Assembly (NCBI GenBank): GCA_016860985.1
Contig: BOKM01000001.1
Coordinates: 463,462 to 527,461 of the forward strand
Origin: Patescibacteria group bacterium
GTDB taxonomy: Bacteria > Patescibacteriota > Dojkabacteria > GCA-002793355
Direction: 5' to 3'
DNA length: 64,000 nucleotides
Part shown: one piece after another, positions 1-64,000 of the stretch
Layout of the letters: every line of letters starts with the position of its first letter
Numbering within the stretch: the first letter of the stretch is position 1
Position numbers and translations under genes: made by a program
The notes under the pieces: generated by a model
What the model was told of the DNA's origin: nothing
Database searches by the model: none
What the model saw: only the letters and a program-made list of their open reading frames with translations

Positions 1-1
1 A

Positions 2-697
2 GACCAACATTTGGAGCGTTTTAAAAGCAAGTCGGAGCTTGCGCAGGCTCTTTCAGAAGTTTTTAGTAACAGTAAACCTCAGTCAGTAAAATTCTGCGAC
101 AAGGAAACAATTAATTTAATTGCTCCCTATTATCCAGAAATAAAAGAGATTCGAGTGCCAGAACCACTTACAAACGCGAACATGGTATCACTCTCAGAAA
201 GTAACCAACATAACCTACGATACGCGGTTTCAATTGCAAAGGAACTCGGAGTGCCAGAGGATATACTACACTCTGCAGTACAGAACATAGAACTACCCGA
301 AAGACGGCAACAGATGACCAATCTGTTTGGATTTGAGGCCATAGACGACTCATATAACATTAGCTTTACAACGGCAACCGCAGGAATAAAGGCTGCAAAA
401 GAACTTGCACAACAAAAAAATAAAAAACTGTTAGTAATTACCGCAGGCATTCCAGAATTGGCAAAAAACGAAAAGGATAAGAACAAAGAACTTGGAGTAT
501 TACTCTCTTCACACGCCGACTTTACTATTATCCTTGCAAGTATGTTTGCACAAGAGATAGCAAAAGGGTTTTCGAAAATGGATCACTACGCCATTGTTTC
601 TACGTTGACCGAAACGATTCAATCGGTACTACCTACCTACAATAAAGACGAATGGGTACTTCTTTTGCAGCCAGAGTTGAATGACTTATATTACTAA
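2..697 (+). CDS. murF: UDP-N-acetylmuramoyl-tripeptide--D-alanyl-D-alanine ligase (MurF), C-terminal part; 5' end lies outside the window
   Basis: The frame is open to the window edge. It has a Mur-ligase C-terminal domain with the 'AIDDSYN' motif typical of MurF, and it sits next to ddl/murD/murC. Confidence 0.75.
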   Translation, partial: DQHLERFKSKSELAQALSEVFSNSKPQSVKFCDKETINLIAPYYPEIKEIRVPEPLTNANMVSLSESNQHNLRYAVSIAKELGVPEDILHSAVQNIELPERRQQMTNLFGFEAIDDSYNISFTTATAGIKAAKELAQQKNKKLLVITAGIPELAKNEKDKNKELGVLLSSHADFTIILASMFAQEIAKGFSKMDHYAIVSTLTETIQSVLPTYNKDEWVLLLQPELNDLYY

Positions 698-1842
698 CTG
701 CCTTTAATAAACTTTTCTACAATATCCGTTGTGTAGTCGATTTCGTAACTCCGTTTTGTTGCAGCATCTTTAATACTTTGCTCAATGGCATCGGTTATTT
801 GCTGCTTAAACTGAATTCCAGTTGCTTCCCACAAGTAAAAGGCAAGAGAGCCAGGAATTGGGTTAATTTCTGTTAGGTAGAGATTATCGTCTTCTGCTGC
901 CATAAAATCTATTCGAACCAAGCCTTTACATCGACATGCGACATATGCCTTTTTCGCAAAATTTTGTATGGTTGTTTTTAGTTGGTCGGAAATCTTTGCT
1001 GGCAGTTCTCTTGTCAAAGAGGCCATTCCACTTCCTCCAGTCTTTTTGGCGCCCTTTTTATATTTGTCCTCAAAGCTTAGGATTTCATCTTTTCCCATTG
1101 GCCTTTCAATTTCGCTAGTTTCAAGTACACCATTTTGCATTCGAACTGAGCAGTTATACTCTACGTATTTGGGTATGAAGGTTTCGATTACCAATTCTGA
1201 ATCAAGATATGACGCCTCAAGCAACATTCTTTTTAAATCGCCTTCGTTGTGAGCAACAGAAATACCAATACTTGAACCTAAATGAGCGGGTTTAATAATT
1301 AGCGGAAGTCCCAACAAAGCGACAGCTTCTTTAGCAATTTGAGCATATCTCTCTCGCAGCGTAAAGGTATCGACACATATTCCAGGAACAGTAGCAATTC
1401 CCGCTTCTTTTACTAACTGCTTGGTAAGTTGCTTGTTCATTGTGAGTACAGAACCTTCTACACCCGATGAGGTAAACGGAATACCGACACTTTCTAATAA
1501 TCCTTGTAAGGCACCACCTTCCCCCAATCCTCCGTGAAAAGCCAGAAAAGCTGCGATTGGATAGATCTTCTGACCAAAGATGCCGCTAAGTTGGATATAT
1601 CCTCCTTTTTCGTCTCTCCCGAACGTTGCATTCTCCCGCCTCTTTTTTAAAAAATCCTTCTTGCTTCCCAGTTCTCCAATAAAGTGGAATTCACCTTTTT
1701 TTGTTACGTAGAGCACTTGAGGAATATACTTTGATTTGTCGAGATGTTCTGCTATTTGTAAGCCAGAAATAATTGAGACTTCGTGCTCAGGAGCAATACC
1801 GCCAAACATAATAAGCACTGAATGCTTTTCTACAGACGCCAT
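694..1842 (-). CDS. ddl: D-alanine--D-alanine ligase
   Basis: 382 aa with an ATP-grasp layout. N-terminus 'FGGIAPEHEVSIISG', plus 'IIKPAHLGSSIGISV' and 'TEINPIPGS', in peptidoglycan gene context. Confidence 0.93.
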   Translation of the reverse strand: MASVEKHSVLIMFGGIAPEHEVSIISGLQIAEHLDKSKYIPQVLYVTKKGEFHFIGELGSKKDFLKKRRENATFGRDEKGGYIQLSGIFGQKIYPIAAFLAFHGGLGEGGALQGLLESVGIPFTSSGVEGSVLTMNKQLTKQLVKEAGIATVPGICVDTFTLRERYAQIAKEAVALLGLPLIIKPAHLGSSIGISVAHNEGDLKRMLLEASYLDSELVIETFIPKYVEYNCSVRMQNGVLETSEIERPMGKDEILSFEDKYKKGAKKTGGSGMASLTRELPAKISDQLKTTIQNFAKKAYVACRCKGLVRIDFMAAEDDNLYLTEINPIPGSLAFYLWEATGIQFKQQITDAIEQSIKDAATKRSYEIDYTTDIVEKFIKGS

Positions 1843-1948
1843 GGGGTGGAGATTTTAGCTTAGTATTCAAGTGTACCACACTGCACTATTTTTGAGTTCA
1901 GTACGATACATTGGGCGATTACAAGCTAATCCGCATATTTTTTCTGCA

Positions 1949-1957
1949 TGCTACAAT
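1949..1957 (+). promoter_or_regulatory. Extended -10 box TGcTACAAT, 6 nt upstream of the murD ATG (leaderless-type promoter candidate)
   Basis: TG at 1949-1950 and TACAAT at 1952-1957; the ATG is at 1964. No Shine-Dalgarno sequence lies between them. Confidence 0.4.
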
Positions 1958-1963
1958 CGAATA

Positions 1964-3355
1964 ATGAAACAATTTCCACAATATGAGGGCAAGAAAGTTC
2001 TAGTATTTGGGCTTGGCCTAAATGATGGAGGACTTGGAATGGTCGATTTTTTTGTAGAGCAAGGCGCAGAAGTAACGATAACCGATGGAAAAACCGAAGA
2101 ACAACTTGCCAGCACACTCGAAAAGCTCAAAGAAAAAGGAGGAACGCTAACCTTTCATCTTGGAGGGCATATTGAAAGTGATTTTACTGATAACGACATT
2201 ATTATTCGTAACCCGGCAATAAAACCAGACAACCCATATCTCAAAATTGCCAAAGAGGCAGGAAAAACGATAGAGATGGAAATGTCCCTCTTTTTTAAAC
2301 TCGCTCCCTGTAAAATCGTAGGAATATCCGGAACAAAGGGGAAGTCAACCACCACAACACTTACCTACCTTATGTTAAAAAAGAAATTCGGCGATTCAGT
2401 TGTACTCGCAGGAAATATAGGCAAGAGTGCGATACGGGAACTACCGAAACTGACAAAAGATAACCTTGTGGTTCTTGAAATGTCGAGTTTTCAGCTAGAT
2501 GCACTTCGTGATGCAAAACTATCTCCCCATGTTTCTCTACTTACAAATATCTACGAAGATCACTTGAATTGGCACAAAGATATGGCTGATTACATCGACT
2601 GCAAGCAGACGATGTTCACTTTTCAAAAAGCAGGCGATATTACCATTTTGAATAGTGATGACCCAAGAGTTCATAATATGGAAAACGCAGCAAAAAAAAC
2701 AGGAGCAAAAGTTGTCACTTTTTCGAGCCAAGAATCAGCCGATTACCAAAGAAAAGAAATGGTGGTTTTTGAACAAAGCAAAGAGCTACTCACACTTGAA
2801 GGAATGATCGTAAATGGCGAGCATAATTTTCAGAATGCACTTGGAGCAATTGCCCTAGCCCGACAGTTTGACGTGACTGTGCCACAAATTTTAGAGGTAC
2901 TTTCAGAATTCACCGGTGTTGACGGAAGAGAACAATTGGTACGAGAAGTAAACGGCATAAAGATTTATAATGATACCACCGCGACCGCGATGGAATCGAT
3001 GTTAGCTGCAATGAACCGCTTTGGGCCACAGTTTCCAAAAAAGATAATAATGATTGCAGGGGGAATGGATAAAGGTATGGATTATTCACAGGTTGCACCT
3101 GTATGGAATACCTACTTAAAAGCGTTAGTTTTATTGGAAGGGACAGCATCTGAAAAAATGGCAACCGTAATGGACTCGAGTACAGTTCCTGTTCACAAAT
3201 ATTTTGGAGTTTTCAAAGACGCAGTAGAAAAGGCCTACTCTCTTGCACAATCTGGGGATATGATTATCCTTTGCCCTGGAGGAACAAGTTTTAATATGTT
3301 TGCAAACGAATTTGACCGCGGCAGACAATTCAACGACTTAGTTAACGCACTCTAA
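1964..3355 (+). CDS. murD: UDP-N-acetylmuramoylalanine--D-glutamate ligase
   Basis: N-terminal Rossmann-like 'KVLVFGLGLNDGG', P-loop 'GISGTKGKSTTTTL', and Mur ligase middle and C-terminal domains. I took the start at the internal ATG 1964, not the ORF-track start at 1871. Confidence 0.88.
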   Translation: MKQFPQYEGKKVLVFGLGLNDGGLGMVDFFVEQGAEVTITDGKTEEQLASTLEKLKEKGGTLTFHLGGHIESDFTDNDIIIRNPAIKPDNPYLKIAKEAGKTIEMEMSLFFKLAPCKIVGISGTKGKSTTTTLTYLMLKKKFGDSVVLAGNIGKSAIRELPKLTKDNLVVLEMSSFQLDALRDAKLSPHVSLLTNIYEDHLNWHKDMADYIDCKQTMFTFQKAGDITILNSDDPRVHNMENAAKKTGAKVVTFSSQESADYQRKEMVVFEQSKELLTLEGMIVNGEHNFQNALGAIALARQFDVTVPQILEVLSEFTGVDGREQLVREVNGIKIYNDTTATAMESMLAAMNRFGPQFPKKIIMIAGGMDKGMDYSQVAPVWNTYLKALVLLEGTASEKMATVMDSSTVPVHKYFGVFKDAVEKAYSLAQSGDMIILCPGGTSFNMFANEFDRGRQFNDLVNAL

Positions 3356-3358
3356 ACC

Positions 3359-4726
3359 ATGCATCTAACTCAACAGCAACTATCTGATACATTTAGCAGC
3401 ATTAGAAAAGTCCACTTTATTGGGATTACATCTCCGTTCTGTAGCTTCTCGGCAAGTTACCTCCTTTCAAAAGGTATAACCGTTACCGCTTCGGAAGCGA
3501 ATCAGGATTCAGAGGCCGCACAAAAATGGATTGAAAAGGGGATACTCTTCAAAGGCGGTCATTCTGCCGAATATATTCATGAGGATATTGATTTGGTCGT
3601 TTTTCCAAATGGAATTATTCCTGGAAATCCAGAAGTTGAAAAAACGCAAGAGAGTGGACTTCCTTACGTGTTGGTACAAGAATTGCTCGGTATTATCAGT
3701 CAACAATACAAGACAATTGCAATTGCGGGAACACACGGAAAAACAACGACTACCGCACTCGTTATCTGGTTACTGCACAAAACGATAGGAACACCAAACT
3801 TTATAGTCGGAGATGCAAAAGATAAAATAGCAGAATTAGGAACGAACTGGGAATCTCACCCAGAAAGTGAATACTTAGTAATCGAAGCGTGTGAGTACAA
3901 AAAACAATTTCTTGCCAGAGCCCCCCGTCCATACATTTCGGTAATAACGCATATCGATTTGGATCATACTGATTTCTACCCTAATCAGAGCAGTTACAAT
4001 CAAGCCTTCACAGAGTTTCTATCACACACTACCAATACCATTATTATCGATGATGCAAAGAAAAACGAGAAGGAGGTACTCAGCAATCTTCCCAAGGATA
4101 TAGCGGTAGTATCAACTGCGAATTTGAAAAAAGAGCTCGGTACAATTGAGTCAACTCACTTATTTGGTCATCATAATCAAGAAAATCTTATACGGGCGGC
4201 TGGCGTGGCTAAGGTAATTGGAATCTCCAAGATAGAAGCACTCAAAGCACTTTCACAATTTCCTGGGATTTCTTCCCGTTTTGAATATAAGGGAACAACG
4301 AAACAAGGCACACTTGTTTACAAAGATTTTGCGCATAACCCGCAAAAGATAACGGCCTGTTTGCAAGGCGCCAAAGAGGCCTATCCTAACAAAAAACTTG
4401 TTGTCGTTTACCAACCGCATAACCATGAGCGAACCAAAACGTTTGAAACAGAACTTATCAATTCTCTAAAGCAAGCAGACGTTCTTATCGTCCCAAACAT
4501 TTATTCTTTACGCGAAAGCGCCGATGAACGGGCACTTATATCTGCATCTACATTTGTCCGAAACATTCAAAAAAAATATCCTAACAAAGAAGTATTTTTT
4601 ACTGATGAGTTAGGTGTTTACCCTAAAACGCTTCAAAAGCTAACCACATTCAGCAATCCAAATAATCTGATACTTATTGTAAGCGCAGGTGATGTCGACA
4701 AAATTATTCCGGATCTACTCGGCTGA
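3359..4726 (+). CDS. murC: UDP-N-acetylmuramate--L-alanine ligase (MurC-like Mur ligase)
   Basis: 'IAIAGTHGKTTTTALV' P-loop, 'DFAHNPQKI' and 'VYQPHNHERTK' resemble MurC motifs. It follows murD by 3 nt. Confidence 0.8.
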   Translation: MHLTQQQLSDTFSSIRKVHFIGITSPFCSFSASYLLSKGITVTASEANQDSEAAQKWIEKGILFKGGHSAEYIHEDIDLVVFPNGIIPGNPEVEKTQESGLPYVLVQELLGIISQQYKTIAIAGTHGKTTTTALVIWLLHKTIGTPNFIVGDAKDKIAELGTNWESHPESEYLVIEACEYKKQFLARAPRPYISVITHIDLDHTDFYPNQSSYNQAFTEFLSHTTNTIIIDDAKKNEKEVLSNLPKDIAVVSTANLKKELGTIESTHLFGHHNQENLIRAAGVAKVIGISKIEALKALSQFPGISSRFEYKGTTKQGTLVYKDFAHNPQKITACLQGAKEAYPNKKLVVVYQPHNHERTKTFETELINSLKQADVLIVPNIYSLRESADERALISASTFVRNIQKKYPNKEVFFTDELGVYPKTLQKLTTFSNPNNLILIVSAGDVDKIIPDLLG

Positions 4727-5776
4727 TTGGCGCTTAGGTAGTTCGGTTTTCGCTTTTGATTCTTTAGCCGTTGTGCTTTGTTTCTGATTTACCTCAACTT
4801 TCGTAGTTTTTGGTGCAACAGCAAGCCATATTCCTACTACAAACAATAGAAGTGCAACAACGCCTAAATACGAGCCTTGTTGAGCGATTGGAGAGCCAAG
4901 TGTTGTTTGAATAAGTTCGCTCATGGAACCTATCCCCTTACCAAAACCCAGTAAGAGTAAACTCGCAAGCCCAATCGTGCCACCTGTTGCAAAAAAAGCT
5001 GCTACACGTGGGGTAAAGAGAAGCAGAAGTAACATTATAGAGACTACAATTGCGAGCCAAACCATAAGGATTCCTTTATCTAAAAAGGACTTGAGCGAAA
5101 GAAAACGCTGCCTATCCATTTCTGTTGCATTAGAATCGGAGGTTATTCCCTTTACTAGTACTTCGTTGATTTGCGGAAGCTTCATGTACTCTTTGGCTGC
5201 TGCCTCATATGTTGCACGAGATGGAGTTCCAAATGCACAAGGGACTTCCAAAAAATCTTGGGGAGAAATTTTACCAAGCTCTTTGATTTGTGCCGGAGTA
5301 CACGCTTCCAGTGCATCGTACCGAAGTTTGAGGACTGAAACTGCGAGATCTAATTGTTCGGCTGGTGTTCCGCCTGGTTTATACTTCCAAACGAGGGTTG
5401 GAGATTCACCATCTAGCCATGTATAGAAACCCGCCGCATTTGTTTTAAGGTTTTCACCGACAGACTCGGGAGAAAGAATCTTTCTGACGGTTATTCCGAG
5501 GGGAGAACTTTTATTGGCAGCTAACTGCAACGCCTCTTTTAACATGGGGTCGTCAATCGCTGTCGAAGACGAAGCACTTTCAAGTAATCCATTTACAAAG
5601 GCTTCGACTGAGTCTTTATCAGAAGCAAACGCATTAATCCATGCAAGTCCACTCTCTTTTTTGAAGAGTTCTTGCCCTGCAATCGAAAGTGGAATCGTCA
5701 CCACTACCGCGACAATTAAGGACATTCCCAGAAACAAACCTAACAACCAACGCATAATTGCAAAAAGTGTATTCAT
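4715..5776 (-). CDS. Hypothetical integral membrane protein
   Basis: 353-aa ORF with hydrophobic segments at the N-terminus and in the C-terminal third, and a Lys-rich tail. A TGtTACACT -10 box lies 5 nt upstream of the ATG. Confidence 0.6.
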   Translation of the reverse strand: MNTLFAIMRWLLGLFLGMSLIVAVVVTIPLSIAGQELFKKESGLAWINAFASDKDSVEAFVNGLLESASSSTAIDDPMLKEALQLAANKSSPLGITVRKILSPESVGENLKTNAAGFYTWLDGESPTLVWKYKPGGTPAEQLDLAVSVLKLRYDALEACTPAQIKELGKISPQDFLEVPCAFGTPSRATYEAAAKEYMKLPQINEVLVKGITSDSNATEMDRQRFLSLKSFLDKGILMVWLAIVVSIMLLLLLFTPRVAAFFATGGTIGLASLLLLGFGKGIGSMSELIQTTLGSPIAQQGSYLGVVALLLFVVGIWLAVAPKTTKVEVNQKQSTTAKESKAKTELPKRQSAE

Positions 5777-5827
5777 GTATCAGTGTAACAAATAATCAAA
5801 AACCTGCAAATTTGTTACAATTGCAAA

Positions 5828-6559
5828 GTGGCTAAACCTCTTATCACAATAGTTACCTGCACAAAGAATCAAGGGAAATATTTACCAGAGTTATTACAAT
5901 CGCTTACCACACAGCAAAAAAAGAACTTTGAGCATGTGATCATCGACGGTTTCAGCTCAGACGATACTGTTTCCCTACTAAATAAGTATAAAAAAGAAAA
6001 CGAAACTGCTTTTCCGATACATATCCATCAATTTCCTCCGTTAGGTATTGCTGATGCTATGAACAAAGGTATTCTTCACTCACACGGCGACTGGATAATC
6101 ATAATTCACGGAGATGACTATCTTATCAGCGAGAAAGCGACTGATGTAATAGAAAAAGCAGTAAAAATGAACACTCAATCAGAATGGATTGTTGCTAATA
6201 CGACTCGAAAGTTGTGGGGAATTCGATACACGACCAAAACATTTTTACTAAAGCCAATCTTATTTCGATTGCTCCCCGTCTACAACTTTTTAAACCATCA
6301 GAACATGATTATGAGGCGTGATTTATTCCTAAAATATGGTGGATTTCGAACCGATTTCAAAATCAATATGGATTATGAGTACTACCTACGCCTTTTGCAC
6401 CACGGAGTGATGCCTGCTGCTTTTGACGGGGAGTTTTCAGTCTTTCGAAGGCATGAATCGAGTGCCTCAGCAATGCGAGAAAATCAAGCAACCGTTGTTG
6501 AAGAATTCATAAAACTAAAGCGACAGTACAAGAATACAGTGAAATGGGGCAAAAGATGA
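5828..6559 (+). CDS. Glycosyltransferase family 2
   Basis: 'ITIVTCTKNQGKYLPELLQSL...HVIIDGFSSDDT' and 'IIIHGDDY' (DxD-like) are typical of the GT2 fold. GTG start with TGtTACAAT 6 nt upstream. Confidence 0.8.
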   Translation: MAKPLITIVTCTKNQGKYLPELLQSLTTQQKKNFEHVIIDGFSSDDTVSLLNKYKKENETAFPIHIHQFPPLGIADAMNKGILHSHGDWIIIIHGDDYLISEKATDVIEKAVKMNTQSEWIVANTTRKLWGIRYTTKTFLLKPILFRLLPVYNFLNHQNMIMRRDLFLKYGGFRTDFKINMDYEYYLRLLHHGVMPAAFDGEFSVFRRHESSASAMRENQATVVEEFIKLKRQYKNTVKWGKR

Positions 6560-6572
6560 TAAGATACCGAAC

Positions 6573-7517
6573 ATGACTCACCTTTCAGGAGAAACTGTCG
6601 CTACTCCACGAGCAACTTCTCAAGAAACAATCAGCAAACGACATGCACTTCCAGATGTTGCGGCACAATTTGCCGACCTAGAAGTTTCTTACGTGCACAC
6701 TCAAAACCGCAATACGTTTGTGCAGTATCGACTTGCCGAGAGTAACCCAGCAACAGCAGAAAACGTAGTACTCGCATTAAACGGAGGTGGAAATAATCCA
6801 TTGCACAACTTTGCACCTTTCGCAAAAAATATCTTGCAATCCGATGCGAACGTCACACGCTTTGTAGCGATGTATTATCCATTACACTACGAAGAACGTA
6901 ACGACGGTAGTGTTTTTGATATTCCAAAAACCATGGAGGATTTAGCTCAAGCGCGCGAACTACTCAATTTACCGCCAAAAGCGCGTATTCATCTTACTGG
7001 TTTAAGCCTGAGTGCCGATCAACTTATTGCCAGCATTGTCGGAGGACAATTACCACAAGAACAGTTTGCCTCCGTAACGCTACTCAGCCCTCTTGCAATC
7101 TTCCCAGAAGGAGAAAAGCATACAAAAGAACTACTCGCTCACTTTGTAGGTGAATCAATGGCGGCAAGAATGCGTGACCGAATAATTGCTACTATCGATG
7201 ATGTTACAAGAGCTTTTGAACTGCCACCGAACATGAAATATTTAGCAGAAACAATAGAACAATTTTTTGAGCAAATGCATCATTACCTAGCAAACCCTAT
7301 TGAACCTGTGAGTAAGATCCCACGTATTACCATGAAATGGGCGACCAAACGGGAGATACTCACCCAAGAAAGGAGAATGCAACTCGCTGCTTTATTAACC
7401 CCATTCACAGATCAACTACAACTCTCTCAGGAATTAATCCCAGGTCGTCACGGTGCGTCTATGCAACCGAAATACTGGAACGATTATTCGAGAGCAGTTA
7501 TCGAAGGTATTAGTTGA
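6573..7517 (+). CDS. Hypothetical protein (weak alpha/beta-hydrolase-like features)
   Basis: 314-aa ORF. 'LNGGGNN' and 'HLTGLSLSA' weakly resemble an oxyanion-hole and nucleophile-elbow pattern. No firm family assignment. Confidence 0.5.
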   Translation: MTHLSGETVATPRATSQETISKRHALPDVAAQFADLEVSYVHTQNRNTFVQYRLAESNPATAENVVLALNGGGNNPLHNFAPFAKNILQSDANVTRFVAMYYPLHYEERNDGSVFDIPKTMEDLAQARELLNLPPKARIHLTGLSLSADQLIASIVGGQLPQEQFASVTLLSPLAIFPEGEKHTKELLAHFVGESMAARMRDRIIATIDDVTRAFELPPNMKYLAETIEQFFEQMHHYLANPIEPVSKIPRITMKWATKREILTQERRMQLAALLTPFTDQLQLSQELIPGRHGASMQPKYWNDYSRAVIEGIS

Positions 7518-8229
7518 TTTCGACTGGGTTTCCGGCGAAGTAGAGCTTCCCTTTTGTAATAACTAAAGCATCTTCGGGTCTAAGGGCAAAACCTTTTACC
7601 CCTTTTGGTAGAAGCTTTTCGACAGCCGGCAGCAGATTATCTTCAAAGTGAGGGTATACTTCAAAATTAACCAACCCTAATGGCTTAAAGTTCATTACCT
7701 GCGGATCACTCTCACCAATAAAGTTAGCTGCCCAATGCGTTGAAGTCGATACGCACATTGCGCCTGCGCTAAAGCCTACGAAGGGCTTACCTTTCTTAAC
7801 AATTTCTACTAAATTTTCCCGAATTCCTGCCTCATCAACTGCATGAAGTAACCTAGAAACAAGCCCTCCACTCATACATATCACATCGCACGTCTCCAAC
7901 GAGCGCAGCAGTATCTCTTTTGGCCACTTTTCTAAATCAAGTTGCTTGAGATACATGTTATTTATGGTCGTAAACTCTTGTAGGTACACATAACTCATGT
8001 CTGCACGTGCTTGATCCAGTCCACCATTCGGAATCAAGACGACTTTTTTATCATCAAGAGAACCACCAAGCATCTTCTCAAGCATTGGCTTCAAAGATTT
8101 AAATAGGTGTTCGGAAGGTAGAATCATATTGAGCGTTTCATCAGGATATGCTCCAATTTCCCTTACAGGCGAGTCTACCGAAAATACCTCTTTGAAGGCT
8201 GCTTTTCCTTTAAATTTGGAATACGACAT
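7510..8229 (-). CDS. Peptidase S51 / dipeptidase E-like (class I glutamine amidotransferase-like fold)
   Basis: 'PFVGFSAGAMCVS' matches the S51 nucleophile motif (GxSAG), and the length is about 240 aa. Confidence 0.7.
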   Translation of the reverse strand: MSYSKFKGKAAFKEVFSVDSPVREIGAYPDETLNMILPSEHLFKSLKPMLEKMLGGSLDDKKVVLIPNGGLDQARADMSYVYLQEFTTINNMYLKQLDLEKWPKEILLRSLETCDVICMSGGLVSRLLHAVDEAGIRENLVEIVKKGKPFVGFSAGAMCVSTSTHWAANFIGESDPQVMNFKPLGLVNFEVYPHFEDNLLPAVEKLLPKGVKGFALRPEDALVITKGKLYFAGNPVEIN

Positions 8230-8250
8230 ACACGAAGTATAGCATCACAA

Positions 8251-8811
8251 TTACCTATTTTCCCCAAAGCTCAATCGTTCGCTCGCATTCATATCAATAC
8301 CTTTTGCAGCATATAATTTTGCAATATCGTAATCACCAACATCTTTTCCTTGCAAACCAAGTAACGCTAACCCTTCGTTTACTTTCTCTTTAGAGTTACT
8401 TTCTATCTCTAAGTACGTTTCAAGTTTTGGCCAGGTGCACAGACTAAACTCAATGTCGTTATAGTGAAAAATATGTATTTTCTTCTCTTGATACATAGAA
8501 CGATAAAAGAAGCCAAGTTTTTCGAGAATCTCGGTCGTTTTTTTGAAATCGGAGACTTCTACTTCGATTTCTGTTGTACTTCCAACGGATTCATCATCTG
8601 CCGGTTTATATTTGTAGGTCATTTTGGTAACACCGTTTTCTTGGCGAACTCGAACCCATTTCGTGCCTTCGGTTTTCATATCAAAAAGCATTCGGTATTC
8701 TAAATATTCTGGAGTCTCCTGTGCATTAAGCTCACGCAACTTTGCAATAATTTCGGAAGGATTGATATCGAGAACTTTTGTTTCATATTCGATGTGATTC
8801 ATAATTAGCAT
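8251..8811 (-). CDS. CYTH-domain protein (triphosphatase / class IV adenylyl cyclase family)
   Basis: N-terminal 'IEYETK' matches the ExExK signature. Alternating acidic/basic beta-strand pattern ('EIEVEV') and ~186 aa. Its start overlaps the upstream stop as TAATG. Confidence 0.75.
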   Translation of the reverse strand: MLIMNHIEYETKVLDINPSEIIAKLRELNAQETPEYLEYRMLFDMKTEGTKWVRVRQENGVTKMTYKYKPADDESVGSTTEIEVEVSDFKKTTEILEKLGFFYRSMYQEKKIHIFHYNDIEFSLCTWPKLETYLEIESNSKEKVNEGLALLGLQGKDVGDYDIAKLYAAKGIDMNASERLSFGENR

Positions 8812-9164
8812 TATGATTTGTTCTTGATTTTCATCAGCGGGTGATTAGCCGCCTCTTTCATTGCCGAGAAATGTGACTCTTCGAGATCAATATCGTAATG
8901 TCGTGCAATTCGAACAAGCATTAGAAAAATATCGGAAAGTTCATCACCAATTTTACTTTTTGTTGCGTTAAACTCTTTGACTGTATCTCTTCCCGCCATA
9001 TAGTACCCTTCGGCAGCTAGGATCATTTTGCTTAATTCTCCAACCTGCTTCATAAGTTCGAGTGTCGCGCCCTCAGCTCCCCACGGTCGTTTTTCCACTT
9101 TTTCAAATGCATCTATCAACACATGTGATGCAGAAATAACCTCTTGAAATGTTTTTGATTGCAT
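8811..9164 (-). CDS. MazG-like nucleotide pyrophosphohydrolase
   Basis: 'ELMKQVGELSKMI...IGDELSDIFLMLVRIARHYDIDLEE' is a MazG/NTP-PPase helix pattern. I chose the start at ATG 9164, which has TACAAT 5 nt upstream; the ORF track extends to 9236. Confidence 0.7.
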   Translation of the reverse strand: MQSKTFQEVISASHVLIDAFEKVEKRPWGAEGATLELMKQVGELSKMILAAEGYYMAGRDTVKEFNATKSKIGDELSDIFLMLVRIARHYDIDLEESHFSAMKEAANHPLMKIKNKS

Positions 9165-9232
9165 AAAGGATTGTACTACAAACCATGAATGCAACACGAT
9201 ATTCCAACAATACCAAGTCACCGACATCAGCT

Positions 9233-10273
9233 TCAAGCCAAGCTTGGAAGTGGAATCAAATGTTTAAGTAATTTCCCTTTCTTAAATACCAATTTTCCGC
9301 TAGATGATACTACTCGATCAAAGAATGTGAATAACTCTTGAGGGAGTTTGACAGTACAGAATGGGTTTTCAATTAACACGTACTCCCTATTCCACGGTGA
9401 ATCAGGACCGATATCTTTGAAAAACAATACGGCACTAACTCGTGTTCCCTTTGACGCTGTAAAAATTGGGTCCAAACCAAAAGTCCTCTCACCAAACAGA
9501 GTTATCTTTGCTTCCATTGGCAATTCAACAGCCCAGTCCTCTAGATTAACTGCAATTATAAATGGAGCTTCGATGCTGTATGCGGAAGCTTTTGTCCGAA
9601 TGGTCTTCTGAAATCGAATAAACGGATCATTTCCTATCCAATTCGTTTCTACACCTGTCGAACAAACGAACCTTGTTCTTTTTGGTTCCGTCTTCTTTAG
9701 AAACTTGATTTCAATTTTCCAATCGTCTTGGGTGTACATTATCTGTTCGCTTCCGACATCCATAGCAGTAATACATTGTTTTCTCACTTCAGACACTTTA
9801 ATTGGTGTACTCCCTTTGTTTTGTGTTTCTAACCATCCAAAGAACAGAGTATCTTGCAATGTATTGTTGAGGTAATCAACAAGCTCGTTGAATAATTTAT
9901 CGGATAATTTTTCAGTAGAACTATCGACTGACGAGGTTGCGCACTCGATGTACACCTTTGATTTTCCTCTTGTTGCACAGAAATCAGGAGTTTGACCACT
10001 ACCGACAGAGGGTTCAACTTCAACTGCAAAACCTGTACTAATCAATAATTCTCGAACAAAGAGCTCGAAAAATGCTGGCTTCATATGAGTACGAAATTGA
10101 GAAATGAACCTCTTCTTCAAAGGTTCCGGGTATGTTGAAAACCATTTTTCGAATAGTAGTCTTCTTTGCTCAACCTCAACTCTCGATGATTGATTGTAAA
10201 ACGTGAAGAGATCTTCGGTATACTTCATTGGCCCAGTACGGATTCTAGGAATTTGATCAAAAAGGGTTGGCAT
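9233..10273 (-). CDS. Hypothetical protein (possible PD-(D/E)xK-like nuclease core, weak)
   Basis: Long ORF with no clear family. 'VEVEP...TPDF...VYIECAT' loosely resembles a restriction-endonuclease-like core. An alternative TTG start at 10291 lies 2 nt from the tmRNA 3' end. Confidence 0.55.
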   Translation of the reverse strand: MPTLFDQIPRIRTGPMKYTEDLFTFYNQSSRVEVEQRRLLFEKWFSTYPEPLKKRFISQFRTHMKPAFFELFVRELLISTGFAVEVEPSVGSGQTPDFCATRGKSKVYIECATSSVDSSTEKLSDKLFNELVDYLNNTLQDTLFFGWLETQNKGSTPIKVSEVRKQCITAMDVGSEQIMYTQDDWKIEIKFLKKTEPKRTRFVCSTGVETNWIGNDPFIRFQKTIRTKASAYSIEAPFIIAVNLEDWAVELPMEAKITLFGERTFGLDPIFTASKGTRVSAVLFFKDIGPDSPWNREYVLIENPFCTVKLPQELFTFFDRVVSSSGKLVFKKGKLLKHLIPLPSLA

Positions 10274-10293
10274 ATTGGACCAATTGTTCAAAG

Positions 10294-10699
10294 TGGAGGT
10301 GAGGGGAATCGAACCCCTGTTCAGCTATTCTAAAAAAGAAGTTTCTCCCAAAACAGTCTGAGTTGTTTACGAGATTATGCCTAAAAATCAGACAAAAAAG
10401 CATAACCCGCCCACACAAATACGATTCTGGCAACTCAGCGGAACTAGCGGCCAGTCGGCATGAACTTTCTTACTCCTGGCTCTCCGCTTGTCATGCGAAG
10501 GAGGAAAAGCCAGTTACGTCGAAATTAGACGTATGAGAATTGCATTGCTGGAGAAACAGCTTTGAGGGCTGAGTTCACGAACGATGCGATTTTCTCAGAA
10601 AGGGTTTGTTTGGCACTTTATGTGCTTTGATAGTTTAACGGGATATCAGCCCGTTTGGCTACTTCTTTCAACGAACAACCGTCTAAACCGATCACCCCC
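10294..10699 (-). ncRNA. ssrA: tmRNA (SsrA), one-piece
   Basis: The minus-strand RNA begins GGGGGUGAUCGGUUUAGACGG and ends GGGGUUCGAUUCCCCUCACCUCCA. The acceptor stem GGGGGUG/CACCUCC contains a G3:U70 pair followed by discriminator A, and CCA is not encoded. A PK1-like hairpin (ACGGG/CCCGU) is present. A TGaTATAAT box (hexamer at 10716-10721) lies upstream. Confidence 0.9.
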
Positions 10700-10772
10700 G
10701 GTTACGGAATAATGAATTATATCATTTTTCTGGGGTAAAATGCTATAATACCCATTATTTGACAACTATTAC

Positions 10773-11513
10773 ATGTCACCCTTTTGGCAAGCATTGTCGG
10801 GCATTCTCATCATCAGTTTTATACCTGTAGTTGGTGTTATAAGTCTGTGGCTCTCAAAAAAAACGCTGTCCCGTTATACGCATTTATTAGTGAGTTTTGC
10901 TGTAGGTGCACTTTTAGGAAATGCAATTATTCATCTACTCCCCGAAGTGTTTACAGAAGCAGAGAGAACCGAGATTGTACCCTTTCTCGTTATTGCTGGC
11001 ATACTTCTTTTCTATCTTTTGGAACAATTCCTGCGTTGGCACCATAGTCACGAACAACCCGAAACAGCAAAAGCACAATCAATCGCGACGATGAGCATTT
11101 TTGGCGATTCTGTTCATAACTTTCTTGATGGGCTTCTTATTGCCGGAAGTTTTATTGTTGATCCTCGTTTAGGGTGGTCTACCGTATTGGCAGTAATTCT
11201 TCACGAAATCCCACAGGAAATCGCGGACATAGGCATTCTTTTCTATGCAAAATGGCCTACTAAAAAAATACTCATTGCAAATATACTTTCAGGATTAATC
11301 GCTGGAGCCGGTGTTTTGGTCGGATTCATCGCAAATAATACATTTGAGGCGTTTGCGCCGTACTCGCTTGCTCTTACTGCAGGAGGGTTTATTTATATCG
11401 CGTGTACCGATCTTATTCCAGACCTTCACCAACACGGGGCAGAATCAACAAAAGAACGGCTAATCCAATTCTGTATGCTTCTTCTTGGATTAGGGCTTTT
11501 TGCGATACTCTAG
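10773..11513 (+). CDS. ZIP-family divalent metal (zinc) transporter
   Basis: Multi-TM protein with 'HNFLDG' and 'HEIPQEIADIGIL' ZIP signatures. TGcTATAAT at 10741-10749. Confidence 0.85.
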   Translation: MSPFWQALSGILIISFIPVVGVISLWLSKKTLSRYTHLLVSFAVGALLGNAIIHLLPEVFTEAERTEIVPFLVIAGILLFYLLEQFLRWHHSHEQPETAKAQSIATMSIFGDSVHNFLDGLLIAGSFIVDPRLGWSTVLAVILHEIPQEIADIGILFYAKWPTKKILIANILSGLIAGAGVLVGFIANNTFEAFAPYSLALTAGGFIYIACTDLIPDLHQHGAESTKERLIQFCMLLLGLGLFAIL

Positions 11514-11522
11514 CCGACAAAC

Positions 11523-14498
11523 TTATTCAGTGAGTCGGACAATCACATCTTCATTCCGTACAATGGTCTTGACCCACTTATCACCTTCCAACACAAATTC
11601 CTGCTCCCGAAGAAGCTGCTCAGAAATGAGTGAGTTATTTGCTCTCGTCACTATAACTCTAACTACTTCTGGTTCGTACCCAGATTGTTTAAAAAGCGAG
11701 AGTTGCTGTGGAATTGTAGTCATTGTGAATTCCAGAGTAACGGGCTTTGTTTCCTGAATTGCGATAACGGTTTCGCCAAGCAAATAGGGCACCTCTTTTG
11801 AGGTTTTATAAAACATTGGCTGCTTTGTATAACCTGAAGATTGCAAATAACTGAACTCTTGCGGCACATATACCCTTTGCACATTCACGTATTTACCCTC
11901 TGGATATCCCTCGCTTTTACTTTCGTTTGTATAAAGCATTGTCATTGTGGCCTTTTTGGTAACTTCATTCACAATAATATCTGTTGAGCGCTTTATATAT
12001 CGGTTAGCTTTGTTTCCTCCCCAATTCCAATCTACAGCGAACAGTGCACGCTGCTCCGGCAGAATTTTTCTGTATGTGTCGTAATAATCAAGCACGCGAG
12101 AACGAACTTCGTTGTTTGTGGAGTACACCATTATCGAACGTTGAGCGATTGCGTTCAGTAGAACTGTGATAATCTGCTGCTTTTGAGCTGCAGGAGCATT
12201 TGCCATTTTTTCCAAGAATTTTGGCATAAAGGTTGCAACTGCCTTTGTTTTTTCTTGCGATCCAGGCACAAATTCGGAATGTAAAACCCCGACCTTATCG
12301 TAAAGATTCGCTGCGTTTACCTCGCCAAGATTCTCTATCTCCACTCCTCCAATTACAGACAGAATATTTTTAACTACCTGAAAGGTCAATGAGATTGTAA
12401 CGTCATTCGCGTTTGAGACGCTCGCTTGCTTCATTAATTCGGTAACTTGAGAAGATACTTCGGACATTTCTGGACTCCAGTTACTTAGTGATGCTTTAAC
12501 TGTTTTGACACCTAGAGCTTTTTGCATATCAATCGGTGCAGGAACTCCAGAAATCAAGCCATCTACGTTATAAATGTCGTTGACGATAAGTTGTCGAACT
12601 TGCCCATTTTCGATTCCGAGCAAAGCATAGTTAGTAAACCACCCTCCAGTCGAGCGCAATTCTGTTTCGTTTTGAATCATGAGAAAGTAATTTCTTCTTT
12701 CTTTGTATCCAAGTAGGTATGGAATAAGATCGTAGGATTTTGCTACTTCTTCGATTGCAGCTGTATAGCCTGCTGATAACTCTTTAATTTTGTACACGTA
12801 ATTGCGAACAGGAGATGGAAAATCTAAAGGATTGAGGCGCTGAATTCTTGAGTTCCCAATTTTTGCATCTTGTACAGCCTGAGTAACGGCTGTTTGTTTT
12901 GCCATAATTTGGTCAATCTCTGTAAAGTAGTCGCGCGACACTGTACCAGCAGGGTTATTAGGAGAAACCTCGCTAAAGCCCTTTAAAATTGCAATCGCAG
13001 GGGCAAGAGAGTCAAGTGTGGTAGCACCACTTTCAACAAGAGATTTTGCACCATACAAGGCATTAGCGCCATTTTCGTAGAGTGCAGCTGAAGCTGGAAT
13101 ATATTTATAGTAACCAACAGCTTTATAGTCAGAAATCAAGCCATCCATCAAATCGGGTAACTCTGATGCATAGTTCTTAAGATTTTGCGATTCAAGAGAG
13201 GCAACATCTCGAGAGAGTACACTCGCGATTCTTCCCATCTTATAAATAGTCACACCAGCATGCACATATGGTGTTGCCACAAAAAATACAAGAATAAAGA
13301 CGACAAGTGCAATAATTTGCTTTGCTTTTGCATCTTTTTGAACCTGAGACTTTTTCTTTGTACGAGGTTTTGTAAACGAAAGCACAAAGAGTACAGGTTC
13401 TAATACTAATTTTTTGTAGAGCAAGGCAAAGAGACTTTCAGAAGTATTACCAAAACTCTTCGAAACGGGCTGCTGTTTTTCAGTTGCTGGCGGCTGGGGT
13501 GCTACTCCCGCTACTGGCTTCCAAGGAACATTAAGTTGCGTTGCCATTGCATCAACTGTTTCTGCTAGTGCTTGTTCTAACGGAATTTGAGGTTCCCACC
13601 CAAGGCTCAATACAGAAGGAGCTAAACAAATTTCTTTAAGATGAGCAACCTTATCATGATCAGGCAATACTTCGTTGAAAACCACTTGCTTCTCTTCTGA
13701 GGTAAGCTCGAGTAATTGGTAGGCCAAACTTAGTGAAGTAAAGGGGTGATTATACGCAGCAAGGTAAGTTTTCCCTTTTGCCTCGGGCGAAAAAGCAGCT
13801 TTCAACACGGCATATACGGCATCTTCGGTATGAACCAAAAAGTTCTGCTGCATTCCATCGCCAAAAACGTTGATTTTGCTTCGCACAAGTACTTCTCGAA
13901 CTAAGCGGGCGGTATAGGTTGGCGATGCTAAATCAGAATCGTGACCAATAAGTTCACCAATTCTAACGATTCTAGCATTTACATTGTTTCTTTCGACATA
14001 TTCTTGGACCAACGATTCTGCATATTTTTGAATTTGTATATTCGACTCAGGAATTGCCTCCAAGAACTGACTAATATATCCAGAAGTAATGAGTGTAAAC
14101 GTTGCTTCAAAAGAAACCGTTAACTTCATGTACGCATCAATTCGGTTGGACTCCCTAATAAATTCTTTATGATCAATTTTGTCGATTTCCATACTTTCTG
14201 CAAGAACTTCAGGGTACGAGCTACCAGCAGAAAGTTGGGCAAGAAAATAATAGACGTAGTCAATCTTTTTGAACTTACCAATATTCTTAAAGGTACTTTC
14301 AGAATCCATAAATAAACAATCAGACCGGTTCAACAAGTCGCCGAGTAGCTGTCGTTTTCCTGGATTCAGTTTATCGATCAACAATAGACGGCTTCCCTGT
14401 TCCAATAGAATTCGTGCCAGTTTTATTGCAACTGGGTTCGCAATATTGACCAGTACGGTAATCGGTGCAGATGATTTTGTAAATTGGTCGATTGTCAT
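11523..14498 (-). CDS. Fusion protein: degenerate NAD-epimerase/dehydratase-like domain, TM segment, DUF4012-like extracytoplasmic domain
   Basis: The N-terminal ~330 aa have an SDR/epimerase-like layout, but 'VLVNIANPVAIKLA' replaces the GxxGxxG motif. There is one TM segment ('IIALVVFILVFFVATPYV'). The C-terminal part contains 'YFLMIQNETELRSTGGW', which resembles the DUF4012 core. Confidence 0.7.
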   Translation of the reverse strand: MTIDQFTKSSAPITVLVNIANPVAIKLARILLEQGSRLLLIDKLNPGKRQLLGDLLNRSDCLFMDSESTFKNIGKFKKIDYVYYFLAQLSAGSSYPEVLAESMEIDKIDHKEFIRESNRIDAYMKLTVSFEATFTLITSGYISQFLEAIPESNIQIQKYAESLVQEYVERNNVNARIVRIGELIGHDSDLASPTYTARLVREVLVRSKINVFGDGMQQNFLVHTEDAVYAVLKAAFSPEAKGKTYLAAYNHPFTSLSLAYQLLELTSEEKQVVFNEVLPDHDKVAHLKEICLAPSVLSLGWEPQIPLEQALAETVDAMATQLNVPWKPVAGVAPQPPATEKQQPVSKSFGNTSESLFALLYKKLVLEPVLFVLSFTKPRTKKKSQVQKDAKAKQIIALVVFILVFFVATPYVHAGVTIYKMGRIASVLSRDVASLESQNLKNYASELPDLMDGLISDYKAVGYYKYIPASAALYENGANALYGAKSLVESGATTLDSLAPAIAILKGFSEVSPNNPAGTVSRDYFTEIDQIMAKQTAVTQAVQDAKIGNSRIQRLNPLDFPSPVRNYVYKIKELSAGYTAAIEEVAKSYDLIPYLLGYKERRNYFLMIQNETELRSTGGWFTNYALLGIENGQVRQLIVNDIYNVDGLISGVPAPIDMQKALGVKTVKASLSNWSPEMSEVSSQVTELMKQASVSNANDVTISLTFQVVKNILSVIGGVEIENLGEVNAANLYDKVGVLHSEFVPGSQEKTKAVATFMPKFLEKMANAPAAQKQQIITVLLNAIAQRSIMVYSTNNEVRSRVLDYYDTYRKILPEQRALFAVDWNWGGNKANRYIKRSTDIIVNEVTKKATMTMLYTNESKSEGYPEGKYVNVQRVYVPQEFSYLQSSGYTKQPMFYKTSKEVPYLLGETVIAIQETKPVTLEFTMTTIPQQLSLFKQSGYEPEVVRVIVTRANNSLISEQLLREQEFVLEGDKWVKTIVRNEDVIVRLTE

Positions 14499-15265
14499 TA
14501 TTTTTCGAGATTCAGTTGATATTGATACAATTTTGATTCGATTGTAATTAATTTGTCGTCTACGACTGTAATATCAAGGAGCACCGGTTTATAGCCCACC
14601 TTTTCAAGAAGAAGTTGGTGTACTCCGGCAGGGATATTTTCGTTTATATACGGCGTCGTTCCAACTTGCTTTCCATCTACAGATACAGATACGCCCTGTG
14701 GCAATGCTTTTACAATTAACTGAGCATCTTCGGGTGACCTGTCTTGTGCAGAAATAATTGTATAACTAAAAAGGCTTGAGTCAGGAGCAATGTTCGTTTT
14801 TATAATTGTTGTATTTCCTGGAAATATTTCAAAGCCAAGCGATTGCTCTTTAAAATAATTATTCACGTTATCAACCGCTTGGATAGTAAGCGTGTGCTTA
14901 CCTGCTGGAATATTCTCTCCAGTGAAGGGGGTCTGTCCAAGTGTTTTGCCATCTAGTTGCAGCTGCGTACGAACATATTCAGAAGACACAATCAGCGTGC
15001 CATTCCCTTCTTGAATGGGTGCGAATAATTTTCGTACCGGATCAAGCACGCCACTCACACTAACTAAAACGACGAGCGCAAAAGCAAGAAGAGCAACCTT
15101 TAAACCATATTGTACGAACTTGATACCTTTTCTTGATGCAACACGCGTGGGATAAAGCCCAGCTTCGATTGATTCTGTTACCTGCTTTTGTTGCTGAACT
15201 TTGTAGGTCATTACTCGCTGTTCAGGGACTGATTCTTTTTTTTTGCGTGAACGAAAGAGAGGCAT
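14498..15265 (-). CDS. PEGA-domain membrane-anchored protein
   Basis: One TM segment followed by two PEGA-like repeats ('LDGKTLGQTPFTGENIPAGKHTLTI' and 'VDGKQVGTTPYINENIPAGVHQLLLEKVGYKP'). Confidence 0.8.
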   Translation of the reverse strand: MPLFRSRKKKESVPEQRVMTYKVQQQKQVTESIEAGLYPTRVASRKGIKFVQYGLKVALLAFALVVLVSVSGVLDPVRKLFAPIQEGNGTLIVSSEYVRTQLQLDGKTLGQTPFTGENIPAGKHTLTIQAVDNVNNYFKEQSLGFEIFPGNTTIIKTNIAPDSSLFSYTIISAQDRSPEDAQLIVKALPQGVSVSVDGKQVGTTPYINENIPAGVHQLLLEKVGYKPVLLDITVVDDKLITIESKLYQYQLNLEK

Positions 15266-15357
15266 GAGTCAGTATAGCATTATATTGGGCAAAATATAAA
15301 GAAATCCTCTTTATAGTATAGTTGCGATTGGCCACATGTGTGCTTTGAAATGGGGAG

Positions 15358-16689
15358 TTATTTTTTAATCTGTGCACGAAAATCCTGTTCCATCACTTTC
15401 TTTCGATATTTGTTGGCAAAACGATGGGCTTCATCTCTAAGTTCACGCAAATGGAGGTAGCCAATATTTGATTTTTCAACTTTTGTGACTCGCCACTTAC
15501 CCTCGACCTTTTTTAGAAAAAAGTCATTTGGTTTAAAGATTCCTACGATAGGGACATTCTCAAATGGAGTACCTTTGACGGCATCAATAACAGCACCTAC
15601 TTGCCCCTTTCCACCATCGATCAGAAGCAAATCGGGTAATCGCCAGGCTCGCTTGATTCTTCGGCCTAGAATTTCTTTCATCATCCAAAAGTCCGAAATA
15701 CCTGTTGTATATTTAATTCTGAATTTTCGGTACTGATCTTTAGCTAGCTTTCCGCCCTCGCTCACAACCATAGAGCCTACAGTCCATTTTTCCATGATAT
15801 TTGAGATATCGTAGCATTCTATTCGTTCGGCGGAAGGAAGTTCCAAAAATTGCGCTATATCGTCAGCCCGCCGTTTGTACACATCCACCAAGAGGTTCGG
15901 GTTATCAACATACTGGTCAGGAAGAATACTCGCGGTTTCCAATTGATGTAACTTCGAAAGTGTATCTCTAATTTCTTTTGCTTTCTCGTAATCCTCGGTT
16001 TGCGCAAGCATCCTCATCTCTTTCTCTAGCTCCTCGATTGCGGTGGAATATCCTTTTTTTAGAAACATTTCTAAACCAAGAATATTCTTTCTATTTTCCT
16101 GATATTTAGCGATATCTCCACAGGCGCCGGTGCACAAACCAATATGCGCGTACATACAAGCTCGGTGCTGTTTTAATGATTGAGTAAGCTTGGTTTTAGG
16201 ATATTCACAATGAGGGTAAATTCGTCTTAAATGCTTTAGTACTTGGATGACGAGCGAACCATCAGGAAAAGGACCGTAAAAACGAGTCCTTTTCAAACTC
16301 CTTCCATGAACACCAAAAATTTTTGAAAATGTGTATTTCTTACCTTCGAATAAAACATCAAAATCTTGCACCGCAATATATTTATATGACTTATCGTCTT
16401 TTAACGAGATATTATAGTGTGGTTTATACCGTTTAATGAGCTCTGCTTCAAGTAAGAAGGCCTCGATTTCGGAGCGGACTTGAATAATATCGAGGTCAAC
16501 AATCTGCGACACAAGCGCTTCGGTTTTGGGACCTTTGTATGTATCTACGAAATAACTTGAAACACGATTTTTTAAGTTTTTTGCTTTACCAACATAAATA
16601 ATTTTCCGCTTTTCGTTGTAGTAAAGGTAACACCCTGCGGTGGTTGGAAGGTTGGCTAATTTTTTTTGGAGTTTTATTGAGAGTACCAC
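15358..16689 (-). CDS. uvrC: Excinuclease ABC subunit C, short form lacking the C-terminal (HhH)2 domain
   Basis: GIY-YIG ('GCYLYYNEKRKIIYVGKAKNLKNRVSSYF'), a UVR motif region, and a C-terminal endonuclease domain ('ECYDISN...DGGKGQ...RDEAHRFA'). The protein stops at 443 aa. GTG start with TATAAT 5 nt upstream. Confidence 0.88.
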   Translation of the reverse strand: MVLSIKLQKKLANLPTTAGCYLYYNEKRKIIYVGKAKNLKNRVSSYFVDTYKGPKTEALVSQIVDLDIIQVRSEIEAFLLEAELIKRYKPHYNISLKDDKSYKYIAVQDFDVLFEGKKYTFSKIFGVHGRSLKRTRFYGPFPDGSLVIQVLKHLRRIYPHCEYPKTKLTQSLKQHRACMYAHIGLCTGACGDIAKYQENRKNILGLEMFLKKGYSTAIEELEKEMRMLAQTEDYEKAKEIRDTLSKLHQLETASILPDQYVDNPNLLVDVYKRRADDIAQFLELPSAERIECYDISNIMEKWTVGSMVVSEGGKLAKDQYRKFRIKYTTGISDFWMMKEILGRRIKRAWRLPDLLLIDGGKGQVGAVIDAVKGTPFENVPIVGIFKPNDFFLKKVEGKWRVTKVEKSNIGYLHLRELRDEAHRFANKYRKKVMEQDFRAQIKK

Positions 16690-16715
16690 AGAGAATTATA
16701 CTATTTCTCAATTGT

Positions 16716-16994
16716 TTACGAATCTTCGAGTTCTTGCTTGGCTGCTTCCCAATCCATGTTTGGAGTGACTGTGATTTGCAGACTCGTTCCATCGGCATTC
16801 AGTTGCCTTACATCAGTGACAACTTTACAAATTCTGTGTGCAAACTGACAACCCACACATCCCTGATCAGCAAGCACTTTATCTATTGCTGCTGCTTCAT
16901 CGGGAAGAAAGGGTGGTTCTCCTATTCCGACTCGATGAGTATTTTCTTCATTCTCACACGGCATTTTTTCTAAAATTTCCCATTCAGTAGCCAT
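16716..16994 (-). CDS. Small acidic Cys-containing hypothetical protein
   Basis: 92-aa ORF that fills the uvrA-uvrC gap exactly on the same strand (3 nt after the uvrA stop). It contains 'GCVGC' plus two further Cys residues. No family recognised. Confidence 0.5.
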   Translation of the reverse strand: MATEWEILEKMPCENEENTHRVGIGEPPFLPDEAAAIDKVLADQGCVGCQFAHRICKVVTDVRQLNADGTSLQITVTPNMDWEAAKQELEDS

Positions 16995-16997
16995 GTT

Positions 16998-19900
16998 TTA
17001 CTCCGCAATATCTAACTCTTTAAGCATCTTACCCGTCCAACTCCTTGGATTTCGTCTAATGTCACCTATTGTGCCTGTCGCTACGATTTCTCCACCACCA
17101 GTTCCACCTTCGGGACCTAAATCGATGAGATAGTCAGCTTCCGCGATAAAGTCGAGGTTATGTTCAATTACAAAAACACTATTCCCTGTCGCAACTAAGG
17201 TTTTTAATACTGCTACCAGTTTCTCAATATCTGCAAAATGCAGACCAGTAGTTGGTTCATCAAGGATGTAGATTGTTTTACCTGTCGAACGCCTTCCAAG
17301 TTCTGCTGATAACTTCACTCTTTGTGCCTCTCCACCCGACAACATTGGGGCTGGCTCTCCAAGCTTCAAATAGCCAAGCCCTACTTGCTGAAGCATTTCG
17401 AATTTTTCTCGAATCATCGAGATTTCTGAAAAGAAAGCAGCAGCTTCATCTACCGACATATCCAACACATCTGCAATATTCTTTCCTTTGTACAACACTT
17501 CTAGAACCTCAGACACATATCGCTTACCGTGACAAACATCACAGTCAATATACACATCGGGCATAAACTGCATTTCGATCTTTATCTTACCCTCTCCTTT
17601 ACAGGCTTCACAACGACCACCTTTCAGGTTGAAACTAAAGCGACTTGCGGTGTAACCTCGCACTTTGGAATCCTTTGTTTGAGCAAAAAGTTCTCGAATA
17701 TCGTCGAAAACCTTTGTGTATGTTGCAGGATTACTTCTTGGTGTTCTACCAATTGGCGACTGATCAATGTAAAGGAGCTTGTCAATAACATCCGATACGT
17801 ATAGGTTTCTGTATTCTGTGTCGGGGCTATCTGTTCTCAGACCAAGAGTCTTTTTGATAGCAGGCAACAAGGTTTCCACCACAAGGGAGCTCTTTCCTGA
17901 ACCTGAAACACCAGTTATTGCAACAAATTTTCCGAGCGGAAACTTAACCGTTACATCTTTTAGATTGTGTGTTTTTGCCCCAGAAAGCTCTAAATACCGG
18001 TCAGCTACGCGCATTCGGGCATGTGACGCAAGAGCATCGTTTAATTTTTTGTTCTTACCAAGCCCTAACTTCACGAGTTTTTCGACTTCTTTTGCAATTG
18101 TTTTCTTACCAGCTAAGTACGGGCCAGTTACAGATTCGGGGTTGTCCATAATCTCTTTTGGCGTACCCATAGCAACGATTTTTCCTCCACGATCTCCTGC
18201 ACCCTTACCAAAATCAAGTACAAGATCTGCATTCATCATGGTATCTCTGTCGTGCTCAACAACGATCACAGTATTTCCCAAATCACGAAGATGCTTTAAT
18301 GTCGCGATTAATCGATGTTGATCTCGTGCATGCAGCCCAATCGAAGGTTCATCTAGTACGTAAATTACCCCCGAAAGGCCTGTTCCAATCTGACTCGCAA
18401 GGCGAATTCGCTGTGCTTCTCCACCAGAAAGCGTAGTTGCAGTTCTACTCACGGTTAAGTATTCAAGCCCCACGTCTAATAGAAATTGCGAACGAAGGAG
18501 GATTTCTCGAATTACTGGTTGTGCAATTGTCTGAGCTTTTGAATCAAATTCTTTAATAAATCCCTTGGTCTCATCTGTAAACTCTTTGATGGTTAAATCG
18601 CAAAGCTGGGAGATATTTAGATTATTAATGGTTACCGCAAGCACAATATCTTTAAGCCTTGTTCCTTTACAAGTTGGGCACGTAACCGTACTCATAAACT
18701 TCTCAATTTCGGTTCGAATAAAATCTGAATTTGTTTCTTTATACCTGCGCTCTAAGTTCGGAATTATCCCCTCGTATTTGGCATGAAGCGAGCGTTCTGT
18801 TCCGTCTTGGCTCGAAAAGTACGTTACTTTGTACTTTTGATCTCCCGTTCCGTAAAGAATCAGGTGTAATTTACCCTCAGTAAGCATACTCACTGGCGTA
18901 TGAATCGAAATAGTGTGTGCATCACAGACTAGTTCAAGCAACCTTCTAAAGTAAGAATCTCTCTCAAGCATTTTTGCGTACGGCATGATGCCACCTGCAA
19001 GTATCGAACGCTTTCCGTCGATAATTCCCTCTGTTGATATCTTCTTTATAACGCCAAGTCCATCACATTCAGGGCAGGCACCGTGTGGGGAATTAAAGGA
19101 AAAATCTCTAGGTTCAAGATCAGGAACAGAAATACCGCATTTTTTACAACTTTTGGTAACGCTATAATCGTGGGAAAGTACTGAGGTTGGACGAGCAGGT
19201 ATTCCCGGTTGTGGATCTCTTATTTCTAAAATTCGAACAAAGGTTGGTTGAATTTTAAGTGCGGCCTCAACTGATTGAAATATTCTTGAGCGCATTTCTT
19301 TTAGCGCTTCTTCTGAATCAAAGAGCGTTTTGCTCACACTTAAGGTGTCGACTACTACTTCTATTTCGTGTTGCTTGTACTTGTCGAGCTGTGGCAACAT
19401 TAATTTCAAGTCAATATATTCACCATCAACTCGAACAACATTCCACCCCTGTTTTCGCAAGTTCATAAATACCTGCTCATATTCACCTTTTCTTCCAGAA
19501 ATTGGAACTGCGGTAATCATAAAGCGGAACCCAAATTTTTGAGTATTTTTATCGTTTTCGTATTCGCGTTTTATCTTCTGCAATAAACCATCTACTACCT
19601 GGTCAATTGTTTGGGAGGTAAGTACCGCCCCACATTGTGGACAATGCGCAACACCGACTCTCGCGTACAACAATCGTAGGTAATCATAGATCTCGGTGAT
19701 TGTACCAACAGTCGAACGAGGATTATGTGATACCGTTTTCTGGTCAATAGCTATAGAGGGTGACAATCCTTCAATTTTATCGACATCTGGCTTACGTAGT
19801 TCACCCAAGAATTGCCTTGCATATGCAGATAAGCTCTCCACATATTTTCGCTGGCCTTCGGCATAAATGGTATCCATTGCAAGTGAGCTCTTGCCAGACC

Positions 19901-20000
19901 CCGACAAGCCAGTAAAAACAATCAACTTGTTTTTTGGGATATCGACGTCAATATTCTTGAGATTGTTCTCGCGCGCACCGCGAATCGAGAGAAAGTCCAT
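16998..20000 (-). CDS. uvrA: Excinuclease ABC subunit A
   Basis: 1000 aa. '[55 protein letters not shown]', two ABC modules and zinc-finger CxxC pairs. Confidence 0.97.
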   Translation of the reverse strand: [1000 protein letters not shown]

Positions 20001-20045
20001 GAAGAGTATTATACAGGATTGTTCGAAAAAATGGAACTTATAACC

Positions 20046-20666
20046 TTATTGGACTCCGGCCTTCTTTAGCTTTGTAATCACAAAATATGTTAATGGTGTT
20101 GCCACTACTTCATATACTACTTTTACGACCCATTGAGTAAGAACCATCGTTACGATTTGTGCCGATGCTAATAGTCCTCCAAATGCGATCCCCAGAAATA
20201 AGATTGTATCTACACCTTCACCGAGCACCGTTGAGGAGATAGTTCTCAACCACAAAAACCTGCCCTTGGTCAATTCCTTGATTTTGTGCATGCTCCAAGC
20301 GTTTAAAAGAGAGCCTCCCAAATAGCCGGAAAATGAAGCAACGAGGATTCTCGGTGCTACACCTAAAATAGCATCAAAGCTGAGCTGTAAATCCCAAAAA
20401 GGAGCAGCAGGCAAGGCTTGGGCAGCAGCGATGGCAAGCACCACAATAAAGTTTGCAACAAAACCAAGTAGAATTGCGAATTTTGCTTTCTGAAATCCAA
20501 ATATCTCCGTCATTACATCTCCAATGATGTAACTTAATGGGAAAACTACTATACCAGCAGGAAGAAAAACGCCACCAAGTCCCACAATTTTTACAGCAAT
20601 TATATTGGCAGCAATCAGACAGGCAATAAATAAAGAGGTCAACCCAACAAAATAACCTGAATACAT
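20046..20666 (-). CDS. yhhQ: YhhQ/VUT-family queuosine-precursor (7-deazaguanine) transporter
   Basis: Polytopic membrane protein with 'YIIGDVMTEIFGFQKAK' and 'TVLGEGVDTILF', characteristic of DUF165/YhhQ. I chose ATG 20666; an upstream TTG at 20675 is also possible. Confidence 0.8.
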   Translation of the reverse strand: MYSGYFVGLTSLFIACLIAANIIAVKIVGLGGVFLPAGIVVFPLSYIIGDVMTEIFGFQKAKFAILLGFVANFIVVLAIAAAQALPAAPFWDLQLSFDAILGVAPRILVASFSGYLGGSLLNAWSMHKIKELTKGRFLWLRTISSTVLGEGVDTILFLGIAFGGLLASAQIVTMVLTQWVVKVVYEVVATPLTYFVITKLKKAGVQ

Positions 20667-20762
20667 AATTTGCAATCAAATTTATCTTTCTACCGATGAT
20701 ACATTAAGTTAGGCCCCCCCTCAATAGCTTGACTATGGGACCGCACTTCTTTAAAATAACGC

Positions 20763-21545
20763 ATGCGCCTTGCGATTATTGCACCAAATGCATATCTGCA
20801 GGATTTTTCAGCTTTTCATAACAACTCATACCATCTTGTTCTTGCACATCGATTCAACTCCGAGCCCGAATACCGTAGTTTTTACATTGAGCAAAGAAAG
20901 AAGACTCACAGTTTTATAATTCTTGATAACGGAGCTTGCGAACTCGGAGAGTCGATTAACAATGGCACACTACTAGAAACTGCCAGTGTCCTTCGTCCTG
21001 ACGTACTTGTTCTTCCCGACGTCTTGCATCAAAGTCAAGCAACAATTGCCAGAACAGAGAAATTCATTGAGTCCTATAAACACCAGAACAAAATAAAGTG
21101 CAAATTGATGGCAGTTGTACAGGGCAAAACAAGAAAGGAGTGGCTCTCAACATTATCTTCCTTTACCTCTAATCCATATATCGATATGATTGGGATTTCG
21201 AGTACAAACGCCGTATACCCGAAGACAAAAAACTACTATACCAGAATCAAAACACTTAGGTATTTGCATCAAAGACAACTTATAGGGAAGAAAAAAATTC
21301 ATATGCTCGGGTTAGATGACTCTGGACACTTCGAATTACGTCATTTCTCAAAATATTCCTTCATCGAAGGAGCAGATTCTAGCGCTCCAGTAGTTCATGG
21401 AGCAAAAGGGATAAAAATTTACAAGAACAAGCGTTACGAAAAGATTCGAACGTATCTACCAAGCGATGCAATCCTCACGAAGGAGCAGGTATTAGCAGTA
21501 AAAGCTAATCTGCAAGTATTTTTTGACATGGCTTCACATGAATAG
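20763..21545 (+). CDS. Minimal tRNA-guanine-transglycosylase (TGT/DpdA) superfamily-like protein
   Basis: 260 aa. Its ordered motifs 'ILDNGACE', 'AVVQGKT', 'MIGISS', 'HMLGLDD' and 'GADSSAPV' parallel the TGT motifs DSGGFQ, GIVQGG, GYAIGG, LMGVGKPDD and FDCVLPT. No C-terminal zinc subdomain is present. Confidence 0.6.
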   Translation: MRLAIIAPNAYLQDFSAFHNNSYHLVLAHRFNSEPEYRSFYIEQRKKTHSFIILDNGACELGESINNGTLLETASVLRPDVLVLPDVLHQSQATIARTEKFIESYKHQNKIKCKLMAVVQGKTRKEWLSTLSSFTSNPYIDMIGISSTNAVYPKTKNYYTRIKTLRYLHQRQLIGKKKIHMLGLDDSGHFELRHFSKYSFIEGADSSAPVVHGAKGIKIYKNKRYEKIRTYLPSDAILTKEQVLAVKANLQVFFDMASHE

Positions 21546-23292
21546 AAAAATATTTGTATCGGGCGAAGGTGCTCGAGGAGCAGGAAAAACCTCTACGTTA
21601 AATGTTCTACTGCAAGAATCTACGACTCCCACTGCTGTTAACAGGGTAGCCCCAAACATACCTACAGAGCACCTTCTTCTGATTGACACTCATAAAGCGA
21701 CAAGCCCGTTTCACAAGAGAGCGCTCGAAATACATAAACAGTGGGAAGAAGCCGTCAAAACCCCAGGTGAAGGTGCAGAGCGATTATCATGGAAAAAGTT
21801 TGAGCTCGGAATACTACAGCTACGGTATGAATCCGACAGCTATCACGACGCAACTAGCAAAGCGGAGCAAATTTTTCTCGATAGAGATATTGATACAGCT
21901 GTCGTATACTCTGCAGCAGAGATTATTTTATCCAATCCTCACAAATACGATTCGGTACGTTCGCATATTGCGCTACTACACAATCTATGGCAGAAAGTAT
22001 ATTCAGTATGCCAGACAAACGACTGGGACGTGAGCACTTTTCCACACCTTGATACCGAAGATGATGTCTTATCATTAGTTGATTTTTTAAAACAACAACC
22101 CTTAAGGGATATACCCACTAATACCTTTTACTTCTTTACAAAAGATAAGACTGAATCACTAAAAAGGAGCCACACTTTACGTATAGACACTGCACTCGAA
22201 TACAATCTCACCGTAGTACAGCAAGCAACACAAGATATTATCCAACCATTGTACCTCTATTCCTTTCTCATCCGAAAACAATTATTCCCTGAGGCGCAAG
22301 TTCATTATCTCTCTTCAGATGCGCACAACATCAAAGAGCTCGCGAATTTGGTAAAACTACATGTTAATACGACGACGCTTGAGGTTCCAGGCGCAGACCA
22401 TATCCCCGTTAAGCTACGAATACCTTTTAACAAAGACCACTCCCTACCCTCATCCATTGAGACGCTTAGCCAAGTAATATTCGAAAGCACTGTTGGATCA
22501 ACCTTCCCAAGCAAACGAGAAGTACACATTAATGGAGAATCAAATTGTGTTTACAACAATAAGGCACTGTACGAATACGCATCATTACTAGGACTTGGCC
22601 ACATTGAATTCGTCCAAATTCAACGAGAGACATTCTCTGAAACTTGTCCTGTCCACTGGGCGTGTATTGAGTGGCTTACTCCCCAAAGAGATACTGCACG
22701 AATAATTGATCTGACACCTTTTAGAATTAAGCCCTACATTTCCCAACCTTGTAAAGTTACACACAATGGGGATACATACCAACTGACCTCGCTCACACAA
22801 CAGCCTATTGAATTTACTCAAGTAAAGAAAGAAACGTCATTAATTCCAGAAAGAGCCATGGAATTCGCCTATAACGTTGAATATACTTTCCAGGAAGAAT
22901 CGTTACAAGCATTAACACGTGAGGGATATGAATTGTTAGGCCAATCAAACAACGAATCGCAGAATATATTTTTAACTATTAGGTTAGGAAGATTGTTGCA
23001 GAAACAGGAACGCATCCAAGAGGCAGTCGAATTGCTTGAGCGAGCAGTGACCACTTTCCCGCAAAATCTTATACTTGCCAGGGAAGTTGCAAAGTATGTC
23101 ATTGATGGGTACATTAAATTCGTACCACCGTATTTTTATACTTACCTCAGTAACGCAAACCAGATTCTTGAACGAACTACCCAAACAATGCGAGAACATG
23201 ATATTGATGAAACTGAAATCAATGCGTATTATGAGTATAGGAAATTTATTCCACATGCACTTAAGTTAATCACCGAAGAACATGAAAGTTGA
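21538..23292 (+). CDS. Multidomain protein: TMPK/dNK-like P-loop, transglutaminase-like Cys-His-Asp core, TPR-like tail
   Basis: 'IFVSGEGARGAGKTST' and 'LDRDIDTAVVYS' resemble thymidylate kinase motifs. 'NCVYNN..LLGLG..HWACIEWL..IIDLT' resembles a transglutaminase-like core. The C-terminus is helical-repeat-like. ATG 21538 overlaps the upstream TAG by 8 nt. Confidence 0.55.
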   Translation: MNRKIFVSGEGARGAGKTSTLNVLLQESTTPTAVNRVAPNIPTEHLLLIDTHKATSPFHKRALEIHKQWEEAVKTPGEGAERLSWKKFELGILQLRYESDSYHDATSKAEQIFLDRDIDTAVVYSAAEIILSNPHKYDSVRSHIALLHNLWQKVYSVCQTNDWDVSTFPHLDTEDDVLSLVDFLKQQPLRDIPTNTFYFFTKDKTESLKRSHTLRIDTALEYNLTVVQQATQDIIQPLYLYSFLIRKQLFPEAQVHYLSSDAHNIKELANLVKLHVNTTTLEVPGADHIPVKLRIPFNKDHSLPSSIETLSQVIFESTVGSTFPSKREVHINGESNCVYNNKALYEYASLLGLGHIEFVQIQRETFSETCPVHWACIEWLTPQRDTARIIDLTPFRIKPYISQPCKVTHNGDTYQLTSLTQQPIEFTQVKKETSLIPERAMEFAYNVEYTFQEESLQALTREGYELLGQSNNESQNIFLTIRLGRLLQKQERIQEAVELLERAVTTFPQNLILAREVAKYVIDGYIKFVPPYFYTYLSNANQILERTTQTMREHDIDETEINAYYEYRKFIPHALKLITEEHES

Positions 23293-23794
23293 TCAAGCAA
23301 AACTTGGAGTAGGTACAATCTGTTACCTACACTCAAACGACTCTTACTTACTAGGCGAAAAAAAGTACGGTGGCGCACAAGGTAAAGTTAATGGGTTTGG
23401 TGGCAAGATCGAAACGACAGACCAATCAATCTATGATGCAGTTAAGAGGGAATTTCGTGAAGAAACATCAATCCAACTCAACGCACCCAAGTATTGTGGC
23501 ATTATCGAAATTTTTAAGAACGAGACGAGAAAAGCAATTTTTTATCTGTTTAAAGCAGATGACTTTATCGGCCAACCTCAAGAATCTGAGGAGATGAAAG
23601 TGTACTGGGTGAAAAATACTGAGGTCCCTTTCGAAAAAATGTGGGCATCAGATGCATTATGGCTTCCACTCTTTCTTAAAAATGACAATATACGTGTAAA
23701 ACTTTATTTTCAGGAAGGCAATGACAAAGCAGATCGAATGGAAGTAACCTTTAATGCGACTCTAGATGAAACATATCACGAAAACTTTATCTAA
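23282..23794 (+). CDS. Nudix hydrolase, MTH1/NUDT1-like
   Basis: Nudix box 'GFGGKIETTDQSIYDAVKREFREETSI'. 'NGFGGK', 'ESEEMKVYW', 'PFEKMWASDALWLPLFL' and the rest of the length align with human MTH1. It overlaps the upstream gene by 11 nt. Confidence 0.8.
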   Translation: MKVDQAKLGVGTICYLHSNDSYLLGEKKYGGAQGKVNGFGGKIETTDQSIYDAVKREFREETSIQLNAPKYCGIIEIFKNETRKAIFYLFKADDFIGQPQESEEMKVYWVKNTEVPFEKMWASDALWLPLFLKNDNIRVKLYFQEGNDKADRMEVTFNATLDETYHENFI

Positions 23795-24668
23795 GGTTCC
23801 ATCCTATTTGATAGAAACTATTGAGAAGGAATCTATTCCCTACCTCGAGCAAGTTCGTGTAAAGGAATATTCTAAACGTCTTCCACCACTTGAAGGGCAA
23901 AGAGTTGCAGTAATCCCTTGGAGTGGTGGGTTAGACTCAACAACCAGTCTTATCATGGCGATAGAAGCAGGCATCTCAATCAGGACCATATTTCTGAATT
24001 ACGGACAACCTTACATAAAGAAAGAATTGCTCGCAACCAATAAGTTAGAAAAACTGATACGCGCAAAATATCCGGAAGCAGATTGGACCGAGCATTACAT
24101 AGTCGATGTGAGCTTCATAGACCAGCTTGTGAAATCGAAATTCAACGGAGAATGGGGACATATTTTCCCAATGCGTAACTTTCTCATCCTTGAAGAATCA
24201 GCCGCGATAGCACAACCAAATAGATACACAGAAGTTTGGTTTAGCAGTGTGCAAGGAGAAATGCCTTATTCAGGAGGAGACAAGAGTGTGGTATTTCTCA
24301 CCTATATGAAAGAAATTTTTGGAAAACGGAATATTAATTTAACCACGCCGCTCGTCGGCCTCACAAAGGCAGATATGGTTCAATGGGCTATTGCCCAACT
24401 AGATAGGTTCCGTATTATTCGACATACGATATCCTGCTTCAACGGAGAAGGAGATTCCCACTGTGGTGAATGTCAAGCTTGTTTCAATCGTGCAGTAGCA
24501 TTTTTCGCTGCAAATCAACTCCCACTTAGCGGAGTCCCTTACCACAAAAACGCATTGCAAAATTTTGGAGAAAATTATATTCGTAAACTTGCTAAAGAAA
24601 GTTATTACTCCCCAACAAGAAGAAGCCAGTTACAGCAGTTCATAAACTTTATAAGCCAACAAACATGA
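23766..24668 (+). CDS. QueC-like PP-loop ATPase (7-cyano-7-deazaguanine synthase family)
   Basis: 'VAVIPWSGGLDSTTS' PP-loop, 'NYGQ', 'TTPLVGLTKADM' and the zinc motif 'SCFNG...HCGECQACFNR' parallel E. coli QueC. It carries about 45 extra N-terminal residues. It overlaps the upstream gene by 29 nt. Confidence 0.8.
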   Translation: MKHITKTLSKVPSYLIETIEKESIPYLEQVRVKEYSKRLPPLEGQRVAVIPWSGGLDSTTSLIMAIEAGISIRTIFLNYGQPYIKKELLATNKLEKLIRAKYPEADWTEHYIVDVSFIDQLVKSKFNGEWGHIFPMRNFLILEESAAIAQPNRYTEVWFSSVQGEMPYSGGDKSVVFLTYMKEIFGKRNINLTTPLVGLTKADMVQWAIAQLDRFRIIRHTISCFNGEGDSHCGECQACFNRAVAFFAANQLPLSGVPYHKNALQNFGENYIRKLAKESYYSPTRRSQLQQFINFISQQT

Positions 24669-25534
24669 TTAGCTTTGTTATACCCTCTTATCAGCGAGCA
24701 GACGGTGCAATCTTTATGATACTTAATTTGTTGCACCAAACAGTTTTCACAAAATATCCAACAGAACTAATACTGTCTATTGATGAAACTGATACCCAAA
24801 AAGAATTGTATGCAAACTACATCATTCAAGCAAAAAAAATTGCGCAAGAAATCGTACCTGCATGTAACATATCACTCCTGGTTAATCAGACAAAAGGCTT
24901 AGTCGCAGCAAAGAATAACGCTGTGCGAGCTTCTAAATACGAGTTCATCATGATGCTCGATGATGATCTTGCTGCAGTAGATAATTACGTTGAAGCCTTG
25001 TTAGCCGACATGAAGGCTGCCCCTTCAGTAGGTGCTATTTCAGGATTTATAGTTTCATACCTTTCTGCTATATCTCACACTCAACCCTCCGATTTCATTG
25101 AAGAGGTACCTAAGGAATCGCATCTACAGACACTAAAACTGGACTCCAACAATGGTGCTTGGAGAACATTTTTCGGCAAGAAAGAGCAGGTCATGGATTG
25201 GAGTAGAATCAATAAGAATATTCCTTCTACGGTTCGCTATACCATGGACTATTTTGTCAATTCGTATCTCTTTAGAAGAAGCGCATACAACAAAATAGGT
25301 GGATACTCAAATGATTTAAATTCTAAGACATCTGCCCACGAGGAGGTCGATTTCACTTATAGAATGAGAAAAGCTGGCTACCAACTTCTTTTTAATCCAT
25401 TTGTCCAGATGTGGCATATTACCGTCGGCCACGGAGGTATCTACAAAGGAGCAGATTACAATGAGAGTAAAGAAATCTTAGAAAAAGAGTATAAAGAAAG
25501 TATACCTCTATTTGTTCAGTCGATTTCCAGGTAG
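24665..25534 (+). CDS. Glycosyltransferase family 2
   Basis: 'SFVIPSYQRADG' and 'IMMLDDDL' (DxD) match a GT2 fold. The start overlaps the upstream stop as ATGA. Confidence 0.75.
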   Translation: MISFVIPSYQRADGAIFMILNLLHQTVFTKYPTELILSIDETDTQKELYANYIIQAKKIAQEIVPACNISLLVNQTKGLVAAKNNAVRASKYEFIMMLDDDLAAVDNYVEALLADMKAAPSVGAISGFIVSYLSAISHTQPSDFIEEVPKESHLQTLKLDSNNGAWRTFFGKKEQVMDWSRINKNIPSTVRYTMDYFVNSYLFRRSAYNKIGGYSNDLNSKTSAHEEVDFTYRMRKAGYQLLFNPFVQMWHITVGHGGIYKGADYNESKEILEKEYKESIPLFVQSISR

Positions 25535-25577
25535 AATCCTTGCCCTCAAGCTGTTTCCGTGTTAAACTCGCGCAAAG

Positions 25578-26372
25578 ATGAAATCCCCGTATGTTCAGGG
25601 TTTGAAACAGGGGTTCGCCGAACTTTCAGTCTACTCTCTCGATTTCCTGTTTGGGTTATTCCAAGCAGTTGCGCTTGTCGGCTTTGAAATACTCCTGTGG
25701 ACTTTTGTCCTCCCTGCTGATAACCAAACTGCCCTATTTGAACGCACCTCTTATTTTTTGCTAGCCAATGGCATTGCCTTGGTAATCGGAGGTGCCCGAT
25801 ATCGCTTTGCCAGAGATTTATCACTCGTCATCAAAGAGGGAACGTTGTCGCACTACCTTCTTAAACCGATTAATCCTGTACTTTACATCTATTCAGAACA
25901 TGTTGGAGGAAAAGGACCAGATTTTATGATCGGATTAATTTTTATAATCATGGGAACTTTGTGGATACCGACCTTTACGCTCGTTAAGCTACCATTGTTG
26001 TTGATAACGCTGGCTGCAGCTCTCATAAATACAATCTCACTAAACGTTATCGCAGGGGCTGTAGCCTTTTGGACAACCGAGGCAAACGGTATTAAGAATG
26101 CCTTTGCGCAAACAACGCGATTATTTAACGGACAGCAAGTTCCCATCAATCTTTTCATGGAAATGATCAGTCCTTTTTGGGCGCAATTCTTGTATATTCT
26201 CCCCTTCGCAAGTGTTGCATATACGCCAACGCACATAGTTATTGCCAAAACATTCGACGCAATAGATTTTAGATTTATCATCGCTTCGATTATCTGGGCG
26301 TTCATTCTCCCGTTACTCGCAACACTAATTTGGAATAGAGGACTCAAACGATATGAGGGGACTGGTCTCTAA
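25578..26372 (+). CDS. ABC-2 type transporter permease
   Basis: 264 aa with about 6 TM segments, in an ABC-2 (DUF990-like) permease pair followed by an ATPase. TGtTAAACT box at 25560-25568. Confidence 0.65.
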   Translation: MKSPYVQGLKQGFAELSVYSLDFLFGLFQAVALVGFEILLWTFVLPADNQTALFERTSYFLLANGIALVIGGARYRFARDLSLVIKEGTLSHYLLKPINPVLYIYSEHVGGKGPDFMIGLIFIIMGTLWIPTFTLVKLPLLLITLAAALINTISLNVIAGAVAFWTTEANGIKNAFAQTTRLFNGQQVPINLFMEMISPFWAQFLYILPFASVAYTPTHIVIAKTFDAIDFRFIIASIIWAFILPLLATLIWNRGLKRYEGTGL

Positions 26373-27171
26373 CCTACGATTCTACTTTCGAGTACTTGCA
26401 AAAAAGATTTTGTTTGCCTGGCAGATAGAAACGGCTTACGCAGGGAACACGATAGGTGAGCTTTTTTCAACCATTTTTTACAACATTACCTTTATTATTT
26501 TTATCGATATTGTACTGCGAAAATATAAGCTGCTCGCTGGCTACTCTTTCAACGATATGCTGGTACTTGTTTTTGTGACACAGATTGTATTCTATACAGG
26601 ACTAACTATTACTTACGATAGCATGTCAAAATTCGTACAATCTGTAAGAGATGGTATTTTTGATACGTACCTTCTCAAACCGATGTCTGTTTTCTTTCAA
26701 GTGATGACCTTAAGCATCAGGCCGTTTTCTGGGCTGTTCTTTTCTGTTCCACCATTGCTAATTTATGTAGTGCTCATCATTAAAAATCAAGCATTTCATC
26801 CCGAACCTTTTGGGCTAACGGTTGGCTTACTTGGAATGTTGGTTGGGATTCTCTACCTTCATTTTTATCGATTTACGTTTGCGATGTTCGTGTTTAAAAC
26901 AAAACAGGTAAAAAACCTACTCAAAACACTTGACCTACTTGGGGATGCTGGATCTTTTCCCTACGAGGCTTATGTTGAACCGTTTAGAACAATTGTCTTT
27001 TTTATTGCGCCATTTCTTGCTGCGGCTGCCATTCCTGCAACCTACTTCTTAAACAAAACGACTTCTCTTTGGCCATTTGTTATTCAGATTGGACTCATGC
27101 TATTTTTTATGACTACTGCACTACTTTTATGGAGAAAAGGATTAAAAGAATATGAATCAATTTCATCTTAA
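26353..27171 (+). CDS. ABC-2 type transporter permease
   Basis: 272-aa polytopic paralogue-like partner. It overlaps the upstream permease gene by 20 nt. Confidence 0.65.
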   Translation: MRGLVSNLRFYFRVLAKKILFAWQIETAYAGNTIGELFSTIFYNITFIIFIDIVLRKYKLLAGYSFNDMLVLVFVTQIVFYTGLTITYDSMSKFVQSVRDGIFDTYLLKPMSVFFQVMTLSIRPFSGLFFSVPPLLIYVVLIIKNQAFHPEPFGLTVGLLGMLVGILYLHFYRFTFAMFVFKTKQVKNLLKTLDLLGDAGSFPYEAYVEPFRTIVFFIAPFLAAAAIPATYFLNKTTSLWPFVIQIGLMLFFMTTALLLWRKGLKEYESISS

Positions 27172-27186
27172 TTATTCACCCCTATT

Positions 27187-28170
27187 ATGAAACCAGTTAT
27201 CACTACACAAAACCTCAAAAAGGATTTTCTTGTTCCTGCACGACAGTCATTTTGGCAAAGACTGTTTACTCCAAAATACGAAGAAGTCACGGCTGTCGAC
27301 AACATTTCTTTTCACATTATGGAAGGCGAATCTGTTGCACTTCTTGGACCGAATGGCGCGGGCAAAACAACAACCATGAAAATGATGACCGGCATACTTT
27401 ATCCAACAGCCGGAAGTTGCAATGTGCTTGGATACAACCCTAATAAACGCAACCCTGCGATGCTTAAAAACATTGGCTTTGTAATGGGCAATAAAAGCAC
27501 GCTTTCTATGGACCTTTCCCCTATGCAAAACTACGAGCTTAACAGAGTTATTTACGATATTGATGCCACAAGATTTTATAACACGATAGACGAACTTGGG
27601 GAACTTCTTGAGGTAAAAGATCATTTATATAAACAAACACGAAAACTCTCGCTTGGACAAAGAATGAAAGCGGAAATGATAAACTCGATACTACACAGAC
27701 CGAAGATTCTCTTTCTAGACGAACCGACCATTGGACTAGACATCTCCTCTCAGAACAATATTCGCACATTTCTTAAAAAAGTTAACAAAGAGCTAGGAAC
27801 GACGATTATCCTTACGAGCCACAATATGGAAGATATTTCACAAGTTTCTGAAAGAGTACTTATAATCAATCAAGGCAAACTCGTTTACGACAACTCTCTC
27901 GAAATGCTGAAGCGGACTTTTTCAACAAAAAAATACATCAAGGTTATTGTTACAACAAAAGGAAACTCCCGCTCCTTTGAGAAAAAGTTTAAGCCATTTG
28001 GTGACATTGTCAGCTCTGGTAAAGATTTCGTGACGCTCGAAATTGATAAAAACAGACAGGCACCCATTATTGCAGCAATACTCAACATGGAGCACGTTCA
28101 TGATATCGATATTGAGGGGGTACCACTCACAAAAATCATAGAATCGATTTTCAAGAAAAAACTTGATTAG
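27187..28170 (+). CDS. ABC transporter ATP-binding protein
   Basis: Walker A 'GPNGAGKTTT', signature 'LSLGQRMK' and Walker B 'ILFLDEPTIGLD'. Confidence 0.92.
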   Translation: MKPVITTQNLKKDFLVPARQSFWQRLFTPKYEEVTAVDNISFHIMEGESVALLGPNGAGKTTTMKMMTGILYPTAGSCNVLGYNPNKRNPAMLKNIGFVMGNKSTLSMDLSPMQNYELNRVIYDIDATRFYNTIDELGELLEVKDHLYKQTRKLSLGQRMKAEMINSILHRPKILFLDEPTIGLDISSQNNIRTFLKKVNKELGTTIILTSHNMEDISQVSERVLIINQGKLVYDNSLEMLKRTFSTKKYIKVIVTTKGNSRSFEKKFKPFGDIVSSGKDFVTLEIDKNRQAPIIAAILNMEHVHDIDIEGVPLTKIIESIFKKKLD

Positions 28171-28178
28171 GTTACGTA

Positions 28179-29060
28179 TTACTTTGTTACTTGCAGTGTT
28201 TTCATAACCGAATCACAAATGGCGATGTACGACGCATCGATTGAACAATACGCACTAAACCAAATGTCCTTATTGTAGGTTAAGGCGGGTGAAGCACAAG
28301 GCGATGTAGTCGCATCAGAAATAACAGGTTCTGTGCACTCTTTCCCACTCGAGAGAGAAGAAGGCGTCACATACGCAACAGCAAAGCTGTAGCTACCCGA
28401 ATTACCAAATACCTTTTTAGAACGAACTCTTTTTAAATCCTTAATTGATGAACTCACATTGGTTAGTGATGAGTAACCCTGAATTTCATACAACTCATAA
28501 GGGAGGTTAAACGCCATAAAGGCCTTCGTTCCCTTTCGTAAGAGAATGCCATTCCAGGTCCCAATTTTTGTTTCTGATACCGTCACATCTGCCGGCAATT
28601 TCATAGTAAAAGTGAGTGTAAAACTACCCTCCCACTCTTTAATTTTGGCCGTCTTTGTTACTGTAGATGCGGTGGCAGTCGGGGTTGGCGTTGAGGTTGC
28701 AGAAGGTGTTGGAGATTCTGTTGGTGTATCAGAAACCGAAGGAGTCACACTCTCGGTTGGGGTAGGTGTGACGGTCACAGTAGGAGTTGGAGTCAATGGT
28801 GTTGGTGTTTTTTGTTTGCCGGCATAAAAGCCCAAAGCGGAGGCGAGTGCAATAAGCGCGACTACTAGGCCAATTATCAATCCTTTTGATAATGACTGCG
28901 ATTGCACTTGAGGCTCAATCTGCGGCTGGCTATCTAACTGAACGCCTTCTGCATTTGCTTCAGGCATATTTGTTGGCTGTGAAATTTCCATAATGAAGAG
29001 TAGCGCGAATTTTCGAATCTGTAAAATGAAATGCCTCTGGCGAAAATTCGCGCAAAACAT
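28179..29060 (-). CDS. Membrane-anchored surface protein with Thr/Pro-rich linker
   Basis: TM segment 'LIIGLVVALIALASALGFYAG', then 'TPTPLTPTPTVTVTPTPTESVTPS...STPTPTATAS', then a ~150-aa globular C-terminal domain. An alternative start is ATG 28991. Confidence 0.65.
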   Translation of the reverse strand: MFCANFRQRHFILQIRKFALLFIMEISQPTNMPEANAEGVQLDSQPQIEPQVQSQSLSKGLIIGLVVALIALASALGFYAGKQKTPTPLTPTPTVTVTPTPTESVTPSVSDTPTESPTPSATSTPTPTATASTVTKTAKIKEWEGSFTLTFTMKLPADVTVSETKIGTWNGILLRKGTKAFMAFNLPYELYEIQGYSSLTNVSSSIKDLKRVRSKKVFGNSGSYSFAVAYVTPSSLSSGKECTEPVISDATTSPCASPALTYNKDIWFSAYCSIDASYIAICDSVMKTLQVTK

Positions 29061-29072
29061 GTATAATCTACC

Positions 29073-30425
29073 ATGTCAAACTTATCAGTAGACGAGCGAA
29101 TTGCTCTCATAAAATCCATCACCGAAAATGGTGGAGAGTTCATCGGCGAAGATGAACTAGAAAAGGTCCTTACCTCTGGAGAGCAACTCTATACGTACGA
29201 TGGGTTCGAACCCTCTGGCCAAATGCATATTGCACAAGGAATTATCCGCGCAATTAACGTTAATAAGATGATTGACGCTGGCTTCACTTTTAGAATGTGG
29301 GTAGCTGACTGGTTCGGTTATTTGAATAACAAAATGGGCGGCGATTTAGAGAAAATAAAAACTGTTGGTCGCTATTTTGTTGAGATTTGGAAAGCAAGCG
29401 GCATGAATCTTGATAAAACAGAATTCCTTTGGACCTCAGATTTTGTTGGCCAGCGATGGTACTGGGAATTGGTTATGAAGATAGCCAAGGCAGTTACCCT
29501 CAAACGTGCGCTTAGAACAACTGCAATTATGGGGCGGACCGAAAGTGACGATCTTTCCGCTGGTCAAATCTTTTATCCGTGCATGCAAATTGCTGACATA
29601 TTCGGTGTTATGAATGCGCAAGTTACACAACTTGGGCTTGATCAGCAAAAAGTAAACGTTCTTGCTCGAGAAATAGGAGAAGAATTAGGTTACTGGAAAC
29701 CCGTAATTGTGAGCCATGGTATGTTGCAAGGATTGCAAAAGCCAGAAGACAAAAAACGAACAGTTATCTCAACCAACAATTTTATGGCTCAAGAACTGAT
29801 TTACAAAGGGAGTAAAGCTTCTATTGTAGTTCAAGGAAGAGAAGAAAACTGCATAACCCTCAGTTTTGTTAATACAAAACAAGACGTACTACGAACCGAA
29901 GATGTGTCCACAGAAAAAAGTATAAAGTACTTCGATTTGCAGATTACATTACACACCAATGGCGAGCTCGAAATACTCGAGAATACTCCAGAAAGAATGA
30001 TATCCATGAAGATGAGTAAATCAAAACCAGACACCGCCATCTTTATGACCGACACCTCAGAAGAAGTTCAGCGCAAAATTATGAAGGCATACTGTCCAGA
30101 AGGAATAATCGACGACAATCCCGTACTTGATTATTGCAAACAAATCATTTTTAACGCTCACTATCTAAAACGCGAAAATCCACTTCTGAAAGACGGGGTG
30201 TTCGAGATTAAGCGAAAACCAGAGTTCGGTGGAGATATCACCTTTGCATCGTATCAGGTACTTGAAAAAGCATATGCAGATAAACAAGTGTACCCACTTG
30301 ATCTAAAGAATACCGTTATTGAGTACTTGAATGCATTATTGCAACCAGTACGAGATCATTTTGAAAACAATGCCGAGGCAAAAGCACTTCTTGAACAGGT
30401 GCGTAGCTTTCAAGTATCACGCTAA
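29073..30425 (+). CDS. tyrS: Tyrosyl-tRNA synthetase, archaeal/eukaryotic type, with ~90-aa insertion before KMSKS
   Basis: It aligns by eye with M. jannaschii TyrRS: 'YDGFEPSGQMHIAQG', 'IFYPCMQIADIF', 'KMSKSKP', 'KAYCPEG..DNPVL' and 'KRKPEFGGD'. TATAAT lies 5 nt upstream of the ATG. Confidence 0.9.
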   Translation: MSNLSVDERIALIKSITENGGEFIGEDELEKVLTSGEQLYTYDGFEPSGQMHIAQGIIRAINVNKMIDAGFTFRMWVADWFGYLNNKMGGDLEKIKTVGRYFVEIWKASGMNLDKTEFLWTSDFVGQRWYWELVMKIAKAVTLKRALRTTAIMGRTESDDLSAGQIFYPCMQIADIFGVMNAQVTQLGLDQQKVNVLAREIGEELGYWKPVIVSHGMLQGLQKPEDKKRTVISTNNFMAQELIYKGSKASIVVQGREENCITLSFVNTKQDVLRTEDVSTEKSIKYFDLQITLHTNGELEILENTPERMISMKMSKSKPDTAIFMTDTSEEVQRKIMKAYCPEGIIDDNPVLDYCKQIIFNAHYLKRENPLLKDGVFEIKRKPEFGGDITFASYQVLEKAYADKQVYPLDLKNTVIEYLNALLQPVRDHFENNAEAKALLEQVRSFQVSR

Positions 30426-31180
30426 TCCTGTGGATAGATGCATTCGAGTATCGTTGCAAAAAGTACTTTGGTCATGGGACTGTGCAATAAGGGAAGTACG
30501 TCTTCTAACCTGCCATTTCCAACAATAGGGCCATTATCCTCGCATAATCGGGGGTAAAGTATTTCGCACCGTTGCATTGCTGCAACTTCATCTTGCGCCA
30601 CATCTTTTTGATCGTACGCGGAGAATAGCTCCATCACATTTGATGTGCGCAAAAGATTATTAAGTCCAACTGCGAATTTGTCTCCCTGCTTTGCTTTCTC
30701 ACGTACTTCCTGTTGCAACGACTGCTGAACGAACATCGCCCGCGAACTAACAGAATCTCTTAGAGCAATCATTAATAATTTACCTTTTTTTTCGTCTACA
30801 AATCTTTTTGGGTGTTCGGGTAGAAACAACTGCCCCGCAAGTTTGTCGATATAAGCCAGAGGAGCTCCCATTATTCGTAGCTCATCTTTTAGGTTGGAAT
30901 TCCATGATTTAGGCAATAACAAGACAATATCAAACAACACTCCTACTCGTCCTCGGGTTCTTAGGAGTTTATCTAGTTCATACTTAACTCCCCAACTCAA
31001 TTTCTTCTTTTGTGTTTCCTGGCTGAAAATTCTTTGAAAACTCGTTAAGGTAGGCACAGAATCCCATTTTGTAAGTACGCCCTTTGTATCCATTTCCGCC
31101 GCAATGGTTTGAATATCACTTAAGGCGCCACAATCCGAGGCATATCCTCTTGCGCGCTCGTCTCGGTAATAATGAAACAT
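30422..31180 (-). CDS. Hypothetical protein
   Basis: 252-aa ORF filling the tyrS-uvrB gap. No recognisable motif. Confidence 0.5.
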   Translation of the reverse strand: MFHYYRDERARGYASDCGALSDIQTIAAEMDTKGVLTKWDSVPTLTSFQRIFSQETQKKKLSWGVKYELDKLLRTRGRVGVLFDIVLLLPKSWNSNLKDELRIMGAPLAYIDKLAGQLFLPEHPKRFVDEKKGKLLMIALRDSVSSRAMFVQQSLQQEVREKAKQGDKFAVGLNNLLRTSNVMELFSAYDQKDVAQDEVAAMQRCEILYPRLCEDNGPIVGNGRLEDVLPLLHSPMTKVLFATILECIYPQD

Positions 31181-31202
31181 TACACAATTATACTATAAGC
31201 CA

Positions 31203-33257
31203 CTAGCTTTTAAGATTTTTTATAAGTTCACGTAGTTCAATTGCTTTTTCAAAATTCAGGGACATCGCTTCTTTCTTCATCTCTTTTGTTAACCAATCAA
31301 TTGTGGATTTTTGCTCTTTTTTGGGCATAGTGCGGTACGAAGCAGTCATAATTTCGATATCTTTCCCAAGCATTGTATGGATCTTCTTCTCGCGTGCTAC
31401 ATCTGTTTCTTCTTCAATTTTTGGCAATATACGTTCTCTGATTGCTTTGTGGATAGATTGTGGAGTAATTCCCATCTTCTGGTTATACTCTAACTGTGCC
31501 TTTCGGCGTCTTTCTACTTCAAAGAGCGCTTCTTGCATACTGTGAGTTGTATGGTTCGCGTACAAAATGACTCGTCCTTCTACGTGCCTTGCTGCTCTCC
31601 CCATTGTTTGGATTAAACTTGTTCTGGAGCGCAAAAAACCTTCTTTATCCGCATCAAGAATTGCAACCAACGAAACTTCCGGCAAGTCCAAGCCTTCACG
31701 CAACAGGTTAATTCCTACCAAAACATCGTAATTACCTGCTCTTAGGTCAGAAAGAATATCAGTTCTGTCCATCGTATCGATATCAGAGTGCAAGTAGGTC
31801 ACCCTTACTCCACCTTCTTTTAGATACTCAGACAAGTCTTCTGCCATCCGTTTTGTCATTGTGGTAACCAGTACGCGTTCTTTTTTGGCAATTGTCGTTT
31901 TAATTTCAGTTACCAAATCCTGGATCTGATTTTCGGCAGGACGTACCTCAACAACCGGATCAACGATGCCTGTAGGTCTAATGAGTTGCTCTGCAACGTT
32001 CTCTTTTCCTGCTTTTTCCATTTCATATTCTTCCGGTGTTGCCGAGAGAAACACTGTATACCCCATTCGGTCTTCGAATTCAGGAAACCGCAAGGGTCTG
32101 TTCTCTTTTGCCGAAGGAAGGCGAAAGCCATAGTCTATAAGATTTTGCTTTCTTGCTTGGTCACCATTGTACATGCCTCTGATCTGAGGAACAGTCATAT
32201 GTGATTCATCAATAACCAGCAAGTAGTCTTTTGGAAAATAGTCCATTAGTGAATATGGCGGGTCACCAAGCTGTCGGCCATCAAAGTAATAGGAGTAGTT
32301 TTCAATGCCTTTGCAATATCCAATTTCGCGAATCATTTCTAAATCATATTGAACCTTTTGCTTTAATCGGTGAGCTTCTATCAATTTTCCTTGAGATTCG
32401 AACTCTTTAACTCGTTTTGCCGTATCTTGTTGTATCCTTTCTATTGCTTGCTGCTGAAGTGCCTCGTCCATTACATAGTGCTTCGCGGGGTACAAGACTA
32501 CTTTTTTAATCGCTTCGCCTTCTGTTTCTAGCAACATGTCGATATAGTACGAATAGTCTGTGATAACTGCTCCATCTATTGGGTTAAATAGCTCTAAAGA
32601 AGAAACCTCGTCACCCAAGTATGTGACTCGAACACCAATATCTGCATATGAAATGTAAATATCAACAGAATTACCCCTAATTCGAAAGGTTCCTCTTTTA
32701 AAGTCGATATCGTTTCGTTCATAATACAAGTTGACTAACTGTGCTTGCAGCTTTTGTGGACCATTTCCTTTTCCAACTTCAACCAGTGCCATCGCATTTT
32801 TATACGTTTTTGGTGAACCAAGGTTGTAAATTGCCGATACTGACGCGATAACAATTGCATCCTCTCTTGTCATTAATGCAGTAGTTGCAGCCAGTCGGAG
32901 TTTATCAATTTCTTCATTAATATCCGAGTCTTTTTCAATATACAAGTCACGCTGAGGAATATACGCCTCTGGTTGATAGTAGTCGTAGTAACTAACGAAG
33001 TAATGAACAGCATTTTTAGGAAAAAACTCTTTAAACTCTTGGTACAACTGCGCCGCGAGTGTCTTGTTGTGAGAAATAATCAGGGTCGGTTTTTGAACAC
33101 GCTGAATAAGATTTGCCACTGTAAAGGTTTTTCCGCTACCAGTCACTCCGAGTAATACTTGTGAATGTTGACCGTTACCGACTCCTGCAACTAGTTTTTC
33201 TATTGCCGTAGGCTGGTCACCCATCGGACTATATTGTGCAGAGAGTTGGAACTTCAT
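31203..33257 (-). CDS. uvrB: Excinuclease ABC subunit B
   Basis: 'GDQPTAIEKL', 'LLGVTGSGKTFT', helicase motifs and a C-terminal UVR motif. 684 aa. Confidence 0.97.
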   Translation of the reverse strand: MKFQLSAQYSPMGDQPTAIEKLVAGVGNGQHSQVLLGVTGSGKTFTVANLIQRVQKPTLIISHNKTLAAQLYQEFKEFFPKNAVHYFVSYYDYYQPEAYIPQRDLYIEKDSDINEEIDKLRLAATTALMTREDAIVIASVSAIYNLGSPKTYKNAMALVEVGKGNGPQKLQAQLVNLYYERNDIDFKRGTFRIRGNSVDIYISYADIGVRVTYLGDEVSSLELFNPIDGAVITDYSYYIDMLLETEGEAIKKVVLYPAKHYVMDEALQQQAIERIQQDTAKRVKEFESQGKLIEAHRLKQKVQYDLEMIREIGYCKGIENYSYYFDGRQLGDPPYSLMDYFPKDYLLVIDESHMTVPQIRGMYNGDQARKQNLIDYGFRLPSAKENRPLRFPEFEDRMGYTVFLSATPEEYEMEKAGKENVAEQLIRPTGIVDPVVEVRPAENQIQDLVTEIKTTIAKKERVLVTTMTKRMAEDLSEYLKEGGVRVTYLHSDIDTMDRTDILSDLRAGNYDVLVGINLLREGLDLPEVSLVAILDADKEGFLRSRTSLIQTMGRAARHVEGRVILYANHTTHSMQEALFEVERRRKAQLEYNQKMGITPQSIHKAIRERILPKIEEETDVAREKKIHTMLGKDIEIMTASYRTMPKKEQKSTIDWLTKEMKKEAMSLNFEKAIELRELIKNLKS

Positions 33258-33288
33258 ACTGAATTATAGCGCAAAAGTGGGAATTTCC

Positions 33289-34050
33289 CTATTTTTTGCC
33301 CGTGTACTTTACTATCTTTCCTGTTCTCCACGCTTCTTCGAGATCCTTTGCACCAGTCATGCCACTACCTATATGTGCCATCTCTTGAGCTTCTCTGTAT
33401 CCTTGACGAGCTACGAGCCCAACTGCCAATCCACCTACAATACCCAATGGATTTAAACCAGTAGCCAACCCTCCGATGATTCCAGATAACATGACAAAGT
33501 CAGTGTCTGCACGCAATTTATCATGCTGAAATAGTGTTAATACCACCACACCAAACCTCTCCACTCCTGATTCAATCCGTTCCTTAATCGTTGGACGTGG
33601 CGCACTTTTCTGGATCCGACCTGTTTTTAGTGCTCTTGCGAGCATTGTAATTCCTGAAACATTAATATCTCTATCGTCTGGCCGAGTTATTTCGCGAACA
33701 GCGTTACCAACAAGAGGAGACACAAGAATCCCAAGCGCCGCCCCAGTTATTGGATTCGACGAAATAAGCCCAAGTGCCACTGCGGAAGCGAGATCTTCAT
33801 GAACATTCCGATTCGTAAGCATAGTCAAAAAAACGGCACCCGCTTTTTCTAATTGGTCAACAATGGCTTTTCCAACTTTGGTGGAGTCTAGTTTTTTAAC
33901 CAATGGGTCCGCAAGTTCCGTCACCTTTCTCTCAAAAGCACCCATTTTCGGCTGTTTCTTGACCGGACGAGCTGCATAATGCTCGACATATTGAAATGTC
34001 CTCCCGTTCGGTGCAACCCTAACTGGTTCTTTTGAAGGTTCAGTTGCCAT
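33289..34050 (-). CDS. Hypothetical protein with internal duplication and glycine-zipper hydrophobic segments
   Basis: Two ~80-aa halves share the pattern LT(M/L)..., G-rich 'GxxxG' stretches and a terminal 'L...TG(R/K)I.K'. No family recognised. Confidence 0.5.
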   Translation of the reverse strand: MATEPSKEPVRVAPNGRTFQYVEHYAARPVKKQPKMGAFERKVTELADPLVKKLDSTKVGKAIVDQLEKAGAVFLTMLTNRNVHEDLASAVALGLISSNPITGAALGILVSPLVGNAVREITRPDDRDINVSGITMLARALKTGRIQKSAPRPTIKERIESGVERFGVVVLTLFQHDKLRADTDFVMLSGIIGGLATGLNPLGIVGGLAVGLVARQGYREAQEMAHIGSGMTGAKDLEEAWRTGKIVKYTGKK

Positions 34051-34055
34051 ATTTA

Positions 34056-34403
34056 CTATTCTTCTTTTAATGCAAGATAAATTTCATGTCCCTTTTTTAC
34101 TAACTCTTCTTCAAGTGCTTGGGCATAGGAAACCTGCTCTTCTGCAGTGAGTGTCTTGAACTTTTGTGCAAAGACCTCAGCTACTAAGGAAGTTTGTTTA
34201 TCAGTATCTTTTGTTTGTTCAAGAATCTTTTCAACTAGTTGATATTCCTGAGGTGTGTTAAAAAGCATTTTTTCTGCATAAACAAACAGATGCATAATCA
34301 AGCGCTTTGTAATTTCTTCATATTCTTCAGGAAGTAAATCAGGCAAAAGCTTTTCTAAGGCCTGTCGGATTACTTCTGCAGAAATAACAGAGGTAGTTTC
34401 CAT
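34056..34403 (-). CDS. Small acidic helical hypothetical protein
   Basis: 115-aa ORF on the same strand, 5 nt from its neighbour. No motif recognised. Confidence 0.45.
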   Translation of the reverse strand: METTSVISAEVIRQALEKLLPDLLPEEYEEITKRLIMHLFVYAEKMLFNTPQEYQLVEKILEQTKDTDKQTSLVAEVFAQKFKTLTAEEQVSYAQALEEELVKKGHEIYLALKEE

Positions 34404-34438
34404 CTGTAATTATACACCTTTAAGAGACATCGTGTCGA

Positions 34439-35812
34439 TTACCCAGCCTTCTTTGGCCTTCGAGCAACATTTACATATCGCGCTCCAACAAAAGCGAATA
34501 CTCCAATAGCATACAGCGTACCCCCAATGTATAGCAGCACATCGTCAGCAAAACCGGTTTCACTTGGAGTGTGAGTAACAGAAGGAGTTCTTGTGCCAGT
34601 TGTTGTTGGAGGTACCGTAGTTGTTGGAGGAGGGGGGAAGTTGCATGTGTAACTAGTATTGGTACAATCGTCACTTGTGTACTGACACCCAGAAGGAAGT
34701 GGAACCCTTGTACACTGAGGAGTTATCGAAGGGGTTGTTGTTCCAGTACTTGAGACTGTTGGCGTTGAGGTTGGAGTTGGGGAACCGGTGTTTGTTGGTG
34801 TCGGTGTCCTCGATGTTGTCGGAGTAGGAGTTCTTGTTGCCGTTGGACTTGGAGTACGTGTCGCTGTTGGTGAGGGAGTTCGAGTTGCTGTCGGAGTAGG
34901 AGTTCTTGTTGCGGTGGGGGTAGGGGTAACAGTATTTGTTGTTGCATCACAGTAAAAACTGCCACTCGTGCCCTTAACAACTGCTCCAGGAGCACAACAA
35001 TCTTTGATAACATCTGTAGAGGAAGCATTCAAACATTTTCTCCCAATGGCGTTAGCAACCCACTCATTTCTACAATCAAGTCCCGTCCCAAAATTTGCAC
35101 AAGAGGTATTTGAGCAAGTGTTTTTTGGATGCGAACCATAATCATTGCAATACGCCTTTGTTGGGGTTGGGACTGGGGTTGTTGGACCAATGATCACACA
35201 TGCGGTTCCGGCGCTGTTAATCACCTGCCCTGAGGGGCAACAATCAAATATTTGATCATATGTCGACCTACTTACACATTTTACATTCGATGCTCCTGAT
35301 AAAGATTTCGATGCACAATAACGGCCACTTGGGCACGTTGCATTTGTACATGAATTTTTGGCGTGATTTCCATAGCTACTGCAATACCCAGAACTTGGTG
35401 TAGGGGTGGGGGTAGGAGTTCGAGTTGGTGTTGGCGTAGCAGTTGGTGTTGTACCGGGGCAAACTCCAGAAGCAGATGGTGCTCCGTTGCGACAGCAGTC
35501 GACTATCTGATCCTGTTCTCCTATTATTCTACATTTTGTTACATACCCAGTCCCACTCAATGCACGTGATGCACATTTGTTCCCAAGATTTCCCGTTCCA
35601 AGTGCTGTAGTACACGATGTGTTATTACATGTACCTGAAGAATATGTTCCATAATTATTACAAAAGCCCGCCGCTTCCGAACCTGGCTCCCACAATTTTC
35701 TTCCTGGATCGGAAAGTAAAAAACCTGTCACGCCCAATACAATTAACCCAGCGATTGCAAAAATGATAGTTGGCAACTGTTTCATCCGATTCTTGGAGGC
35801 AAGTTTTTTCAT
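34439..35812 (-). CDS. Cys-rich repeat surface protein with Thr/Pro linkers and C-terminal membrane anchor
   Basis: N-terminal signal/TM segment, three ~65-aa modules each with 8 Cys (including a CC pair), 'TATRTPTPT' tandem repeats, a 4-Cys motif and a C-terminal TM segment 'VLLYIGGTLYAIGVFAFVG'. Confidence 0.7.
   Translation of the reverse strand: MKKLASKNRMKQLPTIIFAIAGLIVLGVTGFLLSDPGRKLWEPGSEAAGFCNNYGTYSSGTCNNTSCTTALGTGNLGNKCASRALSGTGYVTKCRIIGEQDQIVDCCRNGAPSASGVCPGTTPTATPTPTRTPTPTPTPSSGYCSSYGNHAKNSCTNATCPSGRYCASKSLSGASNVKCVSRSTYDQIFDCCPSGQVINSAGTACVIIGPTTPVPTPTKAYCNDYGSHPKNTCSNTSCANFGTGLDCRNEWVANAIGRKCLNASSTDVIKDCCAPGAVVKGTSGSFYCDATTNTVTPTPTATRTPTPTATRTPSPTATRTPSPTATRTPTPTTSRTPTPTNTGSPTPTSTPTVSSTGTTTPSITPQCTRVPLPSGCQYTSDDCTNTSYTCNFPPPPTTTVPPTTTGTRTPSVTHTPSETGFADDVLLYIGGTLYAIGVFAFVGARYVNVARRPKKAG
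34793..34925. repeat. Imperfect 24-nt coding tandem repeat (about 5 units) encoding (T/S)ATRTP(T/S)P
   Basis: The exact 24-mer tgtcggagtaggagttcttgttgc occurs at 34817-34840 and again at 34889-34912. Diverged 24-nt units lie between and flanking these copies. Confidence 0.8.
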
Positions 35813-35849
35813 ATCTACATTCTATCCCAATCGTTTTAAGACGTCAAAA

Positions 35850-37025
35850 TCATGTGCCTACCAAAATCAACTCCTCCTCCGCTCTTGTGACGCCAGTATA
35901 TAACCAGCGCCTCCATTCGTCATCGCTCATTTTAGCGAAACGTTCTTCAAAGAGAACAACACGTTTTGCTTGGCTTCCTTGGGCTTTATGCACGGTAAGC
36001 GCATAACCATAATCAAAAAGATCAAATTGTCGAGTAATAGATCGGTCTTTCGTAAAATTCATCGCTGCTGGGGCGTGAAATTGAGCTGCTAATACGTCCC
36101 CTCGGAATGGGTAATCTTCTCCGTCTAGCCGAGCTTCGATAAAATAATTACCATCGTCTCGCATATCGACTGTTTCTACAGTACCCAACATCCCATTATA
36201 AATCTGAGCAGTGTGATTATTCCGTAAACAGATGACTCTATCGCGAGGCTTTGGAATATCAGTTTCATAACCCCGCTGTTTTCGAATATATTTATTCAAA
36301 TCGACGCGCGTTTTGTTGTAACCGCAAAGAAGCATTGTTTCTGCGTTATAACTTTCAAGAATGGTACCAATTTGCTCTCTAGCCTCTGGATCATACCTAT
36401 TCACCTTCTTGACGCGTTCTCCATATTTGCCGATTGGAATATTCCCTTCTGTTCGTGCCATAAGCGAAACCATAATAATTGGATTCCCTTCATTTTGCCT
36501 ATGAATCTTTTCAAGTTTAATTTGTGGTTCTTGCATTAAGTTGAAATTTCCACGAACTGGAGGAAGTTGCCCATGGTCTCCGACTGCCACGATAGGAATA
36601 CCGTAAGATTGAATATCAAACCAAATATTTTCATCGACCATAGAGGCCTCATCTATAACGATTAAGTCGGCCTTTATCTCCTTTCTCCTTTCCCATCCTA
36701 TAATTTCTTCTGTTTTTGTGTCAGTTACGGGTGAATACATTAGGGAATGGATTGTTCCGACAGAATCGATAATTTTCAGCGCATTATGAATTTTTAACCG
36801 TTGCTGCAAAACTCTAGCTGCTTTTCCGGTGTAACTACAAAAAGCAACTTTTGTTAAGTCAGAAAGTTTTGAGAGTTCTTTTCTAAATTCTGCTAGTACA
36901 GTTGTTTTTCCTGTTCCGGCATAACCACCTACCGTAATGTAAGGTGCCCTTTGAACAGAGGTATTCCAATCTAACAAAGCCTCAAGGACTTTTCTTTGAT
37001 CTTCGGATAACTGGAATTCTGCCAT
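35850..37025 (-). CDS. RecD/Dda-like SF1 DNA helicase (short form)
   Basis: 'GGYAGTGKTTV' (Walker A), 'LIVIDEASMV', 'VGDHGQLPPV' and 'YALTVHKAQGSQAKRVVL'. I chose the start at ATG 37025, which has TATACT 5 nt upstream; the ORF track uses GTG 37064. Confidence 0.8.
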   Translation of the reverse strand: MAEFQLSEDQRKVLEALLDWNTSVQRAPYITVGGYAGTGKTTVLAEFRKELSKLSDLTKVAFCSYTGKAARVLQQRLKIHNALKIIDSVGTIHSLMYSPVTDTKTEEIIGWERRKEIKADLIVIDEASMVDENIWFDIQSYGIPIVAVGDHGQLPPVRGNFNLMQEPQIKLEKIHRQNEGNPIIMVSLMARTEGNIPIGKYGERVKKVNRYDPEAREQIGTILESYNAETMLLCGYNKTRVDLNKYIRKQRGYETDIPKPRDRVICLRNNHTAQIYNGMLGTVETVDMRDDGNYFIEARLDGEDYPFRGDVLAAQFHAPAAMNFTKDRSITRQFDLFDYGYALTVHKAQGSQAKRVVLFEERFAKMSDDEWRRWLYTGVTRAEEELILVGT

Positions 37026-37097
37026 GTGCGAGTATAGCAAGGTCGTAAAGGTATTTGGTTTCACGGACTCTCACAATATAAGCTATAATTTGCCATC

Positions 37098-38060
37098 ATG
37101 TTAACAGTTGGTAACCTCCTCAAAAAAGCTAGAGAGCACTCAGGCAAGCACATTGAAGAGATTGCACAGATTATAAAAATCAAACCCGAGTATCTTAATA
37201 AGATTGAACAGAACGACTTTTCTTCGTTTAACTCGTCAACTTTTGTAAAAGGTTTCATCAGAAGTTACGCCGCCTTTCTTGGACTTGATGCAGAGAATAT
37301 CGTGGCACTGTTTCGCAGGCAAATTGGGGAAGAAGATGTTCCTTTAAAAGCAAAAAAAACGCTAATAAAGCAGCAAAGCATCGTTATTTCTCCGACTTCA
37401 ATTATGTCGGTTGCAATTATTTTATTCTTTGTTGCAGTATTTGGATTTTTAATCAGTCAATTCTATCGATTACAACAGCCACCAGTATTAAAAATAGTAC
37501 AGCCAAGCACAGAGATCACAACATCTGACTCACCAAACTTTGAAATTAAAGGTCTCACAGAAGAAAACACTATAGTTACGGTAAATGAAACGCAACTACA
37601 ACTTCGCGAAGATAATACTTTTTCACTCGCCGTAGAATTAAAAGAAGGTGACAATACGTTTACATTCAATGCGTGGAAGAAAAATATTGAAGGCAAGCAT
37701 GCGACGCAAATTGTTACCATTCTCTATAATCCAAGGGGTAATTCATCCCCATCAGTTACACCAACTGAAGGAGCATCGACAAGTAATAACAATGGACAGG
37801 ACCTTCAAGTAGAGTTTACGCTTAGTGACCAAGCTTGGATTCAAATCGTAAGCGACGATACACAAAAGGCTGTTGGCGTAAAAAACAAAGGATATGTTCT
37901 GAACTTTACCGCAAAAAAGATGATTGAAATAACGACAGGAAAGCCAGCAGTATCTGCAATCAAACTAAACGGAAAACCAACCTCCTGGAGACTAAAGAAT
38001 GGCGTTGGCTCGCTTGTTTGCGCGTACAGTACAGAAATCAACGACTGGAAGTGTAATTAA
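37098..38060 (+). CDS. rodZ: RodZ-like cytoskeleton protein (HTH + TM + DUF4115-like domain)
   Basis: N-terminal HTH 'VGNLLKKAREHSGKHIEEIAQIIKIKPEYLNKIEQ', one TM segment, and a C-terminal 'WIQIVSDD...KLNGK' beta domain. Confidence 0.75.
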   Translation: MLTVGNLLKKAREHSGKHIEEIAQIIKIKPEYLNKIEQNDFSSFNSSTFVKGFIRSYAAFLGLDAENIVALFRRQIGEEDVPLKAKKTLIKQQSIVISPTSIMSVAIILFFVAVFGFLISQFYRLQQPPVLKIVQPSTEITTSDSPNFEIKGLTEENTIVTVNETQLQLREDNTFSLAVELKEGDNTFTFNAWKKNIEGKHATQIVTILYNPRGNSSPSVTPTEGASTSNNNGQDLQVEFTLSDQAWIQIVSDDTQKAVGVKNKGYVLNFTAKKMIEITTGKPAVSAIKLNGKPTSWRLKNGVGSLVCAYSTEINDWKCN

Positions 38061-38066
38061 CCAACG

Positions 38067-39866
38067 CTATACTGCAAAGTTTCCAACTTCTGCCTCTGTT
38101 ACTTCTGCAAGATCTTCTCCTTTCATGGTAATTGAACATGTCTGCATACCTGCGTTAAACGACACCTGTTCGAGTTGCGCAATAGCGCTATCCATGTACA
38201 CTTTCATGCCCAAAAGATTGCCAAAAGGAGGGACTCCCCCAACTTTAATACCATAGGTCGCGAGAATGTTCTCTGGCTTCTCAAACTCTGCTTTTTCTCC
38301 AATGGCGGCAGTTACTGCTTCAAAGGATATTTTTTTATCGCCTGGAATAACTACCATAACCGGAGTATTGGTCTTTTTTCCAGAAAGAATAAGCGCCTTT
38401 GCTCCATTAGAGAGAGATGTTCCTCGAAGCGCTGCGGCCTCTTCACTTGTTCGCACAGCTTCGTGTTCAGAAAATTCGTATGCAACTGCACGGCTATCAA
38501 GTATTTTTTTAATTTTTGCCACAACTTCCTTATCAGAACCAAGCTTTTCCTTGATTCTATTTGCACCTGCGATTCTCTTGAGATCAGAAGGGAATAAGGT
38601 TGCCTCTCGGATATTTTGCAAGTTGAACAACTTCATGGTTAATCGCTCAAGTCCAAAAGAAAATCCTGCCTCTGAAGGCATTCCGTATTTAAAGGCTTGG
38701 AAATAGTGCTCGTAATACGCTTCAGACAAGCCTTGCTCTTTAAATCTTTCGAAAAGCTTTTCGTATTCGTGGATACGATGGGTACCTGAAAGCATTTCAA
38801 GACCTCTAAACTCAAGGTCAAAGCTAAGAGATTCCGAAGCTTCTTCTGGGTTATCCCATGTATAAAAGTTTTTGTTGCTTTTAAAGTTTACAACCCACAG
38901 AAAATCTGAACCTTTTTCCTCTAATGCCCACTTGCTAATCTCACGCTCGTCTTCCGGATCGAGGTCTAACTCCTCTCGTTCTGCTGACTTTCCGATTCTT
39001 CTTTCTATAATCTCCAAAGCTTCTCGAACTTTTATTTTCGGAAATCGACCATTTGGTAATTTGGGAAGCTCAACCCCATACAAGGCGAACACATCTTTTG
39101 AGGTCTCCACTACACCATCAACAATATGTCGAATAACATTTTCAGCAATCTGCATGGCCTCGTCGTAATTATCAATAAAGCCCATCTCCGCATCCATTTG
39201 CGTGAGTTCCATTATGTGGCGGGTAGTATTATGCTTCTCTGCTCGAAAAACGGGACCGACACAGAAAGCGCGTTCAAAGGCTGTAACCATAATTTGCTTA
39301 TAAACCTGTGGCGACTGCGCCAAATATGCTTTTCCTTCAAAGTAGTTCACTTCAAAAACACTTGCACCACTTTCAGACGGAGCACTCATAATTACCGGTG
39401 ACTTAAATTCGGTAAAACCTTGAGAGCGTAGAGATTCCGCAAACTTTTGTAAAATAACCGCTTGTACTTTAAAAATTGCTTGTTTTTTAAGATTTCTTAG
39501 CACCAAAGGTCTGTAATCCAACTCTGTGTCGATATTGACATCAATTGATTTTTTGTTGTACGAAACCGGTGGAACTTCCTTAATTGGGACCTTTATTTCG
39601 ACCGTAGGGTTAACTACTTCAACACCAATATCTGTTGAGTCAGTTTTTTTTACCGTTCCCACAACACGAACAACACTTCCGGGTTGCAACGACGCTAATT
39701 CTTTTAACGTATCTTTATTATCAACAACTACCTGAACTAAGCCACCTCGATCACGAACAATCAAGAAACCGAGTTTGCCTAACTCACGAAAGTTATGAAG
39801 CCACCCATCAAGGCGTACTTCTTTGCTCTCATATCCAGAGAGCTCTGTTGAAATAATACGTTCCAT
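38067..39866 (-). CDS. aspS: Aspartyl-tRNA synthetase (archaeal-type class IIb) fused to a C-terminal YbaK/ProX-like aminoacyl-tRNA editing domain
   Basis: OB-fold N-terminus, 'FRAEKHNTTRHIMELTQMDAEM', 'GFSFGLERL' and the core ending 'REATLFPSDLKR'. An extra ~155 aa then follow, with 'KALIL', 'VVIPGDKKISF' and 'GIKVGGVPPFG' of the tRNA_edit family. Confidence 0.85.
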   Translation of the reverse strand: MERIISTELSGYESKEVRLDGWLHNFRELGKLGFLIVRDRGGLVQVVVDNKDTLKELASLQPGSVVRVVGTVKKTDSTDIGVEVVNPTVEIKVPIKEVPPVSYNKKSIDVNIDTELDYRPLVLRNLKKQAIFKVQAVILQKFAESLRSQGFTEFKSPVIMSAPSESGASVFEVNYFEGKAYLAQSPQVYKQIMVTAFERAFCVGPVFRAEKHNTTRHIMELTQMDAEMGFIDNYDEAMQIAENVIRHIVDGVVETSKDVFALYGVELPKLPNGRFPKIKVREALEIIERRIGKSAEREELDLDPEDEREISKWALEEKGSDFLWVVNFKSNKNFYTWDNPEEASESLSFDLEFRGLEMLSGTHRIHEYEKLFERFKEQGLSEAYYEHYFQAFKYGMPSEAGFSFGLERLTMKLFNLQNIREATLFPSDLKRIAGANRIKEKLGSDKEVVAKIKKILDSRAVAYEFSEHEAVRTSEEAAALRGTSLSNGAKALILSGKKTNTPVMVVIPGDKKISFEAVTAAIGEKAEFEKPENILATYGIKVGGVPPFGNLLGMKVYMDSAIAQLEQVSFNAGMQTCSITMKGEDLAEVTEAEVGNFAV

Positions 39867-40057
39867 GGGGAATTATAACGCAACACAATCGAGAATGAAA
39901 TAAACGTTGACCTGCCCACTGCCGCACGAAGTCGTATAATACGAGTATGGTTTATCATTCAGCAACAAAAGAGAATTGCGAACTCGTACTCCCTCCCTTA
40001 TCACTTAACTAAAAACCTTTTCAGTTGAATCAGCCAAAATTCGGTGCAAAATATAGT

Positions 40058-40765
40058 ATGGAGACAATTAAACTACACTATTTTCAAAAAGAGTTATTAA
40101 AGAAACTCACACTTTCTGCCAAAGGACTTCGGTTCAACGAACTACTGATCGAAGGACTGGAAAGTGAGCACATGAATTACCATCTACAAAAACTTATTGA
40201 GTTCGAGCTGGTACAGAAACAAGAGCAATACTATCAACTAACAGATGAAGGAAAAGACTACTCGAATCAGCTTGATGACAATGTCGACGTTGTCGAAAAA
40301 CAGCCAAAGACATCGGTTCTGCTGGTAGTTGTTCGATACAACAAAGAAAAGAAAGAGGAAGAATACCTTGTGAATAAACGACTACGCCAACCATATTACG
40401 GAAAGGTAGGATTACTCACAGGGAAAGTCCGTTTCGGTGAATCTTTGGAACAAGCAGTCAAGAGAGAACTCTACGAAGAATCAGGGCTTTCTGCCGGGTT
40501 AGTAAAACTACTCAGCATTTATCACAAAATACGAACAAAAGGTGTGGAAACCGTTCAAGATGTAATCTTTTACAGGCATTTAGTCACAGAAATTTCTGGA
40601 GACCTCATCACTAAAACTGCGTTTCAAGAAAATTTTTGGGCAACTGCAAAAGAGCTGCAACAAAGAGACGATCGATACGATACCTTTCAGTTGAAATCAA
40701 CCGAGGCATACTTACAAGATATGCTCACGTACACAGAGGACATAGGAGTTGCAAAAGATTTTTAA
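40058..40765 (+). CDS. Winged-helix (ArsR/MarR-like) N-terminal domain fused to a Nudix hydrolase domain
   Basis: 'FQKELLKKLTLSAKGLRFNELL...NYHLQKLIEFELV' is wHTH-like. The Nudix box is 'GKVRFGESLEQAVKRELYEESGL'. An alternative TTG start is at 40025. Confidence 0.7.
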   Translation: METIKLHYFQKELLKKLTLSAKGLRFNELLIEGLESEHMNYHLQKLIEFELVQKQEQYYQLTDEGKDYSNQLDDNVDVVEKQPKTSVLLVVVRYNKEKKEEEYLVNKRLRQPYYGKVGLLTGKVRFGESLEQAVKRELYEESGLSAGLVKLLSIYHKIRTKGVETVQDVIFYRHLVTEISGDLITKTAFQENFWATAKELQQRDDRYDTFQLKSTEAYLQDMLTYTEDIGVAKDF

Positions 40766-41541
40766 ATAGCTAGATCAACAAGCAATGCTTTGTGGTCACT
40801 AATTGGAACTTTGAACATTCGCTTCCGTACGATTTTCATTCCTTCTGGGATAAGTATATGATCAAGTTGCTGGTGAAATGGGTAATTGGTCGTTTTAAGG
40901 TGTGCAAAGGGATTTTGTAGGTGATAGTCTTTCACGATTTTGTTTACTTCTTTTCGCTCATCATAAAAGTAATCACCCAATGTGTAACCACATGCCCATC
41001 CGGCAATTATTTTAAACATCATGTCGCTTACAATGTTGAAATCACCACAAAAGATAGTCCTTCCGTCGGCAAAGCGCTGAAGCATCTTAGTTAACTGACT
41101 TATTCTAACTCGTGGACCGCAGGCAGTAGAAAGATGTAGGTTAACTACTCTGTATTTCTCGCCATTTCGACGAAATGTGGTCACAAGGCCCTCGTGCCGC
41201 TCGCGTAATTTTGCAACTTTTTGATAGATAAATGCCCACGGCACAGCTATAGGTGAATCATAGTATCGTGCCTTCTCAACAGAGATAATACTCTGAGCAC
41301 TTCTCACGCCGGTTGTGACAAAACCCGTTTGCCCTCCGATATGTTGATAGTCAGCAACTTGTCCAGTCTTGTATCCAAGCTTGGTAAGATGATCAATTCT
41401 TGACTGCAAAACCTCTTGCAGACAGACAATATCGGGCAATCTTCGGTGAGTCATACGTAAGGCAAGCTTCCCAAACGGATTTTTTCTTCCGACATTCAGA
41501 CTTACAATTCGTAACGGTTTTTGTTCCATAGCAATAGACAC
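40762..41541 (-). CDS. Endonuclease/exonuclease/phosphatase (EEP) family protein
   Basis: 'LRIVSLNVG', 'DIVCLQEV', 'GDFN' and 'ISDHKALLVDL' are EEP motifs. Confidence 0.8.
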   Translation of the reverse strand: MSIAMEQKPLRIVSLNVGRKNPFGKLALRMTHRRLPDIVCLQEVLQSRIDHLTKLGYKTGQVADYQHIGGQTGFVTTGVRSAQSIISVEKARYYDSPIAVPWAFIYQKVAKLRERHEGLVTTFRRNGEKYRVVNLHLSTACGPRVRISQLTKMLQRFADGRTIFCGDFNIVSDMMFKIIAGWACGYTLGDYFYDERKEVNKIVKDYHLQNPFAHLKTTNYPFHQQLDHILIPEGMKIVRKRMFKVPISDHKALLVDLAI

Positions 41542-41546
41542 CGATT

Positions 41547-42341
41547 TTACCGTGGCTGAAAGAGATTTTCCAGCTTGTTAACAAAAGACGCAGCGTTTTT
41601 TGCAGAAAAACCAAAGCGCAGCCAGATACCTATTGAAAATACGAATACCGCAAAAAGGAACTCAACCCTGCCGTACGTCCAAAGAAGAGAGATAAAGGCA
41701 AGGAACAAAAAAAAGTTCCCAAAAACGCTTAAGCCCCTAGATGAGTAATTGCCAATCAAAAAAGTACGCTTCCTCCCTCCTTGTAGTTTTCCCAACTGTT
41801 TTTCTGCATGTAAAAAGCATGCAACAAAATACATCAGCGACAAAAAAGGAAGATAAGGGAGAAGTGTTGTAATTGCAACCCCACACAAAGAAAGTGCGGT
41901 AAGGTACTTAATAGGATGAGTGAAAGAAATAAACAGCAACTCAAGATACGGAACACCTTTCATTGCCCAAGAGTAAAATATATTAATTCCAAGAAGGAGC
42001 AGCATGTATCCAAGCATTTGCAAGGAAAACCACCCAACATACCCTAATGTAACCGCAATTAATACAACTGCTGCAAACGTTGCTGTTTTTCGGTTTAATC
42101 TATTAGAAGCAATCAATCTAGACTTGTTATGGTAATCTCTTCGATCTCCTTTGTAATCGGCTATGTCATTCAGCAAATACACTGCCCCATAAAAAAGTAG
42201 ATAGGCGAAAACTGCAACCGTATGCTTCCAATCAAATTGTGAATGACTCCAAAACAGGGCGAGTCCAATAAAAAAACTGGGATGAGAAGTAAATATTCGT
42301 TCTGGCTTTAAGGCAGGAAGTAACAAACCTACTTGCGTCAT
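41547..42341 (-). CDS. UbiA-family prenyltransferase, divergent paralogue
   Basis: Polytopic protein with 'YLLNDIADYKGDRRDYHNKSRLIAS' (NDxxDxxxD). I chose the start at ATG 42341; the ORF track uses TTG 42359. Confidence 0.7.
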   Translation of the reverse strand: MTQVGLLLPALKPERIFTSHPSFFIGLALFWSHSQFDWKHTVAVFAYLLFYGAVYLLNDIADYKGDRRDYHNKSRLIASNRLNRKTATFAAVVLIAVTLGYVGWFSLQMLGYMLLLLGINIFYSWAMKGVPYLELLFISFTHPIKYLTALSLCGVAITTLLPYLPFLSLMYFVACFLHAEKQLGKLQGGRKRTFLIGNYSSRGLSVFGNFFLFLAFISLLWTYGRVEFLFAVFVFSIGIWLRFGFSAKNAASFVNKLENLFQPR

Positions 42342-42377
42342 ATTCGAACGATAACACAACCGCTATAATACGTACAT

Positions 42378-43025
42378 ATGCAAAAGGTTACCATCTACGA
42401 GCTCTACGATATTCTGGAACGCGCGACCAAAGGGTTTCCAGAACCACTTGCCGAACACGTATTTCATTGGACAAAATCACCCTTTTTCACCCTTGTATCC
42501 ACAGTACTTTCAGCTCGAACAAAAGATAGCCTTACAATTACAAAACTCCCCGATTTATGGAGCACTGCGAAAACTCCGCTCGAGTTTTCGCAGCTCACCA
42601 CAGAACGACTCGAGCCAATGCTCCGCCCCATCGGTTTTTACAAAACGAAGGCACATCATTTAATCGACCTCGGAGCGATTGTTCACCAGCAATACAACGA
42701 TGTCGTCCCTTCTAATATGGAAGATTTACTTAAACTTCCAGGAGTTGGAAGAAAAACGGCGAATTTGCAGCTTTCTGTTGTTAATAATATTCCTGCAATT
42801 TGTGTTGATACTCATGTTCACCGCATCATGAATCACATTGGGTACGTTAAAACCAATACTCCTGAACAAACGGAATTTGCGCTACGAAAAAAACTTCCTA
42901 TGGATTTATGGAACAAAACTAACTACCTTCTTGTACTCACTGGGCAAAATCTAGCAAATCACATTCAGATTAAAGATCCCAACAACATACTAAACACCTA
43001 CGAGCTTATCGAGCGAGTCCGCTAA
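42378..43025 (+). CDS. nth: Endonuclease III-like HhH-GPD DNA glycosylase lacking the Fe-S cluster motif
   Basis: 'LSARTKD', 'LPGVGRKTANL' (HhH plus catalytic Lys) and 'VDTHVHRI' (Asp). There is no C-terminal Cx6Cx2Cx5C. TATAAT lies 8 nt upstream of the ATG. Confidence 0.8.
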   Translation: MQKVTIYELYDILERATKGFPEPLAEHVFHWTKSPFFTLVSTVLSARTKDSLTITKLPDLWSTAKTPLEFSQLTTERLEPMLRPIGFYKTKAHHLIDLGAIVHQQYNDVVPSNMEDLLKLPGVGRKTANLQLSVVNNIPAICVDTHVHRIMNHIGYVKTNTPEQTEFALRKKLPMDLWNKTNYLLVLTGQNLANHIQIKDPNNILNTYELIERVR

Positions 43026-43893
43026 AAAGCGCGACTCCTGCCACCAACAACGATAACAAGAGCAAGAGAAAGAGCACAAGACCTAGCCGGTGATGCAAAA
43101 AGAAAGCAAACCCATCTTCGGCAATATCCTTTCTGTTTTCTGCAAAGCACATATATTCATGCACTACTAACAAAACGAGAAAGTACAGGACATCCGTATA
43201 GACCAAAGGCAACGCGACCACCGACATTGCAAGAAAATAAAATATTACGGATACCATCATAAAAAAAGTCATGAGAAATTTCAGTGCACGAGGTGAGTAT
43301 TTCTTAATTACAGGTCGAGCCGCAACATTATTAACCGCGACTTCGGCAAGTCGTTGAACGGTAAGTATAAAAAGGAATAGTGCCATAACCGCACCAACCA
43401 AAAACCAATTCACTGCGACTCCAAGAAGAAAAAAACCGGAAGCGGCACGAATCCCCGCAAATAATGCGACAAAAACAATATCAACATACGGAATATGCTT
43501 TATGTAGTAGGTGTAAAGCAAGTTTAACAACACATACCCAAACAAAAGAGCCGTAAATTGGACATTTGCAAGTAACCCCACTAAAACAAGAACCAAACCT
43601 GAAAGTAGTACCATAAGGCTCGCGACCTCAAAAGGAGTAAGTACACCAGAAGCGAGTGGTCGCAACTTTTTTACAGGGTGTTGTCTATCGCGTTCTATAT
43701 CGCCAAGGTCGTTAATGATGTAAACTATACTACTCGACAATGCAAACGCGATTGCTCCTGCAAGAACTAAACTAAAAGAACCTACCGATTGATGTTGCAG
43801 AAAAAGGAGAACAGAAAAGACAAGAAGGGCCTTATACCACTGATGCCAGCGAAGTTGCCTAAGAATATCGTACGTTTTTACGAAAAGTTGCAT
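43006..43893 (-). CDS. UbiA-family prenyltransferase, decaprenyl-phosphate phosphoribosyltransferase-like
   Basis: 'YIINDLGDIERDRQHPVKKLRPLASG' closely resembles the Rv3806c-type motif. Polytopic. I chose the start at ATG 43893; the ORF track extends to 43938. Confidence 0.75.
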   Translation of the reverse strand: MQLFVKTYDILRQLRWHQWYKALLVFSVLLFLQHQSVGSFSLVLAGAIAFALSSSIVYIINDLGDIERDRQHPVKKLRPLASGVLTPFEVASLMVLLSGLVLVLVGLLANVQFTALLFGYVLLNLLYTYYIKHIPYVDIVFVALFAGIRAASGFFLLGVAVNWFLVGAVMALFLFILTVQRLAEVAVNNVAARPVIKKYSPRALKFLMTFFMMVSVIFYFLAMSVVALPLVYTDVLYFLVLLVVHEYMCFAENRKDIAEDGFAFFLHHRLGLVLFLLLLLSLLVAGVALFSGLAR

Positions 43894-44385
43894 TTTATTG
43901 ATATAAAATATACTACTCTCGTTTTCACGACAGTACAAAAGTATACCTTTCTTCGCATAGCGAGTAAAGTTATTGCCGAAATCTCCAATGGGCCAGCACT
44001 TCCCTTGTTTTTAATTCTCTATTGGTTATACGGTAATCCATCTGCATTTACGTTCTCTGCGTACATAATTTTTTGGGTTCTATACCACGAATTCGGAGTA
44101 AAAGAGCTCTTTCAGCGAAGTCGCCCAGATACAGCCGGGCAGCAAAAAGGGTTTTCCTTTCCCTCTTCCCACTCTTTCGCCTCTGGATTAATACTCACCA
44201 GTTGTATCTTCTTTTCACTTCCCTACGAACCAATAATAATGGCTTTTGCGGTACTCAACGCGATTAATCGACCTGCGATTGGCGTACATTATATCGCTGA
44301 TGTAGTTGCAGGCCTCTCACTTGGGGTAATCGCGGGCTTAGGCTGGCCGTTTATCCTAGAAATTGCAAGGGTAGCTCTACCGTAA
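43843..44385 (+). CDS. PAP2-family (phosphatidic acid phosphatase type 2) membrane phosphatase
   Basis: PAP2 motifs 'FQRSRPD', 'FPSSHS' and 'GVHYIADVVAG'. The start is uncertain (ORF-track ATG 43789, ATG 43843, TTG 43888). The 5' end overlaps the divergent UbiA gene. Confidence 0.7.
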   Translation: MPAKLPKNIVRFYEKLHFIDIKYTTLVFTTVQKYTFLRIASKVIAEISNGPALPLFLILYWLYGNPSAFTFSAYIIFWVLYHEFGVKELFQRSRPDTAGQQKGFSFPSSHSFASGLILTSCIFFSLPYEPIIMAFAVLNAINRPAIGVHYIADVVAGLSLGVIAGLGWPFILEIARVALP

Positions 44386-45856
44386 TTACCTGTTTTCCAG
44401 ACTCCACTACGACTTCGTCTGCTTTGTAAGCCATAGACATCCCGACTGGATCAAAGAAAGGCATAAAAAGAACAACCGTATCCTTTGCAGATGATTCTGC
44501 GAATTTCTCAATTGTGGAAGCCAGACGTCGAGGGTCTTTCGGTTTAGCAAATAACACCCCAAAGGTTATGTCACCGCGCTCAAACACAATATCGACCTTA
44601 TGACCTGAATAATTCTGCCAATAGGTAATTTGGGGCACGTGTGCCAAAAGACTAAAGCCAGAGAGCATCGTACTTAACAGCCATGTTCCAACAATTCTTG
44701 AATAGGTATCTGGCCTGAGCATCTCTTGCATCGACGTCACATACGATAAATTGTTCAGAATTCCGGAATCAAGATAGTACATCACCACACTTTTAGTTGC
44801 ATCTTCATCCCCCCCACTTGTTAAGGGATATACCTTTTTGATCAAATAAGTGTTTTCGAGCAAATCGAGATATTTGTACAAACTTGGACGAGAAATACCA
44901 ACATCCTTGCTCACTTGATTGATATTAAGCGTAGAACCGTTTTGCTGCGCAAAAGACTGCAAACTGAGCCCAAACAATTCCAAATCAAGGTTACGGGCTA
45001 ACGTCCCAATTTCTTTTTCCATATACACGTCAATATAGTTTTTGATCATTCGAACACGTTCCTCAATAGTACTCGTAATTACGCGCGGAAGCCCACCATA
45101 AAAAAGCGTTTCGACCACACTGGCAGTTGCTTCTCTCACTATTGGTGCCAATTGTCGGTGATATTCAGGAAATTTTTGTTCGAAGTATTGCTTTATTTCA
45201 GAAAAGATTTCTTCTTTTGACTTACTCGCCGAGAGTTGCGAGAGTATTGAATCCGCAGAAGAATCAGCTGCTTCCCCACCTGAAATCGAGTCAACTTTCT
45301 GTATAAGGTCAAGAAAGAAGTGTTGCCGAACGCCTGTTTTTGCCTGCAACAACTCGCTATACACAAAGGGATAAACGTTAATATACTCCACTCTACCGGC
45401 AAGAGTTTCACTTGCAACAGAGGTAATTGATATTGCAGAAGACCCAGAGAGTACAAATTTTACATGCTCACTATTTGCATCAAAAATCTGCTTAATCCAG
45501 TCAAAAAGGGAAGGCATTTTTTGCACTTCATCTATAAAAATGAAAACTCGTTGCTCTGTCTTTTCGAGCGTTTCTCCCAACGATAATTCGATATCTTTTT
45601 GAATAAAGCGAATATCTTTTTTTAGTGCGCTTCGTAGCTGCAAATCATCCAAAATATAGGTAAAAACATTTCTGGCAAGAACAATTCCACCGGCCTCTTT
45701 GTTTTTCTCCTGCTCTTGAAGCTCAACTTTTGCCTGTGCTTGTTGCATTAAAGTCGTCTTTCCCACCTGTCGTGGACCAATTACCATTGTTATCAAGCCT
45801 GAAGAAATTGACTTTTCTAACCGTTCTTCTACAAATCGTGTGATATAACCTTTCAT
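44351..45856 (-). CDS. AAA-type ATPase (AAA_14 + DUF4143-like architecture)
   Basis: Walker A 'VIGPRQVGKTTL' and Walker B 'IFIDEVQK', with a C-terminal region resembling DUF4143. Start ATG 45856 has TGtTACATT 6 nt upstream. Confidence 0.7.
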   Translation of the reverse strand: MKGYITRFVEERLEKSISSGLITMVIGPRQVGKTTLMQQAQAKVELQEQEKNKEAGGIVLARNVFTYILDDLQLRSALKKDIRFIQKDIELSLGETLEKTEQRVFIFIDEVQKMPSLFDWIKQIFDANSEHVKFVLSGSSAISITSVASETLAGRVEYINVYPFVYSELLQAKTGVRQHFFLDLIQKVDSISGGEAADSSADSILSQLSASKSKEEIFSEIKQYFEQKFPEYHRQLAPIVREATASVVETLFYGGLPRVITSTIEERVRMIKNYIDVYMEKEIGTLARNLDLELFGLSLQSFAQQNGSTLNINQVSKDVGISRPSLYKYLDLLENTYLIKKVYPLTSGGDEDATKSVVMYYLDSGILNNLSYVTSMQEMLRPDTYSRIVGTWLLSTMLSGFSLLAHVPQITYWQNYSGHKVDIVFERGDITFGVLFAKPKDPRRLASTIEKFAESSAKDTVVLFMPFFDPVGMSMAYKADEVVVESGKQVITVELPLQFLG

Positions 45857-45899
45857 ACAAAGAATGTAACAGGTGTTTACAAATTTAGCAAGAACTTTG

Positions 45900-46382
45900 C
45901 TAGTAACCAGTACAAGGAATCTGAACACTCCGGCTTACGGTTCCACCTGCAGCAACCGCGCTACTTGCCCCAATACCCTTAGAATTTCCAACTTTTTTAC
46001 CATATGCATCGTAGGCTGTTACGGTTTGAATTGCCATTGCTCGCCCTTTGTACGTTGTTTTTAACTGGTGAGTAAAGCTACTCGGAACGGCAGTCTTTTT
46101 GAATGAGGTTGTGGAGGAACCCCATTGAACGGATGTACTATCGGCATTAACCCATTTTGAATACACGGTGTAGGAAGCTATTTTCGAATTGCATCCAGTT
46201 TTGTTCAGGGTAGGTTTAACTTGCACATTATAGTAATACGTTGTTGCAGCCTCTGGTTCTACCTCAAATAAAGGATTTTGCACCACATACACTAGTCCAA
46301 ACATAGCGACAACCGACACAAATACGCCAAGAAACAACTTCAAGCTATTTTTCTTTGTAAAAGTGAATGTTTTTGCTTTCAT
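45900..46382 (-). CDS. Small secreted/anchored hypothetical protein
   Basis: 160 aa with an N-terminal hydrophobic segment 'LKLFLGVFVSVVAMFGLVYVV' followed by a beta-rich domain. Confidence 0.55.
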   Translation of the reverse strand: MKAKTFTFTKKNSLKLFLGVFVSVVAMFGLVYVVQNPLFEVEPEAATTYYYNVQVKPTLNKTGCNSKIASYTVYSKWVNADSTSVQWGSSTTSFKKTAVPSSFTHQLKTTYKGRAMAIQTVTAYDAYGKKVGNSKGIGASSAVAAGGTVSRSVQIPCTGY

Positions 46383-46436
46383 ATATCATTATACACTTCT
46401 CTTTTAATCTCCCGTTTTTTGCATTACAATGGGCAT

Positions 46437-47972
46437 ATGAAACAGTCCCGAGCAAAAATTTTGCTCTTTTTATTACTCTCCGCAATTGCGATTCCGCTCA
46501 CAATAGTCGCATTACAACGCTTTAACATCTTTAATCCAAACGCAGCGGGTGCAACACCAGAACTTGTAATCATTTCGAACCTTACCGATGTCACTGCCTC
46601 AATTTCCTGGACTTCTGGAGAATCCGCAACACTCACAAACCTCCATTGGGGAGAGTCCACCTTACTGGGTAATGTTGAATCTGATTTGCGCGATAAACGT
46701 GACAAAACGACCAAATTGCGCACCACTCATTACGTGCAACTCACAGGATTACAGCCCAATACAACCTATTACTATCGAATAATTTCGGGCGAAACGACAT
46801 ACCCCGCAGAAGACCAGCCTCCTGCTACCTTTAAAACACTGGCTAGATCGTCAGCTACCCAACCGCTTTCGCTTACCGCCTACGGAGATATTGAAACACA
46901 AGAAGAAGACGTCGTTGTTATCGCCTATATTCCAGGAAAAACCGCCTATGCCGGAATTATTCCCCTCTCCACGGTACTCAACGACGATGGTACATGGCTA
47001 CTCAATGTTGCCTCCGCACGGAATACCGACGGAACTTATGTAGATCCAGCCGAGAATGGAGAGATTGCCCTACTTACCATTGGAGCCCAAGGAAAAGGCT
47101 CAATAAAAACATATTCAATTGCAGACAGCCCGCTCTCTTTAAACGCAACTGCAACACTAACACAAAGCGGACTAGACTCCATACTTCTTTCTGCGCCTAT
47201 CACCACGACTCCTACACCTACCAATACTCCAACCACCACGACCAAACCACGACAAGACGTTCCCCTCAGACCTCCAGGCTCAACAGTAACAGTTACACCC
47301 ACGACCTCAGGTACTGTGACTCCAACACCGACGACCACCATTCCACAATCAAATATTTCAAAGAGCCAACTCCTGGCATCTTTTGCCTCGCCTTCAGTAT
47401 CAAACGTGACCGACAGCTCACTTAGTATCATGTTTCTTACCACCACAAAAATTGTTGGAACTTTAAACTGGGGCACGAGTTCAACTTCGCTCACATCAAA
47501 CCGCCTTGATGACCGAGATACCTCGGCAGCAACCGCTCGATACATCCACCACTACACACTAACGGGACTTACAGCCAACAAACAGTACTTCTTTAAACCA
47601 ACCGCCGACCCAACAACTCGTACCTTTACAACTCCAGCCAAAATCGCGACGCCTTCGGGGCAAACCATTATTACCGGTAGTCTTACAAATGGGTCGGGAG
47701 AATGCTTAGTAAGAACTCAAATCCAGCGAAATTCGGTCTATTCTTCTGTAATAACGACCTTACCAAACTCGCTCAACTCATGGGCAGTAAATGTAATGCC
47801 TGTTCGAACTGCTGCACTTGATACCTTTATGATACCAGTCGCAACCGACACAGTACTTACAAACGCGTTTTGCTTTGAATCTAATGGCGATGTGTACTAC
47901 CAAGCAGATGCCACAACGGTACAACAAGCTGTAACAAGCGGGATTTCAATGACTTTGGTTAAACTTCAGTAG
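46437..47972 (+). CDS. Secreted protein with two fibronectin type III-like domains and a Thr/Pro linker
   Basis: Signal/TM segment 'ILLFLLLSAIAIPLTIVAL'. 'TDVTASISWTS...HYVQLTGLQPNTTYYYRI' and 'TDSSLSIMFLT...HHYTLTGLTANKQYFFKP' are FN3-like. TACAAT lies 6 nt upstream of the ATG. Confidence 0.7.
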   Translation: MKQSRAKILLFLLLSAIAIPLTIVALQRFNIFNPNAAGATPELVIISNLTDVTASISWTSGESATLTNLHWGESTLLGNVESDLRDKRDKTTKLRTTHYVQLTGLQPNTTYYYRIISGETTYPAEDQPPATFKTLARSSATQPLSLTAYGDIETQEEDVVVIAYIPGKTAYAGIIPLSTVLNDDGTWLLNVASARNTDGTYVDPAENGEIALLTIGAQGKGSIKTYSIADSPLSLNATATLTQSGLDSILLSAPITTTPTPTNTPTTTTKPRQDVPLRPPGSTVTVTPTTSGTVTPTPTTTIPQSNISKSQLLASFASPSVSNVTDSSLSIMFLTTTKIVGTLNWGTSSTSLTSNRLDDRDTSAATARYIHHYTLTGLTANKQYFFKPTADPTTRTFTTPAKIATPSGQTIITGSLTNGSGECLVRTQIQRNSVYSSVITTLPNSLNSWAVNVMPVRTAALDTFMIPVATDTVLTNAFCFESNGDVYYQADATTVQQAVTSGISMTLVKLQ

Positions 47973-48666
47973 TGGCAACAACACGCTGCTCATACTGTTT
48001 TCGAGGATAGAGATACCATCCGATACCTGCAATAACAACCGCAACACCTACAATAATTCGAGGATCAACGCCAAGATTATCTGGTGGTTTTGGAGTCGGA
48101 GTCGCAATACTGTTTACGACAGAATAAGCCCCATCTTGAGGTGCAGTCATAATAAAGGTTGGAGGGCTGTTTGAGTCTTTAATACCAGACATACCATCTG
48201 CTTCGCGACCATTAAACATAAACGAAAGATCGGCAGTACCAGTTTTTTTTGCTTTAAATGTAACACGCGCAAACATGTTTCCCGCCGTTGTGATTTCTGG
48301 GTATGGACATGAGGTTTCTCCGGTAGAAATGCCGGTAATCATCAACTGCCCTTCTTCGTTATCGGCTATGTAGTTATCTTCGTCTGTTGGGTAGTTACAA
48401 AATAGACTTCCTGCCTCTACAGCTTGCGGAATTTCGAGCATAGTTGGATCAAAAACCAGGATTGCGCGTGCGTAGCTGATTTGCTTATTCGCCGTTGCTT
48501 TAAGATTGATTACCACATCAAACGACGTGTTTTTTACGACTGTTTTTGTCTTTGGAGATAACGCAAACGTAACCGTTGCACTTTGCGCAGCCACAGGGAG
48601 TATCCCCAAAGAAGCCACATAAAGTACAAACATTAAAATTGAGAAAAATCGTATGCACCAGTTCAT
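47959..48666 (-). CDS. Cohesin-like domain surface protein with C-terminal membrane anchor
   Basis: Signal peptide, then 'VTFALSPKTKTVVKNTSFDVVINLKA...ILVFDPTMLEI' (cohesin-like beta sandwich), then a C-terminal TM segment 'IIVGVAVVIAGIGWYLY'. Confidence 0.55.
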   Translation of the reverse strand: MNWCIRFFSILMFVLYVASLGILPVAAQSATVTFALSPKTKTVVKNTSFDVVINLKATANKQISYARAILVFDPTMLEIPQAVEAGSLFCNYPTDEDNYIADNEEGQLMITGISTGETSCPYPEITTAGNMFARVTFKAKKTGTADLSFMFNGREADGMSGIKDSNSPPTFIMTAPQDGAYSVVNSIATPTPKPPDNLGVDPRIIVGVAVVIAGIGWYLYPRKQYEQRVVATTEV

Positions 48667-48713
48667 ATCTGCATTATAGTAGCACGACCACGCAATACAT
48701 GCTACATTCAGTC

Positions 48714-49565
48714 ATGCCATTTCAAATGAAGAAACAATTTGGCCAACATTTTTTGCGGCAAGTTCCCAAGGAAGTTCTTTTTCCACTTGATGTGCTCGAA
48801 CAGCGCCAGTCTCTGCAAAAGAATACCTCCATCACTATTTATGAAATTGGACCTGGAAGCGGCGTGGTCACTCAAGCCGTTGTGCAGCAACTTCTCCCCT
48901 TCTCACACCTTTCGATAACCTACGAAGTCGTTGATATCGACCTTGAAGCAATACAAACTACCAAAGAACTTATCGCCGGCATGGCTCTACCAAAACGTTT
49001 CAAATTCATTTATACCCACAAAGACGTGCTAAAGCACTCGCCAACCGCGGTTGACAAAGCAGAATTTATCTACATATTTGGTTCACTGCCTTACAATATT
49101 TCCAAGAAAATTGTAAACGCTACCAAACATTTTTCTATAAAACTCTCTCAAAAAAGTGTACTGCTGCCTTCTCGCTTTATTATTCAAAAAGAGGTTGCAG
49201 AAGATTATGTTTCGGCGCCACCGAGCGCAGCTTTTTTGGGCGCCGACCTCTCTCTTTTTGCGGATTATCGGAAAATCACAAAGAAATTACCTCCAGGAGC
49301 TTTTTTTCCACCTCCAAAGGTCGAAAGTGCCGTGCTTGAGATAGGGTGGAAGTCTCTAAAAAATACCGAAGGTGATAAAGCTCTGGAGTTAGCCAAAGTG
49401 ATTCGCCAAGGATTTATCGCAAAAAGAAAGGTTATTGGTTCTGTATTTAAAAATCGGATTAGCGAAAAAAAGAAGACGCCGACGCTTGAACATCTCATGC
49501 ACCTTCGTGCTCACGAGGTGTCTCTTGCCGAATGGGAGTTGATTTTTCACTCACTTGGTAAATAG
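48714..49565 (+). CDS. rsmA: 16S rRNA (adenine1518/1519-N6)-dimethyltransferase
   Basis: 'KKQFGQHFL' and 'IYEIGPGSGVVT' (SAM motif), with a KsgA-like C-terminus. Start ATG 48714 has TGcTACATT 5 nt upstream. Confidence 0.85.
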   Translation: MPFQMKKQFGQHFLRQVPKEVLFPLDVLEQRQSLQKNTSITIYEIGPGSGVVTQAVVQQLLPFSHLSITYEVVDIDLEAIQTTKELIAGMALPKRFKFIYTHKDVLKHSPTAVDKAEFIYIFGSLPYNISKKIVNATKHFSIKLSQKSVLLPSRFIIQKEVAEDYVSAPPSAAFLGADLSLFADYRKITKKLPPGAFFPPPKVESAVLEIGWKSLKNTEGDKALELAKVIRQGFIAKRKVIGSVFKNRISEKKKTPTLEHLMHLRAHEVSLAEWELIFHSLGK

Positions 49566-49575
49566 CCGGGATTCA

Positions 49576-50004
49576 TTATGCAATAAATTTCTTCATCACC
49601 ACGAGTGCAGCGTACACAATCTGTTCATTGTCACCATAAACCTGTAATCCTTCATGCACAACTTCGTTACGCATATGGTGAAATTGCTTAAGAACTCTGA
49701 ATTGGTCGTATGTGAGAGTGTTTCTTTCAAGGGCGGAACGCAATTGTTGCTTCACACTTGAATCTTTTAGTCCGTAATTCCACAGAATTTGAGAAAGCAC
49801 TCGGTCTGCAGAGATGGTTAACTTATGAAGTCGAAGACGTTTTTTCTCTAAATCCTTTTCGGTATGAGCAATAAAATACTCGTCGATCAAACCTTTTACT
49901 GCTACTTCAAGGTACTTTGTATTGGGGTTAAGCCTTTTGGGAATAACGACCGCTGCAAGATAAATAAACAAAAGTAACAACGCAGCAAGAATATAGTAGA
50001 ACAT
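49576..50004 (-). CDS. Hypothetical protein with N-terminal TM segment
   Basis: 142-aa ORF with TM segment 'YYILAALLLLFIYLAAVVI'. No family recognised. Confidence 0.45.
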   Translation of the reverse strand: MFYYILAALLLLFIYLAAVVIPKRLNPNTKYLEVAVKGLIDEYFIAHTEKDLEKKRLRLHKLTISADRVLSQILWNYGLKDSSVKQQLRSALERNTLTYDQFRVLKQFHHMRNEVVHEGLQVYGDNEQIVYAALVVMKKFIA

Positions 50005-50046
50005 GATTTTATTATAGCCGTCTATCCGATGTTTGTCACAAAGAGT

Positions 50047-50769
50047 CTAGCTCCCGCCAAAGCGTCGCTGCCTTTCGTAATATTCACCCACAACTTCCTT
50101 TAATTTTTGCTTCGTAAGATCTGGAAAGTTTATCGGAAGAAAACAAAGCTCTGCGTATCCCGATTGATAGGCCATAAACCCAGAAGTTCGTTGTTCTCCG
50201 GAGGTTCTGATAATAAAGTCTGGATTAGGAACTCCCTTTGTATCGAGGTATTCGGAGAACATATCTGTTGTAATGTCATCCGGCTGCAATTTACCAGCCT
50301 GAACATCCTCGATGATTTGTTTTGTTGCCCTTACCACTTCGTCTTGCCCACCGTAATCAAGCCCGACAATGTAGTGCCACTCTGTAAAATGCGCGGTGTC
50401 TTTTTCTAGCTGGGTTAAACCTTCAAGCAAATCAGGTGCGAGTCGATCCTTTCTACCAATGTGGCGAAAGTTAATCTTGTATTTGATAATGTCATCGCGT
50501 TTTTTCTTTATAAAATCTCGAAAAAGATTCATTAATTGCTCGACTTCTTCTGGACCGCGCTTCCAATTTTCCGTTGAAAATCCCCACATTGAAAGGTAGG
50601 GAATTCCGAGTTCTTGGCATGCTTCAAGTATTCCTTGGATATTTTCGGCTCCTCTGCGATGCCCCTCCCATGTTGGAAGCCCTTTCGCACGTGCCCAGCG
50701 TCTATCGCCATCGGGCATAATAACAAGGTGCTTTAAAGGAATCACCTGTTCTTCTTTATTTTCAAGCAT
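50047..50769 (-). CDS. uppS: Isoprenyl transferase (undecaprenyl diphosphate synthase)
   Basis: 'HLVIMPDGDRRWA', 'LSMWGFSTENWKR' and 'IIRTSGEQRTSGF'. The start could be ATG 50769 or 50817. Confidence 0.92.
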   Translation of the reverse strand: MLENKEEQVIPLKHLVIMPDGDRRWARAKGLPTWEGHRRGAENIQGILEACQELGIPYLSMWGFSTENWKRGPEEVEQLMNLFRDFIKKKRDDIIKYKINFRHIGRKDRLAPDLLEGLTQLEKDTAHFTEWHYIVGLDYGGQDEVVRATKQIIEDVQAGKLQPDDITTDMFSEYLDTKGVPNPDFIIRTSGEQRTSGFMAYQSGYAELCFLPINFPDLTKQKLKEVVGEYYERQRRFGGS

Positions 50770-50852
50770 GACATTTTTTGTAGATTTATACTGGATGCCA
50801 GTCAAGTAGAGTACCATATAAACGCGAAAAAGGCACCATTACCAACAGTAAG

Positions 50853-52673
50853 CTAGATTCCTTTTAACTCATCGACGGTTGTTGCCTGTTCCGCCTTCTT
50901 TTCCCTGAATTTTTTAAACCTTGGAAAGCGAAGTGCATAACCTGAAGAATGAAGGGGGCTTTTGGTTATTTCGTCTGCTTCGACTTCTACTACAAGCGAG
51001 GGCAATAAATAAACATCTGGAGTGAGCGACTTAGGAATAACTACATTATCCAGTTTTCTATCGGTCTTTACCTCGTCACAGGCTGCTTTAATGATTTTCC
51101 ATTGCTCGTGTGTAACCCCCGTGCCTATTTTTGTTACGGTTAGGTACTCATCTGTCTCTCGGTTATAAACAGCAGCAAGCAGTGCACCGATACCAAATTG
51201 GGCGAGTTTTCCTTCTCCGCGATAATAACCTACCAAAACGATATCAACCGTATCTGCGAGTTCTTTTTTCATCGCTTTTTTATATTTTAACCAATCAAAG
51301 TTACGCGTTCCTGGAGTATAAATAGATGACGTATCCTTAAAAATGACTCCCTCTAAACCCTCTGCCACATATTCAAGGAAAAGTTTTTCCGCCTCAGCAA
51401 CATCTTTTGGATAATGAATTGGAGTTTTAACAATTGTACGTTGAACCTCCTGATTTTCGTCGAGAAAAGTTAAGAGTTCTTTTCGAACTGAAAGTGATTT
51501 GTCCATCAAATTTTCATTATTTACCAAAAGAATATCAAAAGAGAAGACTTTAACAGGAACTTCGTTTGCTGCACCTTCTACCCCGTGTTTCCGCTTGCGA
51601 GTCATTGTTTGTTGGAAAGGAAGATACTCCTGAACGATATCATTGTAACCGATGACTTCACCATCGAGCACAATGGATTCAACAGAGACACCGTGCTTTT
51701 TTTCATACTGCAGTGGAAGCTTCTTTGCTGCTTCTACGACTTCGGGGAACATTTCGGTCATATTTTCGAGATTGCGGGAAAAAAGCATAACTGAGTAATC
51801 CTCTTTTTCATTCTGTTCTGGTTGAGAAAAAAGGCTAAGATTCGCTTCTTTTGACTTATCTTCGTGTGAAAAGTATGGTTGCCAAACTCTTTCTGCATAG
51901 ACGTTTTCAAGAACCTTTTCTTTGAATACGTGGAGTTGTATTCGCAAACCGTCATATTTTGGCTCTTCAATTGGCTCTGGAATTCTTTTGTAGATAGACT
52001 CGATTGAATCTTCACGTTCAACCAGCTTTGCTGAGACAGGAATTCCTGGTGAAAATACTGATCGTTCCGGGGCTGCTTCGCCATACTTTAGAGAGAGATA
52101 CACTGTATGCCCAATATCTGAACAATTCGCAAACAGCTTTTTTAGCTCGTCATTTTTTGTCCCCTGTAATGCGCCGAGTGCCTCAAGTATGGTTCTTTCG
52201 CTTGCTCCAAGCCGAAGTTTGCTGTTCACAATTCGCAGTGTATACTTGCCCGCTAGAGGTGAGCATCTTTTTAGCAGATTAATTAGTAATTCTTGTTTCT
52301 TTGCCTGTGAGCCTGTCCCTTTGGTTTTTGCAACATCCCACAAGAGAGAGTAGTAGTCGAGTAGGGTAAGGTCAGTCTCTTGTTTTGGTGCGTAGGCCTC
52401 CCATACTGAACCGATATCACCATATGTGGTTAAATCTTGCACAACATCTTTACCCAAGAGTGTTTCGACAACAGTTCGCAACGTTTTATCAGACAATTGA
52501 AACTCAACCGCAATAAATTCAGGGACAATTCTTCCTATTATCAAATATGCCGTAATTGCACCTTCTTCAGGGGTTGCCTGACGGAAATAATCAGTTAAAA
52601 GGGCCTGCATTTCGAGTCTTTTTGGTGTTTTCTCAATTGCCGAAAATAATTCCATTACTGTTGTCAGTTGCAT
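50853..52673 (-). CDS. lig: ATP-dependent DNA ligase (archaeal/eukaryotic Lig1-like, with N-terminal DNA-binding domain)
   Basis: Adenylation motif I 'EPKYDGLRIQ', 'MLFSRNLE', 'LDGEVI' and an OB domain 'VDIVLVGYYRGEGK'. Start ATG 52673 has TGgTACAAT 5 nt upstream. Confidence 0.88.
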   Translation of the reverse strand: MQLTTVMELFSAIEKTPKRLEMQALLTDYFRQATPEEGAITAYLIIGRIVPEFIAVEFQLSDKTLRTVVETLLGKDVVQDLTTYGDIGSVWEAYAPKQETDLTLLDYYSLLWDVAKTKGTGSQAKKQELLINLLKRCSPLAGKYTLRIVNSKLRLGASERTILEALGALQGTKNDELKKLFANCSDIGHTVYLSLKYGEAAPERSVFSPGIPVSAKLVEREDSIESIYKRIPEPIEEPKYDGLRIQLHVFKEKVLENVYAERVWQPYFSHEDKSKEANLSLFSQPEQNEKEDYSVMLFSRNLENMTEMFPEVVEAAKKLPLQYEKKHGVSVESIVLDGEVIGYNDIVQEYLPFQQTMTRKRKHGVEGAANEVPVKVFSFDILLVNNENLMDKSLSVRKELLTFLDENQEVQRTIVKTPIHYPKDVAEAEKLFLEYVAEGLEGVIFKDTSSIYTPGTRNFDWLKYKKAMKKELADTVDIVLVGYYRGEGKLAQFGIGALLAAVYNRETDEYLTVTKIGTGVTHEQWKIIKAACDEVKTDRKLDNVVIPKSLTPDVYLLPSLVVEVEADEITKSPLHSSGYALRFPRFKKFREKKAEQATTVDELKGI

Positions 52674-52712
52674 ACAGGATTGTACCACTAGCAGCCGAAA
52701 TTGCCGTAGTAT

Positions 52713-52741
52713 TTTACTTACACACTGCCACGTTATATAAT
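52713..52741 (+). promoter_or_regulatory. Candidate promoter for the ileS leader (-35 TTTACT, 17-nt spacer, -10 TATAAT)
   Basis: TTTACT at 52713-52718 and TATAAT at 52736-52741. It lies upstream of the T-box leader. Confidence 0.35.
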
Positions 52742-52747
52742 TACTCA

Positions 52748-52946
52748 GTACGCATTGACCCAGCAATCACTGGTGAGCGTCAGGAAGAAATGCACATTAG
52801 CATTGTAGAACCTGTCGGCGACCTCCGAACCAACTGGTTAAGCCATTTAGGCTAAGGGATACAAAAACGTATCTGAACGAGGGTGGTACCGTGAGCTAAA
52901 TCACTCACCCCTCTATAGGGATTTGCATTAATTTACTATAGAGGCC
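52748..52946 (+). promoter_or_regulatory. T-box leader (translational type) controlling ileS
   Basis: Canonical T-box core GAGGG-UGGUACC-GUGAG...CUCAC-CCCUC at 52879-52913. Stem III-like hairpin at 52857-52874. An alternative 9-bp helix (52910-52918 with 52936-52944) ends 2 nt before the AUG and has no U-tract. A candidate AUC-A specifier is at 52766-52769. Confidence 0.8.
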
Positions 52947-55883
52947 ATGGCACACAACGAATTTACACTCCCGAATGTCCGCAATTTTTACACTGACGTC
53001 GAACAACCTATTCTATCGTTTTGGAAAGAGAACAAAATCTTCGAAAAATCAGTAGATCAGCGCAGTGACAAGGATCGATTTGTATTCTACGACGGTCCTC
53101 CCTTTGTTACTGGTTTACCCCATTATGGGCACTTGCTTGCGAGCGTACTCAAAGACATCGTCCCTCGTTACCAAACAATGAAAGGCAAGAAAGTCGAGAG
53201 ACTCTGGGGTTGGGATTGTCACGGCATTCCAATTGAAGAGATGGTCGAAAGAAAATACAAAACAAAGAACCGAAGAGAAATCGAATCACGGGTTGGCATC
53301 AAAGAGTTTATAGAAGCCTGTGCGTCATATGTCACCGATGTTTCGGGAGAATGGGAGTGGTATATCGACAGAATCGCGCGCTGGGTCGATATGAAAAAAC
53401 CATACAGAACAATGGACCTTTCCTACATGGAAACAGTGATGTGGGTGTTTAAGCAATTCTACGAAAAAGGGTTAGTCTATAAAGGAAAACGCGTTTCTTT
53501 GTACTGCACCCGCTGTGGTACGCCTCTCTCAAACTTTGAAATCGCTATGGACAACTCGTACCGAGACCTTGAAGATCCTTCAGTATTTGTGAAATTCCCC
53601 GTCAAAGATGAAAAGAATACCTACATACTCGCATGGACAACAACACCATGGACTCTTCCGGCAAACAGTGCGTTGGTAGTTAATCAAGAGGCAGATTATG
53701 TAAAAGTAAAATCCGGCACCGATTCTATGTACCTTGCAAAAGCTCTCGTAGAAAAAGTCTTTAAAGATTTAGAATACACGGTAGAAGACGAAGTAAAAGG
53801 AGCAGCATTGATTGGGCTACATTACGAACCATTATTCAACTACTTTACTGCAGGGGAGCATGATTATCAGGTTTATCACGCAGATTTTGTCAGCATGGAA
53901 GAAGGTACAGGAATAATCCACATGGCTCCTGGATTTGGTGAGGACGACACTGCGCTCGGAAAGCAAATCGGGTTATCCATGCACGAAACAATCGACGACG
54001 AAGGAAGGCTTATACCCGAAGTTACTGATTATGCAGGCAAGTACTTTAAAGAAGCCGATCCATTTATCTCCGAAGACTTAACAAAGCGAGGTCTTATGCT
54101 AAAAGCGGAGCGAATCGTTCACAGTTATCCTATCTGTCACCGATGCAAAACACCTCTTGTTTATAAAGCACAGGACTCTTGGTATGTGAATATCCAGCAA
54201 ATTAAGGACCAACTCTACAAAAACAACGAAAATATCAACTGGATTCCAGAACATATCAAACACGGAAGATTTGAAGATGCGATTAAAACCTTCCCAGATT
54301 GGGGTATTTCAAGAACTCGTTATTGGGCAACTCCGATGCCAATTTGGGAATGTGACTCCTGTGACCACCAGGAAGTGTTAGGCTCAGTAGCAGAAATTGA
54401 AGAGCGATCAGGCAAAAAAGTTACAGACCTTCATCGTCCATACATAGATGAGCATACGTACGCTTGTAAAAAGTGTGAGAAAGGAACAATGAAGCGTGTC
54501 GCAGAGGTTGTTGATAGCTGGTTGGAATCAGCCTCCATGCCGTTTGCGCAATTCCACTATCCCTTTGAAAACAAAGAAAAGTTTGAAGCCAACTTCCCCG
54601 GTGATTTTATTACCGAATACGTGGGGCAAACGAGAGCTTGGTTTAACGTGATGCACGTGGTTTCAACTATACTTTTCGGTACAAATGCCTTCAACAATGT
54701 AATCTGCACAGGCGTTATCAAAGGAACCGATGGCCAAAAAATGAGTAAAAGCCTTGGCAACTACCCAGACCCTCGAGGTGTTATCGAAAAATACGGTGGC
54801 GACGCATTCAGACTCTATATTGCAGGAAGCGTATTACCATTAGGTGAGGACTTGAACGTTTCTGAAGAATCAATATCTGCCCCCGGAAAAGAGATTCTCA
54901 TGCCACTAATGAATACATACAAGTACTTTGCGTTATACGCCAATCAACATACCTTTGCTTTTGACCAAAATGCAAAATCGGAGCATGTACTCGATAGGTG
55001 GATTCTTGCACGTGTTAATTCTGTTGTTAGAACAATAGATTCAATGATTGCCGGATATACACTTCCAAAGGCAATTGCAGAGATTAAGCCCCTTGTAGAC
55101 GACATTTCCACTTGGTACATCCGAAGATCCCGAGATCGTTTTGTTGAGGGTGATAACAATGCATTGCAAACGTTATATCAAGTACTTCTTCTTGTGGTTA
55201 CCGCAATAGCACCAATCTCACCGTTTATAGCAGAGTATCTTTACCAAGAGTTAAAACGTGCGTTACCTACAGACCTTCAACAGGAATCAGTGCACCTACT
55301 CCTTTTCCCGTCACTTGCAGAGCAAACTGCAGAAGAACAATCAGTCCTAGCAACAATGGAACTTGCACGAAAGGCTGCATCGCTTGGGCAAAGTATTCGA
55401 GTAGAAAAAGCAATTGCACTCAAACAACCGCTTAGCCAAATGTTAGTTAATACAAAGGAGAAGCTCACAGCAGAATACCTAGACCTTTTATCAGAAGAGC
55501 TTAATGTTCAGGAGACACTCGCCGTGACCGAATTAACAGAAAAAGAGTTTTTGGCGGTTAAGAAAGATCAAGGAATAGAAGTCGGCTTAAATCTCGAAAT
55601 TACACCAGAACTTGCAGAAAAAGGGTTACTTCGCGAAGTGACAAGAGCGATCCAAGCCTCAAGAAAGAATGCTTCTCTCCAAATCGGGCAACATGCAAAG
55701 GTGCGAATTTTCACAGAAAGTACCGCAATCAAGGAACTTGTTGCAAAATACGGCACAGAGCTAAAGCAGGGAACACTCCTCGAAAGCATCGATACCGTTC
55801 AGCAACCACTTGGTGAAAACGCATTTACAGCAGCTGTAGGGCCACAGAAAGAGCAATTATCCATTGAAGTCACGCCACTTTAG
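52947..55883 (+). CDS. ileS: Isoleucyl-tRNA synthetase (type 2, eukaryote-like)
   Basis: 'PPFVTGLPHYGHLL' (HIGH), 'GQKMSKSLGN' (KMSKS) and a CP1 editing region. 978 aa. Confidence 0.96.
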   Translation: MAHNEFTLPNVRNFYTDVEQPILSFWKENKIFEKSVDQRSDKDRFVFYDGPPFVTGLPHYGHLLASVLKDIVPRYQTMKGKKVERLWGWDCHGIPIEEMVERKYKTKNRREIESRVGIKEFIEACASYVTDVSGEWEWYIDRIARWVDMKKPYRTMDLSYMETVMWVFKQFYEKGLVYKGKRVSLYCTRCGTPLSNFEIAMDNSYRDLEDPSVFVKFPVKDEKNTYILAWTTTPWTLPANSALVVNQEADYVKVKSGTDSMYLAKALVEKVFKDLEYTVEDEVKGAALIGLHYEPLFNYFTAGEHDYQVYHADFVSMEEGTGIIHMAPGFGEDDTALGKQIGLSMHETIDDEGRLIPEVTDYAGKYFKEADPFISEDLTKRGLMLKAERIVHSYPICHRCKTPLVYKAQDSWYVNIQQIKDQLYKNNENINWIPEHIKHGRFEDAIKTFPDWGISRTRYWATPMPIWECDSCDHQEVLGSVAEIEERSGKKVTDLHRPYIDEHTYACKKCEKGTMKRVAEVVDSWLESASMPFAQFHYPFENKEKFEANFPGDFITEYVGQTRAWFNVMHVVSTILFGTNAFNNVICTGVIKGTDGQKMSKSLGNYPDPRGVIEKYGGDAFRLYIAGSVLPLGEDLNVSEESISAPGKEILMPLMNTYKYFALYANQHTFAFDQNAKSEHVLDRWILARVNSVVRTIDSMIAGYTLPKAIAEIKPLVDDISTWYIRRSRDRFVEGDNNALQTLYQVLLLVVTAIAPISPFIAEYLYQELKRALPTDLQQESVHLLLFPSLAEQTAEEQSVLATMELARKAASLGQSIRVEKAIALKQPLSQMLVNTKEKLTAEYLDLLSEELNVQETLAVTELTEKEFLAVKKDQGIEVGLNLEITPELAEKGLLREVTRAIQASRKNASLQIGQHAKVRIFTESTAIKELVAKYGTELKQGTLLESIDTVQQPLGENAFTAAVGPQKEQLSIEVTPL

Positions 55884-56700
55884 CGAAAGAGAACCGAAAA
55901 AGGGGTACTGAAGCTAAAAATAAGCGAACCGACTGATCTTTTGACAACGTATCAAGCATTACGGTTGTTGTTGCTCCGGTTGTAATTACATCATCTACGA
56001 CAATCACTACCTCTGGAGCGAGTGAGATGAGGTTGGGGACTTGAAAAGCATTGAGGGAATATTCACTGTTTAGCGTTAACAACCGCTGTTGTCGGGTTTT
56101 TTTTGCTTGCGCTATGCTGCCTTCACGTTTTTTCAGAATTTCTTGCGAAATATAACAATTACATGCAAAGTTATCGCGAAGATATCTTCCGAGCAGAATC
56201 GCTAATTCTCGCGCGGGCGAAAAACCTCGTTCAGTATATTTATTGCGTGACATAGGGACCGGAAGGAGCAGTATTCTCAAGTCTTTCCATTTTTCGAAGC
56301 ATGAAACAATGTAATTAAACGGATCTAGCCGAAAGTACGACTGAATCATCAAGGCAATCTCATTAAAAAGATGATAACAACCCTTGTATTTATAGGTGGA
56401 GAGAAGATATTTTACAGTTTTTGCATACTCAAAGCAAGAAATCGTCTGGGCATAAGTTAATCGTTTTGTCTGACATATCGAATGAAGCAACCCTTTTTCC
56501 GAGAATTGATTGCATTCAGCACAGGAGGGAGTGGAAAAAAGAAATTGCTCTGCGCATGTACAACAAAGAGGGTACACTTCGTGGTTACAAGCAGCACAAG
56601 TAAAAAGCCCACAGTTTCGTGAAACAAAATACGATATTCGAGAAAAAAGATTTTCTGTGTACAAATTGTATTCAGACAGCAGGGCAAAATCTTTTCTCAC
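55870..56700 (-). CDS. comF: ComF-family protein (phosphoribosyltransferase domain with N-terminal Cys-rich region)
   Basis: N-terminal CxxC pairs ('CAACNHEV', 'CAECNQ') and a C-terminal PRTase motif 'VVIVVDDVITTGATT'. Confidence 0.8.
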   Translation of the reverse strand: MRKDFALLSEYNLYTENLFSRISYFVSRNCGLFTCAACNHEVYPLCCTCAEQFLFSTPSCAECNQFSEKGLLHSICQTKRLTYAQTISCFEYAKTVKYLLSTYKYKGCYHLFNEIALMIQSYFRLDPFNYIVSCFEKWKDLRILLLPVPMSRNKYTERGFSPARELAILLGRYLRDNFACNCYISQEILKKREGSIAQAKKTRQQRLLTLNSEYSLNAFQVPNLISLAPEVVIVVDDVITTGATTTVMLDTLSKDQSVRLFLASVPLFRFSFAKVA

Positions 56701-56727
56701 ACAAAGAATATATAGCCCAAATTATGA

Positions 56728-57408
56728 CTATGTTCTCTTTTTTAGCAAAAAATACTGAAAACTCCTCCCTTTTCGAATCCATTTTTGGTGAAAATGCGTG
56801 ATAGGGAGCCCAAACTTGGGCGCTTCATACACACCATCCTCGACAGAGTATTTCGTGGTGACTTCATTCGCCTGACTGGCTATAAACTTGCTGTAATCGT
56901 CCCAATCTGTGGCAATAAGTATTTCACCATTTGATTTGAGATAGGGATATACTTTTTCAAAAAATTCTTTGGTAATTGGTCTTCGTTTGGCATGCTTTTT
57001 CTTGTGCCAAGGGTCGGGAAAGAGAATCACAATTCGAGAAATTGAATCCGGAGCATAATGCAAATCGAGTGACTCGTATCCGCTTCCTTTATAGACAAAA
57101 ACGTCAGAGCGTTTACGAATTTTACGTTTTGTAAGCAAGTAAAAACGTGCCTTAATTTCATACCCGACAGTAACGGACCTTGCAGAATCATTTGCTAAAA
57201 GCACCTCTCCGTGTCCTGAGCCAATTTCAACTTGCAGTGACCTCCCTTGAGCTATTGCACTCCAGTTTACTGGCGAAGGAAGTTTTTGATACTCAATATT
57301 CTTAAGTTTTTCAACAGTTGGTCTAAAGAAAAAGCTTTGAATTCTCTTGGTGATACGTTTAAACACATCTCTACTTGTTTTTTTGAGTAACCACCAATTT
57401 CTTTTCAC
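56728..57408 (-). CDS. trmB: tRNA (guanine46-N7)-methyltransferase
   Basis: 'VEIGSGHGEVLL' and 'ILFPDPWHKKKHAKRR' are TrmB signatures. GTG start. Confidence 0.9.
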   Translation of the reverse strand: MKRNWWLLKKTSRDVFKRITKRIQSFFFRPTVEKLKNIEYQKLPSPVNWSAIAQGRSLQVEIGSGHGEVLLANDSARSVTVGYEIKARFYLLTKRKIRKRSDVFVYKGSGYESLDLHYAPDSISRIVILFPDPWHKKKHAKRRPITKEFFEKVYPYLKSNGEILIATDWDDYSKFIASQANEVTTKYSVEDGVYEAPKFGLPITHFHQKWIRKGRSFQYFLLKKRT

Positions 57409-57459
57409 AATATCGTGCTATAATTGAATTGTTAGATTATATCGCATTATTGGGCAACA

Positions 57460-58665
57460 ATGAATAACCGACGCGAAGATTTTCCCTTACTAAAACGGCA
57501 CCTTAATGGTTTTCCACTTATTTACTTTGATAATGCTGCGACCTCACTAAAACCAAAACAAGTGATTTCTGCGATAAGCTCCCATTACGAAACACTTGGC
57601 GGAAATCCAGGCAGAGGAACACACGAGCTGGCATTTGAAACTTCGAAAAAAATAGCGCAAACCAGGCAACTCATTCTCCGCTTCCTAAATGCAGATGACT
57701 CTTATACGGTACTTTTTACAAAAAACGCGACAGAAGGGTTTAACCTTGTCGCACAATCTATAGGCAAAGATCCTGCGATTAATGCTGTAATCACGACCGA
57801 ACTTGAGCACCATTCTAACCTCGTTCCTTGGCTGCAATATGTAAAAGACAAAAAGATAGTTGTGGTTCCCATAAGTTCCGATGGACTCCTGAAAGAAGAA
57901 ATTATTGAACAAACACTTAAAAATGAAAAAGGTAGCGACCTGCTTGCAATAACACTCGCCTCCAACGTAACTGGTCAAACGATCTCATTCGACAAAATCC
58001 TTCCCATGGCACGTGCAAAAAACGATGTCGTCCTTGTTGACGCAACACAGGCTATTGGGCATAAGAAAATTAGCTTAAACGATACCCCTTTCGATTTTCT
58101 TGTTGCTTCAGGTCATAAAATGTTTGGACCAGAGGGGATTGGTTTTGTGGTTCTAAAAAAACTGCATCTCCCCCGTATGATTCCGCTTTTATATGGTGGA
58201 GGAGCAATTAAAACAGTGTCTACTCAAAGCTTTAAACTCCTCGAGGACTTAGAGAAATTTGAAGCAGGGACTCCCCACTCAGCGGGTATAAGCGGACTTC
58301 ATGCTGCCATTACCTACATTCAAGAGATTGGGATAGACGCTATATATGCCTACGAATCTGAACTAAAAGAATACCTTATCCAAAAGCTTACAAAGCTTCC
58401 GAGTTGTCGCGTTTTAGGAGAAAACGTACCACATGGAAGCCCAATATGTAGCTTTGTTCACGAAACACTCCACCCACACGATATTGCAGAATATCTGAAT
58501 GAACACGGCGTTGCTGTAAGGGCAGGGCTACACTGTGCAGAACCATTACATAAAGCACTCAAGGTGCAGGGAAGTACCAGATTAAGTCTTTCTATCGCAA
58601 ATACAAAAGAAGAAATTGATTATGTTATTTCATTGTTAACAGCATGCTTTCAGAAATACGCATAA
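57460..58665 (+). CDS. sufS: Cysteine desulfurase (class V aminotransferase, SufS-like)
   Basis: 'IYFDNAATSLKP', PLP-Lys 'SGHKMFGPEGIG' and catalytic Cys 'RAGLHCAEP'. Confidence 0.88.
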   Translation: MNNRREDFPLLKRHLNGFPLIYFDNAATSLKPKQVISAISSHYETLGGNPGRGTHELAFETSKKIAQTRQLILRFLNADDSYTVLFTKNATEGFNLVAQSIGKDPAINAVITTELEHHSNLVPWLQYVKDKKIVVVPISSDGLLKEEIIEQTLKNEKGSDLLAITLASNVTGQTISFDKILPMARAKNDVVLVDATQAIGHKKISLNDTPFDFLVASGHKMFGPEGIGFVVLKKLHLPRMIPLLYGGGAIKTVSTQSFKLLEDLEKFEAGTPHSAGISGLHAAITYIQEIGIDAIYAYESELKEYLIQKLTKLPSCRVLGENVPHGSPICSFVHETLHPHDIAEYLNEHGVAVRAGLHCAEPLHKALKVQGSTRLSLSIANTKEEIDYVISLLTACFQKYA

Positions 58666-59267
58666 AACCACGCCTCCCGAGGATGATAACAAAATCAATT
58701 AAAGAGGTAATTGGTTTAATCGTCCTTTTTATAATTGGTAGTATATTGCTACTCCAGCTTCCTACCCAACAGCCTGCACCTTACGAGGATACCTACAAAT
58801 ATTTAAGCAGTACAGGCCAACTATACCAAGATGTCGCGATTGCAAAGGAAAAGAACTTAGAAAAAGTGTATGTAGAAGAAATTACAGACGGAGACACTAT
58901 AAAAGTTACTCGAGCAGATGGTTCCAAAGCAATAATCAGATATATCGGCATTGATACCCCAGAGATTAAACACAGAGAAGGTGAAATAAATGAGAAGTAC
59001 GGGCAAGAAGCAACTAGTGTCAATGCGTGGTTGGTATATAACAAAGAAGTATATCTGCAAAAGGATGCTGCAGAAACGGACAAATATGGAAGACTACTTC
59101 GTTATGTTTACCTTGAAGACGGCACTATGGTTAACTACGTGTTAATTCGTTTGGGCTATGCAACTATCATGACCATTCCACCGAATGTTGCTTTTCAGCA
59201 ACAATTTTATGCAGCACAGGAGCTTGCAAAAACGGAAGGGCGCAACCTTTTCGCACCAACAGAATAA
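58644..59267 (+). CDS. Membrane-anchored thermonuclease (staphylococcal nuclease/SNase-like)
   Basis: TM segment 'VIGLIVLFIIGSILLL'. 'DGDTIKV', 'IRYIGIDTPE', 'YGQEAT' and 'DKYGRLLRYVY' are SNase motifs. An alternative start is ATG 58683. Confidence 0.82.
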   Translation: MLSEIRIKPRLPRMITKSIKEVIGLIVLFIIGSILLLQLPTQQPAPYEDTYKYLSSTGQLYQDVAIAKEKNLEKVYVEEITDGDTIKVTRADGSKAIIRYIGIDTPEIKHREGEINEKYGQEATSVNAWLVYNKEVYLQKDAAETDKYGRLLRYVYLEDGTMVNYVLIRLGYATIMTIPPNVAFQQQFYAAQELAKTEGRNLFAPTE

Positions 59268-59289
59268 CCAGCTGAGTCGATGAAAATAG

Positions 59290-59298
59290 TGTTATAAT
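59290..59298 (+). promoter_or_regulatory. Extended -10 box TGtTATAAT, 8 nt upstream of the small ORF preceding murJ
   Basis: TG at 59290-59291 and TATAAT at 59293-59298; the ATG is at 59307. Confidence 0.4.
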
Positions 59299-59306
59299 GA
59301 TTCAAA

Positions 59307-59453
59307 ATGCTCGGATTTTTGAGAAAAAATGATGTATTGCTCTTCTGGACTGCGTTTGTGATACTTTCATTCATTTGTTACGGAGGGTTCACTTACATGT
59401 TTAGCAGGTATTCACCTCCAACCGAAGCGGAACTTATTTTGAAAATCAAATAA
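59307..59453 (+). CDS. Small hydrophobic protein (48 aa) translationally coupled to murJ
   Basis: This ORF is too short for the ORF track. It encodes MLGFLRKNDVLLFWTAFVILSFICYGGFTYMFSRYSPPTEAELILKIK with one predicted TM segment. Its stop overlaps the murJ start as TAATG. Confidence 0.4.
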   Translation: MLGFLRKNDVLLFWTAFVILSFICYGGFTYMFSRYSPPTEAELILKIK

Positions 59454-61225
59454 TGACTATCGCCTCACTTAAAGAGAAAATATCACACTTTGAATCCAAG
59501 CTGATTTCAATTTCTATTTTGATCGGGAGCTTGTCAATTATTAGTAAACTCCTTGGTTTCTTTAAAGTTCACCTTATTGCCCGACTTTTTGGTACAAGCA
59601 AAGAGAGTGACATTTTCTATGCCGCCTTTGCTCTCCCTGATCTTGTTTTTGCATTGCTTGTTGTTGGAACAGTTAACGCAGCGCTTGTGCCGATTTTCAT
59701 CAAAATTATTAAAAAGAAAGAAGATAAAACGTTACATACAACCCTAAATACCGTTATTACACTGCTTTTTGTAACAATGTTGGTGCTTTTGGGGACGCTT
59801 TATTTTCTAATGCCCTCGATAACTTCTTGGATATTTTCCAGCAAAGAAGTATTAAAAGCTTTTGACCTAAGCTTAGATCTTCCTAGAGGGAGCAACGAGT
59901 ACTATCAAAACCTATTTGTTAACCTTTCACGATTAATGTTGGTTTCGCCCTTACTCCTTTCGGTAAGCAGTGTATTTGGGGCATATTTGCAAGCCCATAA
60001 ACGCTTTATTTCCACCGCGATAGCCCCTTTAATGTATAACATTGGAATTGTTATCGGCATTGCCTTTTTCGTGAAGTTCGCGCCACAGTATGGAGTATAT
60101 GCGTTAAGTTATTCAGTTCTTATCGGCACAATGCTGCACTTTATTACGCAGTTAATCGGAGTATTAAACCTGCACGATAACGATTTTTCCTGGTCTTTTT
60201 CAGTCAATTCCTACGTCAAAGATATTGCGAAACTTTCTCTTCCTAGAATTTTTGGCTTAGCAGTCGAGCAAACTGCTATTATGTTCAACACCTTTTGGGG
60301 TTTTACTCTTGGAACTGGGGCGCTTTCTGTGTTCAAATTTGCAAGTACCCTTTATCTAGTACCGGTAGACCTGTTGTCTGGTACCTTTTTGCAATTGGTT
60401 TTTCCACGATTAAACGAGCGAGCGCACGAAGATGACAATTACCGCTCGCTTAACAAGCTCTACTGGAGGACTCTTATATTGTTAGTGCTTATTGCACTGC
60501 CAATTATTATTCTTTTTATTGTACTTCGACTCCCTATTGTACGTCTTGTGCTTGGGGCAGGTCGTTTTACATGGACCGCAACACTCGTAACTAGTTTTAC
60601 ACTCGCGTTCTTTACACCGGCAATTCTTTTACAAGCGTTAGCTGCCCTAAACATTAGGACTTTTTATGCAATTAACAACACTAAAACACCGCTTGTCATC
60701 AGTATTGTTGGAGTAGTATTAAATATTCTTTTTAGCATTGGCTTTACAAACTTCTTCTCGCATTCAACTCAGATAAAAGCTCTTTCTTTAGGGAATCTTG
60801 TAAACCTTCAATCCATTGAACAGTTGTTAAGCTGGTTTACCACAAGAGGCGACTCGTTTGGTGCAGTTGCAGGTTTAGCTTTTGGTATTTCTGTGGGCCT
60901 GTTTGTTGAGGTTGCAGTGAGTTTTTGGCTCCTTTCTCGTAAAACAAAATTGTGGCAACACGCAAAAGCAGAACAAAAGCCAATTACTTCGATTAAGACG
61001 ATGGTATTTGCATCGATTGTGACGCTGCTTATTACCTACGGAATGTATAAGATTGCAGATATTGGCATTGACACAAGTAGAGCGCTGGGCGTCTTAACCG
61101 TCGGTGCCTTTACCAGTATTCCTTGTTTAATTGTCTATGGCTACCTTACACGCTATGTGTGGAATGATTATGTGCACATATCAAAGATAAAAGAAAAGGT
61201 TTCGAAAATTTTCAAGAGAAAATAA
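59453..61225 (+). CDS. murJ: Lipid II flippase MurJ (MviN family)
   Basis: 'SKLLGFFKVHLIARLFGTSKESDIFYAAFALPD' and a 14-TM-like topology. 590 aa. Confidence 0.9.
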   Translation: MTIASLKEKISHFESKLISISILIGSLSIISKLLGFFKVHLIARLFGTSKESDIFYAAFALPDLVFALLVVGTVNAALVPIFIKIIKKKEDKTLHTTLNTVITLLFVTMLVLLGTLYFLMPSITSWIFSSKEVLKAFDLSLDLPRGSNEYYQNLFVNLSRLMLVSPLLLSVSSVFGAYLQAHKRFISTAIAPLMYNIGIVIGIAFFVKFAPQYGVYALSYSVLIGTMLHFITQLIGVLNLHDNDFSWSFSVNSYVKDIAKLSLPRIFGLAVEQTAIMFNTFWGFTLGTGALSVFKFASTLYLVPVDLLSGTFLQLVFPRLNERAHEDDNYRSLNKLYWRTLILLVLIALPIIILFIVLRLPIVRLVLGAGRFTWTATLVTSFTLAFFTPAILLQALAALNIRTFYAINNTKTPLVISIVGVVLNILFSIGFTNFFSHSTQIKALSLGNLVNLQSIEQLLSWFTTRGDSFGAVAGLAFGISVGLFVEVAVSFWLLSRKTKLWQHAKAEQKPITSIKTMVFASIVTLLITYGMYKIADIGIDTSRALGVLTVGAFTSIPCLIVYGYLTRYVWNDYVHISKIKEKVSKIFKRK

Positions 61226-61258
61226 ACTGATCACTGAACGGCACACTCTTTTGGTAAC

Positions 61259-62413
61259 TTAGAAACAATCCGAGTAAATCGCCCTCATCTGTTCTTCGTT
61301 CAGTGGAATTTCTCCCATTGGGTCACGATTAACGGCCTTTTCCACAAGCTTCGCAACCTCAGTAGAGGAGATTCCCCATTCAGAAAAGGTCATTTTGACA
61401 CCCAAACTCTCAAAAAATTCACTTGTCTTGTTTATGGCTTGTTGCGCTACTTCCTCGTTTGTACCTGACAATCCCCATACACGACGCCCATATTGTGCCA
61501 TTTTAGCGAGTTTTTGAGTCAACCCAATATGCTTCATCCACCGTGGCGTAATTACCGCTAAACCAGCTGCATGGGGAATATCATAAAAGCCACTAACAAC
61601 ATGCTCTAATTCGTGCGTAGCCCAGTCTTGGCCAACACCAGAGCCGATCAGATTATTAAGCGCCATTGAAGCAGCAAACGCAATATTCGCACGTGCGGAA
61701 TAGGAGGTAGGTTCTTTCAGCACTACTGGCCCCCATTCGATTAGGGTTAACATGAGCCCTTCTGCGAACCTGTCCTGCACTGTTGCATGTTCAGTTTGAT
61801 TAATATATTGCTCCAATATATGTGAAAACGTATCAATTACCCCATATGCAGATTGATCGACAGGCAGAGAATACTGAAACTCAGGATTCACAATTGAAAA
61901 GACGGGATTGACCTTTACAGTGGAAAAATAGTCTTTCTCGTTTGTTTCCCATTTTGTAATAACCGAACCGCCGTTTACCTCAGAAGCCGTTGCAGAAATC
62001 GTAAGTACTGTTGCCAAAGGAATAATTTTTGCTGCAATTTTTTCGCCTTTTGTCGCGATTACATCCCATGCGTCACCATCATAATAGGTAGCTGCAGCAA
62101 TAAGTTTAGAGCCATCTATCGTACTTCCTCCACCAACAGCAAGAATAATATCTGGCTGAAATTCTTTTGCTTGGGCGATAGCTTTTCGCAAGGTCTCAAC
62201 ACGTGGATTTGGCTCAATTCCGCCAAACTCTTGTACGTCAAAATCAGTGAGTTGCTGCATCACTTTGTCGTAGATACCATTCTTTTTAATACTTCCACCA
62301 CCGTAGGTTACAAAAACTTTTTTGCCAATCTTTGCTGTCTCGCTTGCTAATGAGTCGAGTGCGTTTTTACCAAAAATGTAATTTGTTGGATTATAAAATG
62401 AGAAATCTTCCAT
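61259..62413 (-). CDS. Iron-containing (group III) alcohol dehydrogenase, YqhD/butanol dehydrogenase-like
   Basis: 'ILAVGGGSTIDGSK' and histidine-rich metal site motifs ('DTFSHILEQ', 'ATHELEH'). 384 aa. Confidence 0.88.
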   Translation of the reverse strand: MEDFSFYNPTNYIFGKNALDSLASETAKIGKKVFVTYGGGSIKKNGIYDKVMQQLTDFDVQEFGGIEPNPRVETLRKAIAQAKEFQPDIILAVGGGSTIDGSKLIAAATYYDGDAWDVIATKGEKIAAKIIPLATVLTISATASEVNGGSVITKWETNEKDYFSTVKVNPVFSIVNPEFQYSLPVDQSAYGVIDTFSHILEQYINQTEHATVQDRFAEGLMLTLIEWGPVVLKEPTSYSARANIAFAASMALNNLIGSGVGQDWATHELEHVVSGFYDIPHAAGLAVITPRWMKHIGLTQKLAKMAQYGRRVWGLSGTNEEVAQQAINKTSEFFESLGVKMTFSEWGISSTEVAKLVEKAVNRDPMGEIPLNEEQMRAIYSDCF

Positions 62414-62434
62414 TATTCGTATGAATAAGTTTAT

Positions 62435-64000
62435 TTATGACTCATCAAAAGCATCGACTTCATCAATACTTGTAACGAGGACCTCTCGTGGTTTACTCCC
62501 ATTTGGACCACCCACGACTCCAATTTTTTCCATTAAGTCGATATAACGCGCAGCTCGATTAAAACCAATCTGCAAAAAACGCTGAATAGTTGAAGCAGAA
62601 CCTTTTTGTTGCTGAATTACGAGCTCAACCGCTCTTCTGAATAAAGGGTCGCTCTTTATCTCTGCGCCATAATCTCCGTCGCCTTGGCCACCCGCGCCGC
62701 CGCCTGCAGCATTAAAGTTCTCGATACCAGCGAGATACCATGTCTCTTGCCCTGGATCGAGTAATCTTGCTTGATCACGAATAGCTTTTGTAACCTTATT
62801 TACCTCATCTGTACCTACAAAAGCGCCTTGTAACCTTCGGATTTTTGCGTTATCAGGTGTTTTTACCAACATATCACCCTTTCCAATAAGTGTTTCTGCA
62901 CCTTGTTGGTCAATGATTACACGAGAATCAACCCCTTGTGATACAGCAAGAGAAATTCGTGCGGGAATGTTTGCCTTAATAAGTCCGGTAATAACATTTA
63001 CGCTTGGCCTTTGCGTTGCAAGAATCAAGTGAATTCCGGTCGCACGTGCAAGCTGGGCAAGTCGAACAATCTTGTTTTCTACCTCTTGCTTTTTGGTCAT
63101 CATAAGGTCAGCCATTTCATCTACCACAATAATTATGGTTGGAAGTTTATAACTCGCTTTTTCGTTGAACTCTTCTAGATTTCGCACAACATTATCCTTA
63201 AACAGCTGCAAACGCTTGGTCATTTCTGTAATTGCCCAGTCGAGAGCGTGAACAACGTTGTCCATTTCGTCGATTGCAGGGGTAAGTAAATGCGGGATTC
63301 CATTATATGGCGTCATTTCAACACGCTTTGGGTCAACAAGAATCAAGCGAAGCTCGTCTGGAGTGAACTTCATGAGTAAACCTACCAAAATGGTGTTAAT
63401 TGCTGCAGATTTACCTGTTCCTGTTGCACCCGCTACAAGCACGTGAGGCATACTATAGAGGTCGATAACTACCGATTCATTGCGAATATCGGCACCCAAC
63501 GCCAGTGGAATCTTTTTAGTTTTTCGGGACATTTCGGCAGATTGGATAATTTCGCTAGCTCGAACCATTCTGCCTTTTGTCTTTGGAACTTCAATACCAA
63601 CATACGATGTGTTTGCGATAGATTCAATACGAATATAGTCTGCGGACGCAGATTCTAAGGCAACACCAATATCTCTTGCTAAGCCCTTAACTTTCGAAAG
63701 TCTTGTTCCGGTGGCAAGATTTAACGCGTACTGAACAACCGAAGGACCAGGAAAGACTTTAACAACCCTTGCCTGTATATTGAAACTCGCAAGTGTTTGC
63801 TCGATTTTTTTACTCTTTTCAATCAAATCCGCCTTATCATCAGTACCCGCAACTGGTGGTTCTAAAAGGGAGAGTGGAGGGAGAGCCCAGTTTTCAAAAC
63901 GAGTTGGATACTTCGAGCGAAATTCTTGTTCCAAGTCAGATACCTGAACATTTCCTTCTTCGCCACTTTCAGGGTTACCTTGTAAATCTTTACCATAAGA
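62435..64000 (-). CDS. ftsK: DNA translocase FtsK/SpoIIIE, C-terminal motor and gamma domain; N-terminus lies outside the window
   Basis: 'LVAGATGTGKSA' (Walker A), 'IIVVDEMADLM', 'ATQRPSV' and a gamma winged helix 'ASTIQRFLQIGFNRAARYIDLME'. The frame stays open upstream of 63934 to the window end. Confidence 0.92.
   Translation of the reverse strand, partial: SYGKDLQGNPESGEEGNVQVSDLEQEFRSKYPTRFENWALPPLSLLEPPVAGTDDKADLIEKSKKIEQTLASFNIQARVVKVFPGPSVVQYALNLATGTRLSKVKGLARDIGVALESASADYIRIESIANTSYVGIEVPKTKGRMVRASEIIQSAEMSRKTKKIPLALGADIRNESVVIDLYSMPHVLVAGATGTGKSAAINTILVGLLMKFTPDELRLILVDPKRVEMTPYNGIPHLLTPAIDEMDNVVHALDWAITEMTKRLQLFKDNVVRNLEEFNEKASYKLPTIIIVVDEMADLMMTKKQEVENKIVRLAQLARATGIHLILATQRPSVNVITGLIKANIPARISLAVSQGVDSRVIIDQQGAETLIGKGDMLVKTPDNAKIRRLQGAFVGTDEVNKVTKAIRDQARLLDPGQETWYLAGIENFNAAGGGAGGQGDGDYGAEIKSDPLFRRAVELVIQQQKGSASTIQRFLQIGFNRAARYIDLMEKIGVVGGPNGSKPREVLVTSIDEVDAFDES

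Follow-up and report, generated by a model that had tools for sequence, protein, structure and literature searches.

A kinase-like, Cys-His-Asp, and helical-repeat fusion protein encoded in a 7-deazaguanine operon of Patescibacteria

The window, a 64,000-nt stretch of a Patescibacteria genome (BOKM01000001.1 of assembly GCA_016860985.1, positions 463,462–527,461 of the forward strand; coordinates below are positions in the window), has five genes that overlap each other by 8, 11, 29, and 4 nt. The second of these (21538–23292, + strand; hereafter the target) encodes a protein of three modules: a P-loop domain with a thymidylate/dNMP kinase fold (residues 1–277; 21538–22368), an alpha + beta domain with a putative thiol-dependent catalytic core (residues ∼300–432; 22435–22833), and a TPR/HAT-like helical-repeat tail (residues 436–584; 22843–23292). 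The ORF ends at 23292 and has two candidate starts, TTG at 21523 and ATG at 21538. The ATG is the start used by the NCBI record (MFZ6022074.1, "hypothetical protein") and by database relatives, and yields 584 aa. The motif strings quoted in the original prediction, KIFVSGEGARGAGKTSTLNVLL, FLDRDIDTAVVYS, and NGESNCVYNNKALYEYASLLGLG...PVHWACIEWL...ARIIDLT, are each present in the translation. Its view that the architecture is undescribed also holds, as no Pfam, NCBIfam, PHROG, or PADLOC family exists for the target and none was found in the literature searched. The fusion of a kinase-like domain, a Cys-His-Asp domain, and helical repeats is a very rare, unannotated protein.

The genes on either side of the target are of the types originally predicted, with a TGT-like gene upstream and a Nudix gene downstream. 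The upstream gene (20763–21545, + strand; gene 1) overlaps the target by 8 nt and encodes a 260-aa DpdA3-like guanine transglycosylase. Its tblastn matches range from 5e-12 to 6e-9 (Campylobacter Firehammer-type phages and the DpdA of immuto_2-6A) and include Campylobacter phage CP220 (2e-10) and the "DNA guanine transglycosylase" of Flavobacterium phage immuto_2-6A (6e-9). The protein matches PHROG 19058 at 1.5e-16 and is homologous to DpdA3. Members of its family share the invariant motifs LDNG.xE, VLPD, and D..PV; matches to Pfam TGT, DpdA, and DUF6610 are weak (TGT at 0.022 in one member). Alignment to E. coli Tgt by hhalign is not significant, with the best local alignment setting DSSAPV opposite DMFDCVMP of Tgt. 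In phage Youna2, a DpdA3-like homolog is located beside QueC, QueD, QueE, and FolE genes.

Gene 3 (23282–23794, + strand) overlaps the target by 11 nt and encodes a Nudix hydrolase (MutT/NudG-like; Pfam NUDIX 2e-09, above cut-off), for which the top NCBIfam models, none reaching cut-off, are those of MutT-type (d)NTP diphosphatases. Gene 4 (23766–24668, + strand) encodes a QueC-like PP-loop ATPase (Pfam QueC 6.8e-24; PADLOC QueC model 4e-16) that is below cut-off for both NCBIfam QueC models. Aligned with E. coli QueC, it keeps the SGGxDS, YGQ(x)5E, FPxRN, and Zn motifs and has a deletion of the YPDC substrate motif (motif definitions from PMC13082051). NCBI annotates this product simply as a preQ0 synthase, a doubtful label, and lists the products of the target and the DpdA3-like gene as "hypothetical." Gene 5 (24665–25534, + strand) shares 4 nt with the QueC-like gene and encodes a family-2 (GT-A) glycosyltransferase (GT2; Pfam Glycos_transf_2 1.5e-10). 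The GT2 has a weak match, over its N-terminal part only, to TET-associated DNA glycosyltransferases (TAGT; 29.8 bits vs. a cut-off of 27.5). It is a generic family-2 enzyme with a weak link to DNA glycosyltransferases. Divergent from the operon is a gene for a YhhQ/Vut_1 queuosine-precursor (preQ0/preQ1) transporter (20046–20675, − strand; Pfam Vut_1 1.9e-49; NCBIfam TIGR00697 "queuosine precursor transporter" 2.5e-34, above cut-off).

Operon organization is conserved across loci. The five-gene order is the same in L001, L005, L017, and L018 despite differing flanks, and the target is always gene 2, directly after the DpdA3-like gene. The Nudix gene is syntenic in six other loci (L001, L002, L004, L005, L017, and L018), with a MutT-type Nudix in every full operon, and the GT2 gene is syntenic in L001, L005, L017, L018, and L025. 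In L001 and L018, the YhhQ gene is likewise placed divergently from the operon. In L025, QueD and QueE genes are directly upstream of the operon. Variant operons carry an additional RNase_T exonuclease and APH-type kinase. The operon is embedded among housekeeping genes in genomes of ∼1 Mb. Because of the adjacent YhhQ gene, the QueD and QueE genes in L025, the relationship of gene 1 to phage DpdA3, and the QueC-like gene 4, the operon is firmly a 7-deazaguanine operon. This supports the original idea of a protein that acts on a modified nucleotide or base.

The target belongs to a tiny family, to which 16 of 1.84 billion cluster representatives are assigned. Where members carry an organism label, it is that of candidate-phyla-radiation (CPR) bacteria. 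The five-gene operon is carried by Saccharimonadia and Daviesbacteria MAGs and by one MAG labeled Gammaproteobacteria. The family alignment has 17 sequences, with identity of 27–32% for 14 of the 16 relatives and N-termini that are not conserved. In searches of phage sequences, the best PHROG match of the target has an E-value of only 0.14, and tblastn found no match among 50,697 phage records and none in IMG/VR. The three modules are separable units because kinase-only genes exist (P0016 and P0017) and a split tail occurs (L002 and P0018). For the stand-alone homolog P0016, a "faint" Thymidylate_kin match is on record.

The N-terminus was originally predicted to be a thymidylate-kinase-like P-loop domain, and its structure agrees. 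The AlphaFold2 model of the target, computed from the 17-sequence alignment (pLDDT of 92.1 and pTM of 0.88), has an NMP-kinase-type three-dimensional fold in module 1, and the fold search found the TMPK fold. Landmarks are a Walker A motif at E10–T18 (21565–21591; Lys17 codon at 21586–21588), DRDIDTAVVY at residues 115–124 (21880–21909), and a subsequent LID-like L208xR210S211. These align with the corresponding motifs of E. coli Tmk. Across the 17 sequences, E10, G11, R13, G14, G16, K17, N35, R36, W69, D115, R116, D119, and Y124 are invariant. The family therefore has the GxxxxGK[ST] pattern (G11 through K17 and T/S18), the DRx motif (D115-R116), and a LID arginine, R210, that is nearly invariant next to an invariant L208. 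At the level of family models, the target has no match to Pfam Thymidylate_kin (PF02223), with only AAA_28 found below cut-off (E = 0.007), and a phmmer search of the window with E. coli Tmk as the query found nothing.

In TMPKs, the acidic residue of the P-loop and the Gln of the "AYQ" motif are the thymine-specific residues, and the Tyr of "AYQ" faces the 2' position of the sugar. At the site of the P-loop Asp/Glu, the target family has the invariant Arg13. Inspection places Y124 at the motif position of the "AYQ" Tyr (DRDIDTAVVYS vs. DRHDLSTQAYQ), with the alignment covering the DRD/DRH part and leaving the Tyr column unsettled. The residue following Y124 varies (S, A, G, T, or D) and the thymine-reading Gln is not kept. 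Because of Arg13 and this variable residue, module 1 is probably not specific for dTMP. Across the family, the counterparts of the acceptor-phosphate-binding residues of TMPKs are invariant, which argues for a small NMP-type substrate.

Module 2 has an invariant trio of potentially catalytic residues. Cys337 (TGT, 22546–22548), His373 (CAC, 22654–22656), and Asp391 (GAT, 22708–22710), whose codons had been located correctly, occur in that order in 15 of 15 full-length members, with spacings of 36 and 18 residues. In the alignment of the domain (n = 14), the trio is accompanied by invariant N336, P371, W374, R388, P394, and F395. According to DSSP, in the AlphaFold model C337 opens a helix (337–351), H373 precedes a strand (374–379), and D391 closes a strand (386–391). 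This predicted placement on secondary structure fits a papain/transglutaminase-type core.

The original label of a transglutaminase-like core is nevertheless not supported as it stands. No member of the family has a match to the Peptidase_CA clan in Pfam and NCBIfam, even at E ≤ 10. Sequence and profile searches of the PDB found nothing relevant, and the lists from fold searches, occupied mainly by kinase and TPR matches, have no transglutaminase or papain structure. Comparisons by hhalign with 3isr_A, 6g49_A, and a 12-sequence Transglut_core alignment gave probabilities of ≤0.2%, in an assay in which SirB1, an accepted member of the clan, also scores only 1%. The asserted resemblance to the pattern "GxC...LG(I/L), HAWxE, D" is not above chance, as the core-to-core local score against Transglut_core proteins is 10.9 relative to 9.6 ± 2.2 for shuffled columns. 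Because no HMM, profile, or fold relative was recovered and the direct profile test is at chance, we treat the transglutaminase/papain label as a working hypothesis. Likewise, thiol chemistry is putative because module 2 has no detectable relative, and Cys, His, and Asp could be metal ligands instead.

The C-terminal ∼150 aa of the target are all-helical in the AlphaFold model. The TPR-like tail that had been predicted is recovered as TPR/HAT helix-pair repeats in the fold search and in subthreshold matches to TPR families.

Most likely, the product of the operon is an as yet undescribed modification of the 7-deazaguanine type in nucleotides or DNA. We tentatively suggest that the target is a bifunctional enzyme with a docking tail in this undescribed hypermodification pathway. 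The 7-deazaguanine base would be imported by YhhQ in the genome of the window or, in a related genome, be supplied as CDG made by QueD and QueE. The QueC-like PP-loop enzyme may activate or amidate the C7 carboxyl group of the base, and the DpdA3-like transglycosylase would exchange guanine for the 7-deazaguanine base. The Nudix hydrolase is predicted to convert (d)NTP to (d)NMP. Regarding substrate and level of action, we infer that module 1 is a TMPK-type ATP-dependent phosphotransferase that binds and phosphorylates a 2'-deoxynucleoside 5'-monophosphate with a modified base; by the logic of phage T4, the phosphorylated nucleotide would then enter the dNTP pool. In module 2, Cys337 with His373 and Asp391 would act on the C7 carboxamide or nitrile of that nucleotide by thioester or thioimidate chemistry, with amide hydrolysis or transfer as possible reactions. 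GT2 would add a sugar, and the TPR-like tail would dock a partner protein encoded in the operon.

Phage loci offer a parallel. Phage DpdA3-like genes adjoin genes of P-loop (d)NMP-kinase-like and NTP pyrophosphohydrolase-type in CP220, immuto_2-6A, Aeromonas phage Ahp1, and Chryseobacterium phage MA9V-3, and two DpdA3-like phage loci are without a neighboring kinase. A profile of module 1 aligns with the phage kinases only over the P-loop. Nucleotide-metabolism genes cluster in phage genomes anyway, which counts against reading function into such adjacency. A kinase that acts at the nucleotide level is not the accepted model because in published work, DpdA enzymes, including DpdA3, are regarded as post-replicative DNA transglycosylases. 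Guanine is completely replaced in DpdA3 phages (bioRxiv 10.1101/2023.04.13.536721). A bolder form of the proposal, which we consider quite improbable, is that carriers use a pre-replicative route to give their own DNA a new 7-deazaguanine that is probably glycosylated or N-substituted. The Nudix hydrolase would make dGMP, the DpdA3-type enzyme would swap the base on the nucleotide rather than on DNA, the kinase module would phosphorylate the product, the Cys-His-Asp domain would remodel the C7 amide or nitrile via a covalent thioester or thioimidate, and GT2 would decorate the base. If true, the pre-replicative route also recasts how DpdA3 phages fully replace guanine.

Alternatives differ in the role given to ATP and in the molecule that is modified. 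Module 1 could be the ATPase partner of the transglycosylase and a functional analog of DpdB, in which ATP hydrolysis drives insertion of the base into double-stranded DNA and the role of the Cys-His-Asp domain and TPR tail is to form a complex or handle DNA. Insertion of preQ0 by Salmonella DpdA requires ATP hydrolysis by DpdB (PMC10164549), and a partner of this kind is consistent with a target gene that always follows the DpdA3-like gene and overlaps it by 8 nt, with the P-loop genes that also flank phage DpdA3-like genes, and with TPR tails being typical protein-docking modules. However, DpdB is ParB-like and the target has a TMPK fold, so the two could be related by analogy only. The NMP-acceptor residues kept by the family (N35-R36, D115-R116, and Y124) would be superfluous for a pure ATPase motor, and the Nudix gene of the operon would be left unexplained. 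We consider an ATPase role unlikely. Phosphorylation could also occur at the level of DNA, by the analogy with phage thymidine hypermodification drawn in the original prediction. In phage pathways, P-loop kinases activate 5-hydroxymethyluracil in DNA. A kinase of this type (5-HMUDK) would phosphorylate a substituent of the modified base, and module 2 or GT2 would swap the phosphate for another group. The published view of DpdA, which has the transglycosylase put the base into DNA, and a glycosyltransferase with a weak TAGT match are in line with this, but CDG, ADG, preQ0, and preQ1 have no hydroxyl for phosphorylation and the conserved NMP-binding arginines better suit a free nucleotide. Moreover, the phage searches above revealed no homology, no relationship to the 5-HMUDK kinase family was found, and the operon is without partner genes of thymidine hypermodification. 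A DNA-level kinase seems very unlikely.

The modified molecule could instead be a protein, with the QueC-like enzyme ligating CDG to it, as in a "deazaguanylation" or defense system (type IV CBASS Cap9/Cap10 or QatABCD), and the target being either the effector that is modified or a cysteine protease for processing or removal of the conjugate. The pairing of QueC-like and TGT-like proteins is a signature of type IV CBASS (10.1101/2025.04.06.647259), and the QueC-like protein has the Cap9-type Y/FxQ(x)5E variant, is without YPDC, and matches PADLOC QueC. A papain-type domain could serve as a conjugate-specific peptidase. Yet the required M(G/S)G(G/S)GG start is absent from all five operon proteins (MRLAII, MNRKIF, MKVDQA, MKHITK, and MISFVI) and N-termini of the target family are not conserved. 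Furthermore, CD-NTase, QatA, QatB, and QatD are absent, PADLOC is blank for the target, the DpdA3-like protein, and GT2, and the TGT-like protein is nearest to phage DpdA3 enzymes from DNA-modification clusters. The setting of the operon, amid housekeeping genes and accompanied by QueD/QueE or YhhQ, also conflicts with defense, and modification of a protein seems highly improbable. Lastly, the Nudix hydrolase, the kinase, and the exonuclease of variant operons could recycle modified nucleotides from degraded nucleic acid, supplying or remodeling the base for the cell's own tRNA rather than DNA. CPR bacteria depend on salvage, and the adjoining YhhQ transporter and the RNase_T exonuclease and APH-type kinase of variant operons are compatible with such a role. 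But the operon has a transglycosylase of the short phage DpdA3 type and not a tRNA TGT, CDG is made de novo by QueD and QueE in the L025 operon, and plain salvage needs neither a glycosyltransferase nor a Cys-His-Asp module. There is little probability that the operon serves salvage or tRNA.

The hypermodification pathway that we favor would extend where this chemistry occurs. 7-Deazaguanine modification of DNA has so far been associated with the bacterial Dpd system and phages. In the literature searched, descriptions of DpdA3, the subfamily tied to complete replacement of guanine, are confined to viruses and include no reconstitution of its activity. Here, cellular bacteria of the CPR carry a DpdA3-like gene within a conserved operon, together with three partners that are absent from the published 7-deazaguanine DNA pathways compared: the kinase/Cys-His-Asp/TPR fusion, a Nudix hydrolase, and a GT2 glycosyltransferase. 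If the proposed pathway operates, an uncultivated lineage would have a new modified base, either in its DNA or in its nucleotide pool, and the five genes would make a tractable system for testing the substrate of DpdA3. A cysteine-dependent domain that acts on the amide or nitrile of a nucleobase would, if true, be new chemistry.

Individual modules have counterparts among known proteins. Thymidylate kinase (Tmk; PDB 4dwj and 1g3u; E. coli b1098) and deoxynucleoside kinases are closest to module 1. Unlike Tmk, the target has no Pfam Thymidylate_kin match, has Arg13 in place of the acidic P-loop residue, and is without the thymine-reading Gln. Its kinase domain exceeds that of Tmk by ∼70 residues and has additional helices; two further modules are fused to it, and the gene belongs to a 7-deazaguanine operon. 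Module 2 and the tail are reminiscent of E. coli SirB1/YchA (Pfam Transglut_core2 plus TPR_9), in which a Cys-type alpha + beta core is likewise followed by TPR-like repeats. The target has Cys, His, and Asp in the same order as Transglut_core enzymes (3isr, 6g49, and PNGase), and by the secondary structure of the model, its Cys would begin a helix and its His and Asp would fall on consecutive strands, as in those enzymes. Neither SirB1 nor Transglut_core enzymes have a detectable sequence relationship to the target, and the catalytic Cys is missing in E. coli SirB1.

Whole systems also resemble the operon. Type IV CBASS (Cap9/Cap10) and QatC systems likewise employ a QueC-like ATP-dependent carboxyl activator, paired with a TGT-family protein, and share the Cap9-like YxQ(x)5E, whereas the operon has no glycine-rich N-terminal acceptor, CD-NTase or Qat partners, or PADLOC system match. 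Bacterial Dpd (DpdA/DpdB/DpdC; PMC10164549) combines a guanine transglycosylase, an ATP-using partner, and an enzyme for the C7 nitrile or amide, as is proposed for the operon. In contrast to Dpd, where DpdB is ParB-like and not TMPK-like, the operon has a short DpdA3-type transglycosylase, no DpdD-K restriction genes, and additional Nudix and GT2 genes. Phage DpdA3 loci have a homologous transglycosylase, likewise with P-loop NMP-kinase-like, NTP pyrophosphohydrolase-type, and Que genes. But phage kinases are small, single-domain proteins that can be aligned to module 1 only at the P-loop, a Cys-His-Asp/TPR module is absent from the phage loci examined, and the GT2 of the operon is not recurrent there. 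Conversely, the operon is cellular (Patescibacteria) and the target has no viral relative. The hydroxymethylcytosine pathway of phage T4 comprises the dCTPase gp56, the dCMP hydroxymethylase gp42, the dNMP kinase gp1, and alpha- and beta-glucosyltransferases. Although its base is cytosine rather than guanine or 7-deazaguanine, its enzymes are unrelated, the host here is a cell, and the order of steps here is a proposal, the T4 pathway is analogous in having what would be the same set of activities as the operon: an NTP pyrophosphohydrolase, a base-modifying enzyme, a dNMP kinase, and a glycosyltransferase.

The open reading frame of the original prediction is borne out: it lies on the forward strand and extends from 21523 (TTG) or 21538 (ATG) to 23292. 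Database entries, both identical and related, have a length of 584 aa, which places its start at the ATG at 21538. Every quoted string is present in the translation, and the codon positions given for Cys337 (22546-22548), His373 (22654-22656), and Asp391 (22708-22710) are exact. The protein, labeled "hypothetical protein" by NCBI in a Patescibacteria-group MAG, was also thought to have an undescribed architecture. Consistent with this, none of the families in Pfam, NCBIfam, PHROGs, or PADLOC covers it, and searches of the whole protein against these collections gave only sub-threshold TPR and AAA_28 matches. PDB sequence searches with the whole protein and with a profile of the middle domain returned only chance matches and no related solved structure.

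Relatives are few. A word-indexed search found four among 5.8 billion proteins, and an exhaustive HMMER profile search found 16 among 1.84 billion cluster representatives. Thirteen of the 16 are full-length or nearly so, two consist of the N-terminal kinase-like module alone (247 and 267 aa), and one of the C-terminal tail alone (126 aa). Other carriers are MAGs of Saccharimonadia and Daviesbacteria and one MAG labeled Gammaproteobacteria; relatives are absent from the 50,697 phage records, IMG/VR, and JGI metagenome contigs searched. The architecture is real, conserved, and extremely rare, and neither it nor its operon is described in the literature searched. A housekeeping tmk fused by chance was rejected as an explanation, since the family counts no more than 16 cluster representatives and always lies in the same operon.

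The gene is the second of five that overlap consecutively by 8, 11, 29, and 4 nt. A DpdA3-like guanine transglycosylase of 260 aa (20763-21545) precedes it (21538-23292, forward strand), and genes encoding a Nudix protein (23282-23794), a QueC-like protein (23766-24668, forward strand), and a GT2 (24665-25534) follow. The same order is found in four other sets of loci (L001, L005/L006, L017, and L018), with differing flanks: UvrA and TyrRS in the window and DnaJ/DnaK/GrpE elsewhere. A variant operon, present at locus L008 (7229-13075) and at the locus of relative P0017, has a stand-alone kinase module and lacks the Cys-His-Asp and TPR modules as well as GT2. There, the kinase module is followed by genes for a QueC-like protein, an APH-type kinase, a Nudix protein, an RNase_T exonuclease, and either GT1 or Vut_1, such that the APH-type kinase and RNase_T exonuclease stand in for GT2 and modules 2 and 3.

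Other features were recorded in the window. GT2 is directly followed by two ORFs resembling ABC-2-type permeases and by one for an ABC ATPase (25578-28170, forward strand). These do not follow GT2 in L001, L005, or L025, and in L017 and L018 the five operon genes were the only ones identified; the three ORFs probably lie outside the operon. Beyond them, a 293-aa ORF (28179-29060, reverse strand) has a hydrophobic segment followed by a long Thr/Pro-rich stretch of low complexity and looks like a membrane-anchored surface protein. Directly downstream of uvrA is a small ORF of 90-92 aa with no Pfam match on record, in the same position in the window (16716-16994, reverse strand) and in L001 (5225-5497, reverse strand). 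A full-length tmRNA gene (10291-10699, reverse strand; RF00023, 92 bits) is the sole Rfam match in the window to exceed the threshold.

Neighboring genes link the operon to 7-deazaguanines. In the window, L001, and L018, a gene for the queuosine-precursor transporter YhhQ is upstream of and divergent from the operon. In metagenomic contig L025 (6935-12779), genes for QueD (PTPS) and QueE (radical SAM), enzymes that make 7-carboxy-7-deazaguanine (CDG), precede the operon in place of yhhQ. Thus, either de novo synthesis of CDG or import of a precursor feeds the same downstream enzymes, and these neighbors firmly tie the operon to 7-deazaguanine metabolism. The 87 nt that separate yhhQ from the divergent operon (20676-20762) contain no recognizable preQ1 riboswitch, even at E <= 10.

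The closest phage matches of the 260-aa protein include those in Campylobacter Firehammer-type phages such as CP220, one in Flavobacterium phage immuto_2-6A that is annotated as a "DNA guanine transglycosylase," and a gene adjoining QueC/QueD/QueE/FolE in phage Youna2. These phage proteins belong to the DpdA3 subfamily, which is associated with complete replacement of guanine and whose activity could not be reconstituted (bioRxiv 10.1101/2023.04.13.536721). By published motif definitions (PMC13082051), the QueC-like protein keeps the ATP loop, YGQ(x)5E, FPxRN, and the zinc motif and, through a 4-aa deletion, lacks the YPDC substrate motif. It has conserved extensions of ∼48 aa at the N-terminus and ∼50 aa at the C-terminus and scores under both NCBIfam QueC cut-offs. 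Judged from these sequence features, a role as a plain preQ0 synthase is improbable, and its NCBI name, "7-cyano-7-deazaguanine synthase" (MFZ6022072.1), is likely an over-annotation. The GT2 is a generic family-2 enzyme. It does not resemble a dedicated DNA glycosyltransferase, as the match to TAGT is weak, partial, and inconsistent among orthologs.

Two of the three predicted domain assignments, a thymidylate-kinase-like module and a TPR-like tail, are upheld. In hhalign, module 1 aligns to E. coli Tmk with a probability of 82% over 149 columns, pairing the P-loops of the two proteins, N35-R36 with TREP, D115-R116 with DRH, PDxT196FYL with PDLTLYLDV, and L208xR210 with LKR. The aligned residues are invariant or nearly so across the family, indicating that module 1 is, as read from its sequence, a TMPK-type phosphotransferase domain that keeps the residues that hold the acceptor phosphate in TMPKs. 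Three features set it apart from a standard dTMP kinase: the Pfam thymidylate kinase model does not match the protein, the acidic P-loop residue of TMPKs is replaced by an invariant Arg13, and the "AYQ" motif has lost conservation of its Gln, although the Tyr in that motif position, assigned to Y124 by motif inspection, is conserved. The roles of the acidic residue and of this Tyr/Gln pair are those known from TMPK structures. An insertion of ∼35 aa in this module (22009-22116; residues ∼158-193) is confined to this protein and the two relatives nearest to it (P0002 and P0003) and is modeled as short helices with good confidence.

The middle module is less readily assigned. An AlphaFold model based on four sequences (pLDDT 60) was discarded and replaced by one based on a 17-sequence alignment (pLDDT 92.1, pTM 0.88), in which most ten-residue blocks of module 2 (residues ∼300-432) exceed a pLDDT of 90. 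Residues N336, C337, P371, H373, W374, R388, D391, P394, and F395 are invariant in a 14-sequence alignment of the middle domain. In the model, C337 opens a helix (337-351), H373 directly precedes a strand (374-379), and D391 closes the next strand (386-391); in secondary structure, this predicted placement fits triads of the papain and transglutaminase types. Nonetheless, the likeness to the transglutaminase motif in the original prediction is not above chance at the level of sequence. Scans of every family member against Pfam and NCBIfam at E <= 10 and a PDB profile search yielded nothing relevant for this module. There was no hhalign signal to E. coli SirB1 (transglutaminase-like plus TPR), either as a single sequence or as a 15-sequence alignment of low diversity, drawn from the best 120 matches listed, all at least 63% identical. 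Neither two solved Transglut_core proteins, retrieved from the PDB with an invented consensus probe that served only as bait, nor an alignment of 12 genuine Transglut_core sequences, assembled by adding ten PLSDB "transglutaminase family" genes, gave an hhalign match. The core-to-core score was 10.9 versus 9.6 ± 2.2 for 200 column shuffles, 47 of which reached the real score; the best local alignment, though nonsignificant, sets C337 on the catalytic Cys. The same assay likewise gives no more than 1% for SirB1, an accepted clan member, so it has little power at such distances. Whole-protein fold searches mainly list matches to the two larger modules. A transglutaminase-like core is thus a reasonable hypothesis, and the label is putative.

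Gene neighborhoods in phages offer a parallel. DpdA3-like genes are often, though not universally, flanked by genes for P-loop (d)NMP-kinase-like proteins and NTP pyrophosphohydrolase-type proteins (HD, MazG-like, or dUTPase-like). CP220 (L014, 6814-9307) encodes HD plus AAA_33 (gp055) and a "thymidylate kinase" (gp057); immuto_2-6A (L015, 7222-9945) encodes a "hydrolase" (gp208), MazG-like by sequence reading, and a "thymidylate kinase" (gp203). Aeromonas phage Ahp1 (L020, 3980-5963) has a dCTP-deaminase/dUTPase-like gene and DNMK, and Chryseobacterium phage MA9V-3 (L021, 3465-4732) has a kinase-like AAA_18/AAA_33 gene with no pyrophosphohydrolase-type gene identified. The Patescibacteria operon has the same trio, as Nudix, DpdA3-like, and TMPK-like proteins. 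The word "kinase" appears nowhere in the DpdA3 paper (bioRxiv 10.1101/2023.04.13.536721). This gene pattern hints at a possible action of DpdA3 enzymes on nucleotides, but genes of nucleotide metabolism cluster in phages anyway, and by itself the pattern is only suggestive. Orthology of module 1 to the DpdA3-adjacent kinases is unsupported, as alignment is limited to the P-loop.

We tentatively favor, at somewhat below even odds, a joint reading in which module 1 would phosphorylate a 2'-deoxynucleoside monophosphate bearing a modified base, module 2 would act on that molecule's C7 amide or nitrile by thiol-dependent chemistry, and the tail would dock a partner. By analogy to phage T4, the operon as a whole could then proceed through a dNTP pyrophosphohydrolase, base modification, a dNMP kinase, and finally glycosylation. 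Proximity to a transglycosylase also invites comparison with DpdB, the ATPase partner of such an enzyme (PMC10164549). We consider this unlikely, as the fold is that of TMPK rather than ParB-like and residues for an NMP acceptor are conserved in the family.

Other alternatives are less probable still. A P-loop kinase could act on bases in DNA, as in the 5-HMUDK type, but this is improbable given that no phage relative was found in PHROGs, 50,697 phage records, or IMG/VR. The presence of 7-deazaguanine genes could instead reflect a protein deazaguanylation system like Cap9/Cap10; we hold out little prospect for this, since there is no glycine-rich N-terminus, partner genes are absent, and PADLOC gives no match. 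A salvage or tRNA-directed pathway would accommodate YhhQ, yet the transglycosylase is short and of phage type and CDG is made de novo in L025, making this explanation equally improbable. The operon is of a type already known: 7-deazaguanine modification of nucleic acids centered on a transglycosylase of the DpdA family and an enzyme of the QueC family. Relative to known 7-deazaguanine systems, some of its components and the group of hosts that carry it are new.

Follow-up and report, generated by a model that had tools for sequence, protein, structure and literature searches.

The QueC-like gene in the 64-kb window (the whole stretch of DNA that was analysed) stands fourth in a conserved cassette whose genes are translationally coupled. 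Its product belongs to a large QueC-like family, here termed GDKS-type, and keeps conserved catalytic and base-binding residues. The cassette occurs in seven independent Patescibacteria-type loci with differing flanks, so the gene is not the orphan that an earlier sequence-only reading had described. Modification of DNA with 7-deazaguanines has been described in phages (DpdA1-4) and in bacteria, there as the Dpd restriction-modification system. On balance, we lean towards a reading in which the GDKS-type protein would carry out an active step, as an amidoligase adenylating 7-carboxy-7-deazaguanine (CDG), in a six-gene base-salvage and nucleic-acid modification module of Patescibacteria. To our knowledge and in the literature searched, the cassette would be the first case of a DpdA3-type system established in the chromosomes of cells, with genome-reduced episymbionts that must scavenge the base as hosts.

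The QueC-like protein and the GDKS-type family

The QueC-like ORF matched the Pfam QueC profile PF06508 with 85 bits (cut-off 22; E 6.8e-24) over residues 48-247, covering profile positions 2-207 of 210. By this score, the PP-loop and the four-Cys site, the protein is assigned to the QueC/ExsB superfamily, and both motifs on which the sequence-only reading had based the same assignment were located (Table 1). The Cx8Cx2Cx2C spacing is identical to that of QueC, and the site is also present in Cap9 and QatC. The proposed colinearity with QueC held as well, with residues 44-244 aligned to residues 1-209 of the solved QueC 2pg3 (E 3.5e-12) and a further match to 3bl5. The canonical enzymes (3bl5, 2pg3) share with the QueC-like ORF the PP-loop Rossmann core, SGGxDS, the zinc site, about 200 colinear residues, the RN and D contacts to base or AMP-CDG and the lysine of LxK(A)D. 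They differ from it in that identity is 25-30%, the mid loop is shorter in the QueC-like ORF, both of its termini are extended and its gene is unlinked to folE, queD and queE here.

Table 1. Features of the cassette and of the QueC-like ORF (nucleotide positions in the window; aa, residues of the QueC-like ORF)
Feature	Position	Strand	Basis or remark
YhhQ/Vut_1 queuosine-precursor (7-deazaguanine base) transporter	20046..20675	-	Vut_1 168 bits; divergent from operon
DpdA3-like guanine transglycosylase (predicted), minimal TGT-fold TIM barrel, 260 aa	20763..21545	+	Fold, tblastn, profile
589-aa multidomain protein (584 aa in public gene call)	21523..23292	+	Kinase-like, Cys-His-Asp and TPR-like parts
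Nudix hydrolase, MutT/NudG-like (d)NTP pyrophosphohydrolase type, 170 aa	23282..23794	+	Pfam NUDIX 38 bits
QueC-like ORF	23766-24668	+	ATG start, 300 aa
N-terminal segment, EQVRVKEYS	aa 1-47, nt 23766..23906	+	Conserved in clade A
PP-loop SGGLDS (ATP pyrophosphatase motif)	aa 53-58, nt 23922-23939	+	S53, G55, L56, D57, S58 invariant in 29 sequences
YGQPYIKKE (YGQPYxxKE)	aa 79-87, nt 24000-24026	+	Replaces QueC YGQRHxxE, one-residue insertion
Family signature VQGEMPYSGGDKS	aa 162-174, nt 24249-24287	+	Stands for QueC (C/N)xTD(F/Y)SGYPDCR; D172 kept
Zinc site SCFNGEGDSHCGECQAC, Cx8Cx2Cx2C	aa 223-239, nt 24432-24482	+	C224, C233, C236, C239 invariant in alignment
C-terminal extension of ~55 aa, YYSPTRRSQ (YYSxxRRxQ)	aa ~245-300, nt 24498..24665	+	Conserved; canonical QueC without it
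GT2-family (GT-A) glycosyltransferase, 289 aa	24665..25534	+	Glycos_transf_2 41.7 bits; start overlaps QueC-like stop codon

Besides these motifs, K201, E87, R137-N138 and D172 were conserved in the alignment. R137-N138 and D172 are the counterparts of residues that hold deazaguanine or AMP-CDG in Cap9 (R86, D117) and in RoyL of the roseomycin pathway, where the contacts are R104, N105 and D132 and the amine/ammonia pocket is formed by Y41/H45/E48 (bioRxiv 10.64898/2026.04.15.718813). RoyL was compared by description, with its numbering mapped by motif position and thus inferred; it keeps the Y/H/E pocket, whereas in the QueC-like ORF Y79 and E87 are kept, His is replaced by Y83 (Trp in clade B) and one residue is inserted.

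The protein is placed outside canonical QueC by scores, motifs and tree, which agrees with its earlier designation as a non-canonical member. It reached 69.1 bits against a cut-off of 150.3 with the QueC equivalog TIGR00364 and 51.2 bits against 378 with PRK11106 (QueC). The canonical motifs YGQRHxxE and (E/N)xD(F/Y)SGYPDCR are absent, with YGQPYIKKE and QGEMPYSGGDKS in their place; in the QueC proteins of phages VogelGryff, phiSM, BcepGomr and MaInes, the canonical motifs are present. In a distance-based neighbour-joining tree of 79 sequences, the split of canonical QueC had 85% bootstrap support, leaving the QueC-like ORF outside, and clade A, which contains it, was monophyletic (82%) and nested among GDKS-type phage proteins. 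By sequence, the gene is of phage ancestry.

The replacement of the mid-region, which the sequence-only reading had pointed out, is real: VQGEMPYSGGDKS aligned opposite CETDFSGYPDCRD of 2pg3, so that TDFSGYPDCR of QueC has become GEMPYSGGDKS (GE.P.SGGDKS where canonical QueC has (E/N)xD(F/Y)SGYPDCR), alongside the change from YGQRH to YGQPY with an insertion. It is not peculiar to this protein, however, as GE.P..GGDKS is the signature of a large family and was found in nearly all of the best 150 cluster representatives. The family, previously unnamed and called GDKS-type in this analysis, was defined by GE.P..GGDKS, by a tail of 55-80 residues behind the final zinc Cys and by either an N-terminal segment or a HAD domain; the QueC-like ORF carries the motif and the extension. 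It comprised 96 clusters at E <= 1e-30, and about one third of the relatives were fused to a HAD phosphatase. A large uncharacterised QueC-like family is thus defined, often HAD-fused and with the ammonia pocket and base-stacking motif remodelled.

The size excess over QueC had been attributed to about 45 extra N-terminal residues. These are present, and 16 homologs (42-82% identity) show the same conserved stretch from Met1 to EQxRVKEYS; the segment is therefore coding and not a miscalled start. The C-terminal extension of about 55 aa had been overlooked, as had YGQPYxxKE and the genes around the QueC-like ORF. The stretch past the last zinc Cys measures 55-80 residues in GDKS-type proteins and 14-25 in canonical QueC. 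Profile positions ~15-45 also matched the linker that joins the HAD domain to the core in relatives of ~400 aa.

On phage contigs, GDKS-type genes fill the slot of QueC, between a DpdA and QueD/QueE/FolE. By these gene neighbours, the family may work in CDG-pathway chemistry, and an isofunctional, preQ0-making QueC is the simplest reading of the phage genes, in which case the gene would be chemically ordinary. The known dPreQ0 chemistry of CAjan-like and Rosebush-like phages (the latter via BcepGomr) is not transferable to the GDKS-type, because the QueC of these phages is of the canonical type. By tblastn against GenBank phages, the HAD-QueC-like protein P0060, the GT2 and the 589-aa protein had none or one weak match each, so that in this search no characterised phage was seen to encode them.

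The cassette and its neighbouring genes

In the window, the operon runs DpdA3-like, kinase-like multidomain, Nudix, QueC-like and GT2 genes with overlapping gene ends, and is flanked by uvrA and an aaRS. The five-gene set recurs in L002, L004, L005, L006 and L015 with unrelated flanks and a QueC-like identity of 42-57%. In the seventh locus, L003, the DpdA3-like, kinase-like, QueC-like and Nudix genes are kept and the glycosyltransferase differs; amino-sugar genes (DegT, hexose dehydratase) and an RNase_T exonuclease surround this variant. Downstream of the cassette, an ABC-2 exporter is encoded in the window but none in L002, L004, L005 or L006; in L003, one is found close by. The transporter YhhQ, which scored 118.9 bits with the NCBIfam model TIGR00697 "queuosine precursor transporter" (cut-off 50.95), adjoins the cassette in four of the seven loci (window, L002, L004, L015).

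That folE, queD and queE are not nearby had been stated earlier and holds within the 64 kb by profile and six-frame searches. No match to GTP_cyclohydroI, PTPS, QueE-type radical SAM, QueF or TGT was found that would mark folE, queD, queE, queF or tgt, and a six-frame search with four to five diverse phage queries each for FolE, QueD, QueE, QueF and DpdA gave none at E <= 0.1. No riboswitch was found upstream of yhhQ or of the operon, and the promoter/terminator scan stayed at chance level (27 promoter-like sites, 20 expected). The host is a member of the Patescibacteria, which are generally biosynthesis-poor, with a genome of ~1.05 Mb.

The 260-aa protein was without a Pfam match, and structure prediction was needed since a sequence search of the PDB returned none. 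The AF2 model (pLDDT 95.4) had its best PDB folds in Z. mobilis TGT and the DNA preQ0 insertase DpdA (7ui4). D55, D86 and D205 are invariant and spaced as D95, D130 and D256 of DpdA. By tblastn, the protein matched Campylobacter phage CP220 gp056 and the "DNA guanine transglycosylase" of Flavobacterium phage immuto at E 2e-10 to 6e-9, and by profile immuto at E 1e-34 and CP220 at E 3e-27. The transglycosylases of both phages belong to the DpdA3 subfamily (PMC10516641). By fold, the three Asp and homology, the protein is classed as DpdA3-type and predicted to exchange guanine in DNA for a 7-deazaguanine. DpdA3 has never been reconstituted, and the attempts of the authors of that study failed (PMC10516641).

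The 589-aa protein begins with a thymidylate/deoxynucleoside-kinase-like P-loop domain of ~285 aa, continues with a middle domain in which Cys342, His378 and Asp396 are invariant, and ends in TPR-like helical repeats with weak TPR matches. A profile of the N-terminal half matched thymidylate kinases of the PDB (3hjn, E 8.4e-6) in an alignment that takes in the P-loop and DRxxDxxxxY, and L003 has a homolog of this half as a stand-alone kinase-like gene of 247 aa. The C-terminal half had no Pfam or PDB sequence match except the weak TPR. The AF2 model was poor (pLDDT 57; shallow alignment from a homolog search that returned four proteins) and useful in the fold search for the kinase domain only. 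Nothing was found by Foldseek at E <= 0.001; deoxyadenosine kinase 8puu came first (E 1.5e-3), followed by thymidylate kinases (5nrn etc.) from E 3.5e-3. From the invariant residues, a hydrolase or transferase role may be proposed for the Cys-His-Asp domain; a papain- or transglutaminase-like nature is a guess.

The Nudix gene had weak NCBIfam matches to MutT and pyrimidine dNTP diphosphatase and lies directly upstream of the QueC-like gene in six loci and downstream in L003. The GT2 scored 29.8 bits with TAGT, the TET-associated DNA glycosyltransferase (cut-off 27.5), and matched PHROG 842 "beta-glucosyl-HMC-alpha-glucosyltransferase" at E 3e-7; it also resembles exopolysaccharide transferases (NCBIfam). 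Downstream of the QueC-like gene, L004, L005 and L006 have orthologs of this GT2 (49-55% identity), L002 and L015 have a cassette-type GT2, and L003 has a GT1 at the corresponding place. The pathway roles of kinase, Nudix and GT2 are predicted from gene adjacency only.

Candidate pathway and comparison with known systems

In the reading we favour, a 7-deazaguanine base would be imported by the YhhQ-type permease and its 7-substituent tailored by the QueC-like enzyme. The latter would bind ATP and the CDG moiety, adenylate the 7-carboxylate and transfer the acyl group to an amine. If ammonia is used, 7-amido-7-deazaguanine and perhaps also preQ0 would result; since the ammonia pocket is remodelled, a different amine may be used instead. 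The DpdA3-like protein would then swap the base for guanine, in DNA or at the deoxynucleotide level, and the GT2 would add a sugar in the fourth step. On the deoxynucleotide route, the Nudix would turn dGTP into dGMP and the thymidylate-kinase-like domain would re-phosphorylate the modified dNMP. The target is probably DNA or the dNTP pool, and we infer the substrate, the nucleophile, the order of steps, DNA as target and glycosylation of the base. The linked glycosyltransferase, dNMP-kinase-like domain and Nudix suggest an undescribed, possibly glycosylated deazaguanine derivative.

Supply by salvage is suggested by the adjacent YhhQ in four of seven loci and by the absence of de novo genes from the 64 kb. 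Should preQ0 or preQ1 be what YhhQ imports, a CDG-activating enzyme would be without an obvious substrate, so that either CDG itself is imported, the de novo genes lie elsewhere or another enzyme regenerates CDG. The sequence-only reading had proposed an imported precursor or a nucleic-acid context in place of de novo preQ0 synthesis. The importer and the DpdA3-like gene fit this proposal; ordinary conversion of CDG to preQ0/ADG is possible too, because phage GDKS-type genes sit beside QueD, QueE and FolE.

A nucleotide-level route is hinted at by the thymidylate-kinase-like domain, the MutT-like Nudix, the HAD-fused relatives and the kinases beside phage DpdA3 genes. In its fullest form, a phage-derived chromosomal pathway would convert the scavenged base into an amide-linked, glycosylated deoxynucleotide that enters the cell's own DNA through the dNTP pool, with the Nudix yielding dGMP, DpdA3 as nucleotide-level exchanger, the kinase recharging the product and the GDKS-type protein as CDG-nucleotide amidoligase; we regard this as quite unlikely. 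DpdA3 occurs in phages with fully substituted DNA, and Cui et al. regard its insertion as post-replicative (PMC10516641). The cassette bears on whether the fully substituted genomes of DpdA3 phages are made before or after replication, and the dNTP-pool route, if true, would explain their 100% guanine replacement.

The cassette shares with the DpdA3 phage clusters (CP220, Cellulophaga phiST, immuto; PMC10516641) a homologous DpdA3, 7-deazaguanine chemistry and a P-loop kinase and NTP phosphohydrolase close by. The DpdA3 genes of phages CP220, immuto and BSTP12 adjoin P-loop kinases, and those of CP220 and immuto also adjoin an HD or MazG-like NTP phosphohydrolase. The cassette differs from these clusters in being chromosomal and cellular, in having the YhhQ importer instead of FolE, QueD and QueE, and in its GDKS-type partner, GT2 and Cys-His-Asp/TPR domain, the last two having no relative among GenBank phages. 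The pair of DpdA3 and GDKS-type QueC-like genes was found in none of 47 viral DpdA3 loci, and the pairing is therefore without characterised precedent. At the phage locus L007, a 260-aa and a 304-aa protein were considered as homologs of the cassette GT2 and DpdA3-like protein and rejected (hhalign probabilities 11% and 5%). The GT2-like match there was weak and unproven (Pfam E 0.029), and the 304-aa protein is taken, from its motifs only, to belong to another DpdA subfamily.

In the bacterial Dpd system (dpdA-K), DpdA/DpdB put preQ0 into DNA and DpdC makes dADG (PMC10164549). The cassette resembles it in being cellular and in its TGT-fold DNA transglycosylase, queuosine-pathway bases and three active-site Asp. 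It differs in that the transglycosylase is of the 260-aa DpdA3 type and not the ~413-aa bDpdA, and in that the candidate tailoring enzyme is QueC-like and not DpdC. The DpdB ATPase, DpdC and restriction genes (helicase, nuclease) were not found at the cassette or its flanks in generic Pfam, NCBIfam and PADLOC scans. Gat-QueC of phage 9g and archaea (archaeosine base/dG+) likewise has an added N-terminal part and works with DpdA in DNA modification, but the N-terminal part of the QueC-like ORF is 45-47 aa without a class-II glutamine amidotransferase match (Pfam), and larger GDKS-type relatives carry a HAD phosphatase and not a GATase. Modifications of the proposed kind are of practical relevance to restriction evasion, to sequencing artefacts in CPR metagenomes and as a source of new nucleic-acid chemistry.

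Alternative readings

The gene could encode a divergent isofunctional QueC (CDG to ADG to preQ0) that feeds tRNA queuosine, with the de novo genes and tgt elsewhere and the neighbours coincidental or loosely related. All known catalytic and zinc residues are kept, GDKS-type genes stand in for QueC beside phage QueD, QueE and FolE, and YhhQ is a normal component of queuosine salvage. Nevertheless, we consider this unlikely given equivalog scores far under their cut-offs (69 vs 150 and 51 vs 378), replaced ammonia-pocket and base-stacking motifs, coupling with DpdA3-like, kinase, Nudix and glycosyltransferase genes in seven loci with different flanks, and the lack of de novo genes in the 64 kb of a ~1.05-Mb Patescibacteria genome. 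Very unlikely, in our judgement, is a deazaguanylation like that of Cap9/QatC, in which CDG would be attached to the N-terminus of a partner protein in anti-phage defence with the TGT-like neighbour as Cap10. Type IV CBASS is marked by the pairing of a QueC-like with a TGT-like protein, and Cap9 and QatC (QatABCD) have QueC-like cores, extra variable regions, the same zinc site and a proposed mechanism in which CDG is adenylated and then attacked by a non-ammonia amine. In the QueC-like ORF, the additional segments at both termini could serve to bind a partner protein, and there were weak matches to QatC (27 bits, residues 177-261) and, confined to the PP-loop region, to Cap9 9nto_B (E 4.7e-4). 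The QatC score is nonetheless far under its cut-off of 280, the TGT-like neighbour is DpdA3 and not Cap10, the relatives share phage replication modules with QueD, QueE and FolE, and the context is one of nucleic acids and not of defence signalling. CD-NTase, QatA, QatB, QatD and Cap11 were not found, and PADLOC reported a generic QueC and the weak QatC with no partner component, so a defence-system reading of the cassette was rejected.

Alternatively, the module could yield a small molecule, namely a 7-deazapurine nucleoside, nucleotide or glycoside comparable to tubercidin, huimycin or roseomycin, with the salvaged base processed by a RoyL-type amide synthetase and the product exported. RoyL, although encoded in an actinomycete BGC, is likewise a QueC homolog that has diverged in sequence and in its amine pocket and joins CDG to non-ammonia amines, and RoyL-type homologs attach amino acids or dipeptides. 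The tubercidin pathway, without QueC and built on CDG, includes a PF00293-family enzyme, and glycosyltransferases are used in the huimycin and dapiramicin pathways. The ABC-2 exporters of the window and L003 and the amino-sugar genes of the latter would also fit. This reading is thought improbable as well, since the exporter is absent after the cassettes of L002, L004, L005 and L006, a DpdA3-like transglycosylase is not known to act in such pathways, which use phosphoribosyltransferases, and the RNase_T exonuclease in L003 points to nucleic acid.

PF00293 is the Pfam NUDIX family; the tubercidin paper names the enzyme in question a haloacid dehalogenase.

The QueC-like gene and its operon

The QueC-like ORF has an ATG start, encodes 300 aa and is the fourth of five genes with overlapping ends, so the label "orphan" that the sequence-only reading had given it does not apply. 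The features of the protein were confirmed and are not due to chance; a check of the motif coordinates placed the PP-loop, the four-Cys zinc site and the replaced mid-region where that reading had seen them. The Pfam QueC match covered residues 48-247 with 85 bits (E 6.8e-24), and the claimed colinearity with QueC was borne out by alignment of residues 44-244 to the solved QueC 2pg3 (E 3.5e-12) and by a further alignment to 3bl5. The N-terminal extension of about 45 residues was also found to be genuine: 16 homologs (42-82% identity) keep the first 45-47 residues ("EQxRVKEYS"), Met1 onwards, so this stretch is coding and the start is not miscalled. Two features had been overlooked, a conserved C-terminal extension of approximately 55 residues and a change of the QueC element "YGQRHxxE" to "YGQPYxxKE" with one residue inserted.

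The product of the first gene yielded an AlphaFold model with a pLDDT of 95.4, whose top solved folds were the Zymomonas tRNA-guanine transglycosylase and the DNA preQ0 insertase DpdA (7ui4). Its tblastn matches were gp056 of phage CP220 (Campylobacter) and a protein annotated as "DNA guanine transglycosylase" in the Flavobacterium phage immuto; the family profile recovered them with E values of 3e-27 and 1e-34, respectively. These matches correspond to the DpdA3 subfamily of Cui et al. (PMC10516641), which was identified in phages with completely replaced guanine. The invariant D55, D86, and D205 of the 260-aa family are spaced as the invariant D95, D130, and D256 of DpdA. From the model and these matches, the protein is a predicted DpdA3-like transglycosylase.

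The N-terminal ~285 residues of the 589-aa protein have their homolog in L003, the variant locus, as a separate gene of 247 aa. The profile of this half matched PDB thymidylate kinases (3hjn, E 8.4e-6) across the P-loop and "DRxxDxxxxY". Foldseek with the weak model of the full protein listed a deoxyadenosine kinase first and then thymidylate kinases (E 1.5e-3 to 1e-2), with zero matches at E <= 0.001. The C-terminal half had no Pfam or PDB sequence match; its invariants are S-N-C342-V, P-V-H378-W, and I-I-D396-x-T-P-F, and TPR-like helices come after them. The AF2 model is of poor quality, and this Cys-His-Asp domain is at a guess a putative papain/transglutaminase-like hydrolase or acyltransferase.

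The GT2 glycosyltransferase additionally matched PHROG 842, "beta-glucosyl-HMC-alpha-glucosyltransferase" (E 3e-7), and the TAGT family that it also matches is a phage DNA-base glycosyltransferase family. The transporter passed the NCBIfam "queuosine precursor transporter" equivalog with 118.9 vs 50.95 bits.

Coordinates of the cassette (operon and divergent yhhQ), of motifs in its proteins and of related loci on other contigs
Feature	Location	Strand	Remark
YhhQ/Vut_1 transporter	20046-20675	-	Divergent, 87 bp upstream of operon
DpdA3-like transglycosylase, 260 aa	20763-21545	+	No Pfam match; predicted from AlphaFold and phage homology
589-aa protein	21523-23292	+	N-terminal thymidylate-kinase-like
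Putative Cys342/His378/Asp396 domain	22546-22710		Within ORF 21523-23292
Nudix hydrolase	23282-23794	+	Pfam 38 bits; MutT/NudG-like
QueC-like enzyme	23766-24668	+	Pfam QueC PF06508
PP-loop SGGLDS	aa 53-58, nt 23922-23939	+	QueC-like ORF
Altered mid-region VQGEMPYSGGDKS	aa 162-174, nt 24249-24287	+	QueC-like ORF; aligned to "CETDFSGYPDCRD" of QueC
Zinc site SCFNGEGDSHCGECQAC	aa 223-239, nt 24432-24482	+	QueC-like ORF
GT2 glycosyltransferase	24665-25534	+	Glycos_transf_2 41.7 bits; TAGT 29.8 bits vs cut-off 27.5
Variant cassette	L003 3478-12323		Kinase-like domain split off, 247 aa
HAD-fused or ~400-aa GDKS-type gene	L064 8001-9197		
HAD-fused or ~400-aa GDKS-type gene	L065 3774-4991		
HAD-fused or ~400-aa GDKS-type gene	L019 3600-4769		
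DpdA3 + P-loop kinase	L014 7814-10307		Campylobacter phage CP220
DpdA3 + P-loop kinase	L066 5222-7945		Flavobacterium phage immuto
DpdA3 + P-loop kinase	L067 4372-5720		Bacillus phage BSTP12
DpdA3 + P-loop kinase	L110 5609-6936		

Relatives in bacteria and phages

Against the NCBIfam QueC equivalog TIGR00364 the window protein scored 69 bits vs a cut-off of 150, and against PRK11106 51 bits vs 378; by its scores it is predicted to be QueC-like and not a canonical QueC. Only 29 relatives emerged when 5.8 billion proteins were searched by word index. They fall into clade A, with proteins of about 300 aa and 42-100% identity, and clade B, with proteins of about 270 aa and about 30% identity. With a full profile search over 1.84 billion cluster representatives, 96 clusters reached E <= 1e-30 and 2398 reached E <= 1e-10. 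Among the top 150 representatives, nearly all carry the motif GE.P..GGDKS (the family is here called GDKS-type) and extend for 55-80 residues beyond the last zinc Cys, vs 14-25 in canonical QueC. About one third of GDKS-type members are ~390-410 aa long, and both ~400-aa members scanned (P0060 and P0072; L064 and L065) begin with a HAD-type phosphatase domain (DxDxT). These fusions lie in phage DpdA/QueD/QueE/FolE clusters. In a distance-based neighbour-joining tree (79 sequences, 100 bootstraps, Cap9, QatC, RoyL and ToyM not included), clade A was monophyletic with 82% bootstrap and nested among GDKS-type sequences, its nearest neighbour being the phage protein P0057. Canonical QueC, including that of phages VogelGryff, phiSM, BcepGomr, and MaInes, split off at 85%; the comparison with canonical QueC proposed earlier thus leaves clade A outside it.

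The cassette order DpdA3-like, kinase-like, Nudix, QueC-like, GT2 was repeated in L002, L004, L005 (= L016), L006, and L015, where the QueC-like proteins show 42-57% identity to that of the window and the flanks are unrelated. YhhQ is adjacent in four of seven independent loci. The variant L003 has the order DpdA3-like, stand-alone kinase-like, QueC-like, APH-type kinase, Nudix, RNase_T exonuclease, and GT1 glycosyltransferase. The source record is annotated as "Patescibacteria group bacterium", with 1.05 Mb for the longest contig, and one relative comes from a Candidatus Saccharimonadia MAG (GCA_038230095.1). MFZ6022072.1 belongs to the same >=90% identity cluster as the window protein.

Outside clade A, GDKS-type genes lie on phage-like contigs and occupy the slot expected for QueC. 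They are typically arranged as ParB_N, a DpdA from another subfamily, QueC-like, QueD, QueE, and FolE (L007-L010, L018, L020, L064, L065, and L069). As the family sits in this slot beside QueD, QueE and FolE, products of the pathway to CDG (7-carboxy-7-deazaguanine) are its predicted substrates. Characterised phages with known modifications (CAjan-like Seuratvirus, phiSM, and BcepGomr, whose QueC is "similar to Rosebush gp3" per its database record) carry the canonical type, and a HAD-fused GDKS-type member had no match among GenBank phages, so the product of the GDKS-type cannot be read from known cases. Escherichia phage VogelGryff (Seuratvirus; L062 6025-7332) has an annotated "preQ0 transporter YhhQ" directly after its canonical QueC, and the QueC-YhhQ pairing is thus also found in phages.

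None of 47 viral DpdA3 loci carried a GDKS-type gene, their QueC being canonical-like or lacking within 10 kb, which makes the pairing of DpdA3 and GDKS-type in Patescibacteria a new combination. The GT2 and 589-aa genes are essentially without phage relatives. DpdA3 directly adjoins small P-loop (thymidylate/NadR-like) kinases in unrelated phages, and non-homologous NTP phosphohydrolases stand beside it in CP220 (HD) and immuto (MazG-like). This arrangement parallels the kinase and Nudix of the window and would agree with a step of DpdA3 systems at the nucleotide level.

Predicted chemistry, pathway and alternatives

Residues S53, G55, L56, D57, S58, E87, R137, N138, D172, K201, and the four Cys do not vary among the 29 aligned sequences, which include canonical ones. 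In the crystal structure of Cap9 (type IV CBASS), D117 holds the deazaguanine, R86 and Y115 stack, and the SxGxDS loop binds pyrophosphate. R104, N105, and D132 of RoyL, a QueC homolog of the roseomycin pathway, contact AMP-CDG (bioRxiv 10.64898/2026.04.15.718813), and the lysine K309 of QatC (QatABCD) contacts the gamma-phosphate. These contacts match R137-N138, D172, and K201 of the window protein by position, so its apparatus to bind ATP and to hold a 2-amino-4-oxo-7-deazapurine looks intact. The stacking Tyr of QueC "YPD" is replaced by Gly ("GGD") and the next Cys-Arg by Lys-Ser, and the His of "YGQRHxxE" by Tyr in clade A and by Trp in clade B. The amine pocket of RoyL consists of Y41, H45, and E48 (bioRxiv 10.64898/2026.04.15.718813), which by their spacing would map onto the "YGQRHxxE" element. 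We infer that base and ATP chemistry is retained, with a remodelled pocket at the nucleophile and above the base, which is compatible with another amine or a bulkier N9-substituted substrate and proves neither.

In the proposed mechanism, the QueC-like enzyme would adenylate the 7-carboxylate of a CDG moiety and then transfer the activated acyl group to an amine as one step of a salvage-fed pathway. The DpdA3-like transglycosylase would install the tailored 7-deazaguanine in nucleic acid, after which the GT2 would add a sugar. The enzyme is likely to be an active CDG-activating ligase that functions as part of the cassette, the chance that the cassette modifies nucleic acid is about even or slightly better, and any specific product is doubtful. 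The finding would be a 7-deazaguanine nucleic-acid modification made by known enzyme superfamilies, with a new host group and gene combination and probably a new product. No description of the cassette or the GDKS-type family was found in the full-text literature searched, the coverage of which is incomplete, and this is absence of evidence only.

Known substrates of YhhQ are preQ0 and preQ1. The main weakness of the mechanism is the source of CDG if one of these is imported, because the transporter would then supply none and leave a CDG-activating enzyme without substrate. CDG itself may be imported, de novo genes may lie elsewhere in the genome, or another enzyme, perhaps the Cys-His-Asp domain acting on a nitrile or amide, may regenerate the acid. 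Four observations suggest a nucleotide-level version of the pathway, which is possible but not likely: the 589-aa protein has a thymidylate-kinase-like domain, the Nudix is MutT-like, GDKS-type relatives include HAD fusions, and phage DpdA3 lies beside P-loop kinases (CP220, immuto and BSTP12) and NTP phosphohydrolases (CP220 and immuto). Use of modified dGTP by DNA polymerase was earlier proposed for Campylobacter phages (ref. 36 in Hutinet et al., PMC6884629), and post-replicative insertion was favoured by Cui et al. (PMC10516641).

An isofunctional QueC serving tRNA queuosine, with which the transporter and the shared catalytic residues agree, is unlikely given the sub-threshold equivalog scores, the replaced motifs and the conserved operon. 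FolE, QueD, QueE, QueF, TGT, and QueA were absent from Pfam scans of the 64-kb window, 40 further ORFs included, and six-frame searches of the 64 kb with several diverse phage FolE, QueD, QueE, QueF, and DpdA queries found none; the earlier claim that folE, queD and queE are missing nearby stands. A pathway to a small-molecule deazapurine nucleoside or glycoside, with a RoyL-like ligase, is also improbable. The position of L003 inside an amino-sugar gene cluster, next to DegT aminotransferase and hexose dehydratase genes, speaks for it; the RNase_T exonuclease of L003 and the DpdA3-like transglycosylase, a type that is not known to act in small-molecule pathways, speak against it. Protein deazaguanylation or a defence system of the Cap9/QatC kind is a very improbable reading.

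Surrounding chromosome

The remaining window is ordinary chromosome with mur ligases, ddl, uvrABC, aminoacyl-tRNA synthetases, and ftsK, and its composition did not differ from that of the cassette. A tmRNA (Rfam RF00023, 92 bits) is located at 10291-10699 (-), and no tRNA genes were found in the 64-kb window. The cassette is followed on its own strand by two ABC2_membrane_6 permeases and an ABC ATPase (25578-28170, +). Because L002, L004, L005, and L006 lack them at this place, they are probably not part of it. A different ABC-2 exporter is found nearby in L003.

Some 16-18 kb downstream of the cassette, the window encodes a second Nudix (246 aa; 40025-40765, +) and a HhH-GPD base-excision glycosylase (42378-43025, +). 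A class II aminoacyl-tRNA synthetase (tRNA-synt_2, OB anticodon domain) with a C-terminal YbaK/ProX-type tRNA_edit domain is encoded at 38067-39866 (-), an unusual fusion that recurs at L002 20005-20900. At 50853-52766 (-), the bacterial chromosome carries an ATP-dependent DNA ligase with three domains (DNA_ligase_A_N/M/C). The 293-aa protein at 28179-29060 (-), which has long Thr/Pro/Ser-rich repeats after a hydrophobic segment and no Pfam match, is probably a surface or secreted protein.

Follow-up and report, generated by a model that had tools for sequence, protein, structure and literature searches.

A synthetase gene extended by a deacylase domain

The window, by which we mean the whole 64-kb stretch of DNA analyzed here, carries a single unbroken ORF of 599 aa on the reverse strand at positions 38067–39866, as seen from the ORF reading of the window. 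This aspS::deacylase gene is complete, with 599 codons followed by a TAG stop codon at 38067–38069, and its product contains three Pfam domains, all features named below lying on the same strand. An OB-fold anticodon-binding domain is found at the N-terminus (residues 17–90, 39597–39818; PF01336, tRNA_anti-codon, E 1.2e-14), followed by a class IIb catalytic domain (residues 112–427, 38586–39533; PF00152, tRNA-synt_2, E 9.8e-76). Class II motif residues of the AspRS core showed no variation among 48 fused homologues. As stated in the initial annotation the core ends with REATLFPSDLKR (residues 420–431, 38574–38609), and unfused relatives terminate 2–18 residues beyond this position. A linker of about 13 residues, IAGANRIKEKLGS (residues 432–444, 38535–38573), leads from here to a YeaK/ProXp-ST1-like aminoacyl-tRNA deacylase domain (residues 445–599, 38070–38534). 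The linker is constant in length and variable in sequence within the fused clade, and its pLDDT lies at about 71–78 in the full-length predicted model. The model as a whole reached a pLDDT of 88.1 and a pTM of 0.74, so that the inter-domain arrangement is only moderately confident.

The additional domain had originally been recognized from the peptides NGAKALILSGKK, VMVVIPGDKKISF, YGIKVGGVPPFGN and VSFNAG, and all four are indeed located downstream of REATLFPSDLKR in the same frame. The range assigned to it at that time, 38067–38540, extends from residue 443 to the stop codon and corresponds to the structural domain including its N-terminal helix. A scan with PF04073 (tRNA_edit) gave a strong match at residues 468–588, covering model positions 1–122 of 123 with E 2.7e-26 and 92.5 bits (cutoff 25.5); a scan of the tail by itself gave E 8.3e-27. 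This confirms a protein consisting of an archaeal-type AspRS core and a C-terminal PF04073 domain in one polypeptide.

The deacylase-coding part contains, close to its start and only a few codons beyond the linker, the A-rich run aaaaattaaaaaaata (about 38505–38520), a sequence type prone to indel errors, and we therefore considered whether assembly or annotation had artificially joined two separate genes. The two parts are not separated by any stop codon or frameshift, and four contigs assembled independently (three of 50–200 kb, one of more than 1 Mb) encode exactly this 599-aa protein; on one of them (L099) the DNA of the gene is 100% identical as well. Of the best 120 homologue clusters (NCBI, JGI, ENA and Logan) about 55 also have the three-domain architecture, at 43–92% identity and with tails of 161–169 aa, and colinear fusions are present in about 25 species genomes. 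Close relatives have kept the synteny UbiA, Exo_endo_phos, NUDIX, aspS::deacylase, RodZ-like, helicase. Comparison with the DNA of the closest relative gave pN 0.098, pS of about 0.72–0.73 and dN/dS of about 0.04 for the deacylase part, and pN 0.043 and dN/dS of about 0.02 for the AspRS core, the dN/dS figures being approximate because dS is saturated. The deacylase part is under strong purifying selection. An artefact, which we consider virtually impossible, is refuted by the recurrence of the ORF in four assemblies and by the colinear fusions elsewhere, and this selection also speaks against it.

Identity of the deacylase domain and type of the AspRS core

The tail domain has the YbaK-type alpha/beta fold of the INS/YbaK superfamily. 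Deacylases of this superfamily have a strictly conserved lysine and a GXXXP loop in common (PMC11286415), and both are found here. The lysine is K490 (codon at 38397–38399), which aligns with YbaK K46, YeaK K52 and ProRS-INS K279 and is invariant in 48 of 48 fused proteins as well as in 173 of 173 family members compared. The loop G543-G-V-P-P547 (38226–38240), whose invariant G543 and P547 bound the segment aligned with YbaK G101–P105, is unchanged across the 48 fused proteins down to 43% identity. The common alignment recovers the known YbaK K46 and G101–P105 and INS K279.

The initial annotation had described the tail as a YbaK/ProX pattern. This holds at the level of the PF04073 superfamily, but not for YbaK or ProX proper: the equivalog of YbaK, the Cys-tRNA(Pro) deacylase (TIGR00011), scored 68–72 bits against a cutoff of 153.25. 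On the common scale of a family profile YeaK reached 121.9 bits, YbaK and 1wdv 63.6 bits each, ProXp-x 57.1 bits and INS 18.6 bits. Profile alignment with hhalign gave E 6.6e-30 for YeaK versus 1e-14 for YbaK, and YeaK aligned with the domain in BLASTP at 27% identity (E 2e-20). The residues R481, G488, A491, F570-N571 and S578, which distinguish the family from YbaK/ProX, are identical in YeaK; R481, N571 and S578 correspond to YeaK R43, N137 and S144 at probable pocket positions and are conserved in at least 88% of family members. No other free-standing subfamily matched as weakly as ProXp-ala, which was rejected as a counterpart; the C. crescentus protein (5vxb) gave E 0.15 in a single-sequence comparison and scored 41 bits against the profile. 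The cis-editing architecture of ProRS was likewise rejected, since the domain sits C-terminal after motif 3 and not between motifs 2 and 3. By sequence comparison the closest characterized relative is E. coli YeaK/ProXp-ST1, not YbaK, ProXp-ala or ProX.

In an NJ tree without support values YeaK nests inside the wider family, in which in-family scores range between 203 and 223 bits. Scores above 200 bits within the family versus 122 for YeaK, together with T473-S474 in place of YeaK K35-C36, suggest a subfamily distinct from YeaK, which may equal cluster ProXp-8 or ProXp-9; its specificity may also differ from that of YeaK because identity is only 27%. With a profile of free-standing relatives the best PDB match was 3op6 (119 bits), and we know of no crystal structure of E. 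coli YeaK. Our literature search found no mention of 3op6/lpg1207 and no description of CPR synthetase editing domains or of ProXp-7/8/9. A deacylase-mining paper of 2026, considered as an account of the YeaK-like family, concerns the AlaX family instead.

The AspRS core passed both equivalogs for aspartate--tRNA(Asn) ligase, NF003483 clearly (463.9 bits, cutoff 353) and TIGR00458 marginally (370.6 bits, cutoff 368.4). Fused homologues are labeled in the databases as plain aspartate--tRNA(Asn) ligase. The N-terminal OB-fold contains GWLH24, with a His that we take to be typical of non-discriminating archaeal-type AspRS; on W26H/K85P as determinants of non-discrimination a literature search yielded no usable information. 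From the equivalog scores, and from gatCAB and tRNA-Asn(U1-A72) in related loci outside the window, the core is probably non-discriminating. No tRNA gene was found in the 64 kb of the window, and none of the 20 large ORFs scanned there encodes ProRS (proS), AsnRS (asnS) or GatCAB. Profile and equivalog scores thus agree with the original proposal of an INS/YbaK-superfamily deacylase covalently tethered to an archaeal-type, probably non-discriminating AspRS.

Distribution of AspRS-deacylase pairings

The initial annotation had called for a survey of such fusions, and they proved to be widespread. Scanning species genomes with a junction-spanning alignment revealed single-ORF fusions of about 597–629 aa in Dojkabacteria, in other Patescibacteria, in at least 12 Chlamydiota MAGs and in one Legionellaceae MAG. 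One of the Chlamydiota MAGs with a fusion is a 2.2-Mb chromosome. In the NJ tree, which has no support values, the archaeal-type fusions (Dojkabacteria, Chlamydiota, Legionellaceae) all fall into one clade. Its signature residue is E529 (codon at 38280–38282), a position at which the family splits between Glu and Ala: Glu is found in 98% of the fused domains and in 89% of an aspS-adjacent sister group, whereas 104 other free-standing members, YeaK, YbaK and the PDB relatives have Ala and no Glu at all. This immediate sister group consists of free-standing deacylase genes; in three of the three cases checked the gene is convergent to an unfused aspS, at a distance of 20 bp to 2 kb. A single inversion would interconvert this arrangement and the fusion. 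In a tree of the AspRS cores fused and unfused Dojkabacteria sequences interleave, suggesting repeated loss or fission, and many Dojkabacteria AspRS lack the domain; taken together this suggests that the deacylase function is dispensable or can be supplied in trans.

All other AspRS-linked branches of the deacylase family carry Ala529. They include fusions to bacterial-type AspRS in a Nanoarchaeota SAG (L047), in Patescibacteria (L035 and L036) and in another member of the Dojkabacteria (L031). The three of these that were scanned with NF001750, L047, L035 and L031, scored 561–787 bits against a cutoff of 443, while L036 was grouped with L035 by sequence resemblance and by its weak score with the archaeal-type core HMM. 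Linkage without fusion also occurs: in one operon (L032) the deacylase ATG lies 7 nt past the aspS stop codon, in another (L058) aspS and the deacylase gene share 18 nt, and a further locus (L039) has the order aspS - deacylase - asnS. PF00152 was the sole fusion partner domain among about 240 relatives for which precomputed Pfam architectures were listed. Of 30 other loci surveyed that carry free-standing family members, about 29 had no aspS nearby, indicating that the deacylase family at large has no obligatory tie to AspRS. We found no conserved neighbor across lineages besides AspRS itself; sub-groups have neighbors such as GluRS, PNPase, PBPs and similar genes. Sequence comparison indicates that the AspRS-deacylase pairing arose more than once, and independence of the fusions follows mainly from the two AspRS types and the E/A529 signature, the NJ trees being without support values.

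At a few loci the pairing is accompanied by components of the indirect asparagine pathway. In L047 the fused aspS is followed by a GatC-like ORF, GatA and a GatB-like ORF, all within 6 kb. Another locus (L007) encodes a GatA whose partial sequence scored 422 bits with TIGR00132, and has a tRNA-Asn gene that precedes aspS by 27 nt; at a third (L009) a tRNA-Asn gene lies about 560 nt from a sister-group deacylase. Since a recombinase gene adjoins it, the tRNA-Asn of L009 could be an integration site. In both tRNA-Asn genes U1-A72 and G73 are present, the features that GatCAB recognizes (PMC9976931). Such links are suggestive only.

Possible role of the tethered domain and comparison with known systems

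AspRS is treated as a synthetase without need of editing, and to our knowledge almost all associations of INS-type deacylases are with ProRS. We give an even chance to the reading that the tethered domain proofreads the products of AspRS after transfer, with Ser/Thr-type residues on tRNA-Asp/Asn as the likeliest substrates. The archaeal-type, putatively non-discriminating AspRS would charge tRNA-Asp, and probably also tRNA-Asn, with aspartate. After transfer the acylated CCA end on the AspRS dimer would swing, or be recaptured, into the pocket of the YeaK/ProXp-ST1-branch deacylase tied to the synthetase by the linker of about 13 residues. There the wrong ester would be hydrolyzed in a predicted pocket of K490, the G543–P547 loop, R481, N571 and S578 ahead of the tRNA reaching EF-Tu. 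Substrates would most likely be tRNA-Asp/Asn mischarged with a small polar amino acid of Ser/Thr type, perhaps a beta-hydroxylated analogue; this expectation derives by homology from R481, N571 and S578, which are common to YeaK. We know of no report that AspRS misactivates Ser or Thr or needs editing. ProXp-ST1 and ProXp-ST2 clear Ser/Thr-tRNAs produced by several synthetases including the class IIb LysRS, and for ProXp-ST1 (YeaK) itself Ser-/Thr-mischarged tRNAs of ThrRS, AlaRS, IleRS, ValRS and LysRS have been named (PMC11295145; PMC7373986).

The asparagine loci could also be read as pointing to a different target. The domain would then be a fail-safe of the Asn pathway, hydrolyzing Asp-tRNA(Asn) that has escaped GatCAB and that stems either from the non-discriminating AspRS or from AsnRS misactivating Asp; it would tell this substrate from Asp-tRNA(Asp) by U1-A72 versus G1-C72. 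The gatCAB cluster at L047, the GatA and tRNA-Asn genes by aspS at L007, the tRNA-Asn near the sister-group deacylase at L009, the GatCAB-type U1-A72 and G73 in both of these tRNA genes, the deacylase between aspS and asnS at L039 and the coincidence of the E529 signature with aspS linkage are all in line with this role. We nevertheless regard it as unlikely. Competition with GatCAB for an obligatory intermediate would create a futile cycle, and the co-localizations amount to a handful of loci, including the one in which the tRNA-Asn adjoins the recombinase gene. An Asp-specific pocket formed around the family-invariant R481 had been considered and is weakened by the same Arg in YeaK; because R481, N571 and S578 are common to the Ser/Thr-acting YeaK, these probable pocket residues are no evidence for specificity towards Asp and count against the fail-safe.

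Homology to YeaK, which is broad in tRNA specificity (PMC11295145), might equally indicate a general ProXp-ST1-like trans-editing factor that clears products of other synthetases, for example AlaRS, ThrRS, ValRS, IleRS or LysRS, with the AspRS tether providing only affinity for tRNA, dimerization or co-expression in a small genome. Most family members are free-standing and away from aspS, and the phylum has many unfused AspRS, as such a factor would have it. A neutral tether, however, would be expected to vary its partners, and the sole partner among the roughly 240 relatives listed is AspRS, a pairing apparently reached independently on two AspRS scaffolds and also in the form of operons; we consider a general factor doubtful. 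Hydrolysis itself might be questioned, since the conserved Lys and the GXXXP loop have been described as stabilizing aa-tRNA (PMC11286415) and their conservation is thus no proof of it. A non-hydrolytic domain could bind the aminoacylated 3' end in a complex resembling a transamidosome and protect Asp-tRNA(Asn) or pass it to GatCAB, or pass Asp-tRNA(Asp) to EF-Tu, with which the gatCAB linkage of L047 and the existence of an AspRS-GatC fusion family (NF009460) would fit. All characterized INS-superfamily members with these motifs are hydrolases, though, and the full motif set of YeaK is retained, so that a mere binder appears very unlikely.

Proofreading of AspRS products is consistent with a pairing that was made or kept several times independently, which suggests that AspRS has a quality-control partner in the lineages concerned. 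A deacylase that is conserved, selected and repeatedly paired with AspRS implies an unrecognized fidelity problem at Asp/Asn codons, which could consist of mischarging by AspRS or of leakage of Asp-tRNA(Asn). Three groups of host-dependent microbes show the pairing, which involves two different AspRS scaffolds. In a bolder form, which we regard as improbable, the YeaK-like deacylase family would represent the first proofreading partner dedicated to AspRS and a third safeguard of the Asn pathway beside GatCAB channeling and EF-Tu rejection, removing Asp-tRNA(Asn) or the adduct of an Asp analogue such as beta-hydroxy-Asp from tRNA-Asp/Asn, and recruited repeatedly by fusion or operon formation in symbionts with reduced genomes (Patescibacteria, DPANN, Chlamydiota). 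The protein also provides a first functional lead for the uncharacterized INS subfamily around lpg1207/3op6 and a testable system with one polypeptide, a K490A control and defined tRNAs.

Fold and chemistry of the domain are already known; the recurrent AspRS partner is new. Our literature search found no description of an AspRS-deacylase (AspRS-YbaK) fusion. The initial annotation had noted that such deacylases are free-standing or form the INS domain of ProRS and that AspRS normally has no editing domain. Reviews agree with the former, describing INS-superfamily members as single-domain proteins except for the ProRS INS domain and adding ProXp-ala-ProRS fusions (PMC11295145). The latter is in accordance with another review, according to which only 10 of 23 aaRSs have a described editing activity, AspRS not being among those named in the passages considered (PMC7373986).

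Compared with YeaK/ProXp-ST1 the domain has retained the H, R43, G50, K52-A53, the GxxPP loop, D124, F136-N137, G139 and S144 (YeaK numbering), but YeaK is a free-standing single-domain protein of broad tRNA specificity whereas the domain of the window is fused to AspRS. The Legionella pneumophila protein lpg1207 (PDB 3op6), an uncharacterized structural-genomics protein, is likewise free-standing. YbaK and ProXp-x (TTHA1699, 2cx5) are more distant, with profile scores of only 57–64 bits, and YbaK differs by L37, S129 and D136 at the probable pocket positions. The ProRS INS domain and the protist ProXp-ala-ProRS share the fold, the site of Lys and GXXXP and the covalent attachment of a deacylase to a class II synthetase (PMC11295145). 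The INS domain, however, is inserted between motifs 2 and 3 and ProXp-ala is placed N-terminally on ProRS, both belonging to other subfamilies (18.6 and 41 bits, respectively), while the domain described here is C-terminal on a class IIb AspRS. A precedent for a C-terminal module of the Asp/Asn-tRNA pathway on AspRS is given by the bifunctional AspRS-GatC (NF009460); its module is GatC and not a deacylase, and the protein of the window scores 96 bits against a cutoff of 1379.

The reading frame of the fusion gene and other genes of the window

A few codons beyond the linker of the aspS-deacylase fusion gene, just within the start of the deacylase-coding part, lies an A-rich run (aaaaattaaaaaaata, window 38505–38520). 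This run is a potential site for indel errors; the reading frame across it is intact in 4 assemblies.

An ATP-dependent DNA ligase with the complete set of DNA_ligase_A_N, _M and _C domains is encoded at window 50853–52766 in this bacterial (Patescibacteria) genome; the window ORFs that were scanned yielded no NAD-dependent LigA. Two further synthetase genes are that of an IleRS of 978 aa with DUF5915 at its C-terminus (window 52947–55883) and that of a class Ib (Trp/Tyr-type) enzyme of 450 aa (window 29073–30425). An ORF of 991 aa (window 11523–14498) shows DUF4012 and a partial NAD-dependent epimerase match. Two large ORFs at window 21523–23292 (589 aa) and 34439–35812 (457 aa) are without a Pfam match at E ≤ 0.001.

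Deacylase domain of the Legionellaceae fusion

In the fusion from Legionellaceae (locus L033, 1–1833) the deacylase domain appears to be partly degenerate: it has lost the segment around the TSE...RG motif, carries IHCG in place of FNxG, and scores 96 bits with the family HMM versus about 175 in the other fusions. The conserved Lys and the GGVPP loop are retained.

Unfused deacylase genes and tRNA-Asn genes

In a Woesearchaeota MAG (locus L032, 8190–8201) a TGA forms the stop of a bacterial-type aspS and the deacylase reading frame carries on in-frame, with its ATG 7 nt 3' of this TGA. The layout could reflect the recent fission of a fusion or an ordinary operon, or it could be a candidate for read-through. 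At a second Woesearchaeota locus (L039, 5676–9819) 0.9 kb separate a bacterial-type aspS from a free-standing deacylase gene; an overlapping asnS, matching NF003037 with 499 bits, comes next. Here the deacylase is flanked by the two synthetases handling Asp and Asn.

Genes for tRNA-Asn(GTT) were found 27 nt upstream of aspS at locus L007 (8310–8381) and about 560 nt from a sister-group deacylase at locus L009 (4367–4440), where the tRNA gene adjoins a recombinase gene. Both contain U1-A72 and G73, the elements read by GatCAB.

An asparagine-pathway cluster in a DPANN archaeon

In a single-cell genome of Nanoarchaeota (locus L047, 6435–14169) the deacylase is fused to a full bacterial-type AspRS, including its insertion domain. 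After the fusion gene come an ITPase-like gene, a GatC-like ORF, a gene for a cyclophilin, GatA and a GatB-like ORF. This is an Asn-pathway cluster of bacterial style within a DPANN archaeon.
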